From Spironucleus salmonicida (lineage: Eukaryota): a stretch of 64,000 nucleotides of DNA. Each line of letters starts with the position of its first letter. Within the stretch, counting starts at the first letter, position 1. Location of the stretch: contig NC_090598.1 in the NCBI RefSeq assembly GCF_000497125.1, positions 310,001-374,000 of the forward strand, written 5' to 3'. The notes under the pieces were generated by a model. The model had not been told where the DNA came from, made no database searches, and worked only from the letters and a program-made list of their open reading frames with translations. Positions 1 through 64,000 of this stretch are shown piece after piece. Position numbers and translations under genes: made by a program.

Positions 1-1043
1 AAAAACTAATATAAGTTTTAGTTCTTCAGCATTTGCTTTAAATTCTCTATTTCAGTAAGCAAAATTTTGACGATTTCAGCTTTATCAAATTGCATCAAAA
101 GGGTAAGTTTAGAAAGATTTTGTGTTTCATATTTCTATAAAAGTAGGTTTTTGGCGCTAAAAAGTTCTTCCTATAACAGATAAATAAGGTGGATTTGCTA
201 ATTTTGTGATAAATTTTCTGGTGAAATAAAATGATTCTACGAACTTTAATTTGATTCATTTTATGTTCCAGTTGATTCTTGTGCACAATGATCAGTTTAC
301 GTGATAGAATCCATATGTATCTAGTTTTCTGTAGAAATTTATTGTTAAACTAAATCCTAGGATGCTTAAATCTCGCGATTAATGCGTAGAATATTTATCA
401 CCGATATTTGACCATAATTATGGTCTTGCTAAACTGACAAATCTAGCTGCTTCTTATCACCGTTTCCCGCCTAATTTTGCTTGTCAGAAATCGATGCGCT
501 ACACTCCAAAACGGACGCACGCAGCACAGTTGAAGAAAGTTGGTTTTCGTGCTTCTGAGCGGCATTTTCCCGTTTCAATTCAGCAATGACGGACTGCTAA
601 ACGGACATCTGGGCCTGCGATTTAATGAGCAGCTCCTTGTACTTTTCGAGCTGCACTTTTTGGCTGTTCACGTCCGAACCCAGAGAGTCGCGCAGCGAGT
701 GCAAAGTACTGTTCAGGGAGTCAATCTCGCGATTTTTGGATGCCAGCTGCTGCTGGATCTGCTGGATCGCCAAGTTTTGATCAAAAACAGCGCGTTTTGC
801 GAGCGCCAGCTCGGTTTTGAGGTCGAAACCCTGCTTGGAGAGCGTGCTGTGCATCTGGTCGTACTGCTGCTCAAACTGCTTTTTCTGGTTAATTAGCAGG
901 TTCTTATCGTAGGTCAAATCCTTGAATTACTGCCCAATTGTTATAATTGTGTGTAGGCACCCGATCAGGTTTCCGTCTTAGAGTAGGTCAACGCAGCACT
1001 TTAACTGGTCTGGCAGCTCGTTGATTTACTAGGAAATTTGCAT
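1..1043 (-). CDS. Coiled-coil protein, 3'-partial (runs off the window edge)
   Basis: ATG at 1043 (MQISQQINELPDQLKCC...), open in table 6 to position 1; includes track ORF 597..917; heptad-like Q/E/K/L-rich sequence. Confidence 0.8.
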
Positions 1044-1099
1044 TTTATTATTATTCGATTCATAATATAATAAATATAATAAATATTTTTGGTGTAATG

Positions 1100-1340
1100 T
1101 CACCAAAGTGTGAACACCATCATGACGATATTCCACACTACCACGATGTATCTTAACAGTTAGATCGCATTGATAATGCTGTAGACTTTGGCCTTCAGCG
1201 TGTTCTCTTCTCCTGGTTTTCTAGTTTGTTAGTAAAAGTTGTATTTATTGAGTTAAAACATACAGAGTAAAGTCTAAAATTGCTGCTGCATTAACGAACA
1301 GTGTGCATGACCATAAAATATCCGTTAGAGATAGAATCAT
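1100..1340 (-). CDS. Yos1/IER3IP1-SMIM7-like small membrane protein, 65 aa, two exons (1340-1264, 1220-1100)
   Basis: Spliced product MILSLTDILWSCTLFVNAAAILDFTLKPGEENTLKAKVYSIINAIQLLRYIVVVWNIVMMVFTLW*: two hydrophobic helices, NAxAxL and R...WNI motifs; exons 77+121=198 nt. Confidence 0.85.
1221..1263 (-). other. 43-nt spliceosomal intron
   Basis: Minus strand GTATGTTTTAACTCAATAAATACAACTTTTACTAACAAACTAG: GTATGT donor, branch point fused to acceptor (ACTAAC-AAACTAG); removal restores the reading frame. Confidence 0.9.
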
Positions 1341-1437
1341 TTTCTGATAGATACGAATGATATCTAAATAGTATATAACTAATAAGTAAAACTTTATATT
1401 ATTCATATTATAAAATATTTGTTTATAGAACTATATA

Positions 1438-1444
1438 CCACTCC
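1438..1444 (+). promoter_or_regulatory. C-rich upstream box CCACTCC
   Basis: 10 nt upstream of ATG 1455; same or near-identical heptamer precedes ATGs at 23499, 26112, 45234 and 53283. Confidence 0.6.
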
Positions 1445-1454
1445 AATTTCTAAA

Positions 1455-1826
1455 ATGGAAGAAATCAAGCAACTTATTTTGTAAGAAATGAAAGTTCGTG
1501 GTATTTACTAAGCCCTTTAATAAAAGATTGCATAGAATTTAGAATCTGCACTCTGTTCGGCATCTACTACTGCTCCCACGTCTCCCTCTTAGGATACACT
1601 GGTTTTGTTAGAAATTTGTGGTGAATTTTTACGCTGGTTAGGACTTAAATCCACCGCGGCAACACTTGAAGCAGAAGCTGGCATATCCACTGCATCTATT
1701 AGGCGTGAGTTCTTAGTAAGCCAGGTAGGACTTAAAATAAGTGCATGTGACTCAGACCTTAGTATTTTGCATTGTATATTACTATTTTGCTAGCAGTTTG
1801 GTGGTGTCGCACCAGTTGAAGTGTGA
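1455..1826 (+). CDS. FOP/FOPNL (CEP20/FOR20)-like LisH centrosomal protein, 123 aa
   Basis: MEEIKQLILQEMKVRGIYQALQQKI...LEICGEFLRWLGLKSTAATLEAEAG resembles the TOF plus LisH motifs. Confidence 0.75.
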
Positions 1827-2176
1827 TCATATATTATCATTATTTTTTACATTTTATACATCATTAATAAAAGATTTTAATCTAGGTAAATTTACAAAAA
1901 TCTGATCAGGTATACTCAATAGCTATTACATGCGTAGTTATATCTATTTTTATTATTTATGTTGAAAGATTGTCTTAACCTTCAAAGTTATGCAACTAAC
2001 CATGTAATTTATTGTTTAAATAATCAATTTATATGGGTCGCTACAAAAATCCATTATCTAGGTTATAACAAATTTTTGTTCCGAATGCCATAATTTCAAA
2101 TTTTTCGATTTTCAACGACTACTAACCTTTAGATTTATGGTAATATCAATTTCCCATCTTCAAAGTATAATTATAA

Positions 2177-2596
2177 ATGGAGCTCCCCTTCAAAGACAAC
2201 ACACCGGTACTATTTTCTTACGAAACTAATGGATATCCTAGAGTTTTGTGGATGACACTTTTTTACTCGGCTACTGCAAATGCTTATGTTATGGCAACCG
2301 GTGTCGATTCAAACAAATGGGATGCATTAGATATTAACTAAAATATTACAGTCAACTACGGCAGCCTGTGGAGGGTGAAGAATATGTACAGAATAAATGC
2401 AGAGGTTCAAAAATTAAGTAGGTAAGACTATGCCGATGTTTACGAGGAACTGTTCAAGAAGCACCCGATAGCATTCAGGCACTTCTTCTAGAATGTGGAC
2501 AACGATAATTATGGAGTTTTCATGCTGGACTTCAAGCACATATGCAGGTATAACAAGAACTATGTATGCATTCCGCTGACAGTTGAGCTAAAATGA
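2177..2596 (+). CDS. Pyridoxamine 5'-phosphate oxidase-like FMN-binding split-barrel protein, copy A, 139 aa
   Basis: MELPFKDNTPVLFSYETNGYPRVLWMTLF...YVMATGVDSNKWDALDINQNITV; frame supported because 3 of 4 differences from copy B are synonymous in it. Confidence 0.7.
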
Positions 2597-2613
2597 ATGA
2601 TAGTACTGGGGCC

Positions 2614-2909
2614 TCACTCGATTAGAACAATTGTATCTCTGCTTCTTCTGATAATCTGGTCATCCACGAGACCCTAGAGGCACTGGTCTAACCTGTCCAC
2701 GCTTGAGTTCAAACCATCAGCCTTCAGAAGCTCAAAAATTTCGTGCACGAGGCAGCTCTTTACTTTTTTCAAGTACGCCTTGACTGCTTCATTTAGGTCT
2801 TCGAATCCTTTCTCGCCACCCTCAAGGAGTCTCATATCAAGAACACCGTTTTCGTTCGTAGCTGCTGTTTTTAACGCACCTGTCACTAATTTGAACGCAG
2901 ATAAAACGT
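2614..2909 (-). pseudogene. Duplicated 3' fragment of the MCM4-like gene (C-terminal winged-helix region)
   Basis: Same protein as 38878-39173; the 5' ~2 kb of the gene is absent; an internal ATG at 2835 could give 73 aa. Confidence 0.85.
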
Positions 2910-4142
2910 ATTAATTTAATTTTTTACTTAGAAATATAACTGTAATTTAAAAATAGTAAAATGGGAGAAGATAGTAGTGTTAAATAATTAAAGAAACTAG
3001 TGCAAATAGATTATTTATAGTAATATGATGATTATTGTTTATTTTACCACTATAATGATATAATTAATACATATTATAGAAAGGTTAGATTAAAAAAGTA
3101 TATTCTTCGCTGTTTCAATTGATTTATAATAAGTTATATAAATTATTACCAATACTTGAATAAACTTATTTTGAATTAATAGAATGATAAAGCCCTAGTA
3201 AATAAATTGGTTTGTATATTTATAATACATTAACTGCATATTGTAACTGCCATAGATATAATATAATGTAAAGCTTATTTATTTTCTTATTAACTTTAAT
3301 TTAATTCTATATTAATTAGTAAGAATACTTAAATATTCTAGATCAAATTCTAAATAACATTTCTAACTGATTAATATTTAAATATCAATAATATAAAATA
3401 AGAATTTTAATACCACACCAGGACATCAAATAATAAGTCCGCATTTATTTGGGGTTCTTGTAAAATCTGCGAATTTTCATTTACCCAAGTTTAATTTTAA
3501 TCTGATAAAGATATCGAAATAAATTTAGAATATTAATTATTATAAACGAATGAAAATGAATATAAAATTGTATTAATGATAAATTAGAGTATGAAAAATT
3601 GTGCAAATACAAGTATTGGTATAAAATCTCTTTTGAATGAAAGTATAGGTACAATTACTTTAAGTATATATTAATCTAGTATTAATTTTTAAAAAGATAC
3701 ATGGAAAGCAAACTTCTAAAAAATTCATAATGTGATAAATTCCACCAACTTAAACTTAAGATATAAGTATAAAATATTACATAAATGTTTAAATATATTT
3801 ATTTTAGCAATTATAATGTACATAAATACAGCCTATATGTAAATTAAAATTTTAAAACTTAATATATATAGCATTTGTAATACTTTGAATAGATAAATTT
3901 TCGAACAAATCAATCTTATATAAAATCAGCAGTCTGTATTTTTAACGAGTTAACAATAATATATTCTCGTATTTTTAGTAGCCCTTGATAATATAAGTAT
4001 TATGGAAAATTGTTTTAAAATTAGTTATTTTATTAGATCGAAATTTAAACTAAATAGGAAACAGAAAAATAAATTTTTGTAGAATTATTGTTATAAACGT
4101 AACTTAGAAATGATTTATTAAAAATATAAATAAAGTTCAATG

Positions 4143-4679
4143 TCAGAAATCAAAATCTTATTCTATCCACCAACGAGAATATTCTTTACCACCTAAATGT
4201 TGCGGTTTATCGGCCTAAAATTAAATATTTTATTAATGTTATTTTTAGTAATTTTCAAAAGCTGTTTGTCGCTATTATGCCAAAGTACCCATTTAAAAAA
4301 TTTAATCTTCATCTATTATTTCTTAATTTTCTTCTTCTTTAACCTGAATTTCATCAATATTATCTATTTAAAAATATTTAACTAAAAATTAGTCAATTTA
4401 GAGTAAATGGTCGGTTGTATATTAATCAACTTTAAGTAATATCGGATCAGGACCTAGTTTTACCTAGGATTCTAAAAGATCCTTCAACTTTCTAAAAATT
4501 TCTGCCTTACGGCTTGTACCCTGATCTGAGTTTATCTCAATTAACGCATCATTAAGCAAATCAAAATACTTTTAATAATCTTCATCAGTTTCAAAATTAT
4601 AACGTGTTAAGCAAGCTGGAAATTTTTGATTTGTTAGGGTTGAAATATCATCTAGCACATATTTTTATGAATATGACAT
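4143..4679 (-). CDS. Hypothetical protein, 178 aa
   Basis: MSYSQKYVLDDISTL...GGKEYSRWWIEQDFDF*; open in table 6. Confidence 0.75.
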
Positions 4680-4869
4680 TTCAGTTAGTATATATAATAA
4701 TATATAATATTATTATTAGTAAAGTTCTTTATAGACTCCGGAGGCTAAAGTATATTTTAAATTGATATAAACCAAATAAGTTATTAGATATATAGATCCA
4801 AATATACTTTATTGATAATTACTCATAAAACATGATTATATCATGAGAAATACGGGTGACTTTAATATT

Positions 4870-6120
4870 TCAAATATAACTAAGCTCTGAACAGCTTAAA
4901 TCTCCAATTTAAACCATCTCAATAAATATACTAGTCCATTTCACAACGGCAAAGCTTCCTATTTTTCCAGTAAGTTTTCCAAATTATTTTCCAGTCCCAA
5001 GATATCTAAAATTAGCACAAACAAACATATTTTCTGTATAATTTTCTACAGTAACTATAGAGAACTTGACATCAAATAGAAGCATCCCTAGATTTATTTT
5101 AAAAGTAAAACAAACAAGCTGCTCATGAAATTAAAAGGATGCAGTATCCAAACGAGCAATTTGATATATATTATCATTGCTTGAAACTACAAAGAGTGAA
5201 TAATTTTATAGCATATTTAGTTAAGAAGTTAGAGAAGTAGATTCTGTCATATTAACTATAACAGGTGTAAAATTTGTAATTTTTTAAAATATTAGAGGAA
5301 AAATTATCTATGCACTATATTAATGAAGAATTGCTATATTTTCTGCATTTATTGATTTAAAAACCTTATTAGTTTTTAAAATGATTAATTAGTTTTTTAA
5401 CTAAGAAATAACTAGACATAATTCATTATTATCTTCTATTATATTCAGTAAAGGTTACAACTATTAATTTTTTGAATATTTTTAAGTAGAAGTATCATAA
5501 ATTTTCGTATCTTTAGTAGTATTTATGCTTGATTAGTATGTAAATTATAATTTTTAGATTAATAGATTCAAATCGTGATAATTATCTTCTTATACCTAAT
5601 GTAATGTAGGATCAAATTATGCAGAATTATAATTTATTAACATGTTAGACTTAAATGTATAATAATCAGCCCATGTATTTTTACCAATATATATTTTATT
5701 ATTAAATACTGCACCTAATTCCACTTAATTAGACTTAACAACATCATTATGTACTATATAAATTTGTTTCTTATCTTTGAGTTCTTTTAGTATTGTTTTT
5801 TAATTGTAAATACAGTTTTAATTAATTTTCACATCATTTCCTAATTAGAGATTATATCCATACTATTTATTATATGTTAGAATGCCTTCTATTCTGAAAT
5901 ACTTATTAGTAAGATGCTAAATCATTTCCTAAGCATCTTTATACTTTATTGATTTTTACTCTATCTTCTATTCATTAAATGGCACTTAGATTGGATAAGA
6001 CTAACATATAGCACATTATTAAATAATATTTAACATTATATCATTACAGTCTCCGCAGAAATAGTGATAACACGCTAGTTAGCAAGTGGCTCGGGTCTAA
6101 CAATTATTGCATTTTTTCAT
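4870..6120 (-). CDS. RING-finger protein, 416 aa
   Basis: N-terminal CNNC...ACYHYFCGDC...CAIC (C3HC4 RING). Confidence 0.75.
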
Positions 6121-6159
6121 ATTAAATATTAAATATATAATAAATAGGCTTATTTATAA

Positions 6160-6723
6160 ATGAGAAGGTCACTTATAGATCGATTTAATGACTAACTTCT
6201 TTAGTAATAAAAAGTTAATAGTATTGCCACGTAAGTTTTAAATTTAAATATAGTTAAAAAGAGGCCTTAACTCGAAAAAGATTTATACTAAAACACATAT
6301 TTTGATTAACTATCTAGATCTATGTAAAACCCGTATGAACCTTTTTAAAAGACTTCTTCAGGTGTATTTGGTGACAAATAGCTTCTAAATATTTAAATGT
6401 AATAAATATCATTAATTAAAAGCTTAAATACTATAAAATAGGATCAAGAATTAAGAAATTATGAGAAAATTGGAGTATAAAATAAAGTTAATGCTTCTCG
6501 CAATTAGATATAGATGAACTAAAAGATGATGATATATGAATCTTATCTTCCGCATAATAAAATTAATTATAAATCGTTAGTATAACGATATGATTCAGTA
6601 TACAATGCTTAAATATCATAAGTTTCATCAAATTATTAATAGTTATAAAAAGGTAAGCCAAATTCATCTCTCCAGTAACGATATATTGATTGGAATTAGG
6701 CGAAAAATAAATAATTAAAATGA
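6160..6723 (+). CDS. Hypothetical Gln-rich protein, 187 aa
   Basis: MRRSLIDRFNDQLLQQQ... to TGA 6721. Confidence 0.7.
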
Positions 6724-7094
6724 TATGTCAGTACAATTTTAAATGAGTTAGATTAAATAGATTATGTAAAGTTATTTAATTAACTAAGCTATATCAATAC
6801 AACATAAAAGTATGTTTATATAATTTTATAACTTATAATTATTAGCTAATTTAAGTTTAGTCAATATTTATTACTGCACATATAATTGTAGATTTATTAA
6901 TAAGGTAAAGATGACTTCTATTATTTAATAATTTATTGACGGAGACTATAAATGATTAGAAAATTATTATCCCTTTAAATAAATAATTATTTTACTAAAT
7001 CTAGTGTATGTAACTTACGCATATGATGTATCATATTTTAATTAACAATAATTTATTTATTATATGACAATATTATTTTAAATTTGGTTAAAAA

Positions 7095-8099
7095 ATGTTA
7101 ACTCCGTTAATATTATTAGTAACATCAGGATAATCGATATAATAGTTTGAAGTGTCTAATAATATAGAGTTTAGTAATTAAAATTAATAATTAACGAACA
7201 TAAGTGTAAGCCTATTATCAAATACTATTGGGTAATAACCGTTAACTTTTAAAGAAGTAGCTCAGTAAATTTCTTAAAACAACTTGTTGAATCGAATTTC
7301 TTGTCATTCATTTTAATATTAAACAGCCCTAATTGGAAGAAATTTAAAGGATGTATCACCTTTTTTTTCTTCAGGAGTTACTGATTAGGAAATTGTTTAA
7401 AATGCTAATTTTTAGAATATTGATTATGTATAAATTCCGGGTAAAGTTATATTTTCATAATAAAATTTTAAAACATAGAATGATTTGTCTTTTATCTGTT
7501 AGCTTGGAAATTGTGATGATTTTGATAAAACTGATGATTACTATAACCATGTCTTAAAATTCTATTTAAAAATGAGGTCTTTGAAAAAGCCTTATTTGCT
7601 AGTTATTTAAAGTGGGGGTGAAAATTTATTTAACTAAATTGAAGCTATCAAAATTTTAAATTTTTTGCTAAACGAATCATTAACTACAGAATTAAACATT
7701 ATTTCCTTAGGTGATACTGATTTTGGAGGTTTAAACATTTCACATACTATATAGTTTGATAATGAAATTAACTAAAATTTAAGTTATAAGGAGTCAAATA
7801 TCATTAGATAAAATAGGTTTAATTAGCTGAACATTAGATAAGTTATGAACAGAACAATCTTTATGCCTAGTATTTTGTTCACAAAAGGTCCTTATTTTAA
7901 TAATAAATAATATATGCACGTATCATAGTTATCTGAAGTACCAAAATTAGTTGAACAAGCACTTATTTTTTAAGATAATAAAATTACCGGCTAAGAAAAA
8001 TTAAATATTTTATCCTTTGGTGCTTTAGTGTCTTATTTTTCATTAATTATTGTTTCTGCCATAATTTTGTGTGTAAAATAACTATGCAGTAAATATTGA
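7095..8099 (+). CDS. Type I membrane protein, possibly a degenerate alkaline phosphatase fold, 334 aa
   Basis: Signal-like MLTPLILLVTSG; C-terminal TM (ILSFGALVSYFSLIIVSAIILCV); PYLLVIQSGG, NIISLGDTDFGGL and SILFTKGP resemble alkaline phosphatase core strands. Confidence 0.65.
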
Positions 8100-8346
8100 T
8101 AGTAAATTTTTATAGGTGACCAGCAAAAGTAATATATTTATTTTCTATTTGAGTATTAGCTATTGTCTTGTTTGAAAAGTTTTAACATGTTTTTAAATAT
8201 ATAATAATATTCTGCTGCCTACTAGGCTTATTTATTATTTCAGTAAATTGAACACAAATCTATAATGCGTTTAATAATGCTAATTTTAGTTCATCAGACT
8301 AAATTATTACATAGTACTTCACTTAGTTCGTTTTGTTAAAAATGAA

Positions 8347-8835
8347 TCATTTCTACCTCTTTTTAACATCACTCAAAAATTTCTATTTTCGAATGAAACT
8401 ATTCTAGCTCTGAACATACTGCCCTAGCACCTCTAACTATCCTTAACTCATTTAGCTCTTATACATCTGCCAAAATTTTCTAGTCTCGTGGATTGTAACA
8501 ATTTTTGGGGCGTACTTCATTATTTTACTAGCATAATTAACAACCTAGTTTCCACTAATTTTAGCCAAGTTTGCTCTCGAGCTTAATGGATTAAAAAGTG
8601 AACTATCAATTTTAGTAATAGGAACGGCTTCGCTTTTTGGCTTCTCGTCGATCTGGAAGTATTATTTCTTTTCCTATTTTTTCTGGTTCATTTACTGAAG
8701 TTAGTTCCACATTTCGTCTAATTGCTGATTTGTAAGTGATGCTTATATTTTTTCTGTTTCATTAGTTTCTTCTGAAGAATAATTTTATGAAGACGAACCT
8801 TGATATGTTGAATCTGACTGTTCTGATTCTGACAT
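8347..8835 (-). CDS. BCNT/CFDP1/Swc5-like protein, 162 aa
   Basis: Acidic Ser-rich N-terminus; C-terminal KIVTIHETRKFWQMYK...SFIRKQKFLSDVKKR resembles the BCNT-C domain. Confidence 0.7.
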
Positions 8836-8883
8836 TTCAACATAGTTCGTAAATAATATATATTATTATTATTATTAGTTTTA

Positions 8884-9561
8884 ATGGAAGTGGTATTCTT
8901 TTACTTCTAGAATTTGTAAGTGGTAGATTTAGAGATTGCAAGATTGGTTTCAGGCATCTAAGATAAATATTATTAACCAGCTTATGCGAAGTTTTTATTA
9001 TACTAAAACATTGATAACTAATTTTAATTTATTAGATTAAACTCTGGAATAAATTTTACTGATTTTTACATTAATAACATAAGTCTATATTCCGAAGAGA
9101 TACTTTATTATAAAATAGACTGTATTAATAATATAAACTAGTCTATTTAAGTGTACAATTTTCTATAGTTTTTAAGTCTAAATATGCAAAATAGATAGAT
9201 ACTCATTCTTTTTGGTGATAATTTAGTTAATTTATATATAACAGGGGATATATCTGTTAGTTAAATATAAGATGAAAGAATTGCTGCTCTTAAACTAATA
9301 TAAAAGTCAAGTAATGTATAAAAATTACCATATTTGCTGTAATATTTTGGTAACATCACTTAGACATAAGATCATTTTTCCGACTTGATGTCTGCTTTAT
9401 AATTATCAGAGTTTGTTACTGATATTGCTAACTATAAATGTAATCCTAGTAAAAATTATCCAATGTTTTGGTTTTTATTAGGATTTTTTAGTATGACCGG
9501 ATTCAGTTTAATAATGTTATATCTTATACATAAATCTAATAATAACAATTTTATCATGTGA
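8884..9561 (+). CDS. Hypothetical membrane protein, 225 aa
   Basis: Open frame; C-terminal TM MFWFLLGFFSMTGFSLIMLYLI. Confidence 0.7.
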
Positions 9562-9784
9562 ATAGTAAATTATTTATAGTAAATATAAATCGAATGAGGA
9601 TTTTAAAGTTAAATCAGTATAAACTCACATACTCACAAAGTTGTATCTACATATTGTATATATATAATTTTAACCTGATTTTAGTGGTATAACAATATAA
9701 TAATACAGTGTTCAGATTTATCACTATTTTAAAAAATTTGCACTTAACTATATAGAATATTAATAAATCGTTTCACTACCACAG

Positions 9785-10066
9785 ATGAATAGACTAAAGC
9801 CACTACAAATAAAACCAACATCAAGACAAAATTCGTTAACAACCAGGTCATAATCGACAGCCTGCTTGCCTACAATTAGATCTAAACTATAACAAGTACA
9901 TTACAGTCATGATGCTCCACCATTGCACCTAAAACAGATAAATTCACTAGACTCTTTTGAGCTGCAGCTCTAAGGTGCATTTAATAGCAAAAAACTTAAG
10001 TATAAGACACCTCTAGAGCGTCTACGCGGTGAAATTAAGCACATACAGAAAGAAACCGAAAAGTGA
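9785..10066 (+). CDS. Hypothetical basic protein, 93 aa
   Basis: MNRLKPLQIKPTSRQ...KETEK*; ends AAG TGA; C-rich sequence upstream. Confidence 0.6.
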
Positions 10067-10077
10067 ATAAAATACTC

Positions 10078-11022
10078 TCACTAGCACGTATTCACGATCT
10101 GAACCACCTCATCACCAGCTTATACACACCCACCTTTAACGATCTACCAGCGCTCACAAACATTCATTTCATAAATAACATATACTCCTTGACAGAAACA
10201 CCCAATTTCTTGACCAGCTGCGTAAAAATCGCTCTCAGTAAATTAGACGCCCCGAACACCTTGGACAAATACCACAAAAGCGTTGCGGCCTTTCCAATCT
10301 CCATGAACTACAAATCGTGAATTATCACAAACGATTCTAGGAAGCTTTCCGATGGTGTTTTTGTTCAACGGGAACCACCCTTTCACAATTTCAAGTACAC
10401 GCGAAAAGACGAAATTGAACGGTGCGACGACCTGCTGGCTGTTAGCGCTGGACAGTTGGAAGTAGCAGTAGCCGTACTTACTGTTTTTGGTATTCGCGCA
10501 CCCTGTAACGGTCTCAAAGGTGTTCTAGAGTCCTACTTCGGCCTTTACCATTTCACTGGCAGAAAAATCTCCGAAAAATGCTTGCGAGCAATCCACAGGG
10601 CAGTAAATGCTGTTAATTTGTGACTCAGCGCGCACCAAAATACCGTCAATTTGCACGAAATGCCGCTAGTTTGCGATTGGGCGTTTATGAAAATCCTGCA
10701 AACTTAAATAGGTGGAATTAGACGTGGCATGCGAGTTGGCGCGTTTTTAGATGTATTTTATTATCAAATGCTGCGTGAAAAGGAAATTGAAAGGGCGGGA
10801 AACAAATCGATTGATCTAGTGTGCAATCAGGCTACGGGGTGAAAATATGAGCAGCGGTATAGAGAATGAGGAATAGTGGTTGGCTAGGAACGAAAAATAC
10901 GTTATAAATGACACTATAAGGGGCAGTGTGAATGCTAGTATAATGCTGTATTGAATTATGAGGATGAAAAATATCAAAAATGGGGCAATTAGGAGCAAAA
11001 ATATCGATGCGAGTTTGTGCAT
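10078..11022 (-). CDS. Phosphatidylserine decarboxylase-like membrane protein lacking the GS cleavage motif, 314 aa
   Basis: N-terminal TM helices; YLSLQDFHKRPI; GQEIGCFCQGVYVIYE (compare GQEMGRFKLGSTVI); GCVQAGDEV. Confidence 0.7.
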
Positions 11023-11082
11023 TTTTAACAGTATCAATATAAGTGTATAATAATAATAAAATATTTAGTTTTCACTTCTATT

Positions 11083-14000
11083 ATGAAGAGGTTAAAACAA
11101 TTGCTAAAACCAGAAAATAATCAGACGTGTAATAAAAATGTAAAGGAATATGAATGTTATTTTAACTGTAAAACTTGTAATGTCGTTGATGATGCTATGT
11201 ATTGCTAAAAATGTTTTTATTCTGGCAATCATATAGATCATGACTGGACTTGCATTAAAAATGTAGAGGGAGTTTGTGACTGTGGTGACATGTCTGCTCT
11301 TAAATAAGGATGCTTCACACATACTATTAATTCTGACGAGGTTTAGTGGAATTTAATGTTTGAGAATTATACAGATTTAGAATTAAATGAAATTTATAAA
11401 ATAATATTAAGTAATATGAAAAATTAGACCTTATTTACTTTTATAAGCGGACATCGGGTTTTAATAGAAATTTTTTTCTTCATTTATTTAACTAAAGCAG
11501 ATATATTATAGTTAAAAAATTTCAATAAAGCAATTAATATTATTTTAATGAGCGATTAAGACACACTAATTGAAGATGTACTATATAATTAATAATTTCA
11601 TGATATTATAGTAGATAGTTTATTAATTAGAAGAGTATTTTTGTTTAAATTGTCAAAATTTTTGCCAAATCTATATGTGAGACATACGGATTTTTTTTCA
11701 TCTCTCAACTCATGCTAATTTTTATAATCAGCTTATGGGTTTTAATATTTGGTTGATACTTAATTTTTTAAAGATATTTTAATTTTCTAATCAAAATTTT
11801 TTTAAGATGAAACTTTAATCACACAATACGAACAATTATTTTTGGGATCATATAATAAGGTACCTTAGTTTCAGTATATTGTTAGAGATAATTTGGAATT
11901 TATGAAGGCATTTGTAGATTTTTAAATTTAATAGTCAATATCACTTATAGCACCTTACAATGAATATCCAAATTTTGATATTTATCTGTCATAACTTTTT
12001 AGATAAAATTAAGTTAATTCGTCTTATATAAGCCCTTTGTATAAGTTTGCTGATGCATGTGGATATGAATATTACAAGTTTGATCAGCTCGAGTTTATGA
12101 GCTCAATGCTTTCTACTGATGTTAACACTATCTCATAAAAATATTCGGCAATCATAGCTAACTTGATTGATTATTATTTAGAGAAAGAATATTTCCGGAT
12201 TGATATAAATTTATTTTAGTTTTATCCATCTTATGTACCATAACTTATGTTCATCAAATTAGTGTCATTGTATAATTTGGACGTAAAATAGTTTTTTGAT
12301 TAGATTTGTAATTAAGTAAAAACTTCCATTACCAAAGATAAATTAATTTTATAATTAATTTAATAGTTTATTAGAATATATTGGTTTTTGACTACTTTAA
12401 ATTGGAAAATATTTCCAAGAAATCATGATGATAACTAAGAAATTAATAATGTATTATTACAAGAAGTATATTTTATGGATTATTTTAACCTGATGAATTC
12501 GTTCACAACACGAATAATCACTTTAGCTAACTAAAATATTATTTAACTTGTTGATAAATGTTTACCATAGTTTGACTAAGATGCTAATAATTATTTTTTT
12601 GTAAAGTTTATTTTAAATATTATAATGGATAAGACAATACCAAATTATGAGAAACTGGTTTAGTATTTTACCATGTAATGTTTTACCTTTACAGAAGATT
12701 TTGCATAATCAATTAAAGGCTTATAAAATTGCTATTATGATAAAGGATTATAAATTTAATTAAAATTTCTTATGGGTAAATGTAATGTTATTAAATCAAT
12801 TGTTTCAGATACCAAATATTAGTTAAAAATGTTTGATGAATTATAGTATTTTTAACTTCTTGATACTTAAACCTAAATTATTATTAATTATTCTTTAATG
12901 AAAGGATAAACAACACTTCTACCATAGTTTTTACACTATGAAGAATTTATTAACTATAAAAATTTAGAATTCATTAAATCTAATATTAATATTGAAGATT
13001 TTATTAGGTAATCTATATAAGAAAAAAGCCCAAATAAGGATCTTTACTATTATATTTCTTTATGTCTTCTATTAAAACTGAATACGAATGGATCTCAAAA
13101 CTGTACTGATATTTTAAACATATATTCTGATGATCATTTAACGTTATTTATTGGTAATGAAGTATAATAATTAGGATTTAAATAAAAAATCACAGTTTTA
13201 CAAAGATATAGCATATTAAAGGATAAGTACCAATAATAATCATCTACTCTTCTTATTCAAGATTTCTAGATGAATAGAAACAAAAAAGTTGATGAAAATA
13301 ATAAACAAATTTGCTGTGCGTGCCATTAAATTATAGAAGAAGATAAAGCTATATGTCTGTATGATATTTATCCTAGAACACTTAACTTATTCAATCTTGA
13401 TACACTTAGAACATGCAAGCATTTGCACCACTAATAATGTGTGGATATAGGTTTTGGATGTGCAATTTGTCCAAAAGATAATTAGTTTTACTTGTATCAT
13501 GTTTTAAAGTAAAATTCATGTTCAAGTTTCTAGAAAGATGATTAGTTGCTTAATATACTATAGTAACTCAACGTTGACTTATAATAAGTATACACATAAT
13601 TTACATAACTTGTCGATTAAGCATTAATCTAACCTTTTGCTTAATAAGATCAGATAAGATTAAAAATGTATCTCAAAGAGTAACTTTATATTATGTAATA
13701 ACTGTACTACCAAAATATTATTATTTTAGATAATTCTGAAATTGCGAAGGTAATTAAAAAGGAGTTATAGTTTGAGACATTTGTAAAGTAAATTATTTAG
13801 ATTGAAAAATTTTCTATAGTAGTAGATTTACCTAAATCAACATACTATATAATTAATCTAATGGGAACTCAAAAATGTTATTATTGTTCTAATTAGCTAA
13901 AACATTCAATATCAACTTTTCAATGTTTATCTTGTGGTAAATTTTACCACCATACTTGCCTAACTACAATTTTAGGATGCGATTGTCGTAGTAAAAATTC

Positions 14001-14277
14001 TTATATTATTGATTATACTAATATGACAATTCTAAACTATTAAACAGAAATGAGTTTCAGAGCTCCATATAGATCAAAAATTGGTACAATAGCTTCAAGT
14101 CTAGAAGGTCCAGAATCATTTTTAGACTTAGGCTTGCTCAGCCATCTTATTTTCCTAATAATTACCGGAGATATTTATATATAACAAGATGACAATCAGC
14201 TTTTGCTCAGGGATGACTAATCTGGATCGGAATAATACTATTCTGATAGCTACGAAGACGAAGACTTTGAAATGTGA
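11083..14277 (+). CDS. UBR-box / RING-H2 E3 ubiquitin ligase (N-recognin, UBR1-like), 1064 aa
   Basis: UBR box CKTC...YCQKCF..GNHIDHD...GVCDCGD; RING-like CCACH...TCKHLHHQQC...CAIC near 13310-13475. Confidence 0.9.
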
Positions 14278-14288
14278 TAATAATTCAT

Positions 14289-14717
14289 TCATTGTGATAT
14301 TTTTTCATTTTTATGATCAAAAAACTATTACAGTAAGGTTATAGCCTGCTATTCATAAGTAGTATCTTACTGCCAATTCAGCTTTTAATCTTAAATACCT
14401 TTCAAACTGCAAATTCCACCAAATTTGTCATTTTTTGCAGCGAAGATAACTTTCTAAATCCCTGCCTATGCAAGAGCTGCCGCACACATTATGCAAGGTT
14501 CTACTGTAGTGTAGCAAATTACGTTAGATAGATTCGCATATTTTTCGTTTTATAGTTACTCAATCATATATAGACATTTAATTTCAGCGTGTAGAATAGA
14601 CGAGAATGAATCATTATACGCTGTTGCTAAAACTATTCCATCACACATCATCGCGCAGCCTATTGGGACATGCTTCTCCACAAGTGCGATTCTGGCTACT
14701 TCCATAGCCCTCTCCAT
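14289..14717 (-). CDS. ADAT2: tRNA-specific adenosine deaminase (Tad2/ADAT2), 142 aa
   Basis: VPIGC, HAE, TVEPCIMC and NDKFGG motifs. Confidence 0.85.
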
Positions 14718-14744
14718 TTTAATTAAAAATTATATAATTCCCAA

Positions 14745-17405
14745 TCACTATTACGCTTTTTTCATGCTCTCCTTTCTCCTCTGTACCTTGACCTCGATAA
14801 CCTGCTCCTCGACATCGTCAATTTGCATCTGGCATTATCTCACCCTCTCGAGCCCCAAGAAGCTTTGGAACCCCTTTAAACCGACCCCACGAACGGCCTC
14901 AGTTGCGATTTAAACGCTCCCAGCCAAGCTACGGAGCCCGTTTTTGAACTATGCATCGGTCACGCCATTAAACCTCTAAACAAACACCTAAACGCTCTAA
15001 ATCAGAGCCTGCAGGTCGCTGCCGGAGCCTTTTCGCAACATGTCCCCAAAAACACCAGCGAGCTCTGCAGCGCAATCCTCGCCGATTTGGGCCCACAAAC
15101 TCGCCTATTTCGAATCGCGAGCAATCATCAGAATACACTTCTCCACAACATCGAAAACACCCATTTTGCACGCTGCCTGGATGCAGAAAATAGGCTGCTT
15201 CTCGTAGTTTTGGACCACGAAATCGCGATTTACGCCCGTAAGAACTCCCTAAATCCGGCCGAATTTCCGCTCGAAAACGACGATTCCGAAGCTCGTCGCC
15301 ACGTAAATAAAGCGCTGATTTGTACTGATTTTGATGGAAATCACGCGCGCTTCAAGTTTGCGCTGCTCAATTTGCTGGATTGGATCGAAAAATCGACGCG
15401 TTTTGAGGTCGATTTTCTGTGTCAAATTGATCAAATTCCGCTCGTCTGCAGTGACCTGCGGCAGTTTGTGCGTCCGTAGTTGCTCAGAAACGCTATCAGA
15501 ATCGATGTTTTCGAAGTCCAAATTGATCGAAATTTAGAGCTTTTGAACCATTGTGAGAACCTTCCCATTCGAAATGTTATAAATTAAGAGATATTTCGAG
15601 TAGCCGCCGAGAATTAGCAGGTCTCCTTATATTGCTAGTGAAGTTATTTGAGTAGATTTGTGATTTTTGTTGATTATTCCCTACCTGAGTAGCGTTGCAG
15701 CATTGATATGGTTGATTTGGGTTGCGGATTCAACATCAAATACGCTTATACAGCCATTTGCCAGGAACACTGCTACCTGAGTATTCTCCATGAATGCGAA
15801 ACCGAGTATTTCGTGTGTTTCATCAAGGGTGGAAATCGGCTTTCCTGAAGAGAATGTATCCATGATTCTCAACGTTTTGTCCCAGGATGTCGAATATAGC
15901 TCACCGTTACCGGTTGGGTTGAATTTAAGCTATGAGATCGGTCCTGTATGATACTTGCATGAATCAATTAGAAGAGATGTTCTAAGATCGAAAATGTTTA
16001 CGTTAAACTGTTGGTCAGAAGCTGCAATTATTTCGCCACTGGGATCGACAGAAACGTGGTCAAATGAGTTATTCTCAGTTTTAAATGTCCTAAAAATAAT
16101 GTTTTTCTTTAAATCATAGCAAATAACTGAGTCAATGCCAGCACTTACAAGAGCTTTGCTGGATTTAAAGAATTAAATATCTCTGACATCACCATTATGT
16201 GCTTGGAAGCGAGTTTGAACTTAGTTTTTAAAAATGTCAAATATGATAATCTCACCGTTAATTTAACCAATAGCAATAAATCTATTATCTGGAGAGATAT
16301 CAAAGGCCTGCATATTTATAGCAGTTTGATCATTTGTTTCCAATACTTGTGTCTGGAAATTATATATTTTAACTGTTTTCTCGTATTTACTTGACATGGC
16401 GACATATTAATTATTATAAGATAAAATAGATGTAATTGGATAAGGAGAAAGTGAAACTGTATGATTGATTTCGCTATCAACTATATAGTAGTAATGACCA
16501 TTTGATAAGCCTAACGATAATGCCTTTTTAGATGAGTTATAATGAGATGTAGTAACTATTGGATTTGGTTATTAATCTTCTTCAAAAATATTTTACTATG
16601 ATTTTAAGTAAAAAGAAACAAAGGGATGTTAGTTGTCTTCTAATATGAATCCAGGCTCCCAATATTATATATTACCAGATTGAAGTGTAACTATCAAGTT
16701 AAAATTAGCAAATTCCCCAGAAGAGTACTTATCATTAATTAATTCAAATTCTTCTGGAATTAAAGTTTATAACTTTAACTTTGATAAATAACTTAAAACA
16801 TCAAATGATTCGTTATTAGGCTATAAGTGAACATCCCGAATTGGATCAGGAGACTAAATAATAAATGGATGTCTTTCAAACATTTAGAATAATAATCTTT
16901 ACTCTTATAATGATTAAATTCGACTATCTAAATAAAATTAAACAGGTTATATTTAAATGTTAGACTTATTAGAAGCTACAATAAAGTTATTATCCATTGA
17001 AAATTTGACTGAAGAAGGTTTGAACGGAAGAAGGAACTGATATATTTAATTTTAATTACTAGAATTTAAAATAATTATTGTGTTACCAGAGTTATACATA
17101 AAGAATTAACCATCATCCGAAAATTAAATTGACTAGATATTAACCACTCTTTTTGTAAATACAGGTAAATAGTTCCTATTATAAAAAGTAATGGTCTAAC
17201 GGGAGTCTAATATACAGATAAATTCTTTTGATACTCCAAACTAGACTATATTGAATAAAGACTCAAATGGAAGTACTTGTGAAGAATTGCTCTTTACTGT
17301 ATATGTCTTTAAGTAATTATAAGCAGAAGAATATACAATACCTTCTAATTCTACAATACCAGCATCTGTATTAGCAGAAGCAAGTACATCTTAAAACTAG
17401 AACAT
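14745..17405 (-). CDS. PWP2: Periodic tryptophan protein 2 (Utp1), WD40 SSU processome factor, 886 aa
   Basis: FRTF..ENNSFDHVSVDPSGEII...HTGPISQLKFNP...STSWDKTLRIMDTF matches PWP2; N-terminal VLPFESLFNI. Confidence 0.9.
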
Positions 17406-17456
17406 TTTTTTAAAGTGAAAAATAAAAATTTATTATTATTATACATTATATTTACG

Positions 17457-18977
17457 TCATATCAAAAGCACTTCTGCATCAACAAGTTCGATAAATAAAT
17501 ACTAAAACTCAATATCCTCAAATAAATAAACCTACTTCCCACTCTAAGTTAAAGATGCAATTTACCCTTCTAACCTTAAAACAATTAGATCTCCTGCTTT
17601 GAAACTAAGATGTTATAATGGTTCATACTTTCCATTTACAAAACAACCCTTCGAAAATACAGAATTTACAGACTTTAATACCCTGGAATTGGTTTGGCTA
17701 AAACCGACTGAAAATCTCGTGTTTGCACGTACTAATTTAAATTAGAATATTTGAATTCCTTCAGATAACTTAAGGAAAAATCTCGAAGGTTCCTAGTTGA
17801 TCCAGGAGTGAGACGCTCGGTGATTTTGACAGGTCCCGATATTATTAATATTCGTTGTTTCGAATTATTGGTTTAGCACATCGATGTCCGCTTGGTCGAG
17901 TTCAACGCCTTCTCGAGAGCGAAGAATTAATTCAAAAGGGCCCGTTTCATTAAAGCTTAAGTTGAAGAAAATAGATGTTCTAGTTTATTTTGAAGGAATT
18001 TTTTCGATTTATGTCGTTAGCAGATTTCTAACTTCCAGAAAGGCACCTTCTACAGGAGGAGCTGTAACTACTTCGTATATATTGTTCACACAAAATTCTA
18101 ACGGCAAAACTAAGCTAGCTGACGTCCTTTCGTTGCCGATCGTTTATCCACCAGGAATAACACGGAGAGATGTTCTAGGCATAAATTTAGTACTAGATGT
18201 CTCTAAAGATGGATCTGTTGATCCATTTTGACTGCCTAATTTTTACACAACACCTAGTTGTTATTCTATTCTGGTGAGTCTAACATTTAGGTCTTAGTAT
18301 ACTTTTTCAACTTAATTATTAGCGGCTATATATGTTTTATTAATGCCAAGAAGATGCTTTCCTAGTAAGTTTAAGTCTGCAAAATGCTCATTAGCAAGTG
18401 ATTTAGGGTATTTTTCTTAACAAAATTCACATTCTTCTTCAGCATAAGAGCATCTCTCAAGGTGAAGTATCATATCTCCACGAGGTATTGAAACACTGCA
18501 TCCATTAACACAAGGTATTAAAAAGCGACCACAAAACTGAAAATGGTCTTACATAGCACTAGCTTCTAAAATAATACCACAAAATTCACAACTAACTAAC
18601 CTTTTGTTACAAAACTTTTATAAATGTTCATAAATATCCATATTGGCTACAAATTTTCCGCAATCATTAGGACAACAAAGTTTTGCTTATTTACAAGATT
18701 TAGAATGAGATAATAAGTCGTTGTATGAAACAATTGCATCACAAAAGCATCTATATTTTGAAGTTTTTAATTAACTCTATAATAGATCATCTTGTTTAAT
18801 ATCTATAACCGGTGAGTTACAAACGCAACAGGAACTACCACAAAGTTAGGCGCAATAATCACATAATTAGCAGTTACAAGGCTAAATTTTTTACCCTGTA
18901 AATGCAGAATTAGTACACTTAGAGCACTATAGATTACTATTCGTATTGGATATTGTTTCTTTTACCATAGGATACAT
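17457..18977 (-). CDS. RING plus TRAF-type zinc finger protein, 506 aa
   Basis: CSKC...PCNCQLCDYC...CCVC RING-like; repeated CPNDC...HLQKFC, CEFC...HFQFC, CVNGC...HLERC fingers. Confidence 0.85.
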
Positions 18978-19172
18978 TTTTAAAAGAAATGAGAGACATA
19001 TATATTTACATAAAATAAACCAAATATATATTTGTGTTAAAATTAATTTATTATATAGATATACAACATTATATTAAAAATGATAAATTTATATTGTTAT
19101 GTGTTTTTTAAATAAAAAATGATAGTTTTTAGATAATTATATTATTATAATAGAAATATAGTATATATAATA

Positions 19173-21950
19173 TCACCTCTTTTTAGCAATAGTCCTCTGT
19201 TTTTCTGCATCCTCCACAATATCTTCCACAATCAGGCCTTTTTTCATCAATATATCAACTACAACTAATTCTGCTTCAGACTAATGTTTACCTTAAACTC
19301 CCCATTCTACCTCGTCATCTTCTCCTATTAGGCCTCTTCTGGGATCTTCTTCAAGTAAAATATCTTCAATTCCCAAAAATTCGACTTCGGCCTGGCCAGA
19401 GGCGGCTGAGCGCATTTCTCTAGGAAAAACAAGCCCAAACCTAACCGGAATAAATGCTTAAATTTAAACTGTCTTTTAAGTAAAATTATTAAAATTAATT
19501 TACTTAGCATTAAATTTTTAAAGAACTTGTAACGAACTTTACTAAACATTAAGAGGAGTTGAAATTACTGTTATAAGATGGGGCTCAGATATACGTAAAT
19601 TTGACTATGTGATAGTACATCTGATGAAGTATGATATTGAGGCCAACGAAGACGTAATTGAAGGTCTTAATGTCAAAAAATAATTTGAGAACTATGAAGA
19701 AATAATTTAGTATAGGTCTGTTGGGTTATCATAATTAGATGTCAACATTTCCTACTTATTAAGACTAATAAAAATAGATAGATTTTCTATTTATTCTAAA
19801 CAAAGTGGGCCAGAATTGATGTTTGATATAAAAGCATGTTTTATTATAAGTTACCAAAGATTATCTAAATTTTAGGACATAAACAACTTATTATTATATT
19901 TATCCTCATAAATGATGTCGAAATTGGCAATAGAACTATTGTTTTGCACCGTTGGAAGCACAAACGCTTCTAAATTATATTTTATAGCAGTAAATTCAGT
20001 ATTTAACTCATTTTTCATAATTAATAATTCTAATCCTTATATATGAATGTCATTTTTCAACTGATTTTAGCTTTATAACCCAAGGTATTCATAGTACAGC
20101 GGCATATAATCTAAATAGTTTGAAATCACAGGAATGTTCTTAACAAAAACCTATCGTTTTAATGCATTAGTATCATCTGAAAAAATACTCTAATAAACAA
20201 AATTTTAATTCTCAAGCAAAGTCTCCGTTAACTTTGGATATTTTTTCAAATAGTTATTCTTTTGCGCATTGACAGGGACCTCCTTTATTTTAAATGTGGA
20301 GTCACTTATCACAAATCTAATATTTTCGGCCAATTTGGTAATATTTTCAATACATAAATCTAAGTGTACATCTCCACAAACACTCAGCTAAAGCTCACCC
20401 TGTGATGAGATCTAAAACGAACAGCTATTATCATATTTAGCAAAATATGCCAAAACCTCGCTAAGTTTACCAAATTCTGAAAAAAGTTCAGTGAATAAAG
20501 TGACAGTGATTAATGGCTTCTAGTATTTTAAAATATTAAAATTTATTTATCTAACTTTTTCTCCAATTACTTATATTTGATCAGCATTGATCTCTACAAC
20601 CTATCTGCGTCCCTTTAACATCAATTTAGCTGAAATACTAAAATCACCTAAACCATCCCCGTCAACTTCCGCTTCTTCGTCATAAACTTAATACAAAATG
20701 CTGTTATTACACAACTAAACATCTGTTCCAATAACGATTAAGCAGCCGCTAGAATAGCAATTTGTTTATGTAATTCTTACATATTTACCAAATGGTTAAT
20801 ATATATTATTAATTTATACCAGCTCCCCCTTTTCAGTGTAAAATTTCCTGTCTAGTTAGAGCTATAAATTATCGTTTTTTACGACTCGAACAATTGCTAA
20901 GAAATTATCAGTTACATCTTTTGAATTAATTTAAAGTTTATCGAGTTATTTTAACCCAGCTAAAATCGAATCAATTTCTGTGATTTAATACAACTTTTAG
21001 ATGTATAAATTTGGCTTGCATATATTATTTTATATTATTTGATCAAATACAACCTGACTTAAAGCAAAAATTGTCTACAAAAGCCACATTGGAAGGTCTG
21101 TTTGCTACATAATTTGCGGTGGGCTTAAGTTGAGCTTTTGAACCAATTTGAGTGTTTTCTTGGGCTTTTTATACGCATTTTCAATTATTTCTAGTACATA
21201 TGTCATGAGACAGCGGCCTGAACCTTGCTTAATTCCAGTTTCCGTCAAAATTGTGTTTGGGAGAGCAATTTTTTAAATCAGCGCTTCAAGTTGAATAGAG
21301 CCAAGTTATGGGGCAAGTTTTTAGACAATTTTAGCTGCTTCATAACAGTCGAAACCCCACTTATCGATACCGCTGCAGATAATGACATTTTTAGCGAAAT
21401 CGAAGTATTCAGTACCTAATTCTTAGTTCACTTCTGCGATGACTTCTAAAATTCTATCAAAAACAGCTACTGACGACATTTAAAGCTCACAAAATAATCT
21501 GTCTGTTTTATTTAGCCCAAGTATTATATTGATATTGAGCTATTTCAGCATTTTCATGATTGCCCGTGTTTGGGAGGAGACCGATTCTACAATATCTACG
21601 AGGAGTAGAGCTGAATCTGAGAGGGCAAGCGCCTAAAGAACCTCCGACTGGAAATCACAATGACCGGGTGAGTCGAAAAGATGGAAAAGGGCCGGATATG
21701 GTTTTTCGAAGCGTTTGGAGACTGAGACCAATGACACTGCTGAGGATTTCATTGTAATGCATCGTTGTTATTCAAGAGGAAGGAAGTCCAAGGTGCGCAG
21801 CTCGCCTGCTTGCTGGTGATTGACTAGGTCATTTGAGGCTAGGAGGGAATCTGAAAGTGATGTTTTGCCGTGATCAATATGGGCACAAATTGTAAAATTG
21901 AAAATACGGTCTGAGTGCCCTTAAAGTTTTTAAATAAGATCTAATGTCAT
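19173..21950 (-). CDS. EFL1: Elongation factor-like GTPase 1 (Ria1/EFL1), 925 aa
   Basis: AHIDHGKTSLSDSLL, RCITMKSS, DSPGHCDF, NKTDRL; C-terminal EDAEKQRTIAKKR typical of EFL1. Confidence 0.92.
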
Positions 21951-22016
21951 TAAGGAATGGAAACTAGTAATAAACTATTATTTTATATAAATAATGAATT
22001 AATATAAAAATTTCAA

Positions 22017-23003
22017 ATGTCAGCAAATTCTTTTAGTAATCATACAGGATAATTAAGAAAAAATTTACCAAAATTTGTTAAAAATTACTGTTCCAATTAC
22101 TATATCTCAGGTATGAGAACTAATGTACAGATGCAAGGATATGCTCTTACTAATTTTTCTGGTACAGAATAGGAGGGTTCGTTTTCGAATAATAAGTCAG
22201 ATAACATGACACCAGTAATTTTGGATAGTTATTAATCATTTGAAAAACATGACGAAGTTAGTATTCTTTCTGCTCAAAATGAAGTACTTATTAGTACACC
22301 AACGAAATAAATTTATATAAATGCTTAAGAATAATTAGAGAAAATTAATGATAAATTAAATTCATATAATTCCAATGCTCCAATAGTTTCATTAGATGGA
22401 TAAACACCACAGACTTCTCAGTTAGATAAATCAAACGTAGTTATTAAATCAACTTCAGTCTAGAATTTATATAACTAAGTATTTAATGCATCAAAAATAA
22501 AGCACTTGAAGAAAAATAACGAATTGCATCCTGATTTTACTAAGACACTCAATCCATAAAAGTTAACTGAAGAATAACTTTTAGTACAATTACTAGCAAA
22601 ATATGAACCAGATCTGTTACACGCTTTATAGAGACACAGGAAATAAAGAAGAACAAGAGTTGATGAAAATGGTAATTTAATTAGTTAAGAGACTTCAATG
22701 ACAAATATGACCTGTATGGCCGAAACACCTAGCTAATTTATGGGCAAATTAAAAAGAAATTATTAACATAAAGTTGACGAATCTATTAAATAATAAACAA
22801 TTATAGATAAACATCACTATCTTAAAAATAAAATTAGAGCCTTATAAGCAGAAATAGACAGCGGTAAGGTAAAAGTTATTAATGCTAGAACTTAACTAGA
22901 ATAAGTATCAGTAGTTCTTGGTGAATAATTAGCTATGAATGAAAAGCATGAAGAAAATCTTTGCGATATGAAAATATCATAAGCAGAGCGTATGGGATTT
23001 TGA
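22017..23003 (+). CDS. Hypothetical protein with C-terminal coiled coil, 328 aa
   Basis: Open table-6 frame MSANSFSNH...AERMGF*. Confidence 0.8.
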
Positions 23004-23053
23004 TTGATGAAATTTTTAAACTCTATAAATATATATCGCACAATCAAATATAA

Positions 23054-23353
23054 TCAATCAACCTGAGGGATCTAAATGATGATCATGATATATTCTTTAT
23101 CAGGAGCAATTAGAATTTCATGTTTTTTAGAGCGTAAGCGTATAAGGCGTAACTCATCAGCACTATCAAGTGCTTTAATAAGAGCTTTATCAGCTTTCAT
23201 TGTTAAATGTGAAAAGATACCAGCATACAATGATGCTAGTTCTTCATCAAGTGATGTACGGATAGGAAACCCATCTTTGGTAATAATAACAACTCCTTCT
23301 ACACCTTTACATGTAGTAATAGCCTTTAAATACTCATCAACTTCCTGAGCCAT
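23054..23353 (-). CDS. DYNLRB: Dynein light chain roadblock-type (LC7), 99 aa
   Basis: KGVEGVVI...PIRTSL...[27 protein letters not shown](TAG)-IPQVD*; the TAG sits at the conserved Gln. Confidence 0.95.
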
Positions 23354-23487
23354 GAATTTGCGGAAGGAAAATTCATCTATATTACTAAATTATATAATAC
23401 TTATATAAATCATAAATTATTAAAATATAATAAAAACAATATTATTCAGTTTATATATAAATAAGTCAAGCTTAATAATTGCAAGTT

Positions 23488-23494
23488 CCACTCC
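23488..23494 (+). promoter_or_regulatory. C-rich upstream box CCACTCC
   Basis: 4 nt upstream of ATG 23499. Confidence 0.55.
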
Positions 23495-23498
23495 CTAG

Positions 23499-24485
23499 AT
23501 GGATGAATTTAGATTCGGGCCAATATATTTATCCCCATAATATTATTATTTTACACATGATTACTATGCATGTATACACTAACAAATTTACCTCGTAACA
23601 CTAAAAACTATGGAAATCATTGAATTTCCAATTCCATCAAACATTGTTCCAATTTTTATAAGAGTTGCTCACACATAAAAAATTACCCAACCTCACCCTT
23701 AGATATTTATCAATACAAAAAATGGATATTATATTATTAATAATTTTGTTTTTTAGCAATCTACAAAATTAGAGGTATTCGTATTTAATGATGATGTTTA
23801 TCTTACAAATGAAAATTTAGGTGTAACTACTTAAGGAGTTATTATTAACAATGATCAATCCATTGAAATACATAATTTCCCAACATCACTTTAAAATAAT
23901 ACTATTTGTTTTAGCAATAACACTATTTGGGCTGATGGAGTTGTTTATAAAATAGAACATGGGGATGTTATGAACTATGAAAATAATATTTTAAGAATGT
24001 CAATTGAAATAAGCGAATTTTATATTTGTGAAGCATAATTAATATTAAATTATCTAGTTGTAATTACAAGTAATGGTAATTTACTTATATTTAATACCTA
24101 AAATAAAGAAATGCATCAACTAGAATGTTTTAAATGTGAAAAATCTCATATTATATACGAGGATTGGAATGGGTCTCTCATAGCTAATCATATCTATCCT
24201 ATTCATTTTATAATTTAATAGGATAATATTACTTTATACGCTATTGAATATCCTGTGAAGAATATATTCACTTAAACGACTCGAATATTTACTCGTAAAT
24301 TGCCGATTTCGTTATCTTAAAAGAAAGAACAAGACAACGAATTTCTTCCTTATAATCCAATTTAGTAAACAAGAATCGAAGACCCTGAGTTCGTTTGTTT
24401 TAGCTGCAACTTTGGGTTATATGAAAAAGATATTGACACATATTCTTGTCCTGGATGTAAAAATAAATTAGAAAAATTCATGTGA
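23499..24485 (+). CDS. Hypothetical beta-rich protein with C-terminal zinc ribbon, 328 aa
   Basis: Open frame; ends FVCFSC...YSCPGCKNKLEKFM*. Confidence 0.75.
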
Positions 24486-24531
24486 GTTTGATTATATTAG
24501 TATTTATACTAAGATTTTTGTTTATGTTAAA

Positions 24532-25158
24532 ATGTTGTTTTAAAGCTCTAGTTGGGGTGACTCAGGTATACTTAATGTTGATCAGACATTAGTATAGGTA
24601 AGCTGTGGTGTTAAAAACTATAGCTTTGTCATTAAAGATCTATTGGATGCTGTTTTTGATTTTGAAAAATTTACTTTAAAAATGGCAGATAATGAGGAAT
24701 CAATAGATATCGTTTTTAGTGACGAGAACACATGTTTCACAGTTTATTAAAAAATATCTAAATAGCTTTAATAAAAATAGTAAACACCATAAAAATCTTT
24801 AAATCCATTATGGGATTTTAGTCCACTTAAAATTATAAATTCTCAAGGATCAGACATTTTAGACTGTCTTTAACCTGATACGTCTAGCTTCAATTATGAA
24901 TAGTTATAAGAATTTATATAAAGGCTTACAGATTGTTAATAAAACATTACCAAGAAAGGAAGATAGTAAAAAATTTAAGAATTGAAGTCTAAACAGTTGA
25001 TTGCTATTTAGTTGTAAAAGCTCATGTAAGTATAAGGCGAAAAATTAAATAATATCATTAAAGAAATTAATGAATATATGAAAATGTAAAATATGTTGAA
25101 AATTGGAGAATCTTTCATACATGAGTTATCAATCTAAGTATAATAAGCAAACAAGTGA
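24532..25158 (+). CDS. Hypothetical protein with C-terminal coiled coil, 208 aa
   Basis: Open frame MLFQSSSWGDSG... ending AAG TGA. Confidence 0.75.
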
Positions 25159-25168
25159 TTTAAGTATT

Positions 25169-25915
25169 TCACAATTTATCTTCATCAAACTGAAGATAGC
25201 TTTGAGTAGCCTGTTCTAAAAGATTAACAAGTTGTTTTTCAGCAGCTTCACGTTCTCTCTTTTCTTTAAGAAGCTCAGCATTTAATCTCTTATCAATTTC
25301 AACAATCATGCCTTAGAGGTCTGTTTACCATTTAACACGAACTTATTTTTCCTGGTACAACATTTAGTTGAGAGTGCTCATAACTTACTTAACTTTATTA
25401 TCGATTTCAGCCAATTAAAATTTAGTCTATTCTCTTTCTTAAGTCATGCCGGTTTTTAATCTGGGAAGATCCTGATCAAAAATATCCTGCCTAGAATTGC
25501 ACTAGTCATTTCTGATGAATCCTTCTTATGCAACTTCTTCTTTAGCAGCTCCAGAACGGGCTTCAAAAGCTTTGATAAGATCGCGACCCATTTCAGCACG
25601 CTATTCCTCCATATTACGAATTTCTTATTAAAGGTTACCACGAACTGATTCAAGCTCATACGACTTAGCTTCGAAAACTTCTTGCAAAGACTTGGATTCT
25701 CTATCTATATCCTTGCTCAACTGGTTTAAACGCTCATTAAGAGTTTTGAATTGCTATTGGTTATAAGCATCTGCTTCAGTGACAACTGCAGTAAGCTCGG
25801 TAATACGACCCATAAGAGTATCATATTTCTGATTTCTACGAGTTTCTAAGTCAGAGCGAAGCATTGAAAGACGGCCTTATAAGTTAGTAAGACGAGATTG
25901 ATCAACTTCTGACAT
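25169..25915 (-). CDS. SF-assemblin/giardin-family coiled-coil cytoskeletal protein, 248 aa
   Basis: Segmented coiled coil ending EKREREAAEKQLVNLLEQAT, as in the striated-fibre assemblin family. Confidence 0.75.
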
Positions 25916-26094
25916 TTAAGTGGAGGGAAATTTGGAATGAGCGGAATAATTATACGTAGTATTATACATTTATATAAAAAGTTAGTTATTAACGTCAACT
26001 AATTAATAAACTTTAATACATAATATTTATATATTGATCATTTGAAGTAAATATTTTAATTCACATTATTAATTAAAATATTATTTAAAAATTA

Positions 26095-26101
26095 CCGCTC
26101 C
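26095..26101 (+). promoter_or_regulatory. C-rich upstream box CCGCTCC
   Basis: 10 nt upstream of ATG 26112; context TACCGCTCCAATTTCCAAAATG is nearly identical to TACCACTCCAATTTCTAAAATG at 1436. Confidence 0.6.
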
Positions 26102-26111
26102 AATTTCCAAA

Positions 26112-28337
26112 ATGAAGTTTTATTATTTGAAAATCAAATATTAATAGCTCACATAATCTAGTATTGAAGACTCATAAATGAATAAAAAATTTCGAATTAA
26201 GCCTAATTAATTTAAACGAGAGGATATTATTATATTTGACATTCCAGCATCAATTTAGCCATATCGTATACCTGGAACACACATAGGTATTCTTTCAGAT
26301 ATACCTCTTAATACGAATAAATAGCTTAATTCGGAACACTTAGATTCGTTAGAATCTGAAATTACATAAATTATTGAGTAAATAAAGTAATTAGCTCTCT
26401 AGTCAAAAACTGATGATTTCCAATTTGACATTGTATAAATTCCAGAATAATAATTATCACATAAGTAATAAATGTAATTACTTAATGAGCTTGTTTCACT
26501 CAGAAGCGTCATAAGAAAAAAAACAGGATTCTAAAACTAGTGGATTGAAATTTTATATGATGCATATAGAGCAGTAAATGTTTCAGGATTTGGTTATCAT
26601 AAGGATCATGATATAAGTTAGCACTCATTTAATTTATAAGAGCCAACACCTTAACACCTTTTAAATCATAGTATAAATTAAACTGATAATATCTAATCTA
26701 ATAATGGTAATAATTTCTAAAATGACAATCCAAACAGAAATTCTTCACTTCTTTAGGATATATCAATTAACTAAAATTTACTTTCGCATAATGAGTCTAT
26801 AAATAATTCTATAACAGAGATCCCAGCAAAATAGCCTCTAATTAACAGAGAAACATCACCTCCAAACTCCCCAGATAAAGTTAATCTTTCAGGTGTTAGG
26901 CCTCCTCGTGAATATATTCCTATTGAATCAAATCTACCTCGTTCTCCTAAAAAATATGAAGATCAGCACAAACTTACACTTTCATAATTCGCTTTAGAGT
27001 CATAAGCATTAAAACAAACTTTAAAAAATTCATAGATTCCTAAAACTGATTAGTCTGACCCTAAGTTTTCACATATAGCTTCCAAATATGACAAATATGT
27101 AACAGAATCGGAATAATCTCTTCAGAAATTGGCTTAAAATGATTATGAGAGTGCTTATCAATAACATAAAATTAGAGGAGAGATAGTTCATTTTGATAGA
27201 AACTTTGTTTAGATTAATAGAGAGGCTGTTATTGGCGCTAATGAATATTAAGGTGAAACTGGGGTTTAATCTAGGCTCGCAAAATCTCAAAACGAGGTTT
27301 AATACACACACAGTATTGATTAATCTTAGCTTTAACAGCGAATATTAGCCCAGAAATTAGCTTAAAAAGCCATGAATGGAGATTATTAAGCATTGAAGCA
27401 GTTACGTGAATTAAGTGAATAAAAAGGTAATAATCCCAAAACTTACGAAGAAATTGTTAGAGGTGTTAATTAATAAATGGAAGATGAAGGCGTGACTAGC
27501 GACTAAATGGATTATATGAAGTACATTAGTTAATAAGAAGAACAAAAATACTATGATGATGTTATGGAACTGGATGAAGAAACGAGGAAGTAAATTGTTG
27601 ACTTACTTGTTGAGAGAATTGTTATTGAAAATCCTAGGTATTTTGATAGTTAGGTGGGTTCCAGTGGCGCAGGAATGGCGGATACAGCCCCTGAGGTTAG
27701 TACAAGTATAACAACTAGACCAAGAACTGCTAGAAAGAGTGGAAGTATGAGAAACAGTAGGTAGTATTAAGAATAAGAACTAGATGATTTTTCTAATTAC
27801 GAAACTGTAGGGTCTTAAGTTAAATTGGCTGAATTGGAAGATGCCTAAGATACATAAAGCCAGTCATTAAAAGGTTAAGAAGAGTAATTATCTAATAGTT
27901 AAAGCTAATCTGTAGATTTGTAGAAGGATAAAATTAAAGCACCTAAACCACAATCCAAGGTTTTAAAAAGGACGATTACTAAGAAGGAGAAAGATCCACC
28001 TATACCAATTCCTTAGACTTCTTACATATCTTTTGACGAATCAGGTATGAGATCAATGTCAACCACGATCAATGGTAAATAATTGATATTGCCATCTATT
28101 ACAAAGGAATTTAAAGATCCCTTAATCAAAGAAAGAGATGAATTTTTATAGACTCAAATTGATGATGCAAATGTTGGGGAAGTACTATCTGTAAATAAAG
28201 CTGAGAAAACATATATGAGAGATTTCTGTTCTATAACCGATAGCATATTCTAGGAATTATTTGGCGAAGAGCTTAGTAAGTAGTTAAATGAGGCCGGTAT
28301 GTTATTAGCTAAAGAAGCAGGAATAAGTGTGCAGTGA
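26112..28337 (+). CDS. Hypothetical low-complexity protein, 741 aa
   Basis: Long open table-6 frame ending CAG TGA. Confidence 0.85.
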
Positions 28338-28358
28338 TTTAATTATTCACTTTGAATA

Positions 28359-28916
28359 TCACTTTATATTTTAAAATAGATCGTTAATTTAATATTTATC
28401 TAAATTACATTGTTTTTGCTATATTTGTTATATTTTTCTCTTGAGTAAAAGCTTTGATTATATTTTTTCAAATTGCACATCTTCTGAAAATATTTCCGAA
28501 TATTTTAATGTCACATCGTCAAACTTTGCAGATAGATTAAGGAAATTATTATCTTCTTGCTTGATCTCATTAATTAAATCAATTTTCTCCCCTTTCTTAA
28601 TACAAGACTCCAATATAATTTTAACTATCATATCTTTAAAATAATTAATATCTTAAAGATTTTCATGGGATGAAAATTTATTCAAAAATTCAGCATAATA
28701 ATATGCCTTTGAACAAATCGTAGCTAATTAACCATTTACTAACTTAGTTTTATTATTCACTATCTAACCATCTACTAGCATGGTAATATCAGATGCTGTA
28801 TTAACTGTCAATCTTTATATTACATCACCAACAGTTTCACACCCTAAAAATGGAAGCTCTAGCTTATTAATTCTTTTCACAACAGTTCTTATTTAATCTG
28901 AACATTCAAATGTCAT
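28359..28916 (-). CDS. Hypothetical protein, possibly ubiquitin-like plus BAG-like, 185 aa
   Basis: ETVGDVIQRL...MLVDGQIV (Ubl-like); ILESCIKKGEKIDLI (weak BAG-like); ends AAG TGA. Confidence 0.6.
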
Positions 28917-28980
28917 TATAATGAGATTCAATATTATATATAAATAATACTAATATAAATTTTTTTACAATACTAACGAA

Positions 28981-29880
28981 ATGTCATACAATGCTAAAAA
29001 ACTAATTGCAAAAGCAACATCGAATATTACTAGGGATGTCATGAAATTCCAAAAATTAGCTATGGAAAAATATTAAATTAAAGCCCCACCTAAACCAACA
29101 TTTACGAAACTCGAATAAATAAAAGAAATCGAGACTAAACGCCAATTATAGTCTGTCCTAAATATCCAGATAAAATCATATCCTGCAGATATTCTTTGGC
29201 GTCAGTTAGAGCGAAAAGCTATTATCAGGTAGGAGAATACTTGCATTATCTGCTTTGACGTTTTGGGTAGATCAGATGTACTTATCGCTTCCTGTGGTCA
29301 TTTTTACCATAAAAAATGTATCGAAGCGACAAAAACTAGAGTATGTCCATGTTGTAAGTAAGAAGTCTACTTTTAGATATCGGAGACTTTGTAGAAATTC
29401 TCGGTAAAACTATGCACAGTTTATATTCAAAAATCAATTCGCGCATTTTTAGGGCGAAAAAAGAGGAATGCTCGTAAAATTATCAAAAGTGGTGTGTTTG
29501 CAGCCAGTGTAAACGAAGTTATTAACGCTTCAGAGCGACTAACAAGCGAGATTCATTCACAGCTAGAAATAGAGTATTTACGTGCCAAGAATGATGCTGA
29601 TGAGACAGATCGACTATTTGAAGAAATAATGAAAATGAGAAGTGTAAAAGGTTATGAGGTGCTCGAAAAGGCTAGGAATAGAAAAAATTACCTATGTGCA
29701 GTATGTTTAGATGAAGTTGATGTAAAATTAATTAAAATTGATGAAGAAGGTTAGTTTGCGTTGTCAAGTTGTTGCGGCAGTTTATACCATTGGGACTGCA
29801 TTTGTGCGGCAGAAAAAGAGAAAGAAACTTGTCCATACTGCAGAGGTGGATTTTATAAGGTTAGAATTAGCATTTTCTGA
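28981..29880 (+). CDS. RNF32-like protein: two RING-H2 fingers with a central IQ motif, 299 aa
   Basis: CIIC..ASCGHFYHKKC..CPCC; IQKSIRAFLGRKK; CAVC..YHWDC..CPYC. Confidence 0.85.
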
Positions 29881-30362
29881 TGCATTTCGTGTCTTTTGAC
29901 CATTTTCATAGTAGGTAAACCTTAAACTGTATGTAGAATTAGAATATTATTCCAAATTCTAATTATTAATTAGAATAATATTTGTCATAGATATTTAAAT
30001 TAATATTTAATGAATACGTAAACAATTCATAATAATGGCTAGATTTTTACAGGTTCTCATTATTTATTTAATTAGATAGTACTTTTATTGTAAGCTTCTT
30101 TTAATCTTTATGATCATTATATAAACAATGTTAATATAAATAAATCCGCGTATTTCTCTATAATTGACCATATCAATAGATTAATTAATTAACAACCAAA
30201 AACTATAATTATTCGATATTTTTGAATTATAAGTTGGTGCATATAACATAGTAAACTATTAATATACTTAGATATATAATTTAAAATAAAATAAAACATT
30301 TAAAAATGATATTAATATATTATAGAATGTGATGTTAAATTAATTATTAAAAAAGTATTCGC

Positions 30363-31223
30363 TCATGGGGTTATTAAATAACATTAATCTTCTATACCAC
30401 ATTCATTTTATCCCCTCAATATTCTAAAAAATCCATTTTCTCCAAAATCTTTACCCCATGAGTTCTTAATTATCCAATAGGGCACATCGTTCTCTTCTCC
30501 ATAACCTACTATCATCACTGCATGTCCACCTTCTTCATTGCCAGAAACATGTTGATAAATTCCACTGTCGTAATACATAAAATCAGAATAAACAGTAAAA
30601 GCAGTTTAAACAATACCTTTTCTAACGGCAGTTTTCATACGTTCTGAACCACTACAAATATTTTAAGTTTTTTTTGCTTTAATAAACTGGAGTTCAGTTT
30701 TATCCGAACATTTTTTAGGACACCTACCCTATTTCTCTGATTCTCCTGAAGTATATGGTACGCATGTATCTTTGACTGTTCCTGTACTGATTAGATAATA
30801 TTAAACTACTTTTGAGTATCCACCAAAACATCCATCGTCAATAGGGTCACAAGATACTACATACTATTCAGAAAGTTAAACACGGTTCTAGTCAATTTTT
30901 TTAATACATCTATTATCAGCAAGTTAGTTTACAGCTGAGAAAGCCCAGCAAGATCCACACCCTCCTTAGTCACGCACTGTATCAGGCCCTGAACACTAAG
31001 GCATTTCCGTCGCCCAGTTCCAGGTTTCTGGTGTCTCTCCTGTTAATAATACAGTTGGAGAAGGGATTTAATTGATATTTTAATTGAAAAGAGATTTTAC
31101 TTATAGAGAAGACATTCCTTGGAAGCGTTTAGGAATAGCAGCTTACCATTTTTTCTAAGGTATGCGATTTAATGATTCAAGAAATTCTTACTTATGATAG
31201 AGATTAGCTAACAGCATAAACAT
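30363..31223 (-). CDS. Cathepsin B-like cysteine protease (C1A), paralog 1, 286 aa
   Basis: RD-Q(TAA)-GGCGSCWAF, [13 protein letters not shown]; short hydrophobic N-terminus. Confidence 0.95.
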
Positions 31224-32840
31224 TATAGTGAAGTGGCTTTTTAGACAATTTAAGTTTCCAGTAAATATTAAGTCTTTAATAAATATAATAAGGTACCTCC
31301 ATTCATAAAATTATATTACATACATTTATATAATTATCATTAAAAATAACGTATAATCATTATTTTGTCGTAGTAACTGCTAATGATATTTTTTAATATA
31401 TATTATCATTTAAGAAATTCATTTATAATATTCCATTAAACATAAATTGAAATCTTTATAGTATTGATGCATTTATTTGTACTTATCAAATTTGGAAAAC
31501 GTAATTACATATATTATTATTTAAATAAATATGTTTTTAAATGAAAATAAGTATAAATAATATAAAACTATAGATTTTATGTTTAACTTATTGTTAAAAT
31601 TAATAATAAGATAACATATATGTTATTTTAGATTATTGTAATTTTAATTGCTTAGTTGTATGCTTAGTTAACAAATACGGTTATAGATTATTTTACTTCA
31701 ATAATTACTCTATTATTTCTATAAAAAATTATAGGCTATTTACTAGCAAGATTTAATCATTATTAATATATAATACATTATTCATGGATTTTATTTTTCT
31801 ACAATACTTCTCATTTTATGCTTATGATATCGCTAAATATATATTTAAATTTGTTTAACAGTACATAAACTAATAGAATGATAGTTAAATTTATAACTTA
31901 CTCAATATAGGATATATTCATTTATTTTTAACGGTTAATTTAATTTCGGTTACTAAGTTTTCGAATTTTGTATTAAAATAAACTTAAAAAATAAAATCCC
32001 TATATTTATATAAATTAACATTTATATCCTTATTTTGAGGTTATATAGCAAGATCTGGACTTAATCTATTTTGTTAATAATTTTTTAATTGTAATTGTCC
32101 TTATTTTTGATATAAGTTTAAAACTAATCAACTGAATACATATTATGCAAGCACAAAACTAGAAGATATAGTCTTATATAATATGTAAGATATTGATTTT
32201 TTATGAAAGTTCTGCTGAGACTTCTTATGAGTTCTATATAGTATTTATCAATATATGCATTAAATATATTCAAAAACATGAAATTAATGTAGTTAATTAC
32301 GCAATTTTATACGCGATAATAATTATCAACTTCGTAAGACTTACTATGAATATTGCATGCATCTCTAAAAATAGATAAAATTATAATATAAATGTTAATG
32401 GAATATTCTTAAAATATGTTATTGAACATAGATTTTAAAATCATTAACTTATCTAAATTTTCTCTAGTAAATAATTAAGTTTACAAAATTAGCAATGGGG
32501 TTTAAACTAATATAATCTGGATTTCAATAAAAATATAAACTGCTTACTACTATAAGGTGTAGTATCTTAAATTATTCTAACTAAACTAATGCTAAGTATC
32601 CTATTGACTAATAAAATATAAAATTTTCCCTTAAATAGTCAATATAAAACGCACGCATATTGTTATAGGTAAATAATATATAGAATTAGTCTAAAATCGC
32701 CAATTAATCTAAAATAAAATGCAAACATTCTTCTAATTTAATTATTTGATCAAATCAAGTAATCATTTTTAACCTTTATTCTACCAAATATTACCGTATT
32801 ATTATACGTTATATTTAATAAATAATTATGAGAATCAAAA

Positions 32841-33449
32841 ATGCTTCTAGCGACTTCCTTTATTTTTTCAAACACCTACGCCACATTAGACTTTCTAAAA
32901 CAGGAAATCGACCCACTAGTCTTTCCTTCGTCGTTTTTTCTGCAAACACACGCTCCGCATTATACGATTTCTCGCCCACAAGGCCCGGCATGCCACCCTG
33001 ATTCGTACTCTGACGAGCAAATTGACGCCCTCACGCCGCCTGAAAAAGCTGCTCGCATACGCCACAATTTCATCTATGACAGCACCGGAACGCGCAAGTA
33101 TCCGGTTTAAGACAACCATTTCAAGTACCAGCTAAAAGACATGAAAACAGATTCTAAATACAAAAAGTTCCGTGGAAGCTGCTTTATCACTTTAATTGCA
33201 GATGATTTTTTTCACGTGAACCATCTCGTTGTGAAAATGGAATTTCTGCCTCTCCTTGCGCCTGCAAAAGCGGCAGATTTGGAGGTCGAATTGCTCGTAA
33301 ATTTGATGAATCCGAGCTACGATTTTGCTGCTGAAAAAGGAATTTTTGAAGGGCGCGAAATGGCGTGCACGAAATGGTAGAAAATTGCGGGGAAAGGTGC
33401 AGAGTTTCTATGGGAAATTGATGAGGAAGGGTGGGTGACCGAAGATTGA
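32841..33449 (+). CDS. Hypothetical protein, possibly secreted, 202 aa
   Basis: Track ORFs 32841..33110 and 33141..33380 join through TAA/TAG into one frame ending TGA 33447. Confidence 0.8.
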
Positions 33450-33640
33450 GAATTGTATTTAAAATTGTATAATAATATATAAAATTTTCGATAATTGGAA
33501 GGGACAAATTAAGATATATTAAATATTACAATATGAAATTCAATATATATATATTTAAATAATTGTAAAAATAAAAATACTATTATTGCTTATTTTAGTA
33601 TGGTAATTGTTTCTTTTTTGCGTTCAATTTAGTTTATAAA

Positions 33641-35767
33641 ATGGAGAGTTAAGGTGTATTTTTGAATGACAATAATAAGGTGGTAGATGACCTTAACATA
33701 CGCGATTTAGATCTAATTAATACTTTAATAAACACTTAGGTAGTTATGCAATAAGGATCTAATTCGATCCGCCAAGACTGTGAGAAGTCCATGTCCGTTG
33801 TCGACAAGGTAGCTTCTATCCGCCAAGACTGTGAGAAGTCCATGTCCGTTGTCGACAAGGTAGCTTCTATCCGCTAAGACTGTGAGAAGTCCATGTCCGT
33901 TGTCGACAAGGTAGCTTCTATCCGCTAAGACTGTGAGAAGTCCATGTCCGTTGTCGACAAGGTAGCTTCTATCCGCCAAGACTGTGAGAAGTCCATGTCC
34001 GTTGTCGACAAGGTAGCTTCTATCCGCCAAGACTGTGAGAAGTCCATGTCCGTTGTCGACAAGGTAGCTTCTATCCGCCAAGACTGTGAGAAGTCCATGT
34101 CCGTTGTCGACAAGGTAGCTTCTATCCGCTAAGACTGTGAGAAGTCCATGTCCGTTGTCGACAAGGTAGCTTCTATCCGCCAAGACTGTGAGAAGTCCAT
34201 GTCCGTTGTCGACAAGGTAGCTTCTATCCGCTAAGACTGTGAGAAGTCCATGTCCGTTGTCGACAAGGTAGCTTCTATCCGCCAAGACTGTGAGAAGTCC
34301 ATGTCCGTTGTCGACAAGGTAGCTTCTATCCGCTAAGACTGTGAGAAGTCCATGTCCGCTGTCGACAAGGTAGCTTCTGTTCACGCTTCTATCCGCTAAG
34401 ACTGTGAGAAGTCCATGTCCGTTGTCGACAAGGTAGCTTCTATCCGCCAAGACTGTGAGAAGTCCATGTCCGTTGTCGACAAGGTAGCTTCTATCCGCTA
34501 AGACTGTGAGAAGTCCATGTCCGTTGTCGACAAGGTAGCTTCTATCCGCTAAGACTGTGAGAAGTCCATGTCCGTTGTCGACAAGGTAGCTTCTATCCGC
34601 CAAGACTGTGAGAAGTCCATGTCCGTTGTCGACAAGGTAGCTTCTATCCGCTAAGACTGTGAGAAGTCCATGTCCGTTGTCGACAAGGTAGCTTCTATCC
34701 GCCAAGACTGTGAGAAGTCCATGTCCGTTGTCGACAAGGTAGCTTCTATCCGCTAAGACTGTGAGAAGTCCATGTCCGTTGTCGACAAGGTAGCTTCTAT
34801 CCGCTAAGACTGTGAGAAGTCCATGTCCGCTGTCGACAAGGTAGCTTCTGTTCACGCTTCTATCCGCTAAGACTGTGAGAAGTCCATGTCCGTTGTCGAC
34901 AAGGTAGCTTCTATCCGCTAAGACTGTGAGAAGTCCATGTCCGCTGTCGACAAGGTAGCTTCTGTTCACGCTTCTATCCGCTAAGACTGTGAGAAGTCCA
35001 TGTCCGTTGTCGACAAGGTAGCTTCTGTTCACGCTTCTATCCGCTAAGACTGTGAGAAGTCCATGTCCGTTGTCGACAAGGTAGCTTCTGTTCACGCTTC
35101 TATCCGCTAAGACTGTGAGAAGTCCATGTCCGTTGTCGACAAGGTAGCTTCTATCCGCTAAGACTGTGAGAAGTCCATGTCCGTTGTCGACAAGGTAGCT
35201 TCTGTTCATTAGGAGGCCGAGAAGTCTGTGCAATAAATTTCATTTTTCATGCAAACGGCCGAAGAATTATAATCTAGATCGCTATAAACATCTAATTTAC
35301 ACTGTTCTGTTAAATAAACTGAAGTTACTCCATAAGATTCATTTTAAACATGTTCTATAATAACAAATGATATCAGTCAGATGTGTGCACCTTAGCTTCC
35401 TTGCTATATATCATAACCTTAATAAACATCATAATGTGCTATTACAGATTTTTAGTGCCAGTGTGACTGTACTTCCATAGAAAATGATTATGAGAATATG
35501 AACGAAAGTTTTTGCGTATAAGTTTGCCCTGAATAAAAAATGGTTTTCTCTAATTAACTTGTTTTAGATATACAGCCTAATTTATAGGATTATTTATATA
35601 ATAATGCTTAATCTACCTCAGCAATAGATTTTGCAATTTAAACAGATAATGTTATTGTCATTATCCCTCCTAATAGAGCTAAATTTTTAGCTTCTAGTAG
35701 TGTTTGTGGTTTTCTAGGTGTTGTCGCTACAGGAATAAGTGGTATTGCGGGCTGGATGATGAAGTGA
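33641..35767 (+). CDS. Tandem-repeat protein (27 x IRQDCEKSMSVVDKVAS) with Cys-rich region and hydrophobic C-terminal tail, 708 aa
   Basis: One frame from ATG 33641 through the array to AAG TGA; tail FLASSSVCGFLGVVATGISGIAGWMMK. Confidence 0.85.
33767..35203 (+). repeat. Coding minisatellite, 27 x 51 bp, five units with a 12-bp insert (GTTCACGCTTCT)
   Basis: Unit ATCCGC(C/T)AAGACTGTGAGAAGTCCATGTCCG(T/C)TGTCGACAAGGTAGCTTCT; 27x51+5x12=1437 bp. Confidence 0.97.
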
Positions 35768-35796
35768 TTTTGTACTAGATTATCATATCTATATTT

Positions 35797-36834
35797 TCAA
35801 ATTAAACTTTCCTATGTTAAAATAATTTTACCCACTACAATAATATCATCAATAATTAAACAATCAAAAGTAAGCTTTTTAAATTATTTTTAAAATAATA
35901 ACTCTACGGGTTTAATTTATAATGCACCAAAAATATCAAAATCAATATCTCCTTCTTTCACAAATAGCTTGCCTAAAAATCTAAAAATAAATGAAGATAA
36001 CACAACATGTGGAATTAGTATAACTACCTATTAATTAAAAGCTATTTATGGACCTAGAATCTATGTAATATTCTAAATAAGTCCTAAATAACCATATTTA
36101 ACTCTTGGTAATGTGCAAGCAAAAATATTTTTTTTCACACAAACAATACAATTTTCAATATAAAAATCTCCTACTAAACGCATAGTTTACGGGCCAAAGT
36201 CAATATTTTAACTTTATACAACTGGAAATTGTAATTATGGTGGCTCACCTATTGGTAAAGCTTAAATAGGATGTTAATAGTTAGACTAAGCAAATTTTAA
36301 ACAATTATTAACTAATGTTGCGTTAAAATTACATAATTTTGCTAAAATAAGAGCTGTTTATGGTGTAACAAACTATATTTATTAAGGTTCGTTCAAAAAT
36401 GTAAGCTAATCAGAATTTACCATTTTCAGGGCAAAAGCCTTTTTCTATATTATATTTTAAGCATTTTAAAGAGTAATATCAAGTGTAAGGTTGAAAGGTG
36501 TTTATAGTGTTACTTAATATGTTTAATTTGGAATAAGTTAAGCTTAAATAATTGTACCTAGAAAATTTTCAGCTGTGAAATCGCGACAGTTTAATTTAAA
36601 ATAAACAGCTATATCATTCTCAGTTAAATTTTACTTAATAAAGGTATATTTCGATTTTTTGTTTAAAAAATAAGATGTTTTCTAAAGGGTAGCTTCATCT
36701 AATGATATAGCTGTATTTTCTAGTTTGAAATAACCTTTAATCCCAAAAATTTTATCTTAAAACACAGCTTTAACCTATTGAAAATCATTATTTGTTTAAT
36801 AATTAAATGAAACAATTTTAAATACTCCTATCAT
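35797..36834 (-). CDS. Hypothetical protein, 345 aa
   Basis: MIGVFKIVSFNY... in frame with TGA at 35797; divergent from MCM4 across a 59-bp AT-rich spacer. Confidence 0.7.
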
Positions 36835-36893
36835 TTTCAGATAATTATATATGGATATAATATTTATATATATATTATTTCTACAAAATTTAA

Positions 36894-39173
<2,280 letters not shown>

Positions 39174-39190
39174 AGCCCCAGTACTATCAT

Positions 39191-39610
39191 TCATTTTAGC
39201 TCAACTGTCAGCGGAATGCATACATAGTTCTTGTTATACCTGCATATGTGCTTGAAGTCCAGCATGAAAACTCCATAATTATCATTGTCCACATTCTAGA
39301 AGAAGTGCCTGAATGCTATCGGGTGCTTCTTGAACAGTTCCTCGTAAACATCAGCATAGTCTTACCTACTTAATTTTTGAACCTCTGCATTTATTCTGTA
39401 CATATTCTTCACCCTCCACAGGCTGCCGTAGTTGGCTGTAATATTTTAGTTAATATCTAACGCATCCCATTTGTTTGAATCGACACCGGTTGCCATAACA
39501 TAAGCATTTGCAGTAGCCGAGTAAAAAAGTGTCATCCACAAAACTCTAGGATATCCATTAGTTTCGTAAGAAAATAGTACCGGTGTGTTGTCTTTGAAGG
39601 GGAGCTCCAT
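39191..39610 (-). CDS. Pyridoxamine 5'-phosphate oxidase-like FMN-binding protein, copy B, 139 aa
   Basis: Duplicate of 2177..2596 with one V/A difference. Confidence 0.7.
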
Positions 39611-40424
39611 TTATAATTATACTTTGAAGATGGGAAATTGATATTACCATAAATCTAAAGGTTAGTAGTCGTTGAAAATCGAAAAATTTGAAATTATGGC
39701 ATTCGGAACAAAAATTTGTTATAACCTAGATAATGGATTTTTGTAGCGACCCATATAAATTGATTATTTAAACAATAAATTACATGGTTAGTTGCATAAC
39801 TTTGAAGGTTAAGACAATCTTTCAATATAAATAATAAAAAAGATATAACTACGCATGTAATAGCTATTGAGTATACCTGATCAGATTTTTGTAAATTTAC
39901 CTAGATTAAAATCTTTTAATTAATAATTTATAAAAATATAATGGTCATAAATTCATAAAATCTGTACTGATAAATTTTTAATATCATTAATATTACGCAA
40001 TATAAAAGTTAATAAATACTATTCAAGCTTTAATGGACTGTAGGATTGTACTTATTTAGTATATAAGTGTAATTTAGAAAATATAAGCCTTATATCAAGT
40101 AGTTTCGATTAAAATAATCAATTAACTAAAAAATAATCGATATCATTTTTACTATGAAGTAAATATAACTATAATAATTTTGAAAATATTCATTAATTAT
40201 TAGATTATTTATAATTATTGATAACAATTTTTACTTCAATAACTCGTTCAATAATATTATTAAATTCTATATTAGTGATATTCACTTTATACATATCTAT
40301 AGTCTTTAATTTTATTCAGCTTGGCTAGAAAAAGGAATTATATTTAATATTAAAAGGCCCAATACTATTGAGATTCAAGTTAAAATTTAATTTTTGATCT
40401 AAAATGTGTCAAAATATGATTCAT

Positions 40425-41285
<861 letters not shown>

Positions 41286-41614
41286 TTTAGGAAGTAGTTT
41301 CTAAAGACTAATAAAACTCAGAATACAATATTTTTATAAGGTTAAGACTTAATATTAAAAAATATAGATTATCTAAAAACGAGATAAGTATATAATTCAA
41401 TTAATAAATTTATTTAAAAACTTTTTTAATAACTCCTGGAAATATTTTAATTTTCAGGTTTATACTTGTAACTATTTTTAAATATTATAACATAATATAC
41501 CATTAATTTATTTTTGTAATCTTCCCTTTCAGAGATTGTTTGCTTATTCTTATTCCAGGCTGAAAACGACCTTATCTTACAACATCTTAACCAAAAACTG
41601 ACTGATAATTTCAC

Positions 41615-44476
41615 TCACTCAACCTTACTGTACCAGGCTACAAATGCTTTAAATTAGTATTGCAACCTATGCACTTGCAGATACTGCAATAATTCATGTT
41701 ATATTTCTTGTAAGTCGCCTTCAGTTTGGAACGAGAAAACAAACTTGCGACCCTACCAAAGCCGCTGGTCTGCTACTAAATCGCGCTTTCCACCAGCCCA
41801 ATTCCGTAAAGAATTAAGGTAAAAATTATCGGCTATTTCGAGAGAATTAAGCAAGTTATTCTGCTTAAATGACCGCTGCTCTTTCACTTTCTAATTCATT
41901 AAATTCAAGCATTTTGCCTTTAAATCAAAATCCTGCTTATTCATTATTATATCTGAAACAAGTGAAATACGATACAATTTTTTCCACTTCTTCAAACTGT
42001 GAATTATTGAAAATTTGTTATATTTAACTTCTACAATTCTTATTAGCGTTAAATGATTTCGCCAATTTTGCAAAATTTGAGCCAAAATGATCGGATTTGC
42101 GATTTTTTGAGCCAGAAAAGTACGATTTTTCCACTCAAAAAACACGTTCAAAGCGAAATTGAATTGCGTTTTTCGCTCCTAAATAAATTTTGCCTTTTGC
42201 AATTTTTAGCTCTTTTAACGCACAAATTGGAACGTTTTGGCCAGCTTTTTAGACTCAAAATCGAACTGGTAACTCGCGATCAGCGAGGCCTCGTAAAACG
42301 ACTATTTTAGCGCTTTGAAGGCCCGAAAACGCAGTTTTTGCTCGTACGATTTCGTCGTTTTTAGCACTGAATTTTCGGCTTAAACGGCGTTTGAAAGGCT
42401 CAAAAGTGCGATTTTCGGCAGCTAATTTTGCTCGTAAAACTCCTATTTCCACCAGTTTTGGGCCGCTTTTGCGAAGAGTTTTTTGAGCAATTTCCGCTTT
42501 CGCAGTTCGGTCGACAGCGCCTCAAAAGTGGTCCTTTGCACCTTCCCAGCGATTCTGTGGCTTAAGAGATTTCCCTTTTCGCGCGATTCCCTGAAAATCG
42601 TTGTTAGGGCGTTCCAGTTCAAATAAAAGGGTTTTACGAGAGTTATTTCTTGAAGAAGTGATATAATGACGGTGAAATTAGAGTTTCGGCGCTTTTCTGC
42701 ATCGATTAGGCGCTTCCAGTGCTAAATTTGCCTTCTCATGATAATCAGTTTGAAAAATCTGTCAGCTTTTACCTGCTGGGTGGTTGTCAAGAGCTGCTTT
42801 GACAGTTAAAATAGCGTTTTGAAGTATTTTTAGCATATTATGGTCGTTTAAAAAGTTGAAATAATGTTCTGACTGCATAGTTTTTGCACCTGTGTGGCCT
42901 TACCAAACCTGCTGATATATCTTTTTAGAAGGTTTCGTTAGGAATAGTCAGTTTCGATTCGGATATAATATTGCTATTTTAGATGCTTTGAGTACCAATT
43001 GTGGAAGCATTATGCAGTTATGTACAATTTGCTACGGATAGTTACTGCATCTTAAATATCAGATCTTTCAATTTGGCGTTACAAGTCCGATGGCAAATTT
43101 TCTAAATCTAAAATTGATCTTTCATGATTGATATAAAACAATTTGTTCGAACATGAAAGAAGCAATTTGTGCTCTTTGATTTACTAAAGATATTATTTTG
43201 TATTAAATTAAACCAATTTTGTATCTATTTTATTTGTAGTTTATGATATTTTTACTGCAGGTACTTGAAAAATTGAAAGTCTGCTTTATACGAGCAAATT
43301 AGAAATTGAATTCGGATACTTTTAACTATGCAAAATAATTTATGAAAATTTGAATTTGTTAGTTAAAGGAATGAAAAATGAAAATAATTTAGTCTGATAT
43401 TAAGTATATAAACCTTTATAGTAATTAATATCCCTATAAAAATCTTAATCTTCAATAGGATGAGAATTTGCTGATTCGATGAATTTAATATCTGTTTTAT
43501 TATTTAATGTACTTCCCAATAGCTTAGTTCTTAGCATCATTTTTCTATTTATTTTATTTTTAAGATGAGTAAAATTTAAACACAACAGCTATTAAATATA
43601 GAAATTATCGGCACAATTTTCGATTTATTTTTCGTTAAATGCAAGATACATAAAATTGAAAAGAAACTGCATATATTTACCATTACATATTTATACGGCA
43701 ATTTCATTATTATTTAGATTGTTTGATACTGTATTTTTCCATTAATAAAATATATTAGAACTACCTCTATTTTGTATGGTTTTTATCTAATTAATTTTAT
43801 AAATATGTCTTAAAAGAAGAAAAACGTTTGCATATTATATTTCAATATTACTTATATTAAGAGCATTGATAAGTTTTTTCTTTAGTCTTTATATTTTGAA
43901 ATTGGATTTAATAATTGTTAAAAGCAATTAATTTTATCTTTATTTTATCATTTATTTGTTGATTTCCATATTTTAACTTTTAAGTACAATCAATCTGCTT
44001 ACTATTATTAAAATAGACTCTTTAAACTTTAAAGTAGTTGAGTTAATAATCTAGTTAATAGCATTAATACGCTAAGCATTAAATAAGTGATTTCTATTGA
44101 TTAAATGTTAAAATTATCTGTAAAATTTCTTATATTATAAATTTTATGGAATTTTTGGCTTTATAAGCAGTAGTAATTCGGACTCAGGAATAATTTTTTA
44201 TATAATTTTAGAAGCTTAAGGAAGCTCAACGTCTGGCTTATCAGTAACCGATAAATTTTACTCTCTAGCAGTATTTTATGAGTGAATTTTAATTTTAAGA
44301 GGATTAGTTATATCTAGATCACCTAATAATAATTTCTTGCTTGCGACCCTTTTAATAGCTCTTCTTGGTTCTGGAGCGGGTAAAGGTGGTGGAGACTAAG
44401 CCATTTCCTATAATGCTTTTTATCTATCTAGTTTTCTTTGGAGCCTTTTAGATTAAATTTATTCTAAATCCTGCAT
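41615..44476 (-). CDS. Sfi1-like centrin-binding repeat protein, 953 aa
   Basis: Repeated Trp motifs: CFHNWYSK, ADRFFKLIIMRRQIQHWKR, FFEWKNR, LQNWRNH, LKKWKKL, AFVAWYSK. Confidence 0.75.
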
Positions 44477-44525
44477 TTTTGCTAAAAATTATATGATATA
44501 TTATTATATAATTTACTTATCAAAG

Positions 44526-45104
44526 TCACTTTTTATTGTGGTGGAAAATATAAAAACCAAGTGCATCTACTAATATTAAAGCACCACTTATACTCCATAG
44601 AGTTATGTTTACCAATTTTTCTACTTTTTTCATATGAGATACTAATTTATTTGCTTATCCTGTATTTTATACAATATTCGTAGTAGTCCCAGAAATACCT
44701 CTCATCTATTAGTTTTATTAACCTAGTACGTTAACTACATCAGTAGCAATAGTATTTGCTTCATCCATCATTTGATCAGTATCATTAAGGTACATATTAG
44801 CCTCTGCTAAATTTTTATTCTATCCATATTTAGGTTAACTAACCGTTTAAGCATTAACAAGTTATTCTAACTCTTACAATTCGGTGTTTAACTTTCGTAG
44901 TGCACTTTAAGAGTTAGTATACTCTTGTCCTTTAAGTTTGGATATATAGCTTGAAGCATTCACAAAAGTCTATCTTGCTTATGTTGTTATATTTTTAGCC
45001 TATGGTATACCATTCACACCTTTTTATATGCTGATTTTAGCCTACCTTACAGAATTCTAAACTTCCTATGCAAGATCTAAAAATTAATCATACTATTCAG
45101 ACAT
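44526..45104 (-). CDS. Qb-SNARE, Vti1-like, 192 aa
   Basis: Helical N-terminal domain; SNARE motif EANTIATDVVNVLGQQNQQMRGI; C-terminal TM. Confidence 0.8.
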
Positions 45105-45217
45105 TTTACGATTTAAGTTGAAGTGGGAATTGCTAAAAATATATATAATAGTTATATATATTGAGAATCTGATTCGTACATAATCATATTATATAAAGGT
45201 ATTTATATTAATCAACA

Positions 45218-45224
45218 CCACTCC
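45218..45224 (+). promoter_or_regulatory. C-rich upstream box CCACTCC
   Basis: 9 nt upstream of ATG 45234. Confidence 0.55.
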
Positions 45225-45233
45225 ATAAATCAA

Positions 45234-48200
45234 ATGAAAAGCAAATAAAATATTTACTATTCTGAGCATCCCATCATAGCAGTGAAGTAACTTCCAAACT
45301 AATAAATCTTAGCTGTATCCCATCGTCATATAACGATTTTTTCAGTTAAAAAAACGTTAGTTTCTAATATTTAGTTACCACCTGCATATAGGATTTGTCA
45401 AGCAACAGTACATTCTACTTACATCTCTGCATTGGTCTCATCTGCCTCTCATGCTTTTCCTGCTATTTTCGATTTTGCTGGAACAGTTATATCTGATGCT
45501 GAAGCGCGTTCTCTTCCAGTATTTTATGCTGCGGCAGAATAAGCAGTTTTTACTGCTTAGGATAATAATCTCTATCAGTTTGGTTATTCATCACCTTCTA
45601 CTTAAAAAATTTATACCTGTAAAGGAAAAATTAGTTCAGTAACCACTGGAAAATTTTTAAATGAAGACTGTGTGTTTATTGGCGAGAACAGAAAAATTAC
45701 TATAATATAAGATGGTCACAGAGTTGCTGAAATGACCTTCTCAGGTATTCCTTTAAAAATAGTTTATAACCAATTTTTATAATAATTATTTTGTGTCGGT
45801 TTAGATAATACAATATCTTTTTATGATCTTAAATTTGCATCAATTAATGTGAAAAATGGGCCATTTTTAAAAATTTAATAAAACTCATGCGCAAAATTAA
45901 AAATCTCTTGTGTTAAAAGTATTGATAATGGTTATTTAATTGCTGACGATAATGGTAGGCTTTTAAAGACAGAGATCCGCGAATATCAAATGAAGGACAA
46001 TAAACGTAATAGTTAGTTTTTAAAAATAGCTGAAAAACTTCCTTCTAATATTTTTATCACTGGATGGACGCAATGTTTCAGTGGTAAAGTCAATGATATG
46101 AGCATACTAGGCGATGATATTTGTTGCTGTTCGAATTATGTTGTTCTAGAAACTAATCTCACTAGTATGATAAATATTGATGATGATGTTTGTTTAAGCT
46201 TTGGCTATTCGAATGATAGCTGGGAATTATATCAGTAAGTCTATAAAACCTTTTAATTGTAATCTGCCGATGATTTCTTTATCTCAGCTGAATAAGTGGA
46301 TTAAGATGCTGAGATTAAAACACAATTAATTATGTTGGAAAAAGCATTTAAAAACTTAGTAATAGATGTGTATCATATTTTCAGAGTATTTATGCTAGCG
46401 AATAAAAATATTTAATAACCATTTTATATTATGTAAAATGCTTATTCGGTTAAATAAGATATTGATAAATTTACAAAATAATTTTTTGTCAAAACTAAAT
46501 CTGAGCCACTAGAAGCAATTAATAACTACTAATTTACTCCTTTTATAATGAGTTAATACAAATCTTTAGCTTTTCTAGTTCGAAGTCTATAGAAGCGGTA
46601 TAGAACAAGTTTGGATGCACTGAAAAACTTACATACTTTCTTAGGACCAAGATTAAAGGATTTGAAAGAAGTATCTCAATAGGTACGCGAAATGACATTA
46701 GTATAATTTTAAGAATGGGTTTAAAGTAGTTTAAATGAGACTAAATAATTTATTACTGATAAATTTGATTTTGAAAAGGATTTAGTCTTATAATATAACG
46801 AGGATAATTACTCTATACAACAACTTAGATATTTTAAGAATAAACTATAAGCAGTCACTAGGGCTGCTGTATAAGTATCTAATAATAGGATCAATGATAG
46901 ATTTTCATAAACTATTAGCGAAATATTTGACTAGTTTAATTAAAAGTTACCTTTATATTTAATAGCCGATGGTTATGGTAATGTTTAAAAGCTCATCGAT
47001 ATTAAAAAGTTATAATACGATTCGATTCTAGGTAATTATGATTTAGTTTAATAGTTATCAGCATCTGATTTAAATAAGCCAGAAAAGTTTATTATAGTTC
47101 CTGGATCTATGAATAGATAAATGTATTATATTAATTAAATTAATTCCATTCGTGAGCATAATTATAAAGTGTTTAAATCAGATTAAAAAGATCTAACAAA
47201 TATACACTAAGAATTGAAATTTGATAAGTCATATCTCTCATCTCTAAATTTAGTTTATATGCAAGAGATATATGATTGTTTTGAAATGCATACTAGTTAA
47301 TAGTTTTTAGTATACAGATCGTTCTAATCTCAGGCTTCTTTTGAACAAACTTAGAATGTGATATCATCGATTAACAAAGAATTTAGAGGTAGATTTTAAC
47401 TATTAGAACCTTATGAATTTTAGTAAAGCCATACTGACACTAACTTTTTCTAATATATTTTCCATAGACCTAGAAATACGATCAGATTATCCGAGCTAAT
47501 ATAGTTTTTTGTATAAAAATATAATGTCATTCATCTATCTAATGTTCCTGATAAGAAAGTTTATTCGCCAAAGGCTGAATAATTCTTCAAAACGACTATT
47601 TATGGAGAAAAGGAAATAGCGATTATTCTTAAGAATTTGTTAGACTTTGTACTATTTATTTAAAAGTAAGAGAAGCTTACTATAGGTTTGGATCCTAGAA
47701 AGCCCAAGGTTCATGGTAAAATAACTCCTCATAATGTATTCCTAAATTTAGATAGCTTAGAAGTTCATGTACCCTATCTTTTCGAAAATAGAACGTTTGA
47801 AAATAGAAACCCTCTTTATACTACATTGGTGGACGATATTTGTTGGGAGGCGCCAGAATGTGTTTTAGCTGGAACTCATGTAAACACCGATCTTTGGTCT
47901 TTAGGTATGATTACTATTGCACTTATTTACACCTTTATGTACTTACCGAGAGCTGCGAAATCCTCAAGAGATAATATTAGACCACTTTCATTAGTATTGT
48001 CTAATATCGGAACTTTTTATACTCTAACAGAAGAAATTCATTAGTAGAACATTCAACTTTTATCTAGTTAGAAAACTAAAACTGACCCTTTTACAGCATA
48101 AAAATTTGTACCTAATTAACCTCAATTAAAATTATTAATTTCTGTCCTCAGAGCACAAGCATCTATCTCAACAGACCTTAGAGCTATGCCAACTATTGAA

Positions 48201-49412
48201 ATAGCACAGAAAATCTCTACAGCTTTTATTAATTCTTAGGAAGTTTAATTCAGTTAATTTATCTTATAATAAGCTATTTTCTAACCAGTAGTCAATGAAA
48301 ATTAATAAGCTGGGTCATTGGGACGTATTTTTGAAACAAATACATAAACTACCTAAATTTTATACTCTATTATTTCCAAAGAATTATAAGCAATTCTGAG
48401 AGCTCTATTGCGCTTTTCACCAGGAGCTCGACCTCCTGCAGAAGCAATAAGAAAAGATCCTATTTTTACAGCAATTCAAGAAACTTAAAAATTAAAAATT
48501 GTTAAATGGAATAATGCTATTAATATGATGAAAGCTGCTAAAATGCAAAAAGAAAAGAAAGTAATAGTCAACGCATGGGAAAATCCCAAATCATATGAAA
48601 GAGGTGTAGTTTAGTAAGAGGTTGGTGTTAAAATTAACAAAAAATTAATTTAAATGGAAGATTAATTTGAAGCTGAGATAGCCTCATTCTAGAAAATGCA
48701 CGAAAGCGTACTATTAGACTTAGACGAGAGTTAGTTCATCATGGAAGACTATAAGTTAAAATCTGTTAAACATGAGGAAATATCAGTAAAAGAGCAATCA
48801 GATTTTGAAGAAAGTAATGATTAGATAGAAATGTTCATGAATAAAGATGACTTTTAACAAATGTATGATTACGAGCTTAGTGACGACATCAAATTCGTTG
48901 GATCAGGCACCGTTTCAGAGGATAGTTGCGATAGTGTTGTTAGTATTAAATTTTAGAAAACTGAGGAAGAAAAATAAGCGGAATACAAAGCATATTAATA
49001 GTAGCACAAGGCCAAAGAACATGCTTTACTTCAAAAAGAAACAGATGAAATCAAACAGCAAATGGAAGAGCTTGATTTAGAGAAATAAATCCCCGAAGAT
49101 GACGATATTGAGAAAGAGGCTGCAATTTACGAGCACGAATAAGAAGAAAAAGTAGAGAATGAAAACGTGTATTATGACGACTAAGGAAATGCACATTATT
49201 ACGATTAGGAGTAATAATAACCCGAAATTTATGAACAACCCAAGGAGATGCATTAGGATCCTTATGCCACAAATTATAACTAGTACTAACAATACGGTTA
49301 AGACACCCAAAAGCAGGAATACGATCCTTACGGCGAATATGCTTACGAATAGCAACCAGCTGATCAGAATGGTCATAACGATTCCAACACCTTTGACCCG
49401 TTCGCGATGTGA
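45234..49412 (+). CDS. Large protein: beta-propeller-like N-terminus, helical region, pseudokinase domain, acidic Tyr/Gln tail, 1392 aa
   Basis: VHGKITPHNVFL (no HRD Asp), no DFG, WEAPE, TDLWSLGMI, ALLRFSPGARP; tail with DPY, DPY, DPF. Confidence 0.8.
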
Positions 49413-49423
49413 AAAACGTAACT

Positions 49424-50314
49424 TCACTTTACTAACTAGATGTCTTTTGACTCTTTTGGCTCCTGTGGAAGCTGCTTCGAACTGAACTGTAATTTTGAGA
49501 TCAGACCCTCTAGTTCCTCGTCTACTTCTTCCTAGTACTAGTTTCGTTCCAATTTTTATTGATATTCAATCTCGCAGACGTCGAATTCGACTAGCTAGAC
49601 AAGCGAATCTTCCTTCAGATCTAACCACCTGTAGTCGATTATTTCAGTTTTTCCATATAAATAATACAGTCCGTGCACGTTACCTAAGAAGTCAGTAGCC
49701 TTGACGTAAAGTTGAATGAGTGTCAACAGCCAAACTGGTCCTATAACGATCAAATCCTCGAACCCCATGCACATTAACTGCTATATAATTCTTGTTGGTA
49801 GCGTTTTTGAGATGACATTCTTAGTCTAACATGTATTTGTGCAGAGCACCTTCAGCCTATTGGATTTAGCAGAATACTTATCTGCGTAGATAAGATTATC
49901 AGGGGAATGACACGAAATCATATGATAATAGCTGCCTCCGTTTACCTTATCAAAGTAGAATGCCAGAGAAGTTGATAGCTCGTGTGAGATCACAACTGAT
50001 TAACTATTAAATTTCGGAGGATCAATACTGATCACTTGGGGGATAAATTGATAGTCTATAGCTAGCTTATTATGTTCCTGTGATTTTAAAAATATTTTAA
50101 CTCTGTGCGCTTGAGAATTAACAACAAATGAGAATACACCGTCAAAGTATAATAATGATCCTACTTTTAACTAAGTCCCAGTTTCAAGAACTATTGAAAA
50201 TATATCATATCTCAGTCTACGTATTTCATATATAATACACCCCTACTGGTGTTCCTCCGTGTGTAATACGGTTGAAATTCCAGTCGTAGGGTTCTCACCA
50301 CACCCGCAGCCCAT
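49424..50314 (-). CDS. MGCGC-initiated protein with possible degenerate FNR-like fold, 296 aa
   Basis: MGCGC N-terminus; IYEIRRLRYDIFSIVL..LKVG, SCHSPDNLIYAD, LIVIGP; ends AAG TGA. Confidence 0.65.
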
Positions 50315-50395
50315 TTTATCTATTATTTTTTACGATTATAAATGTTAATTAATATAGCAATTCGTGAAGTGGATATTATTATAAATGAAAATTTA

Positions 50396-51082
50396 TCACT
50401 TAAGTGTGTTTTAAGCCTCATTTTCAAAGACTGAGATAGTATCAAAAACACCTTATACGGTGAAAATAGGATCTTTGGCCTTCGCTGTTGCGGCAGTTAA
50501 AATGAAGCCATAAACTCCATCTTAGCATAAGTTAAACAAGTCACCAACATCAGCTCTAGTAGGAGCTGTACCAAATGACATAGTCTAGAATATTTCACCA
50601 GAAACGAAGATTGTCTTACCTTTGAGAGCCTTAATGCTCTTTTTAACGCATCCTGGAACTTCCCATCTTTCGATACCGGTGCTCATCAAGAACTCTCTAT
50701 CAATCAAAACAGACTACTGAGCGGGAATTTAAGTTCTGTCATAAATTGCAATATCACCGTTTTCTGAGATAAATTCAACATTTAAACTATGTTGTTTAAG
50801 CTAATTGGTTTTGATTGCAGAGTTAGTAAGAACTAAAATCTTTAATGAAGATTTCTCTTTGATCATGGAGTATGTTTTCTTGATATCTTCCAATGATGCT
50901 TCCGTACCATTAATGAAGAAACCTGTTAATTACTAAGTCGCATTAAGAGATTCAATTATATCATGGGTTGCAGGGCAAGGTAACTCAGCATAAATTTAAT
51001 GAGTTTTGATAGATTATATTGGAGTTGCCATCATGTTTGCATTATCTTTATAAGGGATGCTATTTGGCGTCTTGTTGTTCAT
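50396..51082 (-). CDS. Truncated pyruvate kinase barrel-like protein, 228 aa
   Basis: GKTIFVSGEIFQTM...APTRADVGDLFNLCQDGVYGFILTAATAKAKDP parallels pyruvate kinase [46 protein letters not shown]. Confidence 0.8.
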
Positions 51083-51220
51083 GATTTGGTGGAATGGTCA
51101 AAGGTATTTAATCTATATAGGATATATACCTAGCGAAAAGTTGCTTTTAAAAAATTGCGCATTTTTATTAGTTTCATCTTATTTTTATATATAAATTTTA
51201 AATTTTAATTCCTTCCTAAT

Positions 51221-52399
51221 ATGTCAGCATTACCTATACCAAAACGACCTATTTTGATGCTAACAACCCATATAGCTAAAACATATAATTAAATTCTTTT
51301 AAATAGCTAGTAAAAGCAATAGTAATCACATTCATCATCTGCTGATGAGAAGGGGTACTTTATTGCTTATGAGAATTAATAAATTAATAACTATTTAGTT
51401 AAAAAAGCTTTAGGATAAGGCTCATTTGGGCGTGTTATGTTAGTTGAGGCAAAAGATAAAAATCTTTACGCTTTAAAAATTTGTCGTTGTTAAGATTACT
51501 TTACCACAGCCATGCGTACTGAAATATCTCTGCTAAAGATGATAAAATAAAAATGTCCTGAACTCACTGTATCTTTTGTAGAAGACTTTGACATAGGTAA
51601 ACATGTTGGTTATGTTATGGAGTATATGGATATGACACTTTATTAAAGGCTAAAAAATACAAGAGGTAAAGGATTTTCACTTAATGAAATTCAACATTTA
51701 ACAAAGTAGTTTGCAAATTGGTTGATTTAACTTGAAGAACTTAATGTTGTTCACACAGATATGAAGCCAGAAAATATGGTTATGAATGCTAATGATCTAG
51801 ATATGAAACTAATAGATTTTGGAAGCGCAATTTTGTTAGAAGAAGGGTCAAGACCATCATATATTTAATCTAGATTTTATAGAGCTCCTGAAATTCTTCT
51901 AGGAGTGTCTTATAATAACAAACTAGATTCATGGAGCTTAGGGGCCTTACTTGTTGAGCTTTACACTACTTATGTAATGTTCCCTGCAAAATCATCACCA
52001 ATGCTATGCAAAACTTACATCTCCCTCTTAGGTCTTCCAGATGAAAAATTTATTCTTTACCAAGATGATTGGAACAACAATTGTATTCGTCATAAAGTAG
52101 AACGATACTTCATTATTGCAGACTAAGCATACTATACAAAACATTAGCTTATCCTTTAGAATTTAAACATACCACAAAATTCGCTTTTTTATCCTACAGA
52201 AGAAGTCCTTTTTGTAGAAGACCGCCCACAATGTCAGCTACGAGATCTATAAGAAATTATCCAAAAAGGCCATCATCAATCAGAATCAACAACTGTGCTT
52301 GAATCTTTCATTGAGCTTATTCAAAATATGCTAGTATATGATTCAGCAGCTCGATGGAGCGGAAAAGAAATATTGGAAAGCAAATTTTTGAATGACTGA
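51221..52399 (+). CDS. DYRK/YAK1-family protein kinase, 392 aa
   Basis: GQGSFG, ALK, HTDMKPEN, DFGSA, YI-Q(TAA)-SRFYRAPE. Confidence 0.93.
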
Positions 52400-52428
52400 T
52401 ATAAACTACATTAAAGTGATTAATTTAG

Positions 52429-53121
52429 TCAAATCACATCGACTACTTCCTTGAAGTCACAAATTTATAGCTCTGATAGACATTAATCAAAATGGTTAAA
52501 AACAAGAGCTGATACATAGCCACTGAACCATCTAAGAATGCATACTGCTCTTGAACTGTTTTGCGCCAAAAATTGTTCCGACTTATTATTTCTTTTTATT
52601 CTTTTAAGTACTTCTATTTTAGATTGCTATAGGGTTGTGAGATCAACTAAATTTTTATCGATAATACTGAAATCTCCTGTCTGTTAAATAAAAGCCTAAA
52701 TTACTATCATGTTGAAATTATTCATTTTAAATAACGTAGCAGGAGCCGCCCTACGATAATTAATAAAATCTGATATAGTAGTATGATTAATTTAAAGATT
52801 TAGAGTTTTATCCGGTAAAAAATGTAATATGTTAAACGGTTCAATTTAAAGCTTCTATATTTAAAGAATTTTCTTGAAATTTGAAAGTTCACTATTAATT
52901 TGATATTTTATTTACTCGAGTTAATCTGCAATTTCTAGCTTTGTGAATAATTTATGTTTTAACTCTATTAACGATCCCTGTGAATAATCGATTTCCATAT
53001 TAAAATGACTGAATATTTTGCCAATAAATTCAAATATTTATCTAGATGCTCTGTTCTGCTGTTATATTTGTTCGGTTAGAGTGAGATTTAAGTCTGCTAA
53101 TTTGGAAATGTGATTTTTCAT
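52429..53121 (-). CDS. Hypothetical helical protein, 230 aa
   Basis: Open frame MKNHISKLADL...EVVDVI*. Confidence 0.7.
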
Positions 53122-53271
53122 TTTTCGAATTAAGGTAGATCAATATATTATATATTAATTGTTTATATTTTTCAAGATATTATTACTAATGTAGTCTGAA
53201 TTTCGATTATATTTGTTAATTCGTTTTATTTATTTTTAAAATATAATATACACAGTGTTCTATATCACTTA

Positions 53272-53278
53272 CCACTCC
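53272..53278 (+). promoter_or_regulatory. C-rich upstream box CCACTCC
   Basis: 4 nt upstream of ATG 53283. Confidence 0.55.
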
Positions 53279-53282
53279 AAAA

Positions 53283-53861
53283 ATGATTATCAAGCCAATT
53301 AATCCAGCAGACTGTCTTCCTGAGCTCTAAGTTAACATCCCCTAGCAGTTCATAAACAACCAACATCAGTAATACCCCGAATTCTTTACGGATTTCTTTA
53401 AAACATCAGGTCACGATTTGTCATCTTTCCCTCAAGATTGCCGTGCAGATACCCTGCTGAAAATGCATTTTCCAGGCTAAATCGGAGCCCCAGAAGAGCG
53501 TTTTGTGCAGCTGCTGAATTTTGCAACAAATTTCTACAAGGAACTGATCCAATCAACGCAGAAGATGGGTGAAACGACAAACAAGCATTTTCACTTTTTG
53601 CTGGGTACGGCCCACGCCAAGCAGCTCAGATACACGATCGCCAACGATCCCGAAGCCAGAATGCGCATGCTCGAATTTGGAGCAGAAACTTTGCGTTATT
53701 TGGGAAGCGACTTCAGTGAATTTGAAGCGAAAATTCAAATTGTGCACTAAATTGCAGTTCATGTCGCAATTTTGAGAAGTGAAATGACCGAGTTTCAGGA
53801 CTTCTAGGATTTTGATGAAGCAGACCCGTTTGTGAGACTCTTTGCGGTTTGCCAGGAATGA
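53283..53861 (+). CDS. Hypothetical protein, 192 aa
   Basis: MIIKPINPADCLPEL...FAVCQE*; contains track ORF 53505..53750. Confidence 0.8.
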
Positions 53862-53964
53862 TGGTATAATTTCTCATATATTGTATTATATGATAAGCAT
53901 TAGATCGGGTGAAACTGATTTACAGTTAAAATAATATTATATATTAATATTAAATATTTGAGAA

Positions 53965-54768
53965 ATGTAGAATTTTTTGAAGCTACATTTAAGGCCTGTC
54001 TTCATTAATGGAAGCTACTACAGGACACCATTAACCGCGTTGAATGTATCTATTCCAGATGATATGTTCACGATTTAAATTAATTGTGTTACGTTTCCAT
54101 ACTTTTCTCTATCAAATGCAGAGCTGATTGTTATAAAGGCAGGAATTTCGGTCTAACAATATAGATTACAAGCTATAAATCTCATTCACCTCATTATTAC
54201 GAATTATCCTTCGTACAGCTCGGTTTTTTATGAGGATTTTTAATCGCTAACTGATAATTTTTAGCTTTTGCAGTCAAGTGAAAAACGTTAGCTGCTTCGC
54301 ACTGTTAATTCCACTTAAGACTATTTCTATACTTCTGAAATTCTATTATAAATTTAACTTAATTAGCTATTACTTTTTCCAGAAGAACTATATTTCTTAG
54401 CCCTATATTACTCAAAAACTCCATTCGATCCATTGAAATTGATTAATATTTTGTGCGCGTTACTACCTCTTAAAGGAATATCTTAGATCTTAGAGATAGC
54501 ATTTTTAGACGAATAATTTCGAATTAAATTTGACGATTATCCTGAGCTATTTACTGAAATTGATGTATTTTAAGGGTTAGAAACTTGCCCCAAATATATA
54601 GCTTATTAGAAAAATAAAAAAGAAAATATATCAGTTAAGGTTGCTGCTCGGTTGGGAGAAGAAGTAAATGACATCTTTTTGGATATTTTGAGGAATGCTG
54701 ATGATGAGGGTGCAGAGATGGCGGATAAGCTATAGTCTGGGGAATATATAGATTTTGATGATATTTGA
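53965..54768 (+). CDS. Hypothetical protein, 267 aa
   Basis: Open frame MQNFLKLHL...EYIDFDDI*. Confidence 0.75.
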
Positions 54769-54813
54769 TAAATTTTCTTAAAATTAGATAATTGTGATTA
54801 TTTAGGATTATAA

Positions 54814-55244
54814 ATGCAGTGTAAATATGAATAAGATTCTATATAAGTAAATTGTGCACTGTATGAATAAAAGTTATATAAACGTTGTGCATATAGGGCT
54901 ACAATGCTTGATAGTAAATGGGTAGTTAAATCCACGAGCTTAGATCAATCTGCTGATGGTTATTTTTGTGATAAAAAATTATAGGTGTGTATTGTATGTA
55001 TAAGTATAGATTGCTATAAGTGCACTTTAAACTAAAGCTGTTTGGGTTACAGTATTGATAAAAATATAAAGGTTGTTAAGAAGAATATCTTTAGAACTAT
55101 GCTAGAGCTTGTTAAAATTGGGATCAAGAATACGATGTGGTCCATGAGAATCCATTCGTATGTGAGAAAATATAGGAAGCAACTTAATTAATGTAACCAT
55201 TTTATATTGCTGGTTGTGTTGTTGCGCTTCTTGTAGCTTTATGA
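54814..55244 (+). pseudogene. Possible frameshifted Cys-rich membrane protein remnant
   Basis: CxxC-rich frame (VCIVCISIDCYKC), then a second frame ending PFYIAGCVVALLVAL*; shift falls near the A-run at ~55060-55070. Confidence 0.35.
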
Positions 55245-57131
55245 TAATAAGTTATTTACTGTATTATTATACTCACTTATCTTAAAAATACTATGCGTAG
55301 TATAATCTATATACTAAGTGTAATTATAAATTATATATTGTATTCTTATATCTCTAAAGAAAAATATTACTATAATAGTAATTTACTATAAATTAACAAA
55401 CACTTAACAATTTTTAAATAAAATATCGACATATGGAAATTTATACTCTAGTGCTTGAAAAATAGGGTAGTTTTACATAATTAAATAATGAGTATTCCAT
55501 ATTAGGATACTATTGCTTAAGTTTAATTATAATTGTTAGAATTTTATTGTTAAAATTAAAATGTTACAGTTATCAGGTTATATAATTATTAATTCTATAA
55601 ATCAAATATCATCATTCTTAGAAAGTGTTCTTTCATATGCATAGAATTATATCTAGGAAGTATAGAAATGATAAAAACAAAAATTGGTAGAATAGCCATT
55701 CCTACAGGAGATATATGTGAGTAAAAATATATTAAGTTCTCATGTGTTATTCAAAAAAGTTCTACATAACTTAATCTGCTAAGTCTCCATTTATATTATA
55801 AAGATGCAGTACTTTTGTGATTTATCCCGTAAAATCTCTTGCTATTGTCTTCCCTCCTATGAAATGCTATTATTAATTAGTACAATTGATGTATTATAAA
55901 TTTATGTTGGTTAATATTCTTCTCTAAAATTTATAATATCATTCTACTAATTCTATAGATTATTATAATATTTTACTTTAAATTGTATTTTCCAGCTATA
56001 GTTAAGTAGCATATAGTGTTTTAACTTAGAAAAATAATCCTAACAACTTTCCGTAAACTATGATTCCTTAGTCATTAAAATATATAGAATTAAATAAATT
56101 TACTTGATATATTATTATTTGATTACAAATTTGGAAGTAGAATGTCATTTATCTTAAGGAAAAAGTAATTTAATATTACTCATTTGGAATTTCAATGCAA
56201 TTTAATTTATCCGTTGTTAATTTACATACTATATTTCCATTATTTTCAAATAAGTTCTTATTAATTTATCCAAAAATATATCTAAAATCATCTTTTACCA
56301 CAATTTTAATGCTAAATATAGTACAATTGAAATTTAAATCTTTAATAAACTTTTATAGTTCAAGTTTATTTGGTCGAAAATTTAGCGAAATATGTGTTAT
56401 ACATACGGAGGCACTTAGTTAAGTAAAATTTATCGTTAGTTTACAATTAAGATATCAATTGTGGTGTAACTTAATGATACACGTATTTATTATTATTTTC
56501 AATTTTATTAATGTAGCCATATCTATGAATGCAATTTTATATTCAGCTATAAAACAATAAGATGTTGAGTCAACATCAAATTAAACCATTTCATTCTTGA
56601 ATTAAATTATATATTTGATAAAGTATGACTTTGGTTGCATATAAAAGGAGTTGCAATGTTTATATCTGATGAAATTTAATTGAACAAAAAAATTGTATCT
56701 AATTAACATATGAACATGTTAAAGAGTTATAATTAGCTTATGCAGATAAATACTTTAATTATTTCTTTAATCATTTCAAGATAAGTAAAAGTAATAGCGA
56801 ACATCATAATTAGAGCAGGTTACAATGTATAATTAAAATCCTCTTTATTGGATTGTATATCTAAAAATAAATTTAAAATATTGATATAAATAGGTATTTA
56901 TGATGTATAATTTGAGCACAAGAATTTACAGACTTTATTAAAATTATTTACAATTATTCTAGTACTAAAATATCGCTCTTCAACATTTAAAGATCATATA
57001 GTTAAAATAATATTAAATTATTTGAGAATTAACTATACTTTAAAAATATGTAGTATAAATAAATAATCAACACAGATGAATCGTTAAGTAACATTTAAAT
57101 ATCAACATTTTTAAAAGAAAACCTACCATTT

Positions 57132-57722
57132 TCACTAATTTTCATTAGCTTACATTTATTTTTTTACTCCATTCATTTTAATCAATACCTTCAATCCTTC
57201 TTCAACCTAAACTGGCTAATTGTCATACTCCATTAAATCCTCTTTAAAATGACTTATAATTTGTTTTTTATTTCGTATTTACTATTTTTTGTTTCCTATT
57301 TCACATGTGAATTAAGTTAAAATTTATGTAAATATTATAATTTACTATTGGATCTAATTTAAAATTGATTTTTCATTTTAATTAAATAGTTTAAGCTACT
57401 AAATCTCATCTTATAATGTTGATATAGTTTCTTCATTTTTAAGCTTTAAGGACTCGTTCTAGAGCCAAAATTTTTACTTACTAGTAGCTTTAAGACTATC
57501 AATCTCTGTAGTATTCGCTTCTATTTTTGATTTTAATATTTCTTATTCATCCTAGGCATTTTTCAGGATTTAAAGTGGTGTTTGATACTCTATTTCTTCA
57601 CTTACCCGCTATATTTTTTCAAAAGCCGGAGATAATGGTTTTGTTTAAAGCTACTTTGACACTGGTTGAGGTGAAAAATGTCTCAGTGAGAGTGATGCAC
57701 CTAAGGATAATTCTAAGGTCAT
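57132..57722 (-). CDS. Coiled-coil hypothetical protein, 196 aa
   Basis: MTLELSLGAS... open to TAG TGA. Confidence 0.75.
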
Positions 57723-57835
57723 TTTATTAGAATGATATTAGAGTATAATATTGTAATAAAAAATAAGGAATGCATATTAATTCTAGAATAATAACTATTA
57801 TTATATTATGTTGTTACTATATTTATAAATTTTAA

Positions 57836-59428
57836 ATGTTCGGTCAAAGCACGTTCGGTTAGAAACCCACTGGAGGATTTGGATTTAATTAAACTGCGCA
57901 GCCAATATAATAAGGGTTTGGACAGCCTATTACTACAGCCTTTGGGGTCTAGTAAACAGCTTAGACCGTGTAGTAACCAGCTTTTGGTGCATAATAACAA
58001 TAGGGGTTTGGCTAAGTACAATAAGGCTTCGGTTAATAACCAGCTATGGGATAAGTTTAGTCTGCTTTTGGGTAACCTTAAACTTTTGGTTCACCTACAA
58101 CATTTAACTAATAGCCATAACAAGCCTTTGGCTAGCCTCAAGCTGCTGCTTTTGGACAATAACCATTTGGATAAACACAATAAGTAGCGTTTGGATAGAC
58201 GAATACTAATTTTGGAACTAATGCATTTGGTTAGTAGCCTGCATTCGGTGCAATGTAATAGCAACAGTAATTTTCGAACTTTAATAAGCCTTAAACTACA
58301 TATGGATAACCGGGATATGGTTAACAATAAGATAATACGATTCCGATAACTTCTGTTCCTACTTGTGTAGCTGCGAATTCAAATTTTTATGTAGCTGGAT
58401 TAGCATCAGGCGAGTTAAAAATAATTTAAAAGAATCCACAGGCGAATAATTCGACCAATGTTGGAAATCCAATTATTTCAATTGATATACTAAATGATGA
58501 GGTTATTTTAGGAACTACTACTGGTGTTATGATAGTTCATCTTTTATCTGGACAATCTAAAAAATTAACAAGCTACATTTATCCAGTTCCATGCGTTAAA
58601 TATATTAATAAAGATTATGCACTTGCTTCATTTTTATAAATCGATAGTTAAGGAAATCCAGTTAAGTAAAAACCAAAATCTGATAATTAGACTACCTAAA
58701 GCCGTTGGGCAACCCCTGCTTAACCTATATAAAACTAAGAAGCTATGACATACGAAGTTTAAGTTTTAGATCTTAGTTCAAGTCTTCCAATCGCATAAAC
58801 TAAAGGACTTCCTTGTTCTGGTTTATTCACTATAAGTAAAGAAACAAGTTAGTCGTATAGTAGTTATAATAGTTAGCAATCATTATGTAAAGTATTCGTA
58901 CCTTGTATTTATAATTATGATTCAAATGCAATTAATGTGTTTATTCTTAAGAAATAGTCTAATACAATTAGAGTGGAATCATCATCAAGCGTTAGTTTCC
59001 CTTCTAATTGTACATCATCTGGGATTAGTGCCATTGCAGCCAATACATAAGGCACGAAAGCTATGATTGCCTATGAGTGCGGAGATTTGGCAGTTTTAAG
59101 TGTTGGAGCATCAACAAGTAGTTATAGTTATCATAAATCCGCTAGTAATTCAAGCTATTTATAAAAAGTAAATTGTAGAATTAATTCATTATCATTCAAT
59201 ATTGGAACTAGTGAATTTATCGCAGGTTTATAAACTGGGGCATTTTGTACAATTAAGGATGACGGTTCACCTGTTTATATTAAGCAATATTAAGATGAGG
59301 TATCTGCAATTACTAGCTTTGAAAAAGAGATTATACTTGGGACAGGAAGTATTTAAAAGGTGTTAGAAAATAAAACAGGTTCTTTAGTCTCGTTTATATA
59401 TAATGAGGTAAATGGTAAAATACAGTGA
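57836..59428 (+). CDS. FG/Gln-repeat nucleoporin-like N-terminus fused to a Rae1/Gle2-like WD40 propeller, 530 aa
   Basis: About 17 FG motifs (AFGQ, GFGQ) in the first ~140 aa, then WD-like blades (GNPIISIDI, IYPVPCVKYI, RINSLSFN). Confidence 0.75.
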
Positions 59429-59658
59429 TCCAGAATTATGTTTTATATTTTATTAAAATAAGGTTCATCATAATTAAACACTTTTACTTGATATGTTATT
59501 ATTGTGTATCTTAAAATTTATTTCAAATATTTTAGTTAACATAAGCATAGCTCTAATTAAACTATTTTATGTTATTTAGTAAAAAGAAGTATCACTGAGC
59601 CTAATAGTATCTATAATTTATTTCACAAATTAGAAACCACGCTAAATTGACTCAATAT

Positions 59659-60357
59659 TCATTCAAAACCACAGAAATCGTTTGGCCATTCATCAAGATC
59701 TCCTAAGTCAAATTCTCTTATTTCCTCATTATATACCTGCCTGACACGTTTCTATACACGCTTTCTTCTGATACCGATAACCATATCATCTTCAAAACTA
59801 TCACTTTCTATACTTTCACTTTAAGGTTCAACTATTGAATTATTTCTCATACTTACAAATTCAGCTTCCTACGACTTAACTATGCCAAACTTGTTGAAAG
59901 TCTCTTCAAATTTTGAAGTTATTTTTGGTGCTTCCTTGAACCAAAAATTAACAGTATTTCTGCAAAATTAATCTGTTGCTTCATAATGTAATCCCTCATC
60001 TTTCCATTTATTCCAAATAATTTTCCAAACACGTTAGTGGGCTCCTTCTCTTTATTTTGTATATTTCAATTGTTCTAAAATATCCTATTTTAATTTAGGT
60101 CTTACCTCATCAAGCGACCTATAAAACTGTTTTGACCAAGTGAATCTAAAAAATTTATATATTCTGTCTCTAGGGGCACCAACTGCTTTTGAAATAGATT
60201 CCCAAATTCCATGACGTTTAGATTCGTCAAGATCTCTAAAAATAAAATACGCATCTTTCACTTATGCTATATTGACTTCAGTGATTAGTGATATTATTTA
60301 TAAAAAGTTAGCCTCAAATATCTAAATTTATTGCTTTTAAAAAGTCATTGGTGGCAT
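59659..60357 (-). CDS. Myb/SANT-like DNA-binding protein with acidic tail, 232 aa
   Basis: RHGIWESISKAVGAPRDRIYKFFRFTWSKQFY helix-turn-helix Trp pattern. Confidence 0.7.
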
Positions 60358-60717
60358 TTTATATCAAAGGAAGGAAACAAGTGTAGACATATAATATATG
60401 GTTATAGGGTAAATATTATACTTTATAGAAGCTGCATGAAGTATATTTTTATTATATTATATAGATTACCAAATCGTAGAGTTAGATTTATTTTAATTGG
60501 TCTACAAAAAATACACATTCACGTAATATAACAATATACCTTATTTAGTATTAAAAGTAGTGTACAATAATATATTTAATAATAATTTTTCTAGTTTTTA
60601 TTAAATTAGTATATTAATTAGAGGGTAGAGTTTAATTCATTAAATGATTATTATATCCGTTAGATCCTTTAATTAATTATGAGAAAATCCTATTAAAAAC
60701 CTTATAATACATGATTT

Positions 60718-61905
60718 TCACTTCCTACCAAATTTGGCCAGAGCCTCAATAGCCAAAATGGCCTTAGGATCCGTAATTTCCTTATTTTTTCGTCTTTCCA
60801 TTAACTAATTTTTTTGTCTATAATAAGCTACAATTTTTTCGCTAACTTAAACGCGATACGCAAAGGTCTTTCCATCAATTTTAACATCCGCAACGTCCCC
60901 AATTTCCTCAAATTCGTCCCCTGCCTACCGTGCGGCCTCTTAGCAAATACACTCTGAGTCCTCTGTCTGTGTCACCGCATTAATAGATACGCTCTACCCA
61001 GGAAACATATGAACCTACATTTACTGCTGAACAGCAACCTAATTCCGCTAAACCTCGTCCATACTGAGCTACCTGCGCCCGGTTGAAGTACGCGGAATCT
61101 GCGTGATAATCGATCTGGGCTGCGGCTTCTCGCCATCGTCTATGGCCTTGCGCCAACGGTGAAATTTTGTCTCAAAGTTCTACACGTGAAATCGTGTCAG
61201 TTTTAGGAATGTGCCGGGCAGAATTCCCGTTGTATAAAGCTTCACCACCTCATCAAAATCACGTACGTGCGATTCCGGACCCTCCGTAAACTTCATAGCC
61301 GCAATGTCGATAATGGTGAATTTGTCGCCAGTTTGCAGGAAAAGCAGCCCGCCTGAGCAGCACAGGAATTCGGATTAGAGCGGTAGCGGAGGACCCTAGA
61401 TTAGCCTAGAGTCCTGGAGCTGAATTTAGCACACCGCGTGCGGTGTCCAGAGCAGCGCAGAGCGCATGAAACCGAAAATTCGGACGCCCTAAAAGACGCT
61501 TTCCGCGGCCCGAAACTGGAAATCTGGCATCCTGCCAATGAACAATTTTTCGGCCAAAACTGCTATTCCAGAGCCTATTGGTGCGATTTTTCCGTACGTG
61601 TCCTGCTCCTAAACGACTTTCAGCGGAAGCTGGCAAATTGCGATAACGCCCGTTTCGGTGAACTCGTAGAGGTGATTTAAGACTTGTCCAATGACCTTAC
61701 CGTCAATGTAGTATGTGACGTAGCGATATGCTGGCGCAAATAGGCCTTAATTAGCAATATGAGGGAAGTTGGGTAGTGGGGTTTGCGAAATTATCTCAAA
61801 GAGCTCGTTCGTTTGGAAAAGCGTGTTATCTGAGTAAAATAAGAATGAATTGAAGTAGGGGTTGCTGAATAGGCGGTATTGTGGATCGAGTACTTAGTTT
61901 TGCAT
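60718..61905 (-). CDS. Hypothetical protein, 395 aa
   Basis: Fully translated open frame MQNQVLDPQY...AKFGRK*; ends AAG TGA. Confidence 0.8.
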
Positions 61906-61967
61906 TATTTAGAAGTGATTATTTAACGAATATGTATTTAAGTATATAATAATTATTATAAATTATT

Positions 61968-62882
61968 TCACTTGTATTTAGCAAATGTCTCTGTAATTTC
62001 AAGAATATCATAGTTATTTGCAAATGCTTCAATTTCAAATCTTAATTTATACGAAAAATTAGGAAATTCAATATAATTTTCTTATTTCTGAGGCTATAAT
62101 GCTATAACTGGTGATTTCACAAGTTGCTTTACATTTATATTGAGAGTAGGCACACTAGATGAAATAGATTTTTACTAGTTGCCTAGTAATTCAGAGTAAT
62201 TAACATTATCATTTTTAATTTCTTTAGGAAATATTAAGAGTCGTTCTTAAAATTATGGATTTGATGCAAGAAAAGGATCTATAATTGGTTACTGAATTTA
62301 AGACTATTATTAAGTTGTCTAGAAGTTTCCTTATGACGGCCCAAATATCTGTTTTTATTATGGATTTTAATTTTATCCAAAAATACTTTATTATTGTTAG
62401 GGTTATTGCTAAACAACATTATTTTATGGTAAGCTCCATGTACTACCTAATTAATTCTTCTATAAAGCTTGTTAAACTAAGTAGTCATTCAAGGAAAGAC
62501 CACTCTAGTTATAAACATTTACTGTCATTTTTATTATTTTAATTATATTAATAATATATGATAAACAAATTAATTTTACTTTTTTAATTTTCATCGCCTA
62601 AATGTCACTTTCTATAATTGCCACACGTTTCTCCAAATGTTTAGACAGTTTTGATATTCTTACTTCAGCTTTTTCTAAAATTTCGCTTTGATACTATATT
62701 TACTGCATAATAATATTAAAAACAGTTTCTTGTTTCTAATTCTGCTATTCAAATTTTATATTTAGGGTTTACATTTAATTAATAAAGGGTTCAAGTTAGA
62801 CTTAGTCTTAGTTTTTGTTTATACTTCTAAATTGAACTTCTGGCTACTAAGAAAATTGCACTTTTTGTGAGAAGGGGTTCAT
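61968..62882 (-). CDS. Continuous ORF, 304 aa, possibly two genes: coiled coil (62882-~62570) and Gln-rich xFG protein (62528-61968)
   Basis: ATG 62882 and ATG 62528 are in frame, joined by a promoter-like AT-rich linker; ends AAG TGA. Confidence 0.6.
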
Positions 62883-62958
62883 TTACTTACATTCGTATTT
62901 AAAATTATAGCATTAATTTATATTAATTAATATATATTTAATTTTCATTCCCGCATTA

Positions 62959-63312
62959 ATGTAAAGATATGCACAGCGCCCTCCATTCGTTGTTGAGGTG
63001 TAAACTAGGGCAAGACCTAATCTAACTCCAGAAATGCCAAAGTTAGAATAAATTTCTCCTTATAAGCGTGATGCCACATAAATTACTCTTCGTGATTTGG
63101 ATATGCGTTCACGTAGTCTTTCAACTTCTTAAAATGTATCATTAATATAAAGTTTCAAGAAAAATGCTCCTATTAATGATAAAATATACAAGAAGGAAGA
63201 AATTGATGGATTTAAATATTGGTAAGATAAAATAAACAAATTAAAACAGCCAATCTCGCATAAAAAAGATAGCTGGGTTGATTTCGTTCCTAAAAAAGGT
63301 CATTATTAATGA
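62959..63312 (+). CDS. Hypothetical basic protein, 117 aa
   Basis: MQRYAQRPPFVVEV...GHYQ*. Confidence 0.65.
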
Positions 63313-63323
63313 TGTATTATAAT

Positions 63324-63551
63324 TCACTATTTATTTAATATCCTATCGAAACAGTTCTAAGGAAGTCTTTTGAATGTTTTTAATAATTGTTATTCAATCA
63401 ATGGAGGTTAGTATCGTATTATTAAATTCGTAGGTTAAGGTTCAATTTAGACATCTTAAATAAATTAAACGACTGGAGAATCATATGAATCCGTGTCAGA
63501 TCCCTAATAGTCCTAAATATTTTCTGAATCAAGCATAGCTGAGATTTCCAT
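63324..63551 (-). CDS. Small hypothetical protein, 75 aa
   Basis: MEISAMLDSENI... ending TAG TGA; its stop is 11 nt from the convergent neighbour's stop. Confidence 0.55.
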
Positions 63552-63694
63552 TTATATGATACTCAAATAAATTCGATTGTATTAGTAATTATTATTATAT
63601 ATATTTTTATATTATTTAATAAAATTACTTTAAGATAAAATATTATTATATTAAATTGTAGTTATATTTTGTTTAGGAACCATTCCAAAATCAG

Positions 63695-64000
63695 ATGTCA
63701 GTAGAACAAACTCCGGAAGATATAAACGATTAAATAGCGTAGTTAGCTATTGAAAAGAAAAAACTCCAAAAAGAAGTTGAGATTATGTAAAAGTAACAGG
63801 AAGAGTATTTTAAGAATAAAGATTTTTATGATAAGCTGATAACTTTTCACTAAAAAATTGATTAATTGAAGGATGCCCGTGATGCAATTAGCAAGAAAAA
63901 TTCTTCATTATAGGAGGTTAACGATATGCTAAAAGAAAAAATTAGTTTTATTTAAGCTGCAGCTAAAGATAAAAATGCACAGGAGAAAAAATTAAAAGAG
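63695..64000 (+). CDS. Coiled-coil protein, 3'-partial
   Basis: MSVEQTPEDINDQIAQLAIEKKKLQ... open to the window edge. Confidence 0.75.

Follow-up and report, generated by a model that had tools for sequence, protein, structure and literature searches.

Two half-kilobase stretches of coding DNA in Spironucleus salmonicida carry A/T tracts about every 11 bases as a feature of the DNA rather than the protein

Why should a protein-coding gene carry short A/T tracts at regular intervals close to the turn of the double helix, and does such a rhythm belong to the DNA or to the protein that it encodes? This question is raised by a window of 64,000 nucleotides (the whole stretch of DNA that was analysed) from the diplomonad Spironucleus salmonicida, where two stretches of ~0.5 kb inside ordinary genes carry A/T tracts every ~11 bases. 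A/T periodicities in coding DNA tend to be weak statistical signals of whole genomes, and their origin, in protein or in DNA, is a matter of dispute. In the present case, the signal is strong and local, so that the two sources can be cleanly separated by means of synonymous sites, nucleotide phase, and a double dissociation from helical periodicity. The wave is a property of the DNA, not of the protein. As to its meaning, the reading favoured here, in which our confidence is evenly balanced, combines a regional GC enrichment with a separate 11.0-bp wave of W and S bases (W/S wave) at the duplex level that serves as a fixed architectural or topological DNA site, a function that we infer rather than observe.

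GC-rich islands and two 11-bp waves

The window has an overall GC content of 0.303 and contains few introns, and its genes are read with TAA and TAG as Gln codons; it encodes MCM4, whose best named relatives come from Hexamita inflata (42%) and Giardia muris (38%). This places it among the diplomonads, and a ciliate origin, which the Gln code might suggest, was rejected on these relatives. Eight GC-rich patches had been listed in the original prediction, and all of them were recovered by an independent scan (GC smoothed over 200 bp, cut-off GC > 0.38), which delimits 16 segments, i.e., eight more. Seven of the patches correspond to islands at 426-967, 9879-10923, 14673-15992 (GC 0.45, over the 3′ 1.2 kb of a PWP2-like gene), 21533-21883, 32894-33408, 53346-53785, and 60831-61831. 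In the remaining one, 41520-43000, overall GC is just 0.38, and the part above the cut-off is a core at 42191-42749 (GC 0.43, CpG o/e 1.51, GpC o/e 1.63), which belongs to the island of the main wave. CpG o/e ranges from 0.79 to 1.51 among the eight noted islands versus 0.88 over the window.

The islands disregard gene boundaries, as had been proposed: the PWP2-like ORF is covered in its 3′ part, the ORF 41618-44629 in its 3′ half, and an EFL1-like ORF in its 5′ part. GC3 amounts to 0.48–0.55 in the islands, or 0.39 in the EFL1-like gene, versus 0.22–0.33 in the remainder of the same genes (0.54 vs. 0.22 in the PWP2-like gene, 0.39 vs. 0.27 in the EFL1-like gene, and 0.49 vs. 0.33 in the ORF 41618-43474), a sharp heterogeneity within genes of a diplomonad that deserves to be flagged. 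Along the islands (0.4–1.5 kb), GC is elevated at codon positions 1, 2, and 3, most of all at the third, without regard to gene borders, and amino acid usage is shifted towards Gly, Ala, Arg, and Pro. All this resembles GC-biased gene-conversion tracts, and the duplicated DNA of the window is GC-rich as well, an inverted duplication of 1,064 bp (98.8% identical) overlapping GC-rich segments of 0.42 GC. According to PMC9509377, duplicated regions of S. salmonicida have 44.7% GC vs. 30.7% elsewhere. A W-to-S pressure, e.g., GC-biased gene conversion, is the most likely cause of the regional GC enrichment, but conversion alone does not predict an 11-bp wave. Searches of the Spironucleus literature on GC skew and GC richness, and term look-ups in the two S. 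salmonicida genome papers, turned up no account of GC islands, skew, or periodicity. A search of the islands for non-coding RNA gave no Rfam match at the gathering score and no tRNA. To our knowledge, little has been learned about recombination, chromatin, and replication origins in diplomonads.

The main wave occupies positions 41996..42520, has no strand, and comprises ~48 periods in which A/T tracts of 4–8 bp alternate with CG/GC-rich spacers. Its W/S power is 26–28.2 at 10.95–11.00 bp; WW power reaches 40.6 at 11.00 bp and AA/TT power 33.1 at 11.05 bp, while off the period WW power falls to 11.8 at 10.5 bp and to 3.4 at 10.2 bp. The wave is divided into three phase blocks (approximately 42029-42110, 42095-42292, and 42260-42520), inside each of which the phase at P = 10.95 is constant. 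It contains 43 W-runs of at least four bases, spaced by 10.5 in the median and by 11.6 on average, and its steps are CpG- and GpC-rich (o/e 1.87 and 1.97) and poor in CC/GG (0.71). A weaker wave flanks it on the 3′ side of the gene at 41764..41928 (power 9.2 at 11.4 and 10.0 at 11.0 in 132-nt windows), and another flank, at 42589..42753, has a shorter repeat of ~10.1 bp (power 10.2 and 8.5 at 10.1 in 132-nt windows). The second wave, with a repeat of 10.7–11.0 bp, lies at 15057..15536 (core 15128-15358); its power is 15.7–17.0 in 300-nt and 13.2–13.8 in 132-nt windows, with CpG o/e of 1.67 and CC/GG of 0.62. The family-wise null, obtained from codon-order shuffles over 630 coding windows in 300 replicates, reaches 12.7 at its 95th percentile and 16.8 at most.

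Individual tract coordinates given in the original prediction are accurate, as 14 of 15 near 42 kb and six of seven near 15.4 kb fall at most 2 bp from the centre of a W-run of at least four bases, the two others (42150 and 15379) being 3-base runs. The phased tracts are thus present far beyond chance at two sites, but their repeat is 10.95–11.0 bp and not ~10.5 bp as had been estimated. Repeats, whether tandem or diverged, were rejected as the source: TRF found none at the waves, the 33-, 66-, and 99-nt harmonics are absent, and within-class base identity at lags of 11n is ~0.5, periodicity being limited to the W/S class. Neither wave is similar to the other, and no further copy of either exists in the window.

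A phased core had been expected in every island, every ~5–12 kb. This holds strongly for two of the eight islands, where none of 300 codon-block shuffles attains the observed power, and weakly for three more, with candidate waves of 11.4 bp at 60811..61110 (island 60831-61831; power 10.5, 3/300 shuffles), 11.6 bp at 33171..33470 (island 32894-33408; power 10.3, 8/300), and 11.2 bp at 441..740 (island 426-967; power 7.0, 7/300). The other three show no signal above the codon-block shuffles (30/300, 38/300, and 70/300). A level of p ≤ 0.03 is reached by five of the eight islands versus one of 20 control coding segments, and outside the two wave sites the window displays only a weak, broad bump at 10–12 bp. 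Clear waves therefore number two in these 64 kb.

It is conceivable, if rather unlikely, that the waves are a non-adaptive by-product of the GC enrichment itself. A GC-enriching process (biased gene conversion or repair) acting unevenly around a rotationally fixed helix would build up G/C on one face and let A/T survive on the other, and the pattern would reinforce the rotational setting without having any function. The confinement of the waves to GC islands, with three more islands periodic at 11.2–11.6 bp, if weakly, is consistent with this, as are phase blocks ~200 bp long and the fact that every codon position and amino acid usage are dragged along, which is expected of a coding-blind pressure. 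Such a process is harder to reconcile with the very large amplitude, the third-position W fraction in the main wave varying from 0.16 to 0.88 according to phase, and with the lack of a strong wave in most islands, including the GC-richest ones (60831-61831 and 33742-35238). Moreover, CG and GC steps (o/e 1.5–2.0) are preferred in the spacers to CC/GG (0.62–0.71), a choice not expected from a simple W-to-S drive, and we know of no bound particle with an 11.0-bp repeat.

The islands had also been supposed to mark replication origins. They recur every 5–10 kb, and a negative-to-positive difference in GC skew at 12 of the 16 islands (four with z > 3) would fit such a role. However, when 29 ORFs are pooled, coding-strand skew increases in the 5′-to-3′ direction at each codon position, with the rise at position 3 seen in 21 of the 29; the sign is reversed at islands lying over convergent gene ends (49275-49947, 38483-39521, and 2271-2845), and the skew fades within ~0.5 kb, in contrast to skew driven by replication forks. 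Because the GC-skew switches follow this gene-wide 5′-to-3′ gradient, which accounts for the change from C-rich to G-rich, the origin-like switch was rejected, and the supposition, improbable as it now appears, finds no support.

DNA level versus protein level

The ORF hosting the main wave (41618..44629, minus strand) is open only if TAA and TAG encode Gln, and its gene model comprises 953 aa (P0162). The protein is probably lineage-specific and is predicted to be all-helical (AF2 model with helices, pLDDT 38). It has been called Sfi1-like, which is true by motif only: there are nine loose [hydrophobic]-x2-W-x motifs spaced 23–248 residues apart, set on predicted helix of the same pLDDT of 38, the Sfi1 repeat consensus being [F/L/W/Y]-x2-W-[K/R] on a long helix. 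The Sfi1 family profile of Pfam is not matched, nor is any other Pfam family at E ≤ 0.001, or at E ≤ 1 except for a chance-level viral match, and a homologue search returned no named homologue, just one match (175 aa, E 9e-9). The host of the second wave is a PWP2-like WD40 ORF (14748..17456, minus strand, 903 codons) with WD40/β-propeller Pfam matches; PDB Pwp2 chains match it at E 0.03–0.06 with the last blade aligned, and its best non-self match is 27% identical. Its AF2 model shows strands at 153-191 and helices from 203 onward (pLDDT 48), and the core of the second wave covers the last propeller blade together with the first C-terminal helices. The AF2 models of both hosts are single-sequence and of low confidence and serve as a guide to secondary-structure tendency only.

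An action at the RNA level, in which the wave would shape mRNA structure or an antisense transcript would form an A-form duplex recognised by a protein, has little to recommend it, even though the A-form repeat is 11 bp per turn. RNA-like contigs, unstranded and only guessed to be RNA, do cover the region: they span 41548-43357 without joints or differences and leave 43358-44171 of the ORF 41618-44629 uncovered, a gap not used as evidence. Nevertheless, both cores fold ordinarily, with z = −0.80 (44 of 200 shuffles as good) and z = −0.30 (72 of 200), and mRNA folding as a cause was rejected on these values. Furthermore, both A- and T-tracts occur at the crests when these are read on the coding strand, which fits a strand-symmetric property of the duplex.

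A periodic protein is another candidate source. An α helix or hendecad with a repeat of 3.6–3.67 residues could place AT-rich codons every 11 nt, and codon context could amplify the effect; 10.95 nt corresponds to 3.65 aa, i.e., the α-helix repeat, and this match may not be a coincidence, the more so as the main-wave host is predicted to be almost all helix (pLDDT 38). The amino acid sequence alone indeed yields a power of ~7 at the same period. However, synonymous shuffling, a control that had been named beforehand, reduces the power of the main wave from 28.2 to a mean of 7.0 and that of the second wave from 11.0 to 3.1, with the observed value attained by none of 300 shuffles in either case, and codon-order shuffling of the main wave leaves a mean of 4.6. 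Context does contribute, since the base that follows influences the third position (coefficient ~1.0), but a logistic model built on the amino acid and flanking bases and fitted in-sample gives a power of 16.3 ± 2.8, and none of its 500 runs attains the observed one.

The phase of the wave is equally telling. In the main wave, the amplitudes at codon positions 1, 2, and 3 are 24.8, 7.5, and 27.3 (per-position powers 13.2, 5.3, and 18.4), and positions 1 and 3 share their phase in nucleotide coordinates: the pos3–pos1 offset amounts to 4 degrees (95% bootstrap −14 to 24), whereas a residue-level signal predicts −66 degrees and is excluded by this test. Nor does the encoded core have the expected helical pattern. 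Hydrophobicity has no peak at 3.6 aa (KD 3.1, attained by 93 of 200 shuffles), and neither LIVFMW (1.3) nor KRED (2.4) residues indicate hydrophobic or charge periodicity at 3.5–3.7 residues, the sole periodic class being FYMINK (6.8, 4 of 200 shuffles). Conversely, an SF-assemblin-like ORF at 25172-25900 has a LIVFMW power of 25.2 at 3.62 aa (0 of 200 shuffles), yet carries no DNA wave, while the second wave extends over predicted β strands of the PWP2-like protein. Since the codon choices are mostly silent, the phase is that of nucleotides, hydrophobic periodicity is lacking, and the converse control is negative, the wave is not a protein feature, and its derivation from helical periodicity is largely refuted and very improbable. 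The idea of a signal superimposed on coding DNA is thereby upheld at the two sites, at the level of the duplex rather than the protein. Dual coding, in which a second frame or an antisense ORF would constrain the "synonymous" sites, can hardly be credited, for although other frames are open over the core (e.g., 42111-42653, plus strand, 180 codons under table 6), open frames are common with TGA as the sole stop (113 ORFs of at least 200 aa in the window), a second protein would fix base identity whereas only the W/S class is periodic, and the GC1/GC2/GC3 pattern fits the minus-strand frame, as in other islands.

An architectural site and known periodic DNA

In the reading favoured here, GC enrichment plus an architectural wave, the latter is encoded mainly through synonymous choices, that is, third positions together with position 1 of the Leu, Arg, and Gln codons (TAA and TAG being Gln), and secondarily through amino acids with AT-rich codons picked at the crests. 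With GC/CG steps placed half a turn away from phased A/T tracts, the duplex would bend preferentially one way. Because the repeat of 11.0 bp exceeds the 10.5-bp turn of B-DNA, successive bends would precess and describe a shallow superhelical path with a turn of roughly 230 bp by our own calculation, neither a planar arc nor a nucleosome-like 10.2-bp wrap. From this superhelical bend geometry, it would therefore follow that the wave segment acts as a fixed architectural or topological site, and we infer a chromatin or DNA-shape role for the waves. Such a wave would correspond, in a eukaryote and in local and intense form, to the bacterial 11-bp "structural code" and may arise where the encoded protein is weakly constrained.

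A more far-reaching version, which we put forward tentatively and with some doubt, is that the diplomonad nuclear genome possesses discrete elements of ~0.5 kb, made up of A/T tracts and CG/GC spacers phased at 11.0 bp and written into ordinary genes by way of silent sites and of amino acids with AT-rich codons, that have been selected as architectural DNA, such as anchor points defined by supercoiling or curvature, chromatin boundaries, or initiation zones. If so, DNA shape could dictate protein sequence in weakly constrained genes, and DNA mechanics would override codon and even amino acid choice in a eukaryote. There would also be a concrete 0.5-kb element amenable to recoding, as well as a coding-embedded eukaryotic counterpart of both bacterial structural periodicity and the PATCs of worms.

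The bacterial "structural code" is the closest known thing to the wave (Lehmann, Machne and Herzel 2014; PMC4132750). According to this work, bacteria, notably cyanobacteria, have a ~11-bp AT2 periodicity that resides in coding sequence at codon positions 1 and 3, is abolished by codon-order shuffling, and is cut to about 10–25% by synonymous replacement; the signal is weak, statistical, genome-wide, and tied to the nucleoid or supercoiling, and the yeast peak is near 10 bp. In comparison with what is reported there, the wave likewise has a WW repeat of ~11 bp in coding DNA, with positions 1 and 3 prevailing over position 2, and similar losses on shuffling (28.2 to 7.0 for synonymous and 4.6 for codon-order shuffles). 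It differs in belonging to a eukaryotic nuclear locus, in being confined to ~0.5 kb and readable by eye, in entraining amino acid choice, and in lying in GC-rich patches of an AT-rich genome. It is also not a genome-wide signal of the kind seen on prokaryotic chromosomes, the host being a eukaryote and the rest of the window having little more than the 10–12 bp bump.

The same source discusses a codon-level echo of amphipathic α helices (3.6 aa = 10.8 nt; PMC4132750). This echo has numerically the same period, and in one of our two cases the host protein is helical by prediction, but the wave has no hydrophobic periodicity, is mostly synonymous, follows nucleotide phase, and has a negative converse control.

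Among eukaryotic systems, phased arrays of short A/T tracts hundreds of bp long, with a proposed role in DNA or chromatin structure, are also represented by the PATCs of C. elegans, reportedly (Frokjaer-Jensen et al. 2016) clusters of periodic An/Tn at ~10 bp in introns and other non-coding DNA. Here, in contrast, the repeat is 11.0 bp, and it lies inside an ORF covered without joints by RNA-like contigs (guessed RNA).

Rotational signals of nucleosomes, as in the work of Satchwell, Drew and Travers 1986 and in Widom 601, are said to place WW and SS steps at 10.0–10.3 bp. The wave shares with them A/T-rich and G/C-rich steps half a turn apart, with GC/CG at the opposite phase, but its WW power of 3.4 at 10.2 bp compares with 40.6 at 11.0 bp, inside the phase blocks the local period amounts to 10.95 rather than 10.0–10.3 bp, and its coherence over ~200 bp or more extends beyond one core particle. 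Neither free B-DNA nor the DNA of nucleosomes is matched by a repeat of 11.0 bp.

Gene Content and GC Islands

Under the standard code, only short ORFs exist around 41–44 kb, while reading TAA and TAG as glutamine yields long uninterrupted ones. Among the latter is the host ORF of the first periodic stretch, located on the minus strand at 41615/41618..44629 and comprising 1004 codons (P0162, a 953-aa model, in the source). A Pfam scan of the 49 table-6 ORFs of the window identified a PWP2-like WD40 protein (14748–17456, minus), an EFL1-like GTPase (19176–22019, minus), and an MCM protein (36729–39170, plus), along with a UBR-box protein, TRAF and RING finger proteins, two papain-family proteases, and a kinase. 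Among named proteins, the MCM is most similar to MCM4 of Hexamita inflata (42% identical) and Giardia muris (38%), which identifies the source of the window as an intron-poor hexamitine diplomonad and rejects a ciliate. Neither Rfam families nor tRNAs were found in the window. The papain-family (cathepsin-like) paralogues at 30357–31199 and 40419–41261 share 73.5% DNA identity, and one of them lies directly downstream of the gene hosting the first stretch.

The GC content of the window is 0.303, near the 30.7% that PMC9509377 reports for Spironucleus salmonicida outside duplicated regions. A scan smoothed over 200 bp (GC > 0.38, minimum 250 bp) delimits 16 segments, among which all eight islands of the original prediction were recovered. 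As had been proposed, the islands cross gene borders: the PWP2-like gene is covered in its 3′ part, ORF 41618–44629 over its 3′ half, and the EFL1-like gene in its 5′ part. Within single genes, the GC content shifts sharply between the island and the rest, with all codon positions affected. In the PWP2-like gene, GC1/GC2/GC3 is 0.48/0.34/0.54 in the island and 0.32/0.28/0.22 elsewhere; the corresponding GC3 values are 0.39 and 0.27 in the EFL1-like gene and 0.49 and 0.33 in ORF 41618–43474. Gly/Ala/Arg/Pro usage is higher in the islands, with the exception of ORF 60721, where it is unchanged at 0.23, and Phe/Tyr/Met/Ile/Asn/Lys usage is lower by 0.03–0.16 in the islands of five of the seven compared genes, ORF 41618–43474 showing no drop (0.37 versus 0.36).

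Such features match what may be expected of a regional pressure from A/T (W) to G/C (S) that is blind to coding, for which the usual candidate is GC-biased gene conversion. Circumstantial support comes from the sole large duplication in the window, 1852–2914 versus 39935–38873, an inverted pair sharing 98.8% identity across 1,064 bp: each copy lies partly in a GC-rich segment (2271–2845 and 38483–39521, GC 0.42), and a GC content of 44.7% is reported for duplicated regions of S. salmonicida (PMC9509377). The duplication carries a PNPOx-like ORF whose copies differ by one residue. Another island, 9879–10923, encodes a phosphatidylserine-decarboxylase-like domain (PF02666, E 1.7e-9) within 10081–11001 (minus), preceded by a hydrophobic N-terminal stretch. 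The GC-richest segment of the window is a 51-bp tandem array at 33763–35203 (about 27 copies, 93% matches, GC 0.50), where several frames are open and encode 17-residue repeats; it bears no 11-bp wave.

Two Waves of 11 bp

The periodic alternation of W and S in the islands, described originally as phased A/T tracts about 10.5 bp apart, proved to be real, with tract positions accurately called: 14 of the 15 in the 42-kb group, and 6 of the 7 in the 15.4-kb group, lie no more than 2 bp from the centre of a W-run of at least 4 bases. The spacing, in contrast, is 11.0 bp in the power spectrum. In the first wave (41996–42520), the A/T indicator has a normalised spectral power of 27.8 at 11.00 bp; for A/T dinucleotides (WW), the power reaches 40.6 at this period and drops to 11.8 at 10.5 bp and to 3.4 at 10.2 bp. 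The autocorrelation is positive at 11, 22, 33, 44, 54–55, and 66 without decay. The phase tracked at a period of 10.95 is constant in blocks of about 200 bp separated by jumps of about 80 degrees, and therefore the local period is truly about 10.95 bp. The second wave (15057–15536, core 15128–15358), inside the PWP2-like ORF, has a power of 15.7–17.0 at 10.7–11.0 bp. When the codon order was shuffled within each of 630 coding windows in 300 replicates, the family-wise null power had a 95th percentile of 12.7 and a maximum of 16.8; the first wave falls far outside this distribution and the second about at its extreme.

A periodic core had been expected in every island. It is strong in two of the eight, where none of 300 codon-block shuffles reached the observed power, weak in three (3/300, 7/300, and 8/300, with periods of 11.2–11.6 bp), and absent from the other three (30/300, 38/300, and 70/300), while one of 20 control coding segments gave p ≤ 0.03, with a 10.2-bp period. 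Thus, the 11-bp signal is associated with islands, yet it is not regular to each of them, and the clear waves amount to two cases within one 64-kb window.

A sequence repeat as the source of the waves is ruled out. Tandem Repeats Finder reported nothing at either wave, no power was found at 99, 66, 49.5, 33, 22, or 16.5 nt, and base identity at lags of 11n, given an equal W/S class, is about 0.5, the periodicity being confined to class. The two waves have no similarity to each other, and neither has a further copy in the window.

Evidence against a Protein Origin

The helical periodicity of the encoded protein, named in the original prediction as a possible explanation of the period, is largely ruled out by five lines of evidence. 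First, exchanging synonymous codons between sites that encode the same residue (300 shuffles) cut the power at the wave's own period from 28.2 to a mean of 7.0 (maximum 13.8) in the first wave and from 11.0 to 3.1 in the second, with 0/300 reaching the observed value in both. Second, a logistic model predicted the third position from the amino acid, the codon's own first and second bases, those of the next codon, and an interaction; even though it was fitted on the first-wave region itself with first positions fixed as observed, which is generous to the null, its simulations gave a power of 16.3 ± 2.8, and 0/500 attained the first-wave value. Third, the A/T fraction at third positions swings between 0.16 and 0.88 as the wave goes through its phase, and codon positions 1 and 3 of the first wave are in phase by nucleotide coordinates, their phase difference being 4 degrees (bootstrap 95% interval −14 to 24), whereas a residue-attached signal predicts −66; in the second wave, it is 15 degrees (−35 to 57). 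Fourth, the first-wave protein segment is not periodic in hydrophobicity at 3.4–3.9 aa (power 3.1, equalled by 93/200 residue shuffles), nor in hydrophobic (1.3) or charged (2.4) residues; only the FYMINK class, with its AT-rich codons, is periodic (6.8 at 3.70 aa, 4/200). Fifth, the converse control is provided by an SF-assemblin/beta-giardin-like ORF (25172–25900, minus; Pfam E 4.2e-5, below the curated cut-off), whose hydrophobic periodicity is exceptionally regular (LIVFMW power 25.2 at 3.62 aa, 0/200) in a moderately GC-rich segment, but which has no DNA wave (best window 5.3, reached by 38/200 shuffles). Given these tests, such amino-acid periodicity as exists is more readily understood as resulting from the DNA wave.

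In the PWP2-like protein, the second wave spans the final propeller blade, a stretch that can be aligned with the corresponding blade of yeast Pwp2 (PDB 5i2t) at a weak E of 0.034; a low-confidence fragment model (pLDDT 48) predicts strands at 153–191 and helices only from residue 203. The host protein of the first wave is lineage-specific: it belongs to no Pfam family, and searches of 5.8 billion word-indexed and 1.84 billion HMMER-scanned proteins turned up no usable relative, their single match being a 175-aa protein (E 9e-9) that falls outside the wave. The host sequence is probably under weak constraint. The earlier label "Sfi1-like" is backed by nine loose hydrophobic-x2-W-x motifs, set against the Sfi1 consensus, and by nothing else. 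Contigs of a second study, which are RNA-like only by a guess, lie on genes, are absent between genes, and cover 41548–43357 and 44172–44470; the former stretch has neither joints nor differences, so it would be exonic and not an assembly artefact if that guess holds.

Possible Nature of the Waves

The G/C spacers of both waves consist of CG and GC steps, which bears out the "CG-rich spacers" of the original prediction: CpG o/e is 1.87 in the first wave and 1.67 in the second, GpC o/e is 1.97 and 1.45, and CC/GG is depleted to 0.71 and 0.62. The other islands have CC/GG values of 0.68–0.93, of which only that of island 426–967 (0.68) falls inside the range of the waves; AT-rich DNA has a CpG/GpC ratio of about 0.5. 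At the crests (A/T-rich phase), A-tracts and T-tracts are mixed on the coding strand, which suits a strand-symmetric property of the duplex. Spacers and tracts together would fit anisotropic bendability, in which one face of the helix carries the A/T tracts and the opposite face the alternating G/C steps, a reading that belongs to established DNA mechanics.

There is about an even chance that the wave is a selected DNA-shape element. Directional bendability may arise where phased A/T tracts alternate with CG/GC steps offset by half a repeat; by our own calculation, on a 10.5-bp helix each 11.0-bp repeat would shift the bend direction by about 17 degrees, and the precessing path would form a shallow superhelix with one turn per roughly 230 bp, near the observed phase-block length. 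Superhelical DNA of this kind might favour a particular writhe or the wrapping of a non-nucleosomal partner. It is rather unlikely that the wave is a by-product, dependent on helical phase, of the process that enriches the islands in GC: CG/GC spacers with CC/GG depletion would not be expected of a simple W-to-S drive.

The RNA-level, origin, protein, and dual-coding readings jointly share what is left of the probability. Against the first, RNA folding of both wave cores is ordinary (z = −0.80 and −0.30 versus dinucleotide shuffles). The suggestion that islands mark origins could draw on a plus-strand switch from C-rich to G-rich at many of them (a positive difference in 12 of 16, four with z > 3), visible even at third positions, but it is unsupported, since the switch follows gene direction and is of reverse sign at islands across convergent 3′ ends. 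From the first to the last quarter of 29 pooled ORFs (e.g., 60721–61905, minus; 32841–33446, plus; 41618–43474, minus), coding-strand GC skew rises from 0.18 to 0.42 at position 1, from −0.36 to −0.02 at position 2, and from −0.09 to 0.12 at position 3, the last quarter being higher at position 3 in 21 of 29 genes. The apparent switches at islands arise because of this gene-wide rise, which could stem from transcription-linked mutational asymmetry or a codon-preference gradient.

The wave can be compared with known systems. Lehmann, Machne and Herzel report for bacteria that the 11-bp AT-tract periodicity arises chiefly in coding regions, resides in codon positions 1 and 3, is abolished by codon-order shuffling, and retains 10–20% after synonymous replacement (PMC4132750); Atzinger and Lawrence argue that such periodicity is under selection, though not simply a matter of bending (PMC7537859). 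The wave matches the anatomy so described but differs in being eukaryotic, only about 0.5 kb long, and strong enough to entrain amino-acid usage. Its closest eukaryotic analogue is the PATCs of worms. PATCs repeat at about 10 bp and are non-coding. Nucleosome rotational signals are mismatched with the wave in period. A separate patch at 19836–20135, in an AT-rich part of the EFL1-like gene, has a 10.2-bp period (power 11.6–12.5, reached by 0/200 codon-block shuffles); its repeat length is unlike that of the 11-bp waves and nearer the nucleosomal repeat.

What the first reader, a model, noticed from the sequence alone, without database searches (positions are those of the whole stretch)
60720..61920. 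Islands flip from C-rich to G-rich on the + strand regardless of gene orientation (origin-like skew switch)
Seen: left flanks are C-rich and right flanks G-rich on the + strand. Examples: 60890 CAACGTCCCCAATTTCCTCAAATTCGTCCCCTGCCTACC versus 61760 GAGGGAAGTTGGGTAGTGGGG (minus-strand gene); 32870 AACACCTACGCCAC versus 33420 GATGAGGAAGGGTGGGTG (plus-strand gene). The same holds at 9800/10900, 14780/15700, 41600/42780 and 53350/53800; it is weaker in the first island. In PWP2 and the Sfi1-like gene the flip lies inside the gene. Established: a C-to-G skew switch marks bidirectional replication initiation in many genomes, and strand-asymmetric repair at break hotspots can produce similar flips. Inference: the islands are fixed replication origins or recombination hotspots with GC-biased conversion.
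Basis: partly seen in the sequence, partly recalled or inferred. Interest (0 to 1): 0.7.

Follow-up and report, generated by a model that had tools for sequence, protein, structure and literature searches.

The report
Skew flip across GC-rich patches
In this AT-rich protist genome, kilobase-sized GC-rich patches carry extra C on their left edge and extra G on their right edge, even at silent sites, so whatever builds the patches works outward from their centres, though the sequence alone cannot say whether that is DNA repair, replication or transcription.

Summary
The window is nuclear DNA of a diplomonad that reads TAA and TAG as glutamine, most likely Spironucleus salmonicida or a close relative. 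GC-rich patches with high GC3 are already described as unexplained in that species.

The C-to-G flip is real. At silent sites (third codon positions plus intergenic bases) within island +-300 bp, the + strand skew goes from -0.18 to +0.17. All 10 informative islands flip the same way, and 0 of 3000 random placements reach the pooled value. The flip holds in twofold and fourfold codon classes. It holds inside single ORFs and in intergenic flanks. It fades within about 600 bp.

Two cautions apply:
- "Regardless of gene orientation" carries no information, because a C-to-G flip is unchanged by reverse complementation.
- Part of the all-site signal is a protein-level gradient present in every gene, including G-rich last 180 nt.

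Best reading, at about 40%: localized GC-biased recombination repair that starts inside the patch and resolves asymmetrically between strands. Replication origins get about 20%. They share the sign of known origin skews, but the skew here is too short-range and the patches lie inside transcribed ORFs. The skew flip itself appears in none of the diplomonad papers I opened.

The parts
60826..61801 (.). Focal GC-rich island (48.8% GC against about 26-30% in its neighbours)
   Evidence: GC threshold; silent-site left G48/C81 versus right G92/C60, d = +0.47, p < 0.001.
60700..61000 (+). C-rich left shoulder of the focal island. It is the G-rich 3' end of the minus-strand ORF.
   Evidence: C/G per 100 bp are 26/12, 23/10 and 35/15; coding-strand third-position skew is +0.39 to +0.42 in the last 450 nt.
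61700..61900 (+). G-rich right shoulder of the focal island. It is the C-rich 5' end of the minus-strand ORF.
   Evidence: G/C are 30/14 and 31/9; in the first 150 nt of the ORF the skew is -0.52, -0.69 and -0.54 at codon positions 1, 2 and 3.
60718..61905 (-). ORF of 395 aa (18 in-frame TAA/TAG read as Q), an orphan protein. The island is essentially this one gene.
   Evidence: translation; no Pfam family; only 2 relatives among 1.84 billion representatives; one of them is a Spironucleus salmonicida hypothetical protein, 29% identity; dSkew +0.382 against +0.170 +- 0.047 expected from the amino-acid sequence alone (0 of 5000 synonymous shuffles reach it).
60705..61887 (-). Continuous transcript contigs across the whole island, with a T-run before 60705 (the poly(A) of a minus-strand mRNA, 13 nt past the stop)
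   Evidence: pieces 60710-61860 (X5), 60705-61876 (X6), 60786-61887 (X7), and the loose end at 60705.
32890..33381 (.). GC island equal to a 202-aa plus-strand ORF (32841-33449), with a C-to-G flip
   Evidence: skew -0.31 to +0.15; third positions -0.28 to +0.24, p = 0.014; synonymous shuffle p = 0.004.
14546..15971 (.). GC island over the 3' part of the WD40 (PWP2-like) ORF 14745-17405(-), with the flip at about 15302 inside the ORF
   Evidence: third positions -0.23 to +0.15, p = 0.003.
42192..42818 (.). The flip is at about 42599 and shows mainly at third positions.
   Evidence: third-position dSkew +0.401 against +0.032 +- 0.110, p = 0.0002; p = 0.004. Pfam gave no family for this ORF.
9961..10882 (.). 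GC island with no long ORF that carries a coding signature. It has the strongest all-site flip.
   Evidence: skew -0.26 to +0.19; only short or TGA-interrupted frames; d = +0.51.
21211..21844 (.). GC island over the 5' GTPase domain of ORF 19173-21950(-)
   Evidence: GTP_EFTU; all sites -0.09 to +0.24; third-position d = +0.28, not significant.
53364..53791 (.). GC island equal to a 192-aa plus-strand ORF (53283-53861). The flip is weak.
   Evidence: d = +0.08 to +0.11, not significant; poly(A) at 53873.
49239..49907 (.). GC island across a convergent gene junction. The rise is weak.
   Evidence: skew -0.17 to -0.05; d = +0.16, not significant.
37499..39487 (.). GC-rich stretch over the MCM4 core and the convergent neighbour. 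Its left half is GC-rich only at codon positions 1 and 2. Its GC3-rich right part is the duplicated segment. It is the one exception when islands are defined on silent-site GC.
   Evidence: 38564-39578 has d = -0.12.

Best explanation
What is shown. The islands are roughly 0.5-1.5 kb patches in which AT has been replaced by GC at all kinds of sites. The replacement has a centre-out polarity: the strand that runs 5'->3' away from the patch centre gained more G, and its complement gained more C. The asymmetry is near zero in the core. It is largest on the shoulders, where G is still raised and C is already back at background.

What is inferred. This is the shape expected if many events start at scattered points inside the patch and each modifies a tract of a few hundred bases outward on one defined strand. 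I commit to localized recombination repair, either gene conversion between homologous copies or nick- or break-initiated repair. In that reading, mismatch correction in heteroduplex DNA, or error-prone re-synthesis of the resected strand, favours G:C, and it acts on only one of the two possible W/S mismatch configurations on each side of the initiation site. The same events would then produce both the GC enrichment and the skew flip.

On top of this lies an ordinary protein-level gradient in all genes (C-rich codons near the N-terminus, G-rich codons in the last ~60 residues). That gradient inflates the flip seen by eye.
For: 1. The flip is at the nucleotide level, not the protein level.
- It appears in Y-ending twofold, R-ending twofold and fourfold codons separately (p = 0.006, 0.004, 0.002).
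- It appears in intergenic flanks, -0.15 versus +0.29, p = 4e-4.
- It exceeds synonymous-shuffle expectation in 4 of 8 regions tested.

2. It is centred on islands, not on genes.
- Third positions of the single ORF holding each midpoint go from -0.160 to +0.165, p = 1.4e-10, rising in 9 of 11 ORFs. This includes islands at about 15%, 70% and 80% of gene length.
- In a logistic model the island-position term remains after gene position is included (p = 4e-4 at third positions).
- The 20 non-island ORFs show no third-position gradient.

3. The geometry fits outward tracts.
- On the outward-running strand, 0-150 bp beyond the edge, G = 0.213 and C = 0.104 against a background of about 0.12 and 0.10. 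In the core both bases are raised.
- The effect fades by about 600 bp.
- The G centroid lies to the right of the C centroid in 10 of 12 islands, by 71 bp on average.

4. GC enrichment covers silent and apparently non-coding DNA, as a regional neutral process would.

5. Published work on S. salmonicida (passages read):
- GC3 and non-coding GC co-vary regionally and are unexplained (PMC1805757).
- High GC3 is specific to this lineage compared with S. barkhanus (PMC2874811).
- Duplicated regions are 44.7% GC against 30.7% elsewhere (PMC9509377).

6. In this window a 1064-bp inverted duplicate at 98.8% identity overlaps GC3-rich DNA.

7. Strand-asymmetric outcomes that flip at a break are documented at human meiotic hotspots (PMC7615360, passages) and for mismatch resolution after a break (PMC9001825, abstract).
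Against: - No recombination, break or heteroduplex was measured. The direction of substitution is inferred from composition only, with no outgroup.
- The sign does not follow the one direct precedent. At human hotspots the A>N and C>N changes fall on the single-stranded 3' overhang, which runs toward the break. With a central break that would make the left side G-rich, the opposite of what is seen here. My reading therefore needs a different source of asymmetry (mismatch type or fill-in synthesis), and for that the sign is not predictable.
- A and T are depleted about equally on the shoulders. A pure A-to-G process would not do that, although fourfold sites do show mainly a G-for-A trade.
- Only about 10 islands in 64 kb were available. 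Taken singly, 4 to 5 are significant. Sites are autocorrelated, so Fisher and likelihood-ratio p-values are optimistic.
- The ORF set is my own heuristic.
- No shared sequence motif was found in island cores.
Confidence: 0.4

Rival explanations
1. The islands are fixed or preferred replication initiation sites. Leading/lagging-strand mutational asymmetry makes the outward-running (nascent leading) strand G-rich, as in bacteria and as inferred for human CpG islands and yeast MCM sites.
For: - The sign matches the published precedents. The A->G/T->C ratio is below 1 on the 5' side and above 1 on the 3' side of human CpG islands, which are also GC-rich and show a gBGC signature (PMC2817419, passages).
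- GC skew rises across about 5500 yeast MCM sites (PMC10945306, passages). That also removes the objection that one site per ~5 kb is too dense.
- The flip is symmetric and centred on the islands.
Against: - The skew is local and large (+-0.17 to 0.3 at silent sites). By 600-1000 bp from the edge it is down to -0.03/+0.07, not significant. A fork-polarity skew should hold across the half-replicon.
- The A/T partner skew is nearly absent.
- Replication does not explain the GC enrichment itself.
- The islands lie inside ORFs, and the focal one is spanned by a continuous polyadenylated mRNA. The yeast sites lie in intergenic nucleosome-free regions.
- There is no G-quadruplex motif anywhere in the window.
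Confidence: 0.2
2. The flip is a gene-anchored compositional pattern. Proteins here start with residues that use C-rich codons and end with charged, G-rich-codon tails. The GC-rich patches merely make this visible. No centre-out DNA process is involved.
For: - Codon positions 1 and 2 rise from 5' to 3' equally in 11 island-overlapping and 20 non-island ORFs: position 1 from +0.18 to +0.46-0.47, position 2 from -0.37/-0.19 to about 0.
- The last 180 nt of ORFs are G-rich in both groups (+0.28/+0.32 and +0.16/+0.29).
- Across 32 ORFs the 3' half exceeds the 5' half by +0.118, Wilcoxon p = 0.0026.
- Three islands coincide with whole short genes.
- In 4 of 8 regions the flip is no larger than the amino-acid sequence predicts.
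Against: - Non-island ORFs show no gradient at third positions.
- The flip is present in each synonymous codon class and in intergenic flanks.
- It follows the island midpoint, not the gene midpoint, in islands that cover only part of a gene.
- It exceeds the amino-acid expectation in the focal gene, in 32841-33449, in the WD40 gene and in 41615-44566.
Confidence: 0.15
3. The cause is transcription-coupled mutational asymmetry from short divergent (sense plus antisense) transcription that starts inside the islands. That would leave an A-to-G excess on each non-template strand.
For: - The sign matches the known excess of A->G over T->C on the coding strand (as summarised in PMC2817419).
- The range of a few hundred bases fits short cryptic transcripts.
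- Abundant antisense transcription in diplomonads is recalled from the literature, not checked here.
Against: - The skew reverses inside single ORFs that are transcribed in one direction.
- Transcript contigs cross the focal island without interruption, and its poly(A) end shows minus-strand sense.
- No data on antisense starts were available, because contigs carry no strand.
- GC-rich cores are unlike the AT-rich initiators described for diplomonads (recalled).
Confidence: 0.1
4. The flip reflects selection on mRNA structure: a C-rich 5' end pairs with a G-rich 3' end.
For: The predicted fold of the focal mRNA has 54 pairs between its first and last 300 nt.
Against: - Shuffles within 30-nt blocks give the same result: MFE -342.9 against -345.6 +- 13.0, z = +0.2, and 56 +- 24 long-range pairs. 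There is no structure beyond what composition gives.
- The flip also occurs in an island with no convincing ORF and in intergenic flanks.
Confidence: 0.03

Closest known systems
G+C-rich regions with high-GC3s genes in Spironucleus salmonicida (Andersson et al. 2007, PMC1805757; Roxstrom-Lindquist et al. 2010, PMC2874811; Xu et al. 2022, PMC9509377)
   Same: The organism type, the genetic code and the phenomenon all match: short GC-rich segments in an AT-rich genome, with GC3 and non-coding GC raised together. The authors call it a 'peculiar phenomenon' that neither mutation nor selection easily explains. It is recent in this lineage, and GC is higher in duplicated DNA (passages read).
   Different: The word 'skew' occurs 0 times in these three papers and in the 2014 genome paper. 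The internal C-to-G polarity of the patches is therefore not described there. I did not read the full texts or supplements.
Bidirectional strand asymmetry originating at human CpG islands (Polak and Arndt 2009, PMC2817419)
   Same: These are GC-rich islands whose flanks show complementary asymmetry with the same sign (A->G/T->C below 1 on the 5' side, above 1 on the 3' side). A W-to-S (gBGC) signature is seen inside the islands.
   Different: The human asymmetry is small (about 0.93 versus 1.09) and constant over hundreds of kb. Here it is large and gone within about 0.6 kb. The human islands are promoters, while these lie inside ORFs. The human result rests on polarised substitutions and mine on composition.
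Strand-asymmetric mutagenesis flanking human meiotic DSB hotspots (Hinch et al. 2023, PMC7615360)
   Same: The asymmetry flips at the hotspot centre. It is absent in the central +-100 bp, peaks off-centre (700-800 bp), and is on a kilobase scale tied to resection. This is the same geometry as here.
   Different: There the A>N and C>N changes fall on the 3'-overhang strand. For a central break that predicts the opposite sign to the one seen here. The process there is net mutagenic, not a builder of GC-rich islands.
GC-skew rise across MCM-loading sites in S. cerevisiae (Foss et al. 2024, PMC10945306)
   Same: The rise in GC skew is short-range, runs 5'->3' on either strand, and occurs at thousands of closely spaced sites.
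   Different: The yeast sites are intergenic, nucleosome-free and AT-rich, with ACS motifs, and the effect is described as subtle. Here the sites are GC-rich, mostly intragenic, and the effect is strong.

Membership tests
Eukaryotic replication origin / initiation zone | Initiation of DNA synthesis, or ORC/MCM loading, at the site | not testable with these tools
   No nascent-strand, fork-direction or ChIP data were available. The run contigs carry no such information.
Eukaryotic replication origin / initiation zone | Upward (C-to-G) switch of GC skew at the site on either strand | tested here: met
   The sign is as in PMC2817419 and PMC10945306.
Eukaryotic replication origin / initiation zone | Skew persists outward over the half-replicon and has a T>A partner | tested here: not met
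   Third-position skew is -0.03/+0.07 at 601-1000 bp and -0.04/+0.05 at 1-2 kb, both not significant. AT skew changes only from +0.018 to -0.035 (p = 0.049, all sites) and is not significant at third positions.
Recombination hotspot with GC-biased gene conversion | GC raised at all site classes, including silent and non-coding sites, over a tract-sized region | tested here: met
   Silent-site GC is 0.44-0.50 in islands against about 0.22 outside. Nine islands can be defined on silent sites alone. Sizes are 0.3-1.2 kb.
Recombination hotspot with GC-biased gene conversion | W-to-S excess in polarised substitutions, and W-to-S alleles at raised frequency | not testable with these tools
   No outgroup DNA, no population data and no whole genome were held. 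The DNA run contigs that were laid showed no usable variants.
Recombination hotspot with GC-biased gene conversion | Locally raised recombination, break or conversion activity | tested here: inconclusive
   Only indirect evidence. A 98.8%-identical 1064-bp inverted duplicate overlaps GC3-rich DNA. A GC-rich minisatellite lies 380 bp from one island. The published GC excess of duplicated regions points the same way.
Human-type DSB-hotspot strand asymmetry (ssDNA damage on the 3' overhang) | A>N and C>N changes on the strand that runs toward the break | tested here: not met
   If the break is central, G gain here lies on the strand running away from the centre, the opposite. This is an inference from composition.
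Transcription-coupled strand asymmetry | One sign of skew along a transcription unit, set by the coding strand | tested here: not met
   The sign reverses inside single ORFs and inside one continuous mRNA.
Inverted-repeat or palindromic element | Left and right arms are reverse complements of each other | tested here: not met
   Only AT-rich arms of 12-35 nt at 71-93% identity were found in 60500-62100.

The most novel reading that the evidence does not exclude
The long-unexplained GC-rich patches of the Spironucleus genome are footprints of fixed, kilobase-scale initiation sites of a bidirectional DNA transaction: conversion-type repair between the genome copies of this binucleate, putatively asexual cell, or replication initiation. 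The skew flip marks each initiation centre to within about 100 bp. The sequence would then give a genome-wide, base-resolution map of such sites in an organism where neither origins nor recombination have ever been mapped. It would also be a natural case in which GC-biased repair is visibly strand-asymmetric.
Probability: 0.4. Interest if true: 0.75.

Novelty: new variant of a known kind. Interest (0 to 1): 0.6.

Why it matters
The GC-rich, high-GC3 patches of S. salmonicida were flagged in 2007 as something neither mutation bias nor selection easily explains, and in 2010 as a recent feature of this lineage. An internal polarity narrows the possible causes. It excludes uniform regional mutation bias, codon selection and foreign origin. 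It calls for a process that starts inside each patch and proceeds outward on a defined strand.

Diplomonads have no mapped replication origins and no demonstrated meiosis, yet allelic heterozygosity is very low. A sequence signature that locates initiation sites of repair or replication would make both questions directly testable. It would also be a rare natural example in which GC-biased fixation and strand asymmetry can be separated at silent sites.

The evidence here is one 64-kb window with about ten islands, so a genome-wide check comes first.

Tried and rejected
- **Whole genome.** None is held for this window, so every statistic is limited to 64 kb.
- **Bacterial code.** Table 11 gives only 10 ORFs of at least 100 aa. 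Code 6 opens the genes.
- **Palindrome or mobile element.** Neither explains the symmetry. There are no meaningful inverted repeats, and the islands do not resemble each other (self-BLAST).
- **G-quadruplex / OGRE-type elements.** There are 0 candidate motifs on either strand, although G3 and C3 runs follow the same asymmetry: left 21 G-runs/62 C-runs, right 47/28, p = 3e-6.
- **Shared motif in island cores.** No k-mer stood out.
- **mRNA structure selection.** Nothing beyond composition.
- **Fourfold sites within islands only.** Same direction but not significant: -0.089 to +0.050, p = 0.19. Significance came only when the 300-bp shoulders were included.
- **Per-island sign test at third positions inside islands only.** 5 rise, 2 fall and 1 is flat among 8 with data. 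Not significant.
- **Sequencing runs.** No RNA holder was formally listed. Four runs guessed to be RNA held about half of the words. Their contigs have poly(A) ends, which is why I treat them as RNA. The DNA run X1 laid only short pieces and gave no variants or depth of use.
- **Function of the focal protein.** No Pfam family. Atlas hits were below 0.9 and structure TM was 0.50 or lower, hinting at a beta-propeller at most. These are leads only.
- **Earlier notes of this scan.** Nothing on this genome or on this phenomenon.
- **'DSBs in the flanking AT-rich spacers' model.** It would fit the sign of the human precedent, but I rejected it for the focal island because the neighbouring gene ends are not GC-enriched.
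Full report
**What the window is**

Under the bacterial code only 10 ORFs of at least 100 aa exist. Reading TAA and TAG as glutamine (table 6) opens 117 ORFs of at least 150 aa. These include a WD40 beta-propeller protein of the UTP/PWP2 kind (14745-17405, minus), an EF-Tu-type GTPase (19173-21950, minus) and MCM4 (36807-39173, plus).

The best named, near-full-length match of MCM4 is Hexamita inflata, at 42% identity and 91% coverage. The only full-length relative of the focal ORF is a hypothetical protein of Spironucleus salmonicida. The window has 30.3% GC. It is therefore a diplomonad nuclear genome, most likely S. salmonicida or a very close relative. No whole genome was available, so everything below rests on 64 kb.

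**Annotation used**

I chose non-overlapping ORFs greedily by length under code 6: 48 ORFs covering 87% of the window. I counted codon positions only for ORFs with a coding signature (position-1 skew > 0.05, position-2 skew < 0.05). That left 31-32 ORFs.

- ORFs at 1-1406, 1990-2586, 2614-3072, 9909-10418 and several AT-rich ones failed this filter, and their third positions were not counted.
- The long ORF 41615-44566 failed it too and was added by hand from then on.
- The tandem repeat region (33400-35800) was excluded throughout.

This annotation is heuristic. Errors in it should dilute the signal, not create it.

**Checking the observation**

Thirteen islands pass a threshold on G+C alone. 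One is a 51-bp x 27 minisatellite without skew.

For the other 12, all sites:
- 9 of 12 rise from left to right and 3 do not.
- Pooled skew goes from -0.112 to +0.071.
- Across the window the flip score correlates with GC (r about 0.20; 0 of 2000 circular shifts reach it).
- Against random non-island placements the pooled flip is significant (p = 0.003), but no single island is extreme, and the focal one has p = 0.09.

Minima of cumulative G-C (C-to-G switches) number 15. Fourteen lie inside ORFs, and 8 lie where 400-bp GC is at least 0.40. Of the 16 maxima, one lies in such GC-rich DNA and most are in AT-rich spacers. Seven island midpoints fall within 140 bp of a minimum. By hand I expect about 0.8.

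**A logical point**

A sequence that is C-rich and then G-rich reads the same way after reverse complementation. The pattern must therefore appear 'on the + strand regardless of gene orientation'. It is equally '5' C-rich, 3' G-rich on the coding strand' for a gene on either strand. Orientation independence cannot separate replication from gene-anchored causes.

**A gene-anchored component exists**

- In 32 ORFs the 3' half has higher skew than the 5' half by +0.118 (Wilcoxon p = 0.0026).
- By quintile, position 1 rises from +0.18 to +0.46 and position 2 from about -0.28 to 0.00.
- The rise is the same in 11 island-overlapping and 20 non-island ORFs.
- The last 180 nt of ORFs are G-rich in both groups.

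This is protein composition, and it accounts for part of the visible flip. In 4 of 8 regions tested, the flip is no larger than the amino-acid sequence predicts.

**An island-centred, silent-site component also exists**

- Third positions show a 5'-to-3' rise only in island-overlapping ORFs (-0.183 to +0.140, p = 1e-6). Non-island ORFs show none (+0.188 to +0.102).
- Synonymous-codon shuffles are exceeded in four regions: the focal gene (+0.382 against +0.170 +- 0.047; 0 of 5000), 32841-33449 (p = 0.004), the 3' part of 41615-44566 (p = 0.003) and the WD40 gene's island (p = 0.015).
- A logistic model of G versus C at third positions keeps an island-position term after gene position is included (p = 4e-4), and the reverse also holds (p = 0.006). 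These p-values ignore autocorrelation.
- Using only third positions of the one ORF that contains each midpoint, coding-strand skew goes from -0.160 to +0.165 (p = 1.4e-10), rising in 9 of 11. One of the two exceptions has only 2 sites on one side.
- With the 300-bp shoulders included, silent sites give left G372/C531 and right G697/C498. All 10 islands with data on both sides rise. 0 of 3000 placements reach d = +0.343, and dropping any one island leaves d >= +0.31.
- Four other thresholds and a definition based on silent-site GC agree: 13 rising/0 falling, 8/1, 17/1 and 6/2, and 8 of 9.
- The three synonymous codon classes each show the effect.

**Anatomy of the effect**

Outside the islands, within 300 bp of the edge:
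- Third positions have skew -0.23 on the left and +0.33 on the right (p = 6e-9).
- Intergenic sites have -0.15 and +0.29 (p = 4e-4).
- At 301-600 bp the effect is weaker, and beyond that it is gone.

When the two sides are folded onto the strand that runs away from the centre:
- The core has G 0.25-0.27 and C 0.18-0.22.
- The first 150 bp outside the edge have G 0.213 and C 0.104, with background about 0.12 and 0.10.
- AT skew stays near zero.

At fourfold sites the outward side differs from the inward side by G +0.077, A -0.042, C -0.027 and T -0.007. G3 and C3 runs follow the same asymmetry, but there is no quadruplex motif.

In the focal island the skew is on the edges, 60700-61000 and 61700-61900.

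**The focal locus**

The island is one gene, a 395-aa orphan ORF on the minus strand. Transcript contigs from three runs cover 60705-61887 without a break. A T-run before 60705 marks the poly(A) tail of a minus-strand mRNA. The skew therefore reverses inside a single mRNA.

There is no inverted repeat. There is no RNA structure beyond what composition gives.

**Literature**

Passages were read through term searches, not whole papers. Supplements were not opened.

- Andersson et al. 2007 describe variable G+C along S. salmonicida contigs, with high GC3s genes in GC-rich regions. They state that neither mutational nor selection scenarios easily explain this.
- The 2010 comparison finds that orthologues in S. 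barkhanus lack the extreme GC3.
- The 2022 assembly paper reports 44.7% GC in duplicated regions against 30.7% elsewhere.
- 'Skew' does not occur in these three papers or in the 2014 genome paper.
- A search for Giardia, GC skew and replication origin returned no diplomonad study among the 12 papers listed.

Precedents for flips at GC-rich or initiation sites are human CpG islands, human meiotic hotspots and yeast MCM sites.

**Mechanism**

Shown: a short-range, island-centred, silent-site asymmetry that is co-extensive with the GC enrichment.

Inferred: the same events cause both. They start at scattered points in the core and act outward on one strand. This explains zero skew in the core and a pure G gain on the outermost shoulder.

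I rank the candidates as follows.
- **GC-biased recombination repair, about 0.4.** It explains the GC enrichment at all site classes, the kilobase scale, the recency and the published link with duplicated DNA. Its weakness is that the sign is opposite to the single-strand-damage asymmetry at human hotspots. It needs a mismatch-type or fill-in-synthesis asymmetry, which I cannot test.
- **Replication initiation, about 0.2.** It has the right sign by precedent. It does not explain the short range, the missing A/T partner, the GC enrichment or the position inside transcribed ORFs.
- **A purely gene-anchored reading, about 0.15.** It fails at silent and intergenic sites.
- **Divergent cryptic transcription, about 0.1.** There was no evidence for or against beyond the continuous mRNA.

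**Verdict**

The origin interpretation is not favoured. The hotspot alternative is the leading hypothesis but is unproven.

The GC-rich patches are known. Their internal polarity appears to be new. It is a useful mechanistic clue that needs a genome-wide and outgroup-polarised test.

Noticed in passing
window 33763-35203: A minisatellite of 27 copies of a 51-bp unit (93% matches, 49% GC, no GC skew). It is open in several frames, and one frame gives a 502-aa table-11 ORF of 17-residue repeats. It lies 380 bp from the GC island at 32890-33381.
   Followed up: partly
window 1852-2914 and 38873-39935: A 1064-bp inverted duplication at 98.8% identity, 36 kb apart. It copies the last ~300 nt of MCM4 plus the neighbouring 221-aa ORF. 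All 11 substitutions between the copies are W/S differences, and there are also 2 single-base indels. The segment is GC3-rich, and it is the one silent-GC island without a C-to-G flip.
   Followed up: partly
window 30349-31234 and 40411-41295: A pair of paralogous minus-strand genes at 72.7% nucleotide identity over about 890 bp. Both are AT-rich at third positions.
   Followed up: no
all ORFs, last ~180 nt before the stop: Coding strands are markedly G-rich (+0.16 to +0.32) at the 3' ends of ORFs, whether or not an island is present. The skew falls to zero right after the stop. This looks like charged C-terminal tails, but a role in 3'-end formation was not tested.
   Followed up: partly
window 49426, 53873, 60705: Poly(A) or T-run loose ends of transcript contigs lie only 12-14 nt beyond the stop codons of three genes. 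The convergent genes 45234-49412(+) and 49424-50314(-) have transcripts that abut or overlap. This is consistent with the ultrashort 3' UTRs noted for diplomonads.
   Followed up: partly
window 10321-10839 (+): A frame with coding-like composition is interrupted by a single in-frame TGA at 10621-10623, inside the GC island that has no convincing ORF. It could be a pseudogene, a read-through or an unannotated gene.
   Followed up: no
window 50417-51072: Transcript contigs here have a word depth of about 1600, against 10-140 for neighbouring genes, yet GC is only about 0.34-0.36. In this window the highest apparent expression is therefore not where GC is highest. Contig depth is a poor measure of expression.
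   Followed up: no
No Pfam family matched at E <= 0.01. The translation does show regularly spaced W-containing motifs that resemble Sfi1 repeats, but that resemblance is recalled from memory.
   Followed up: partly
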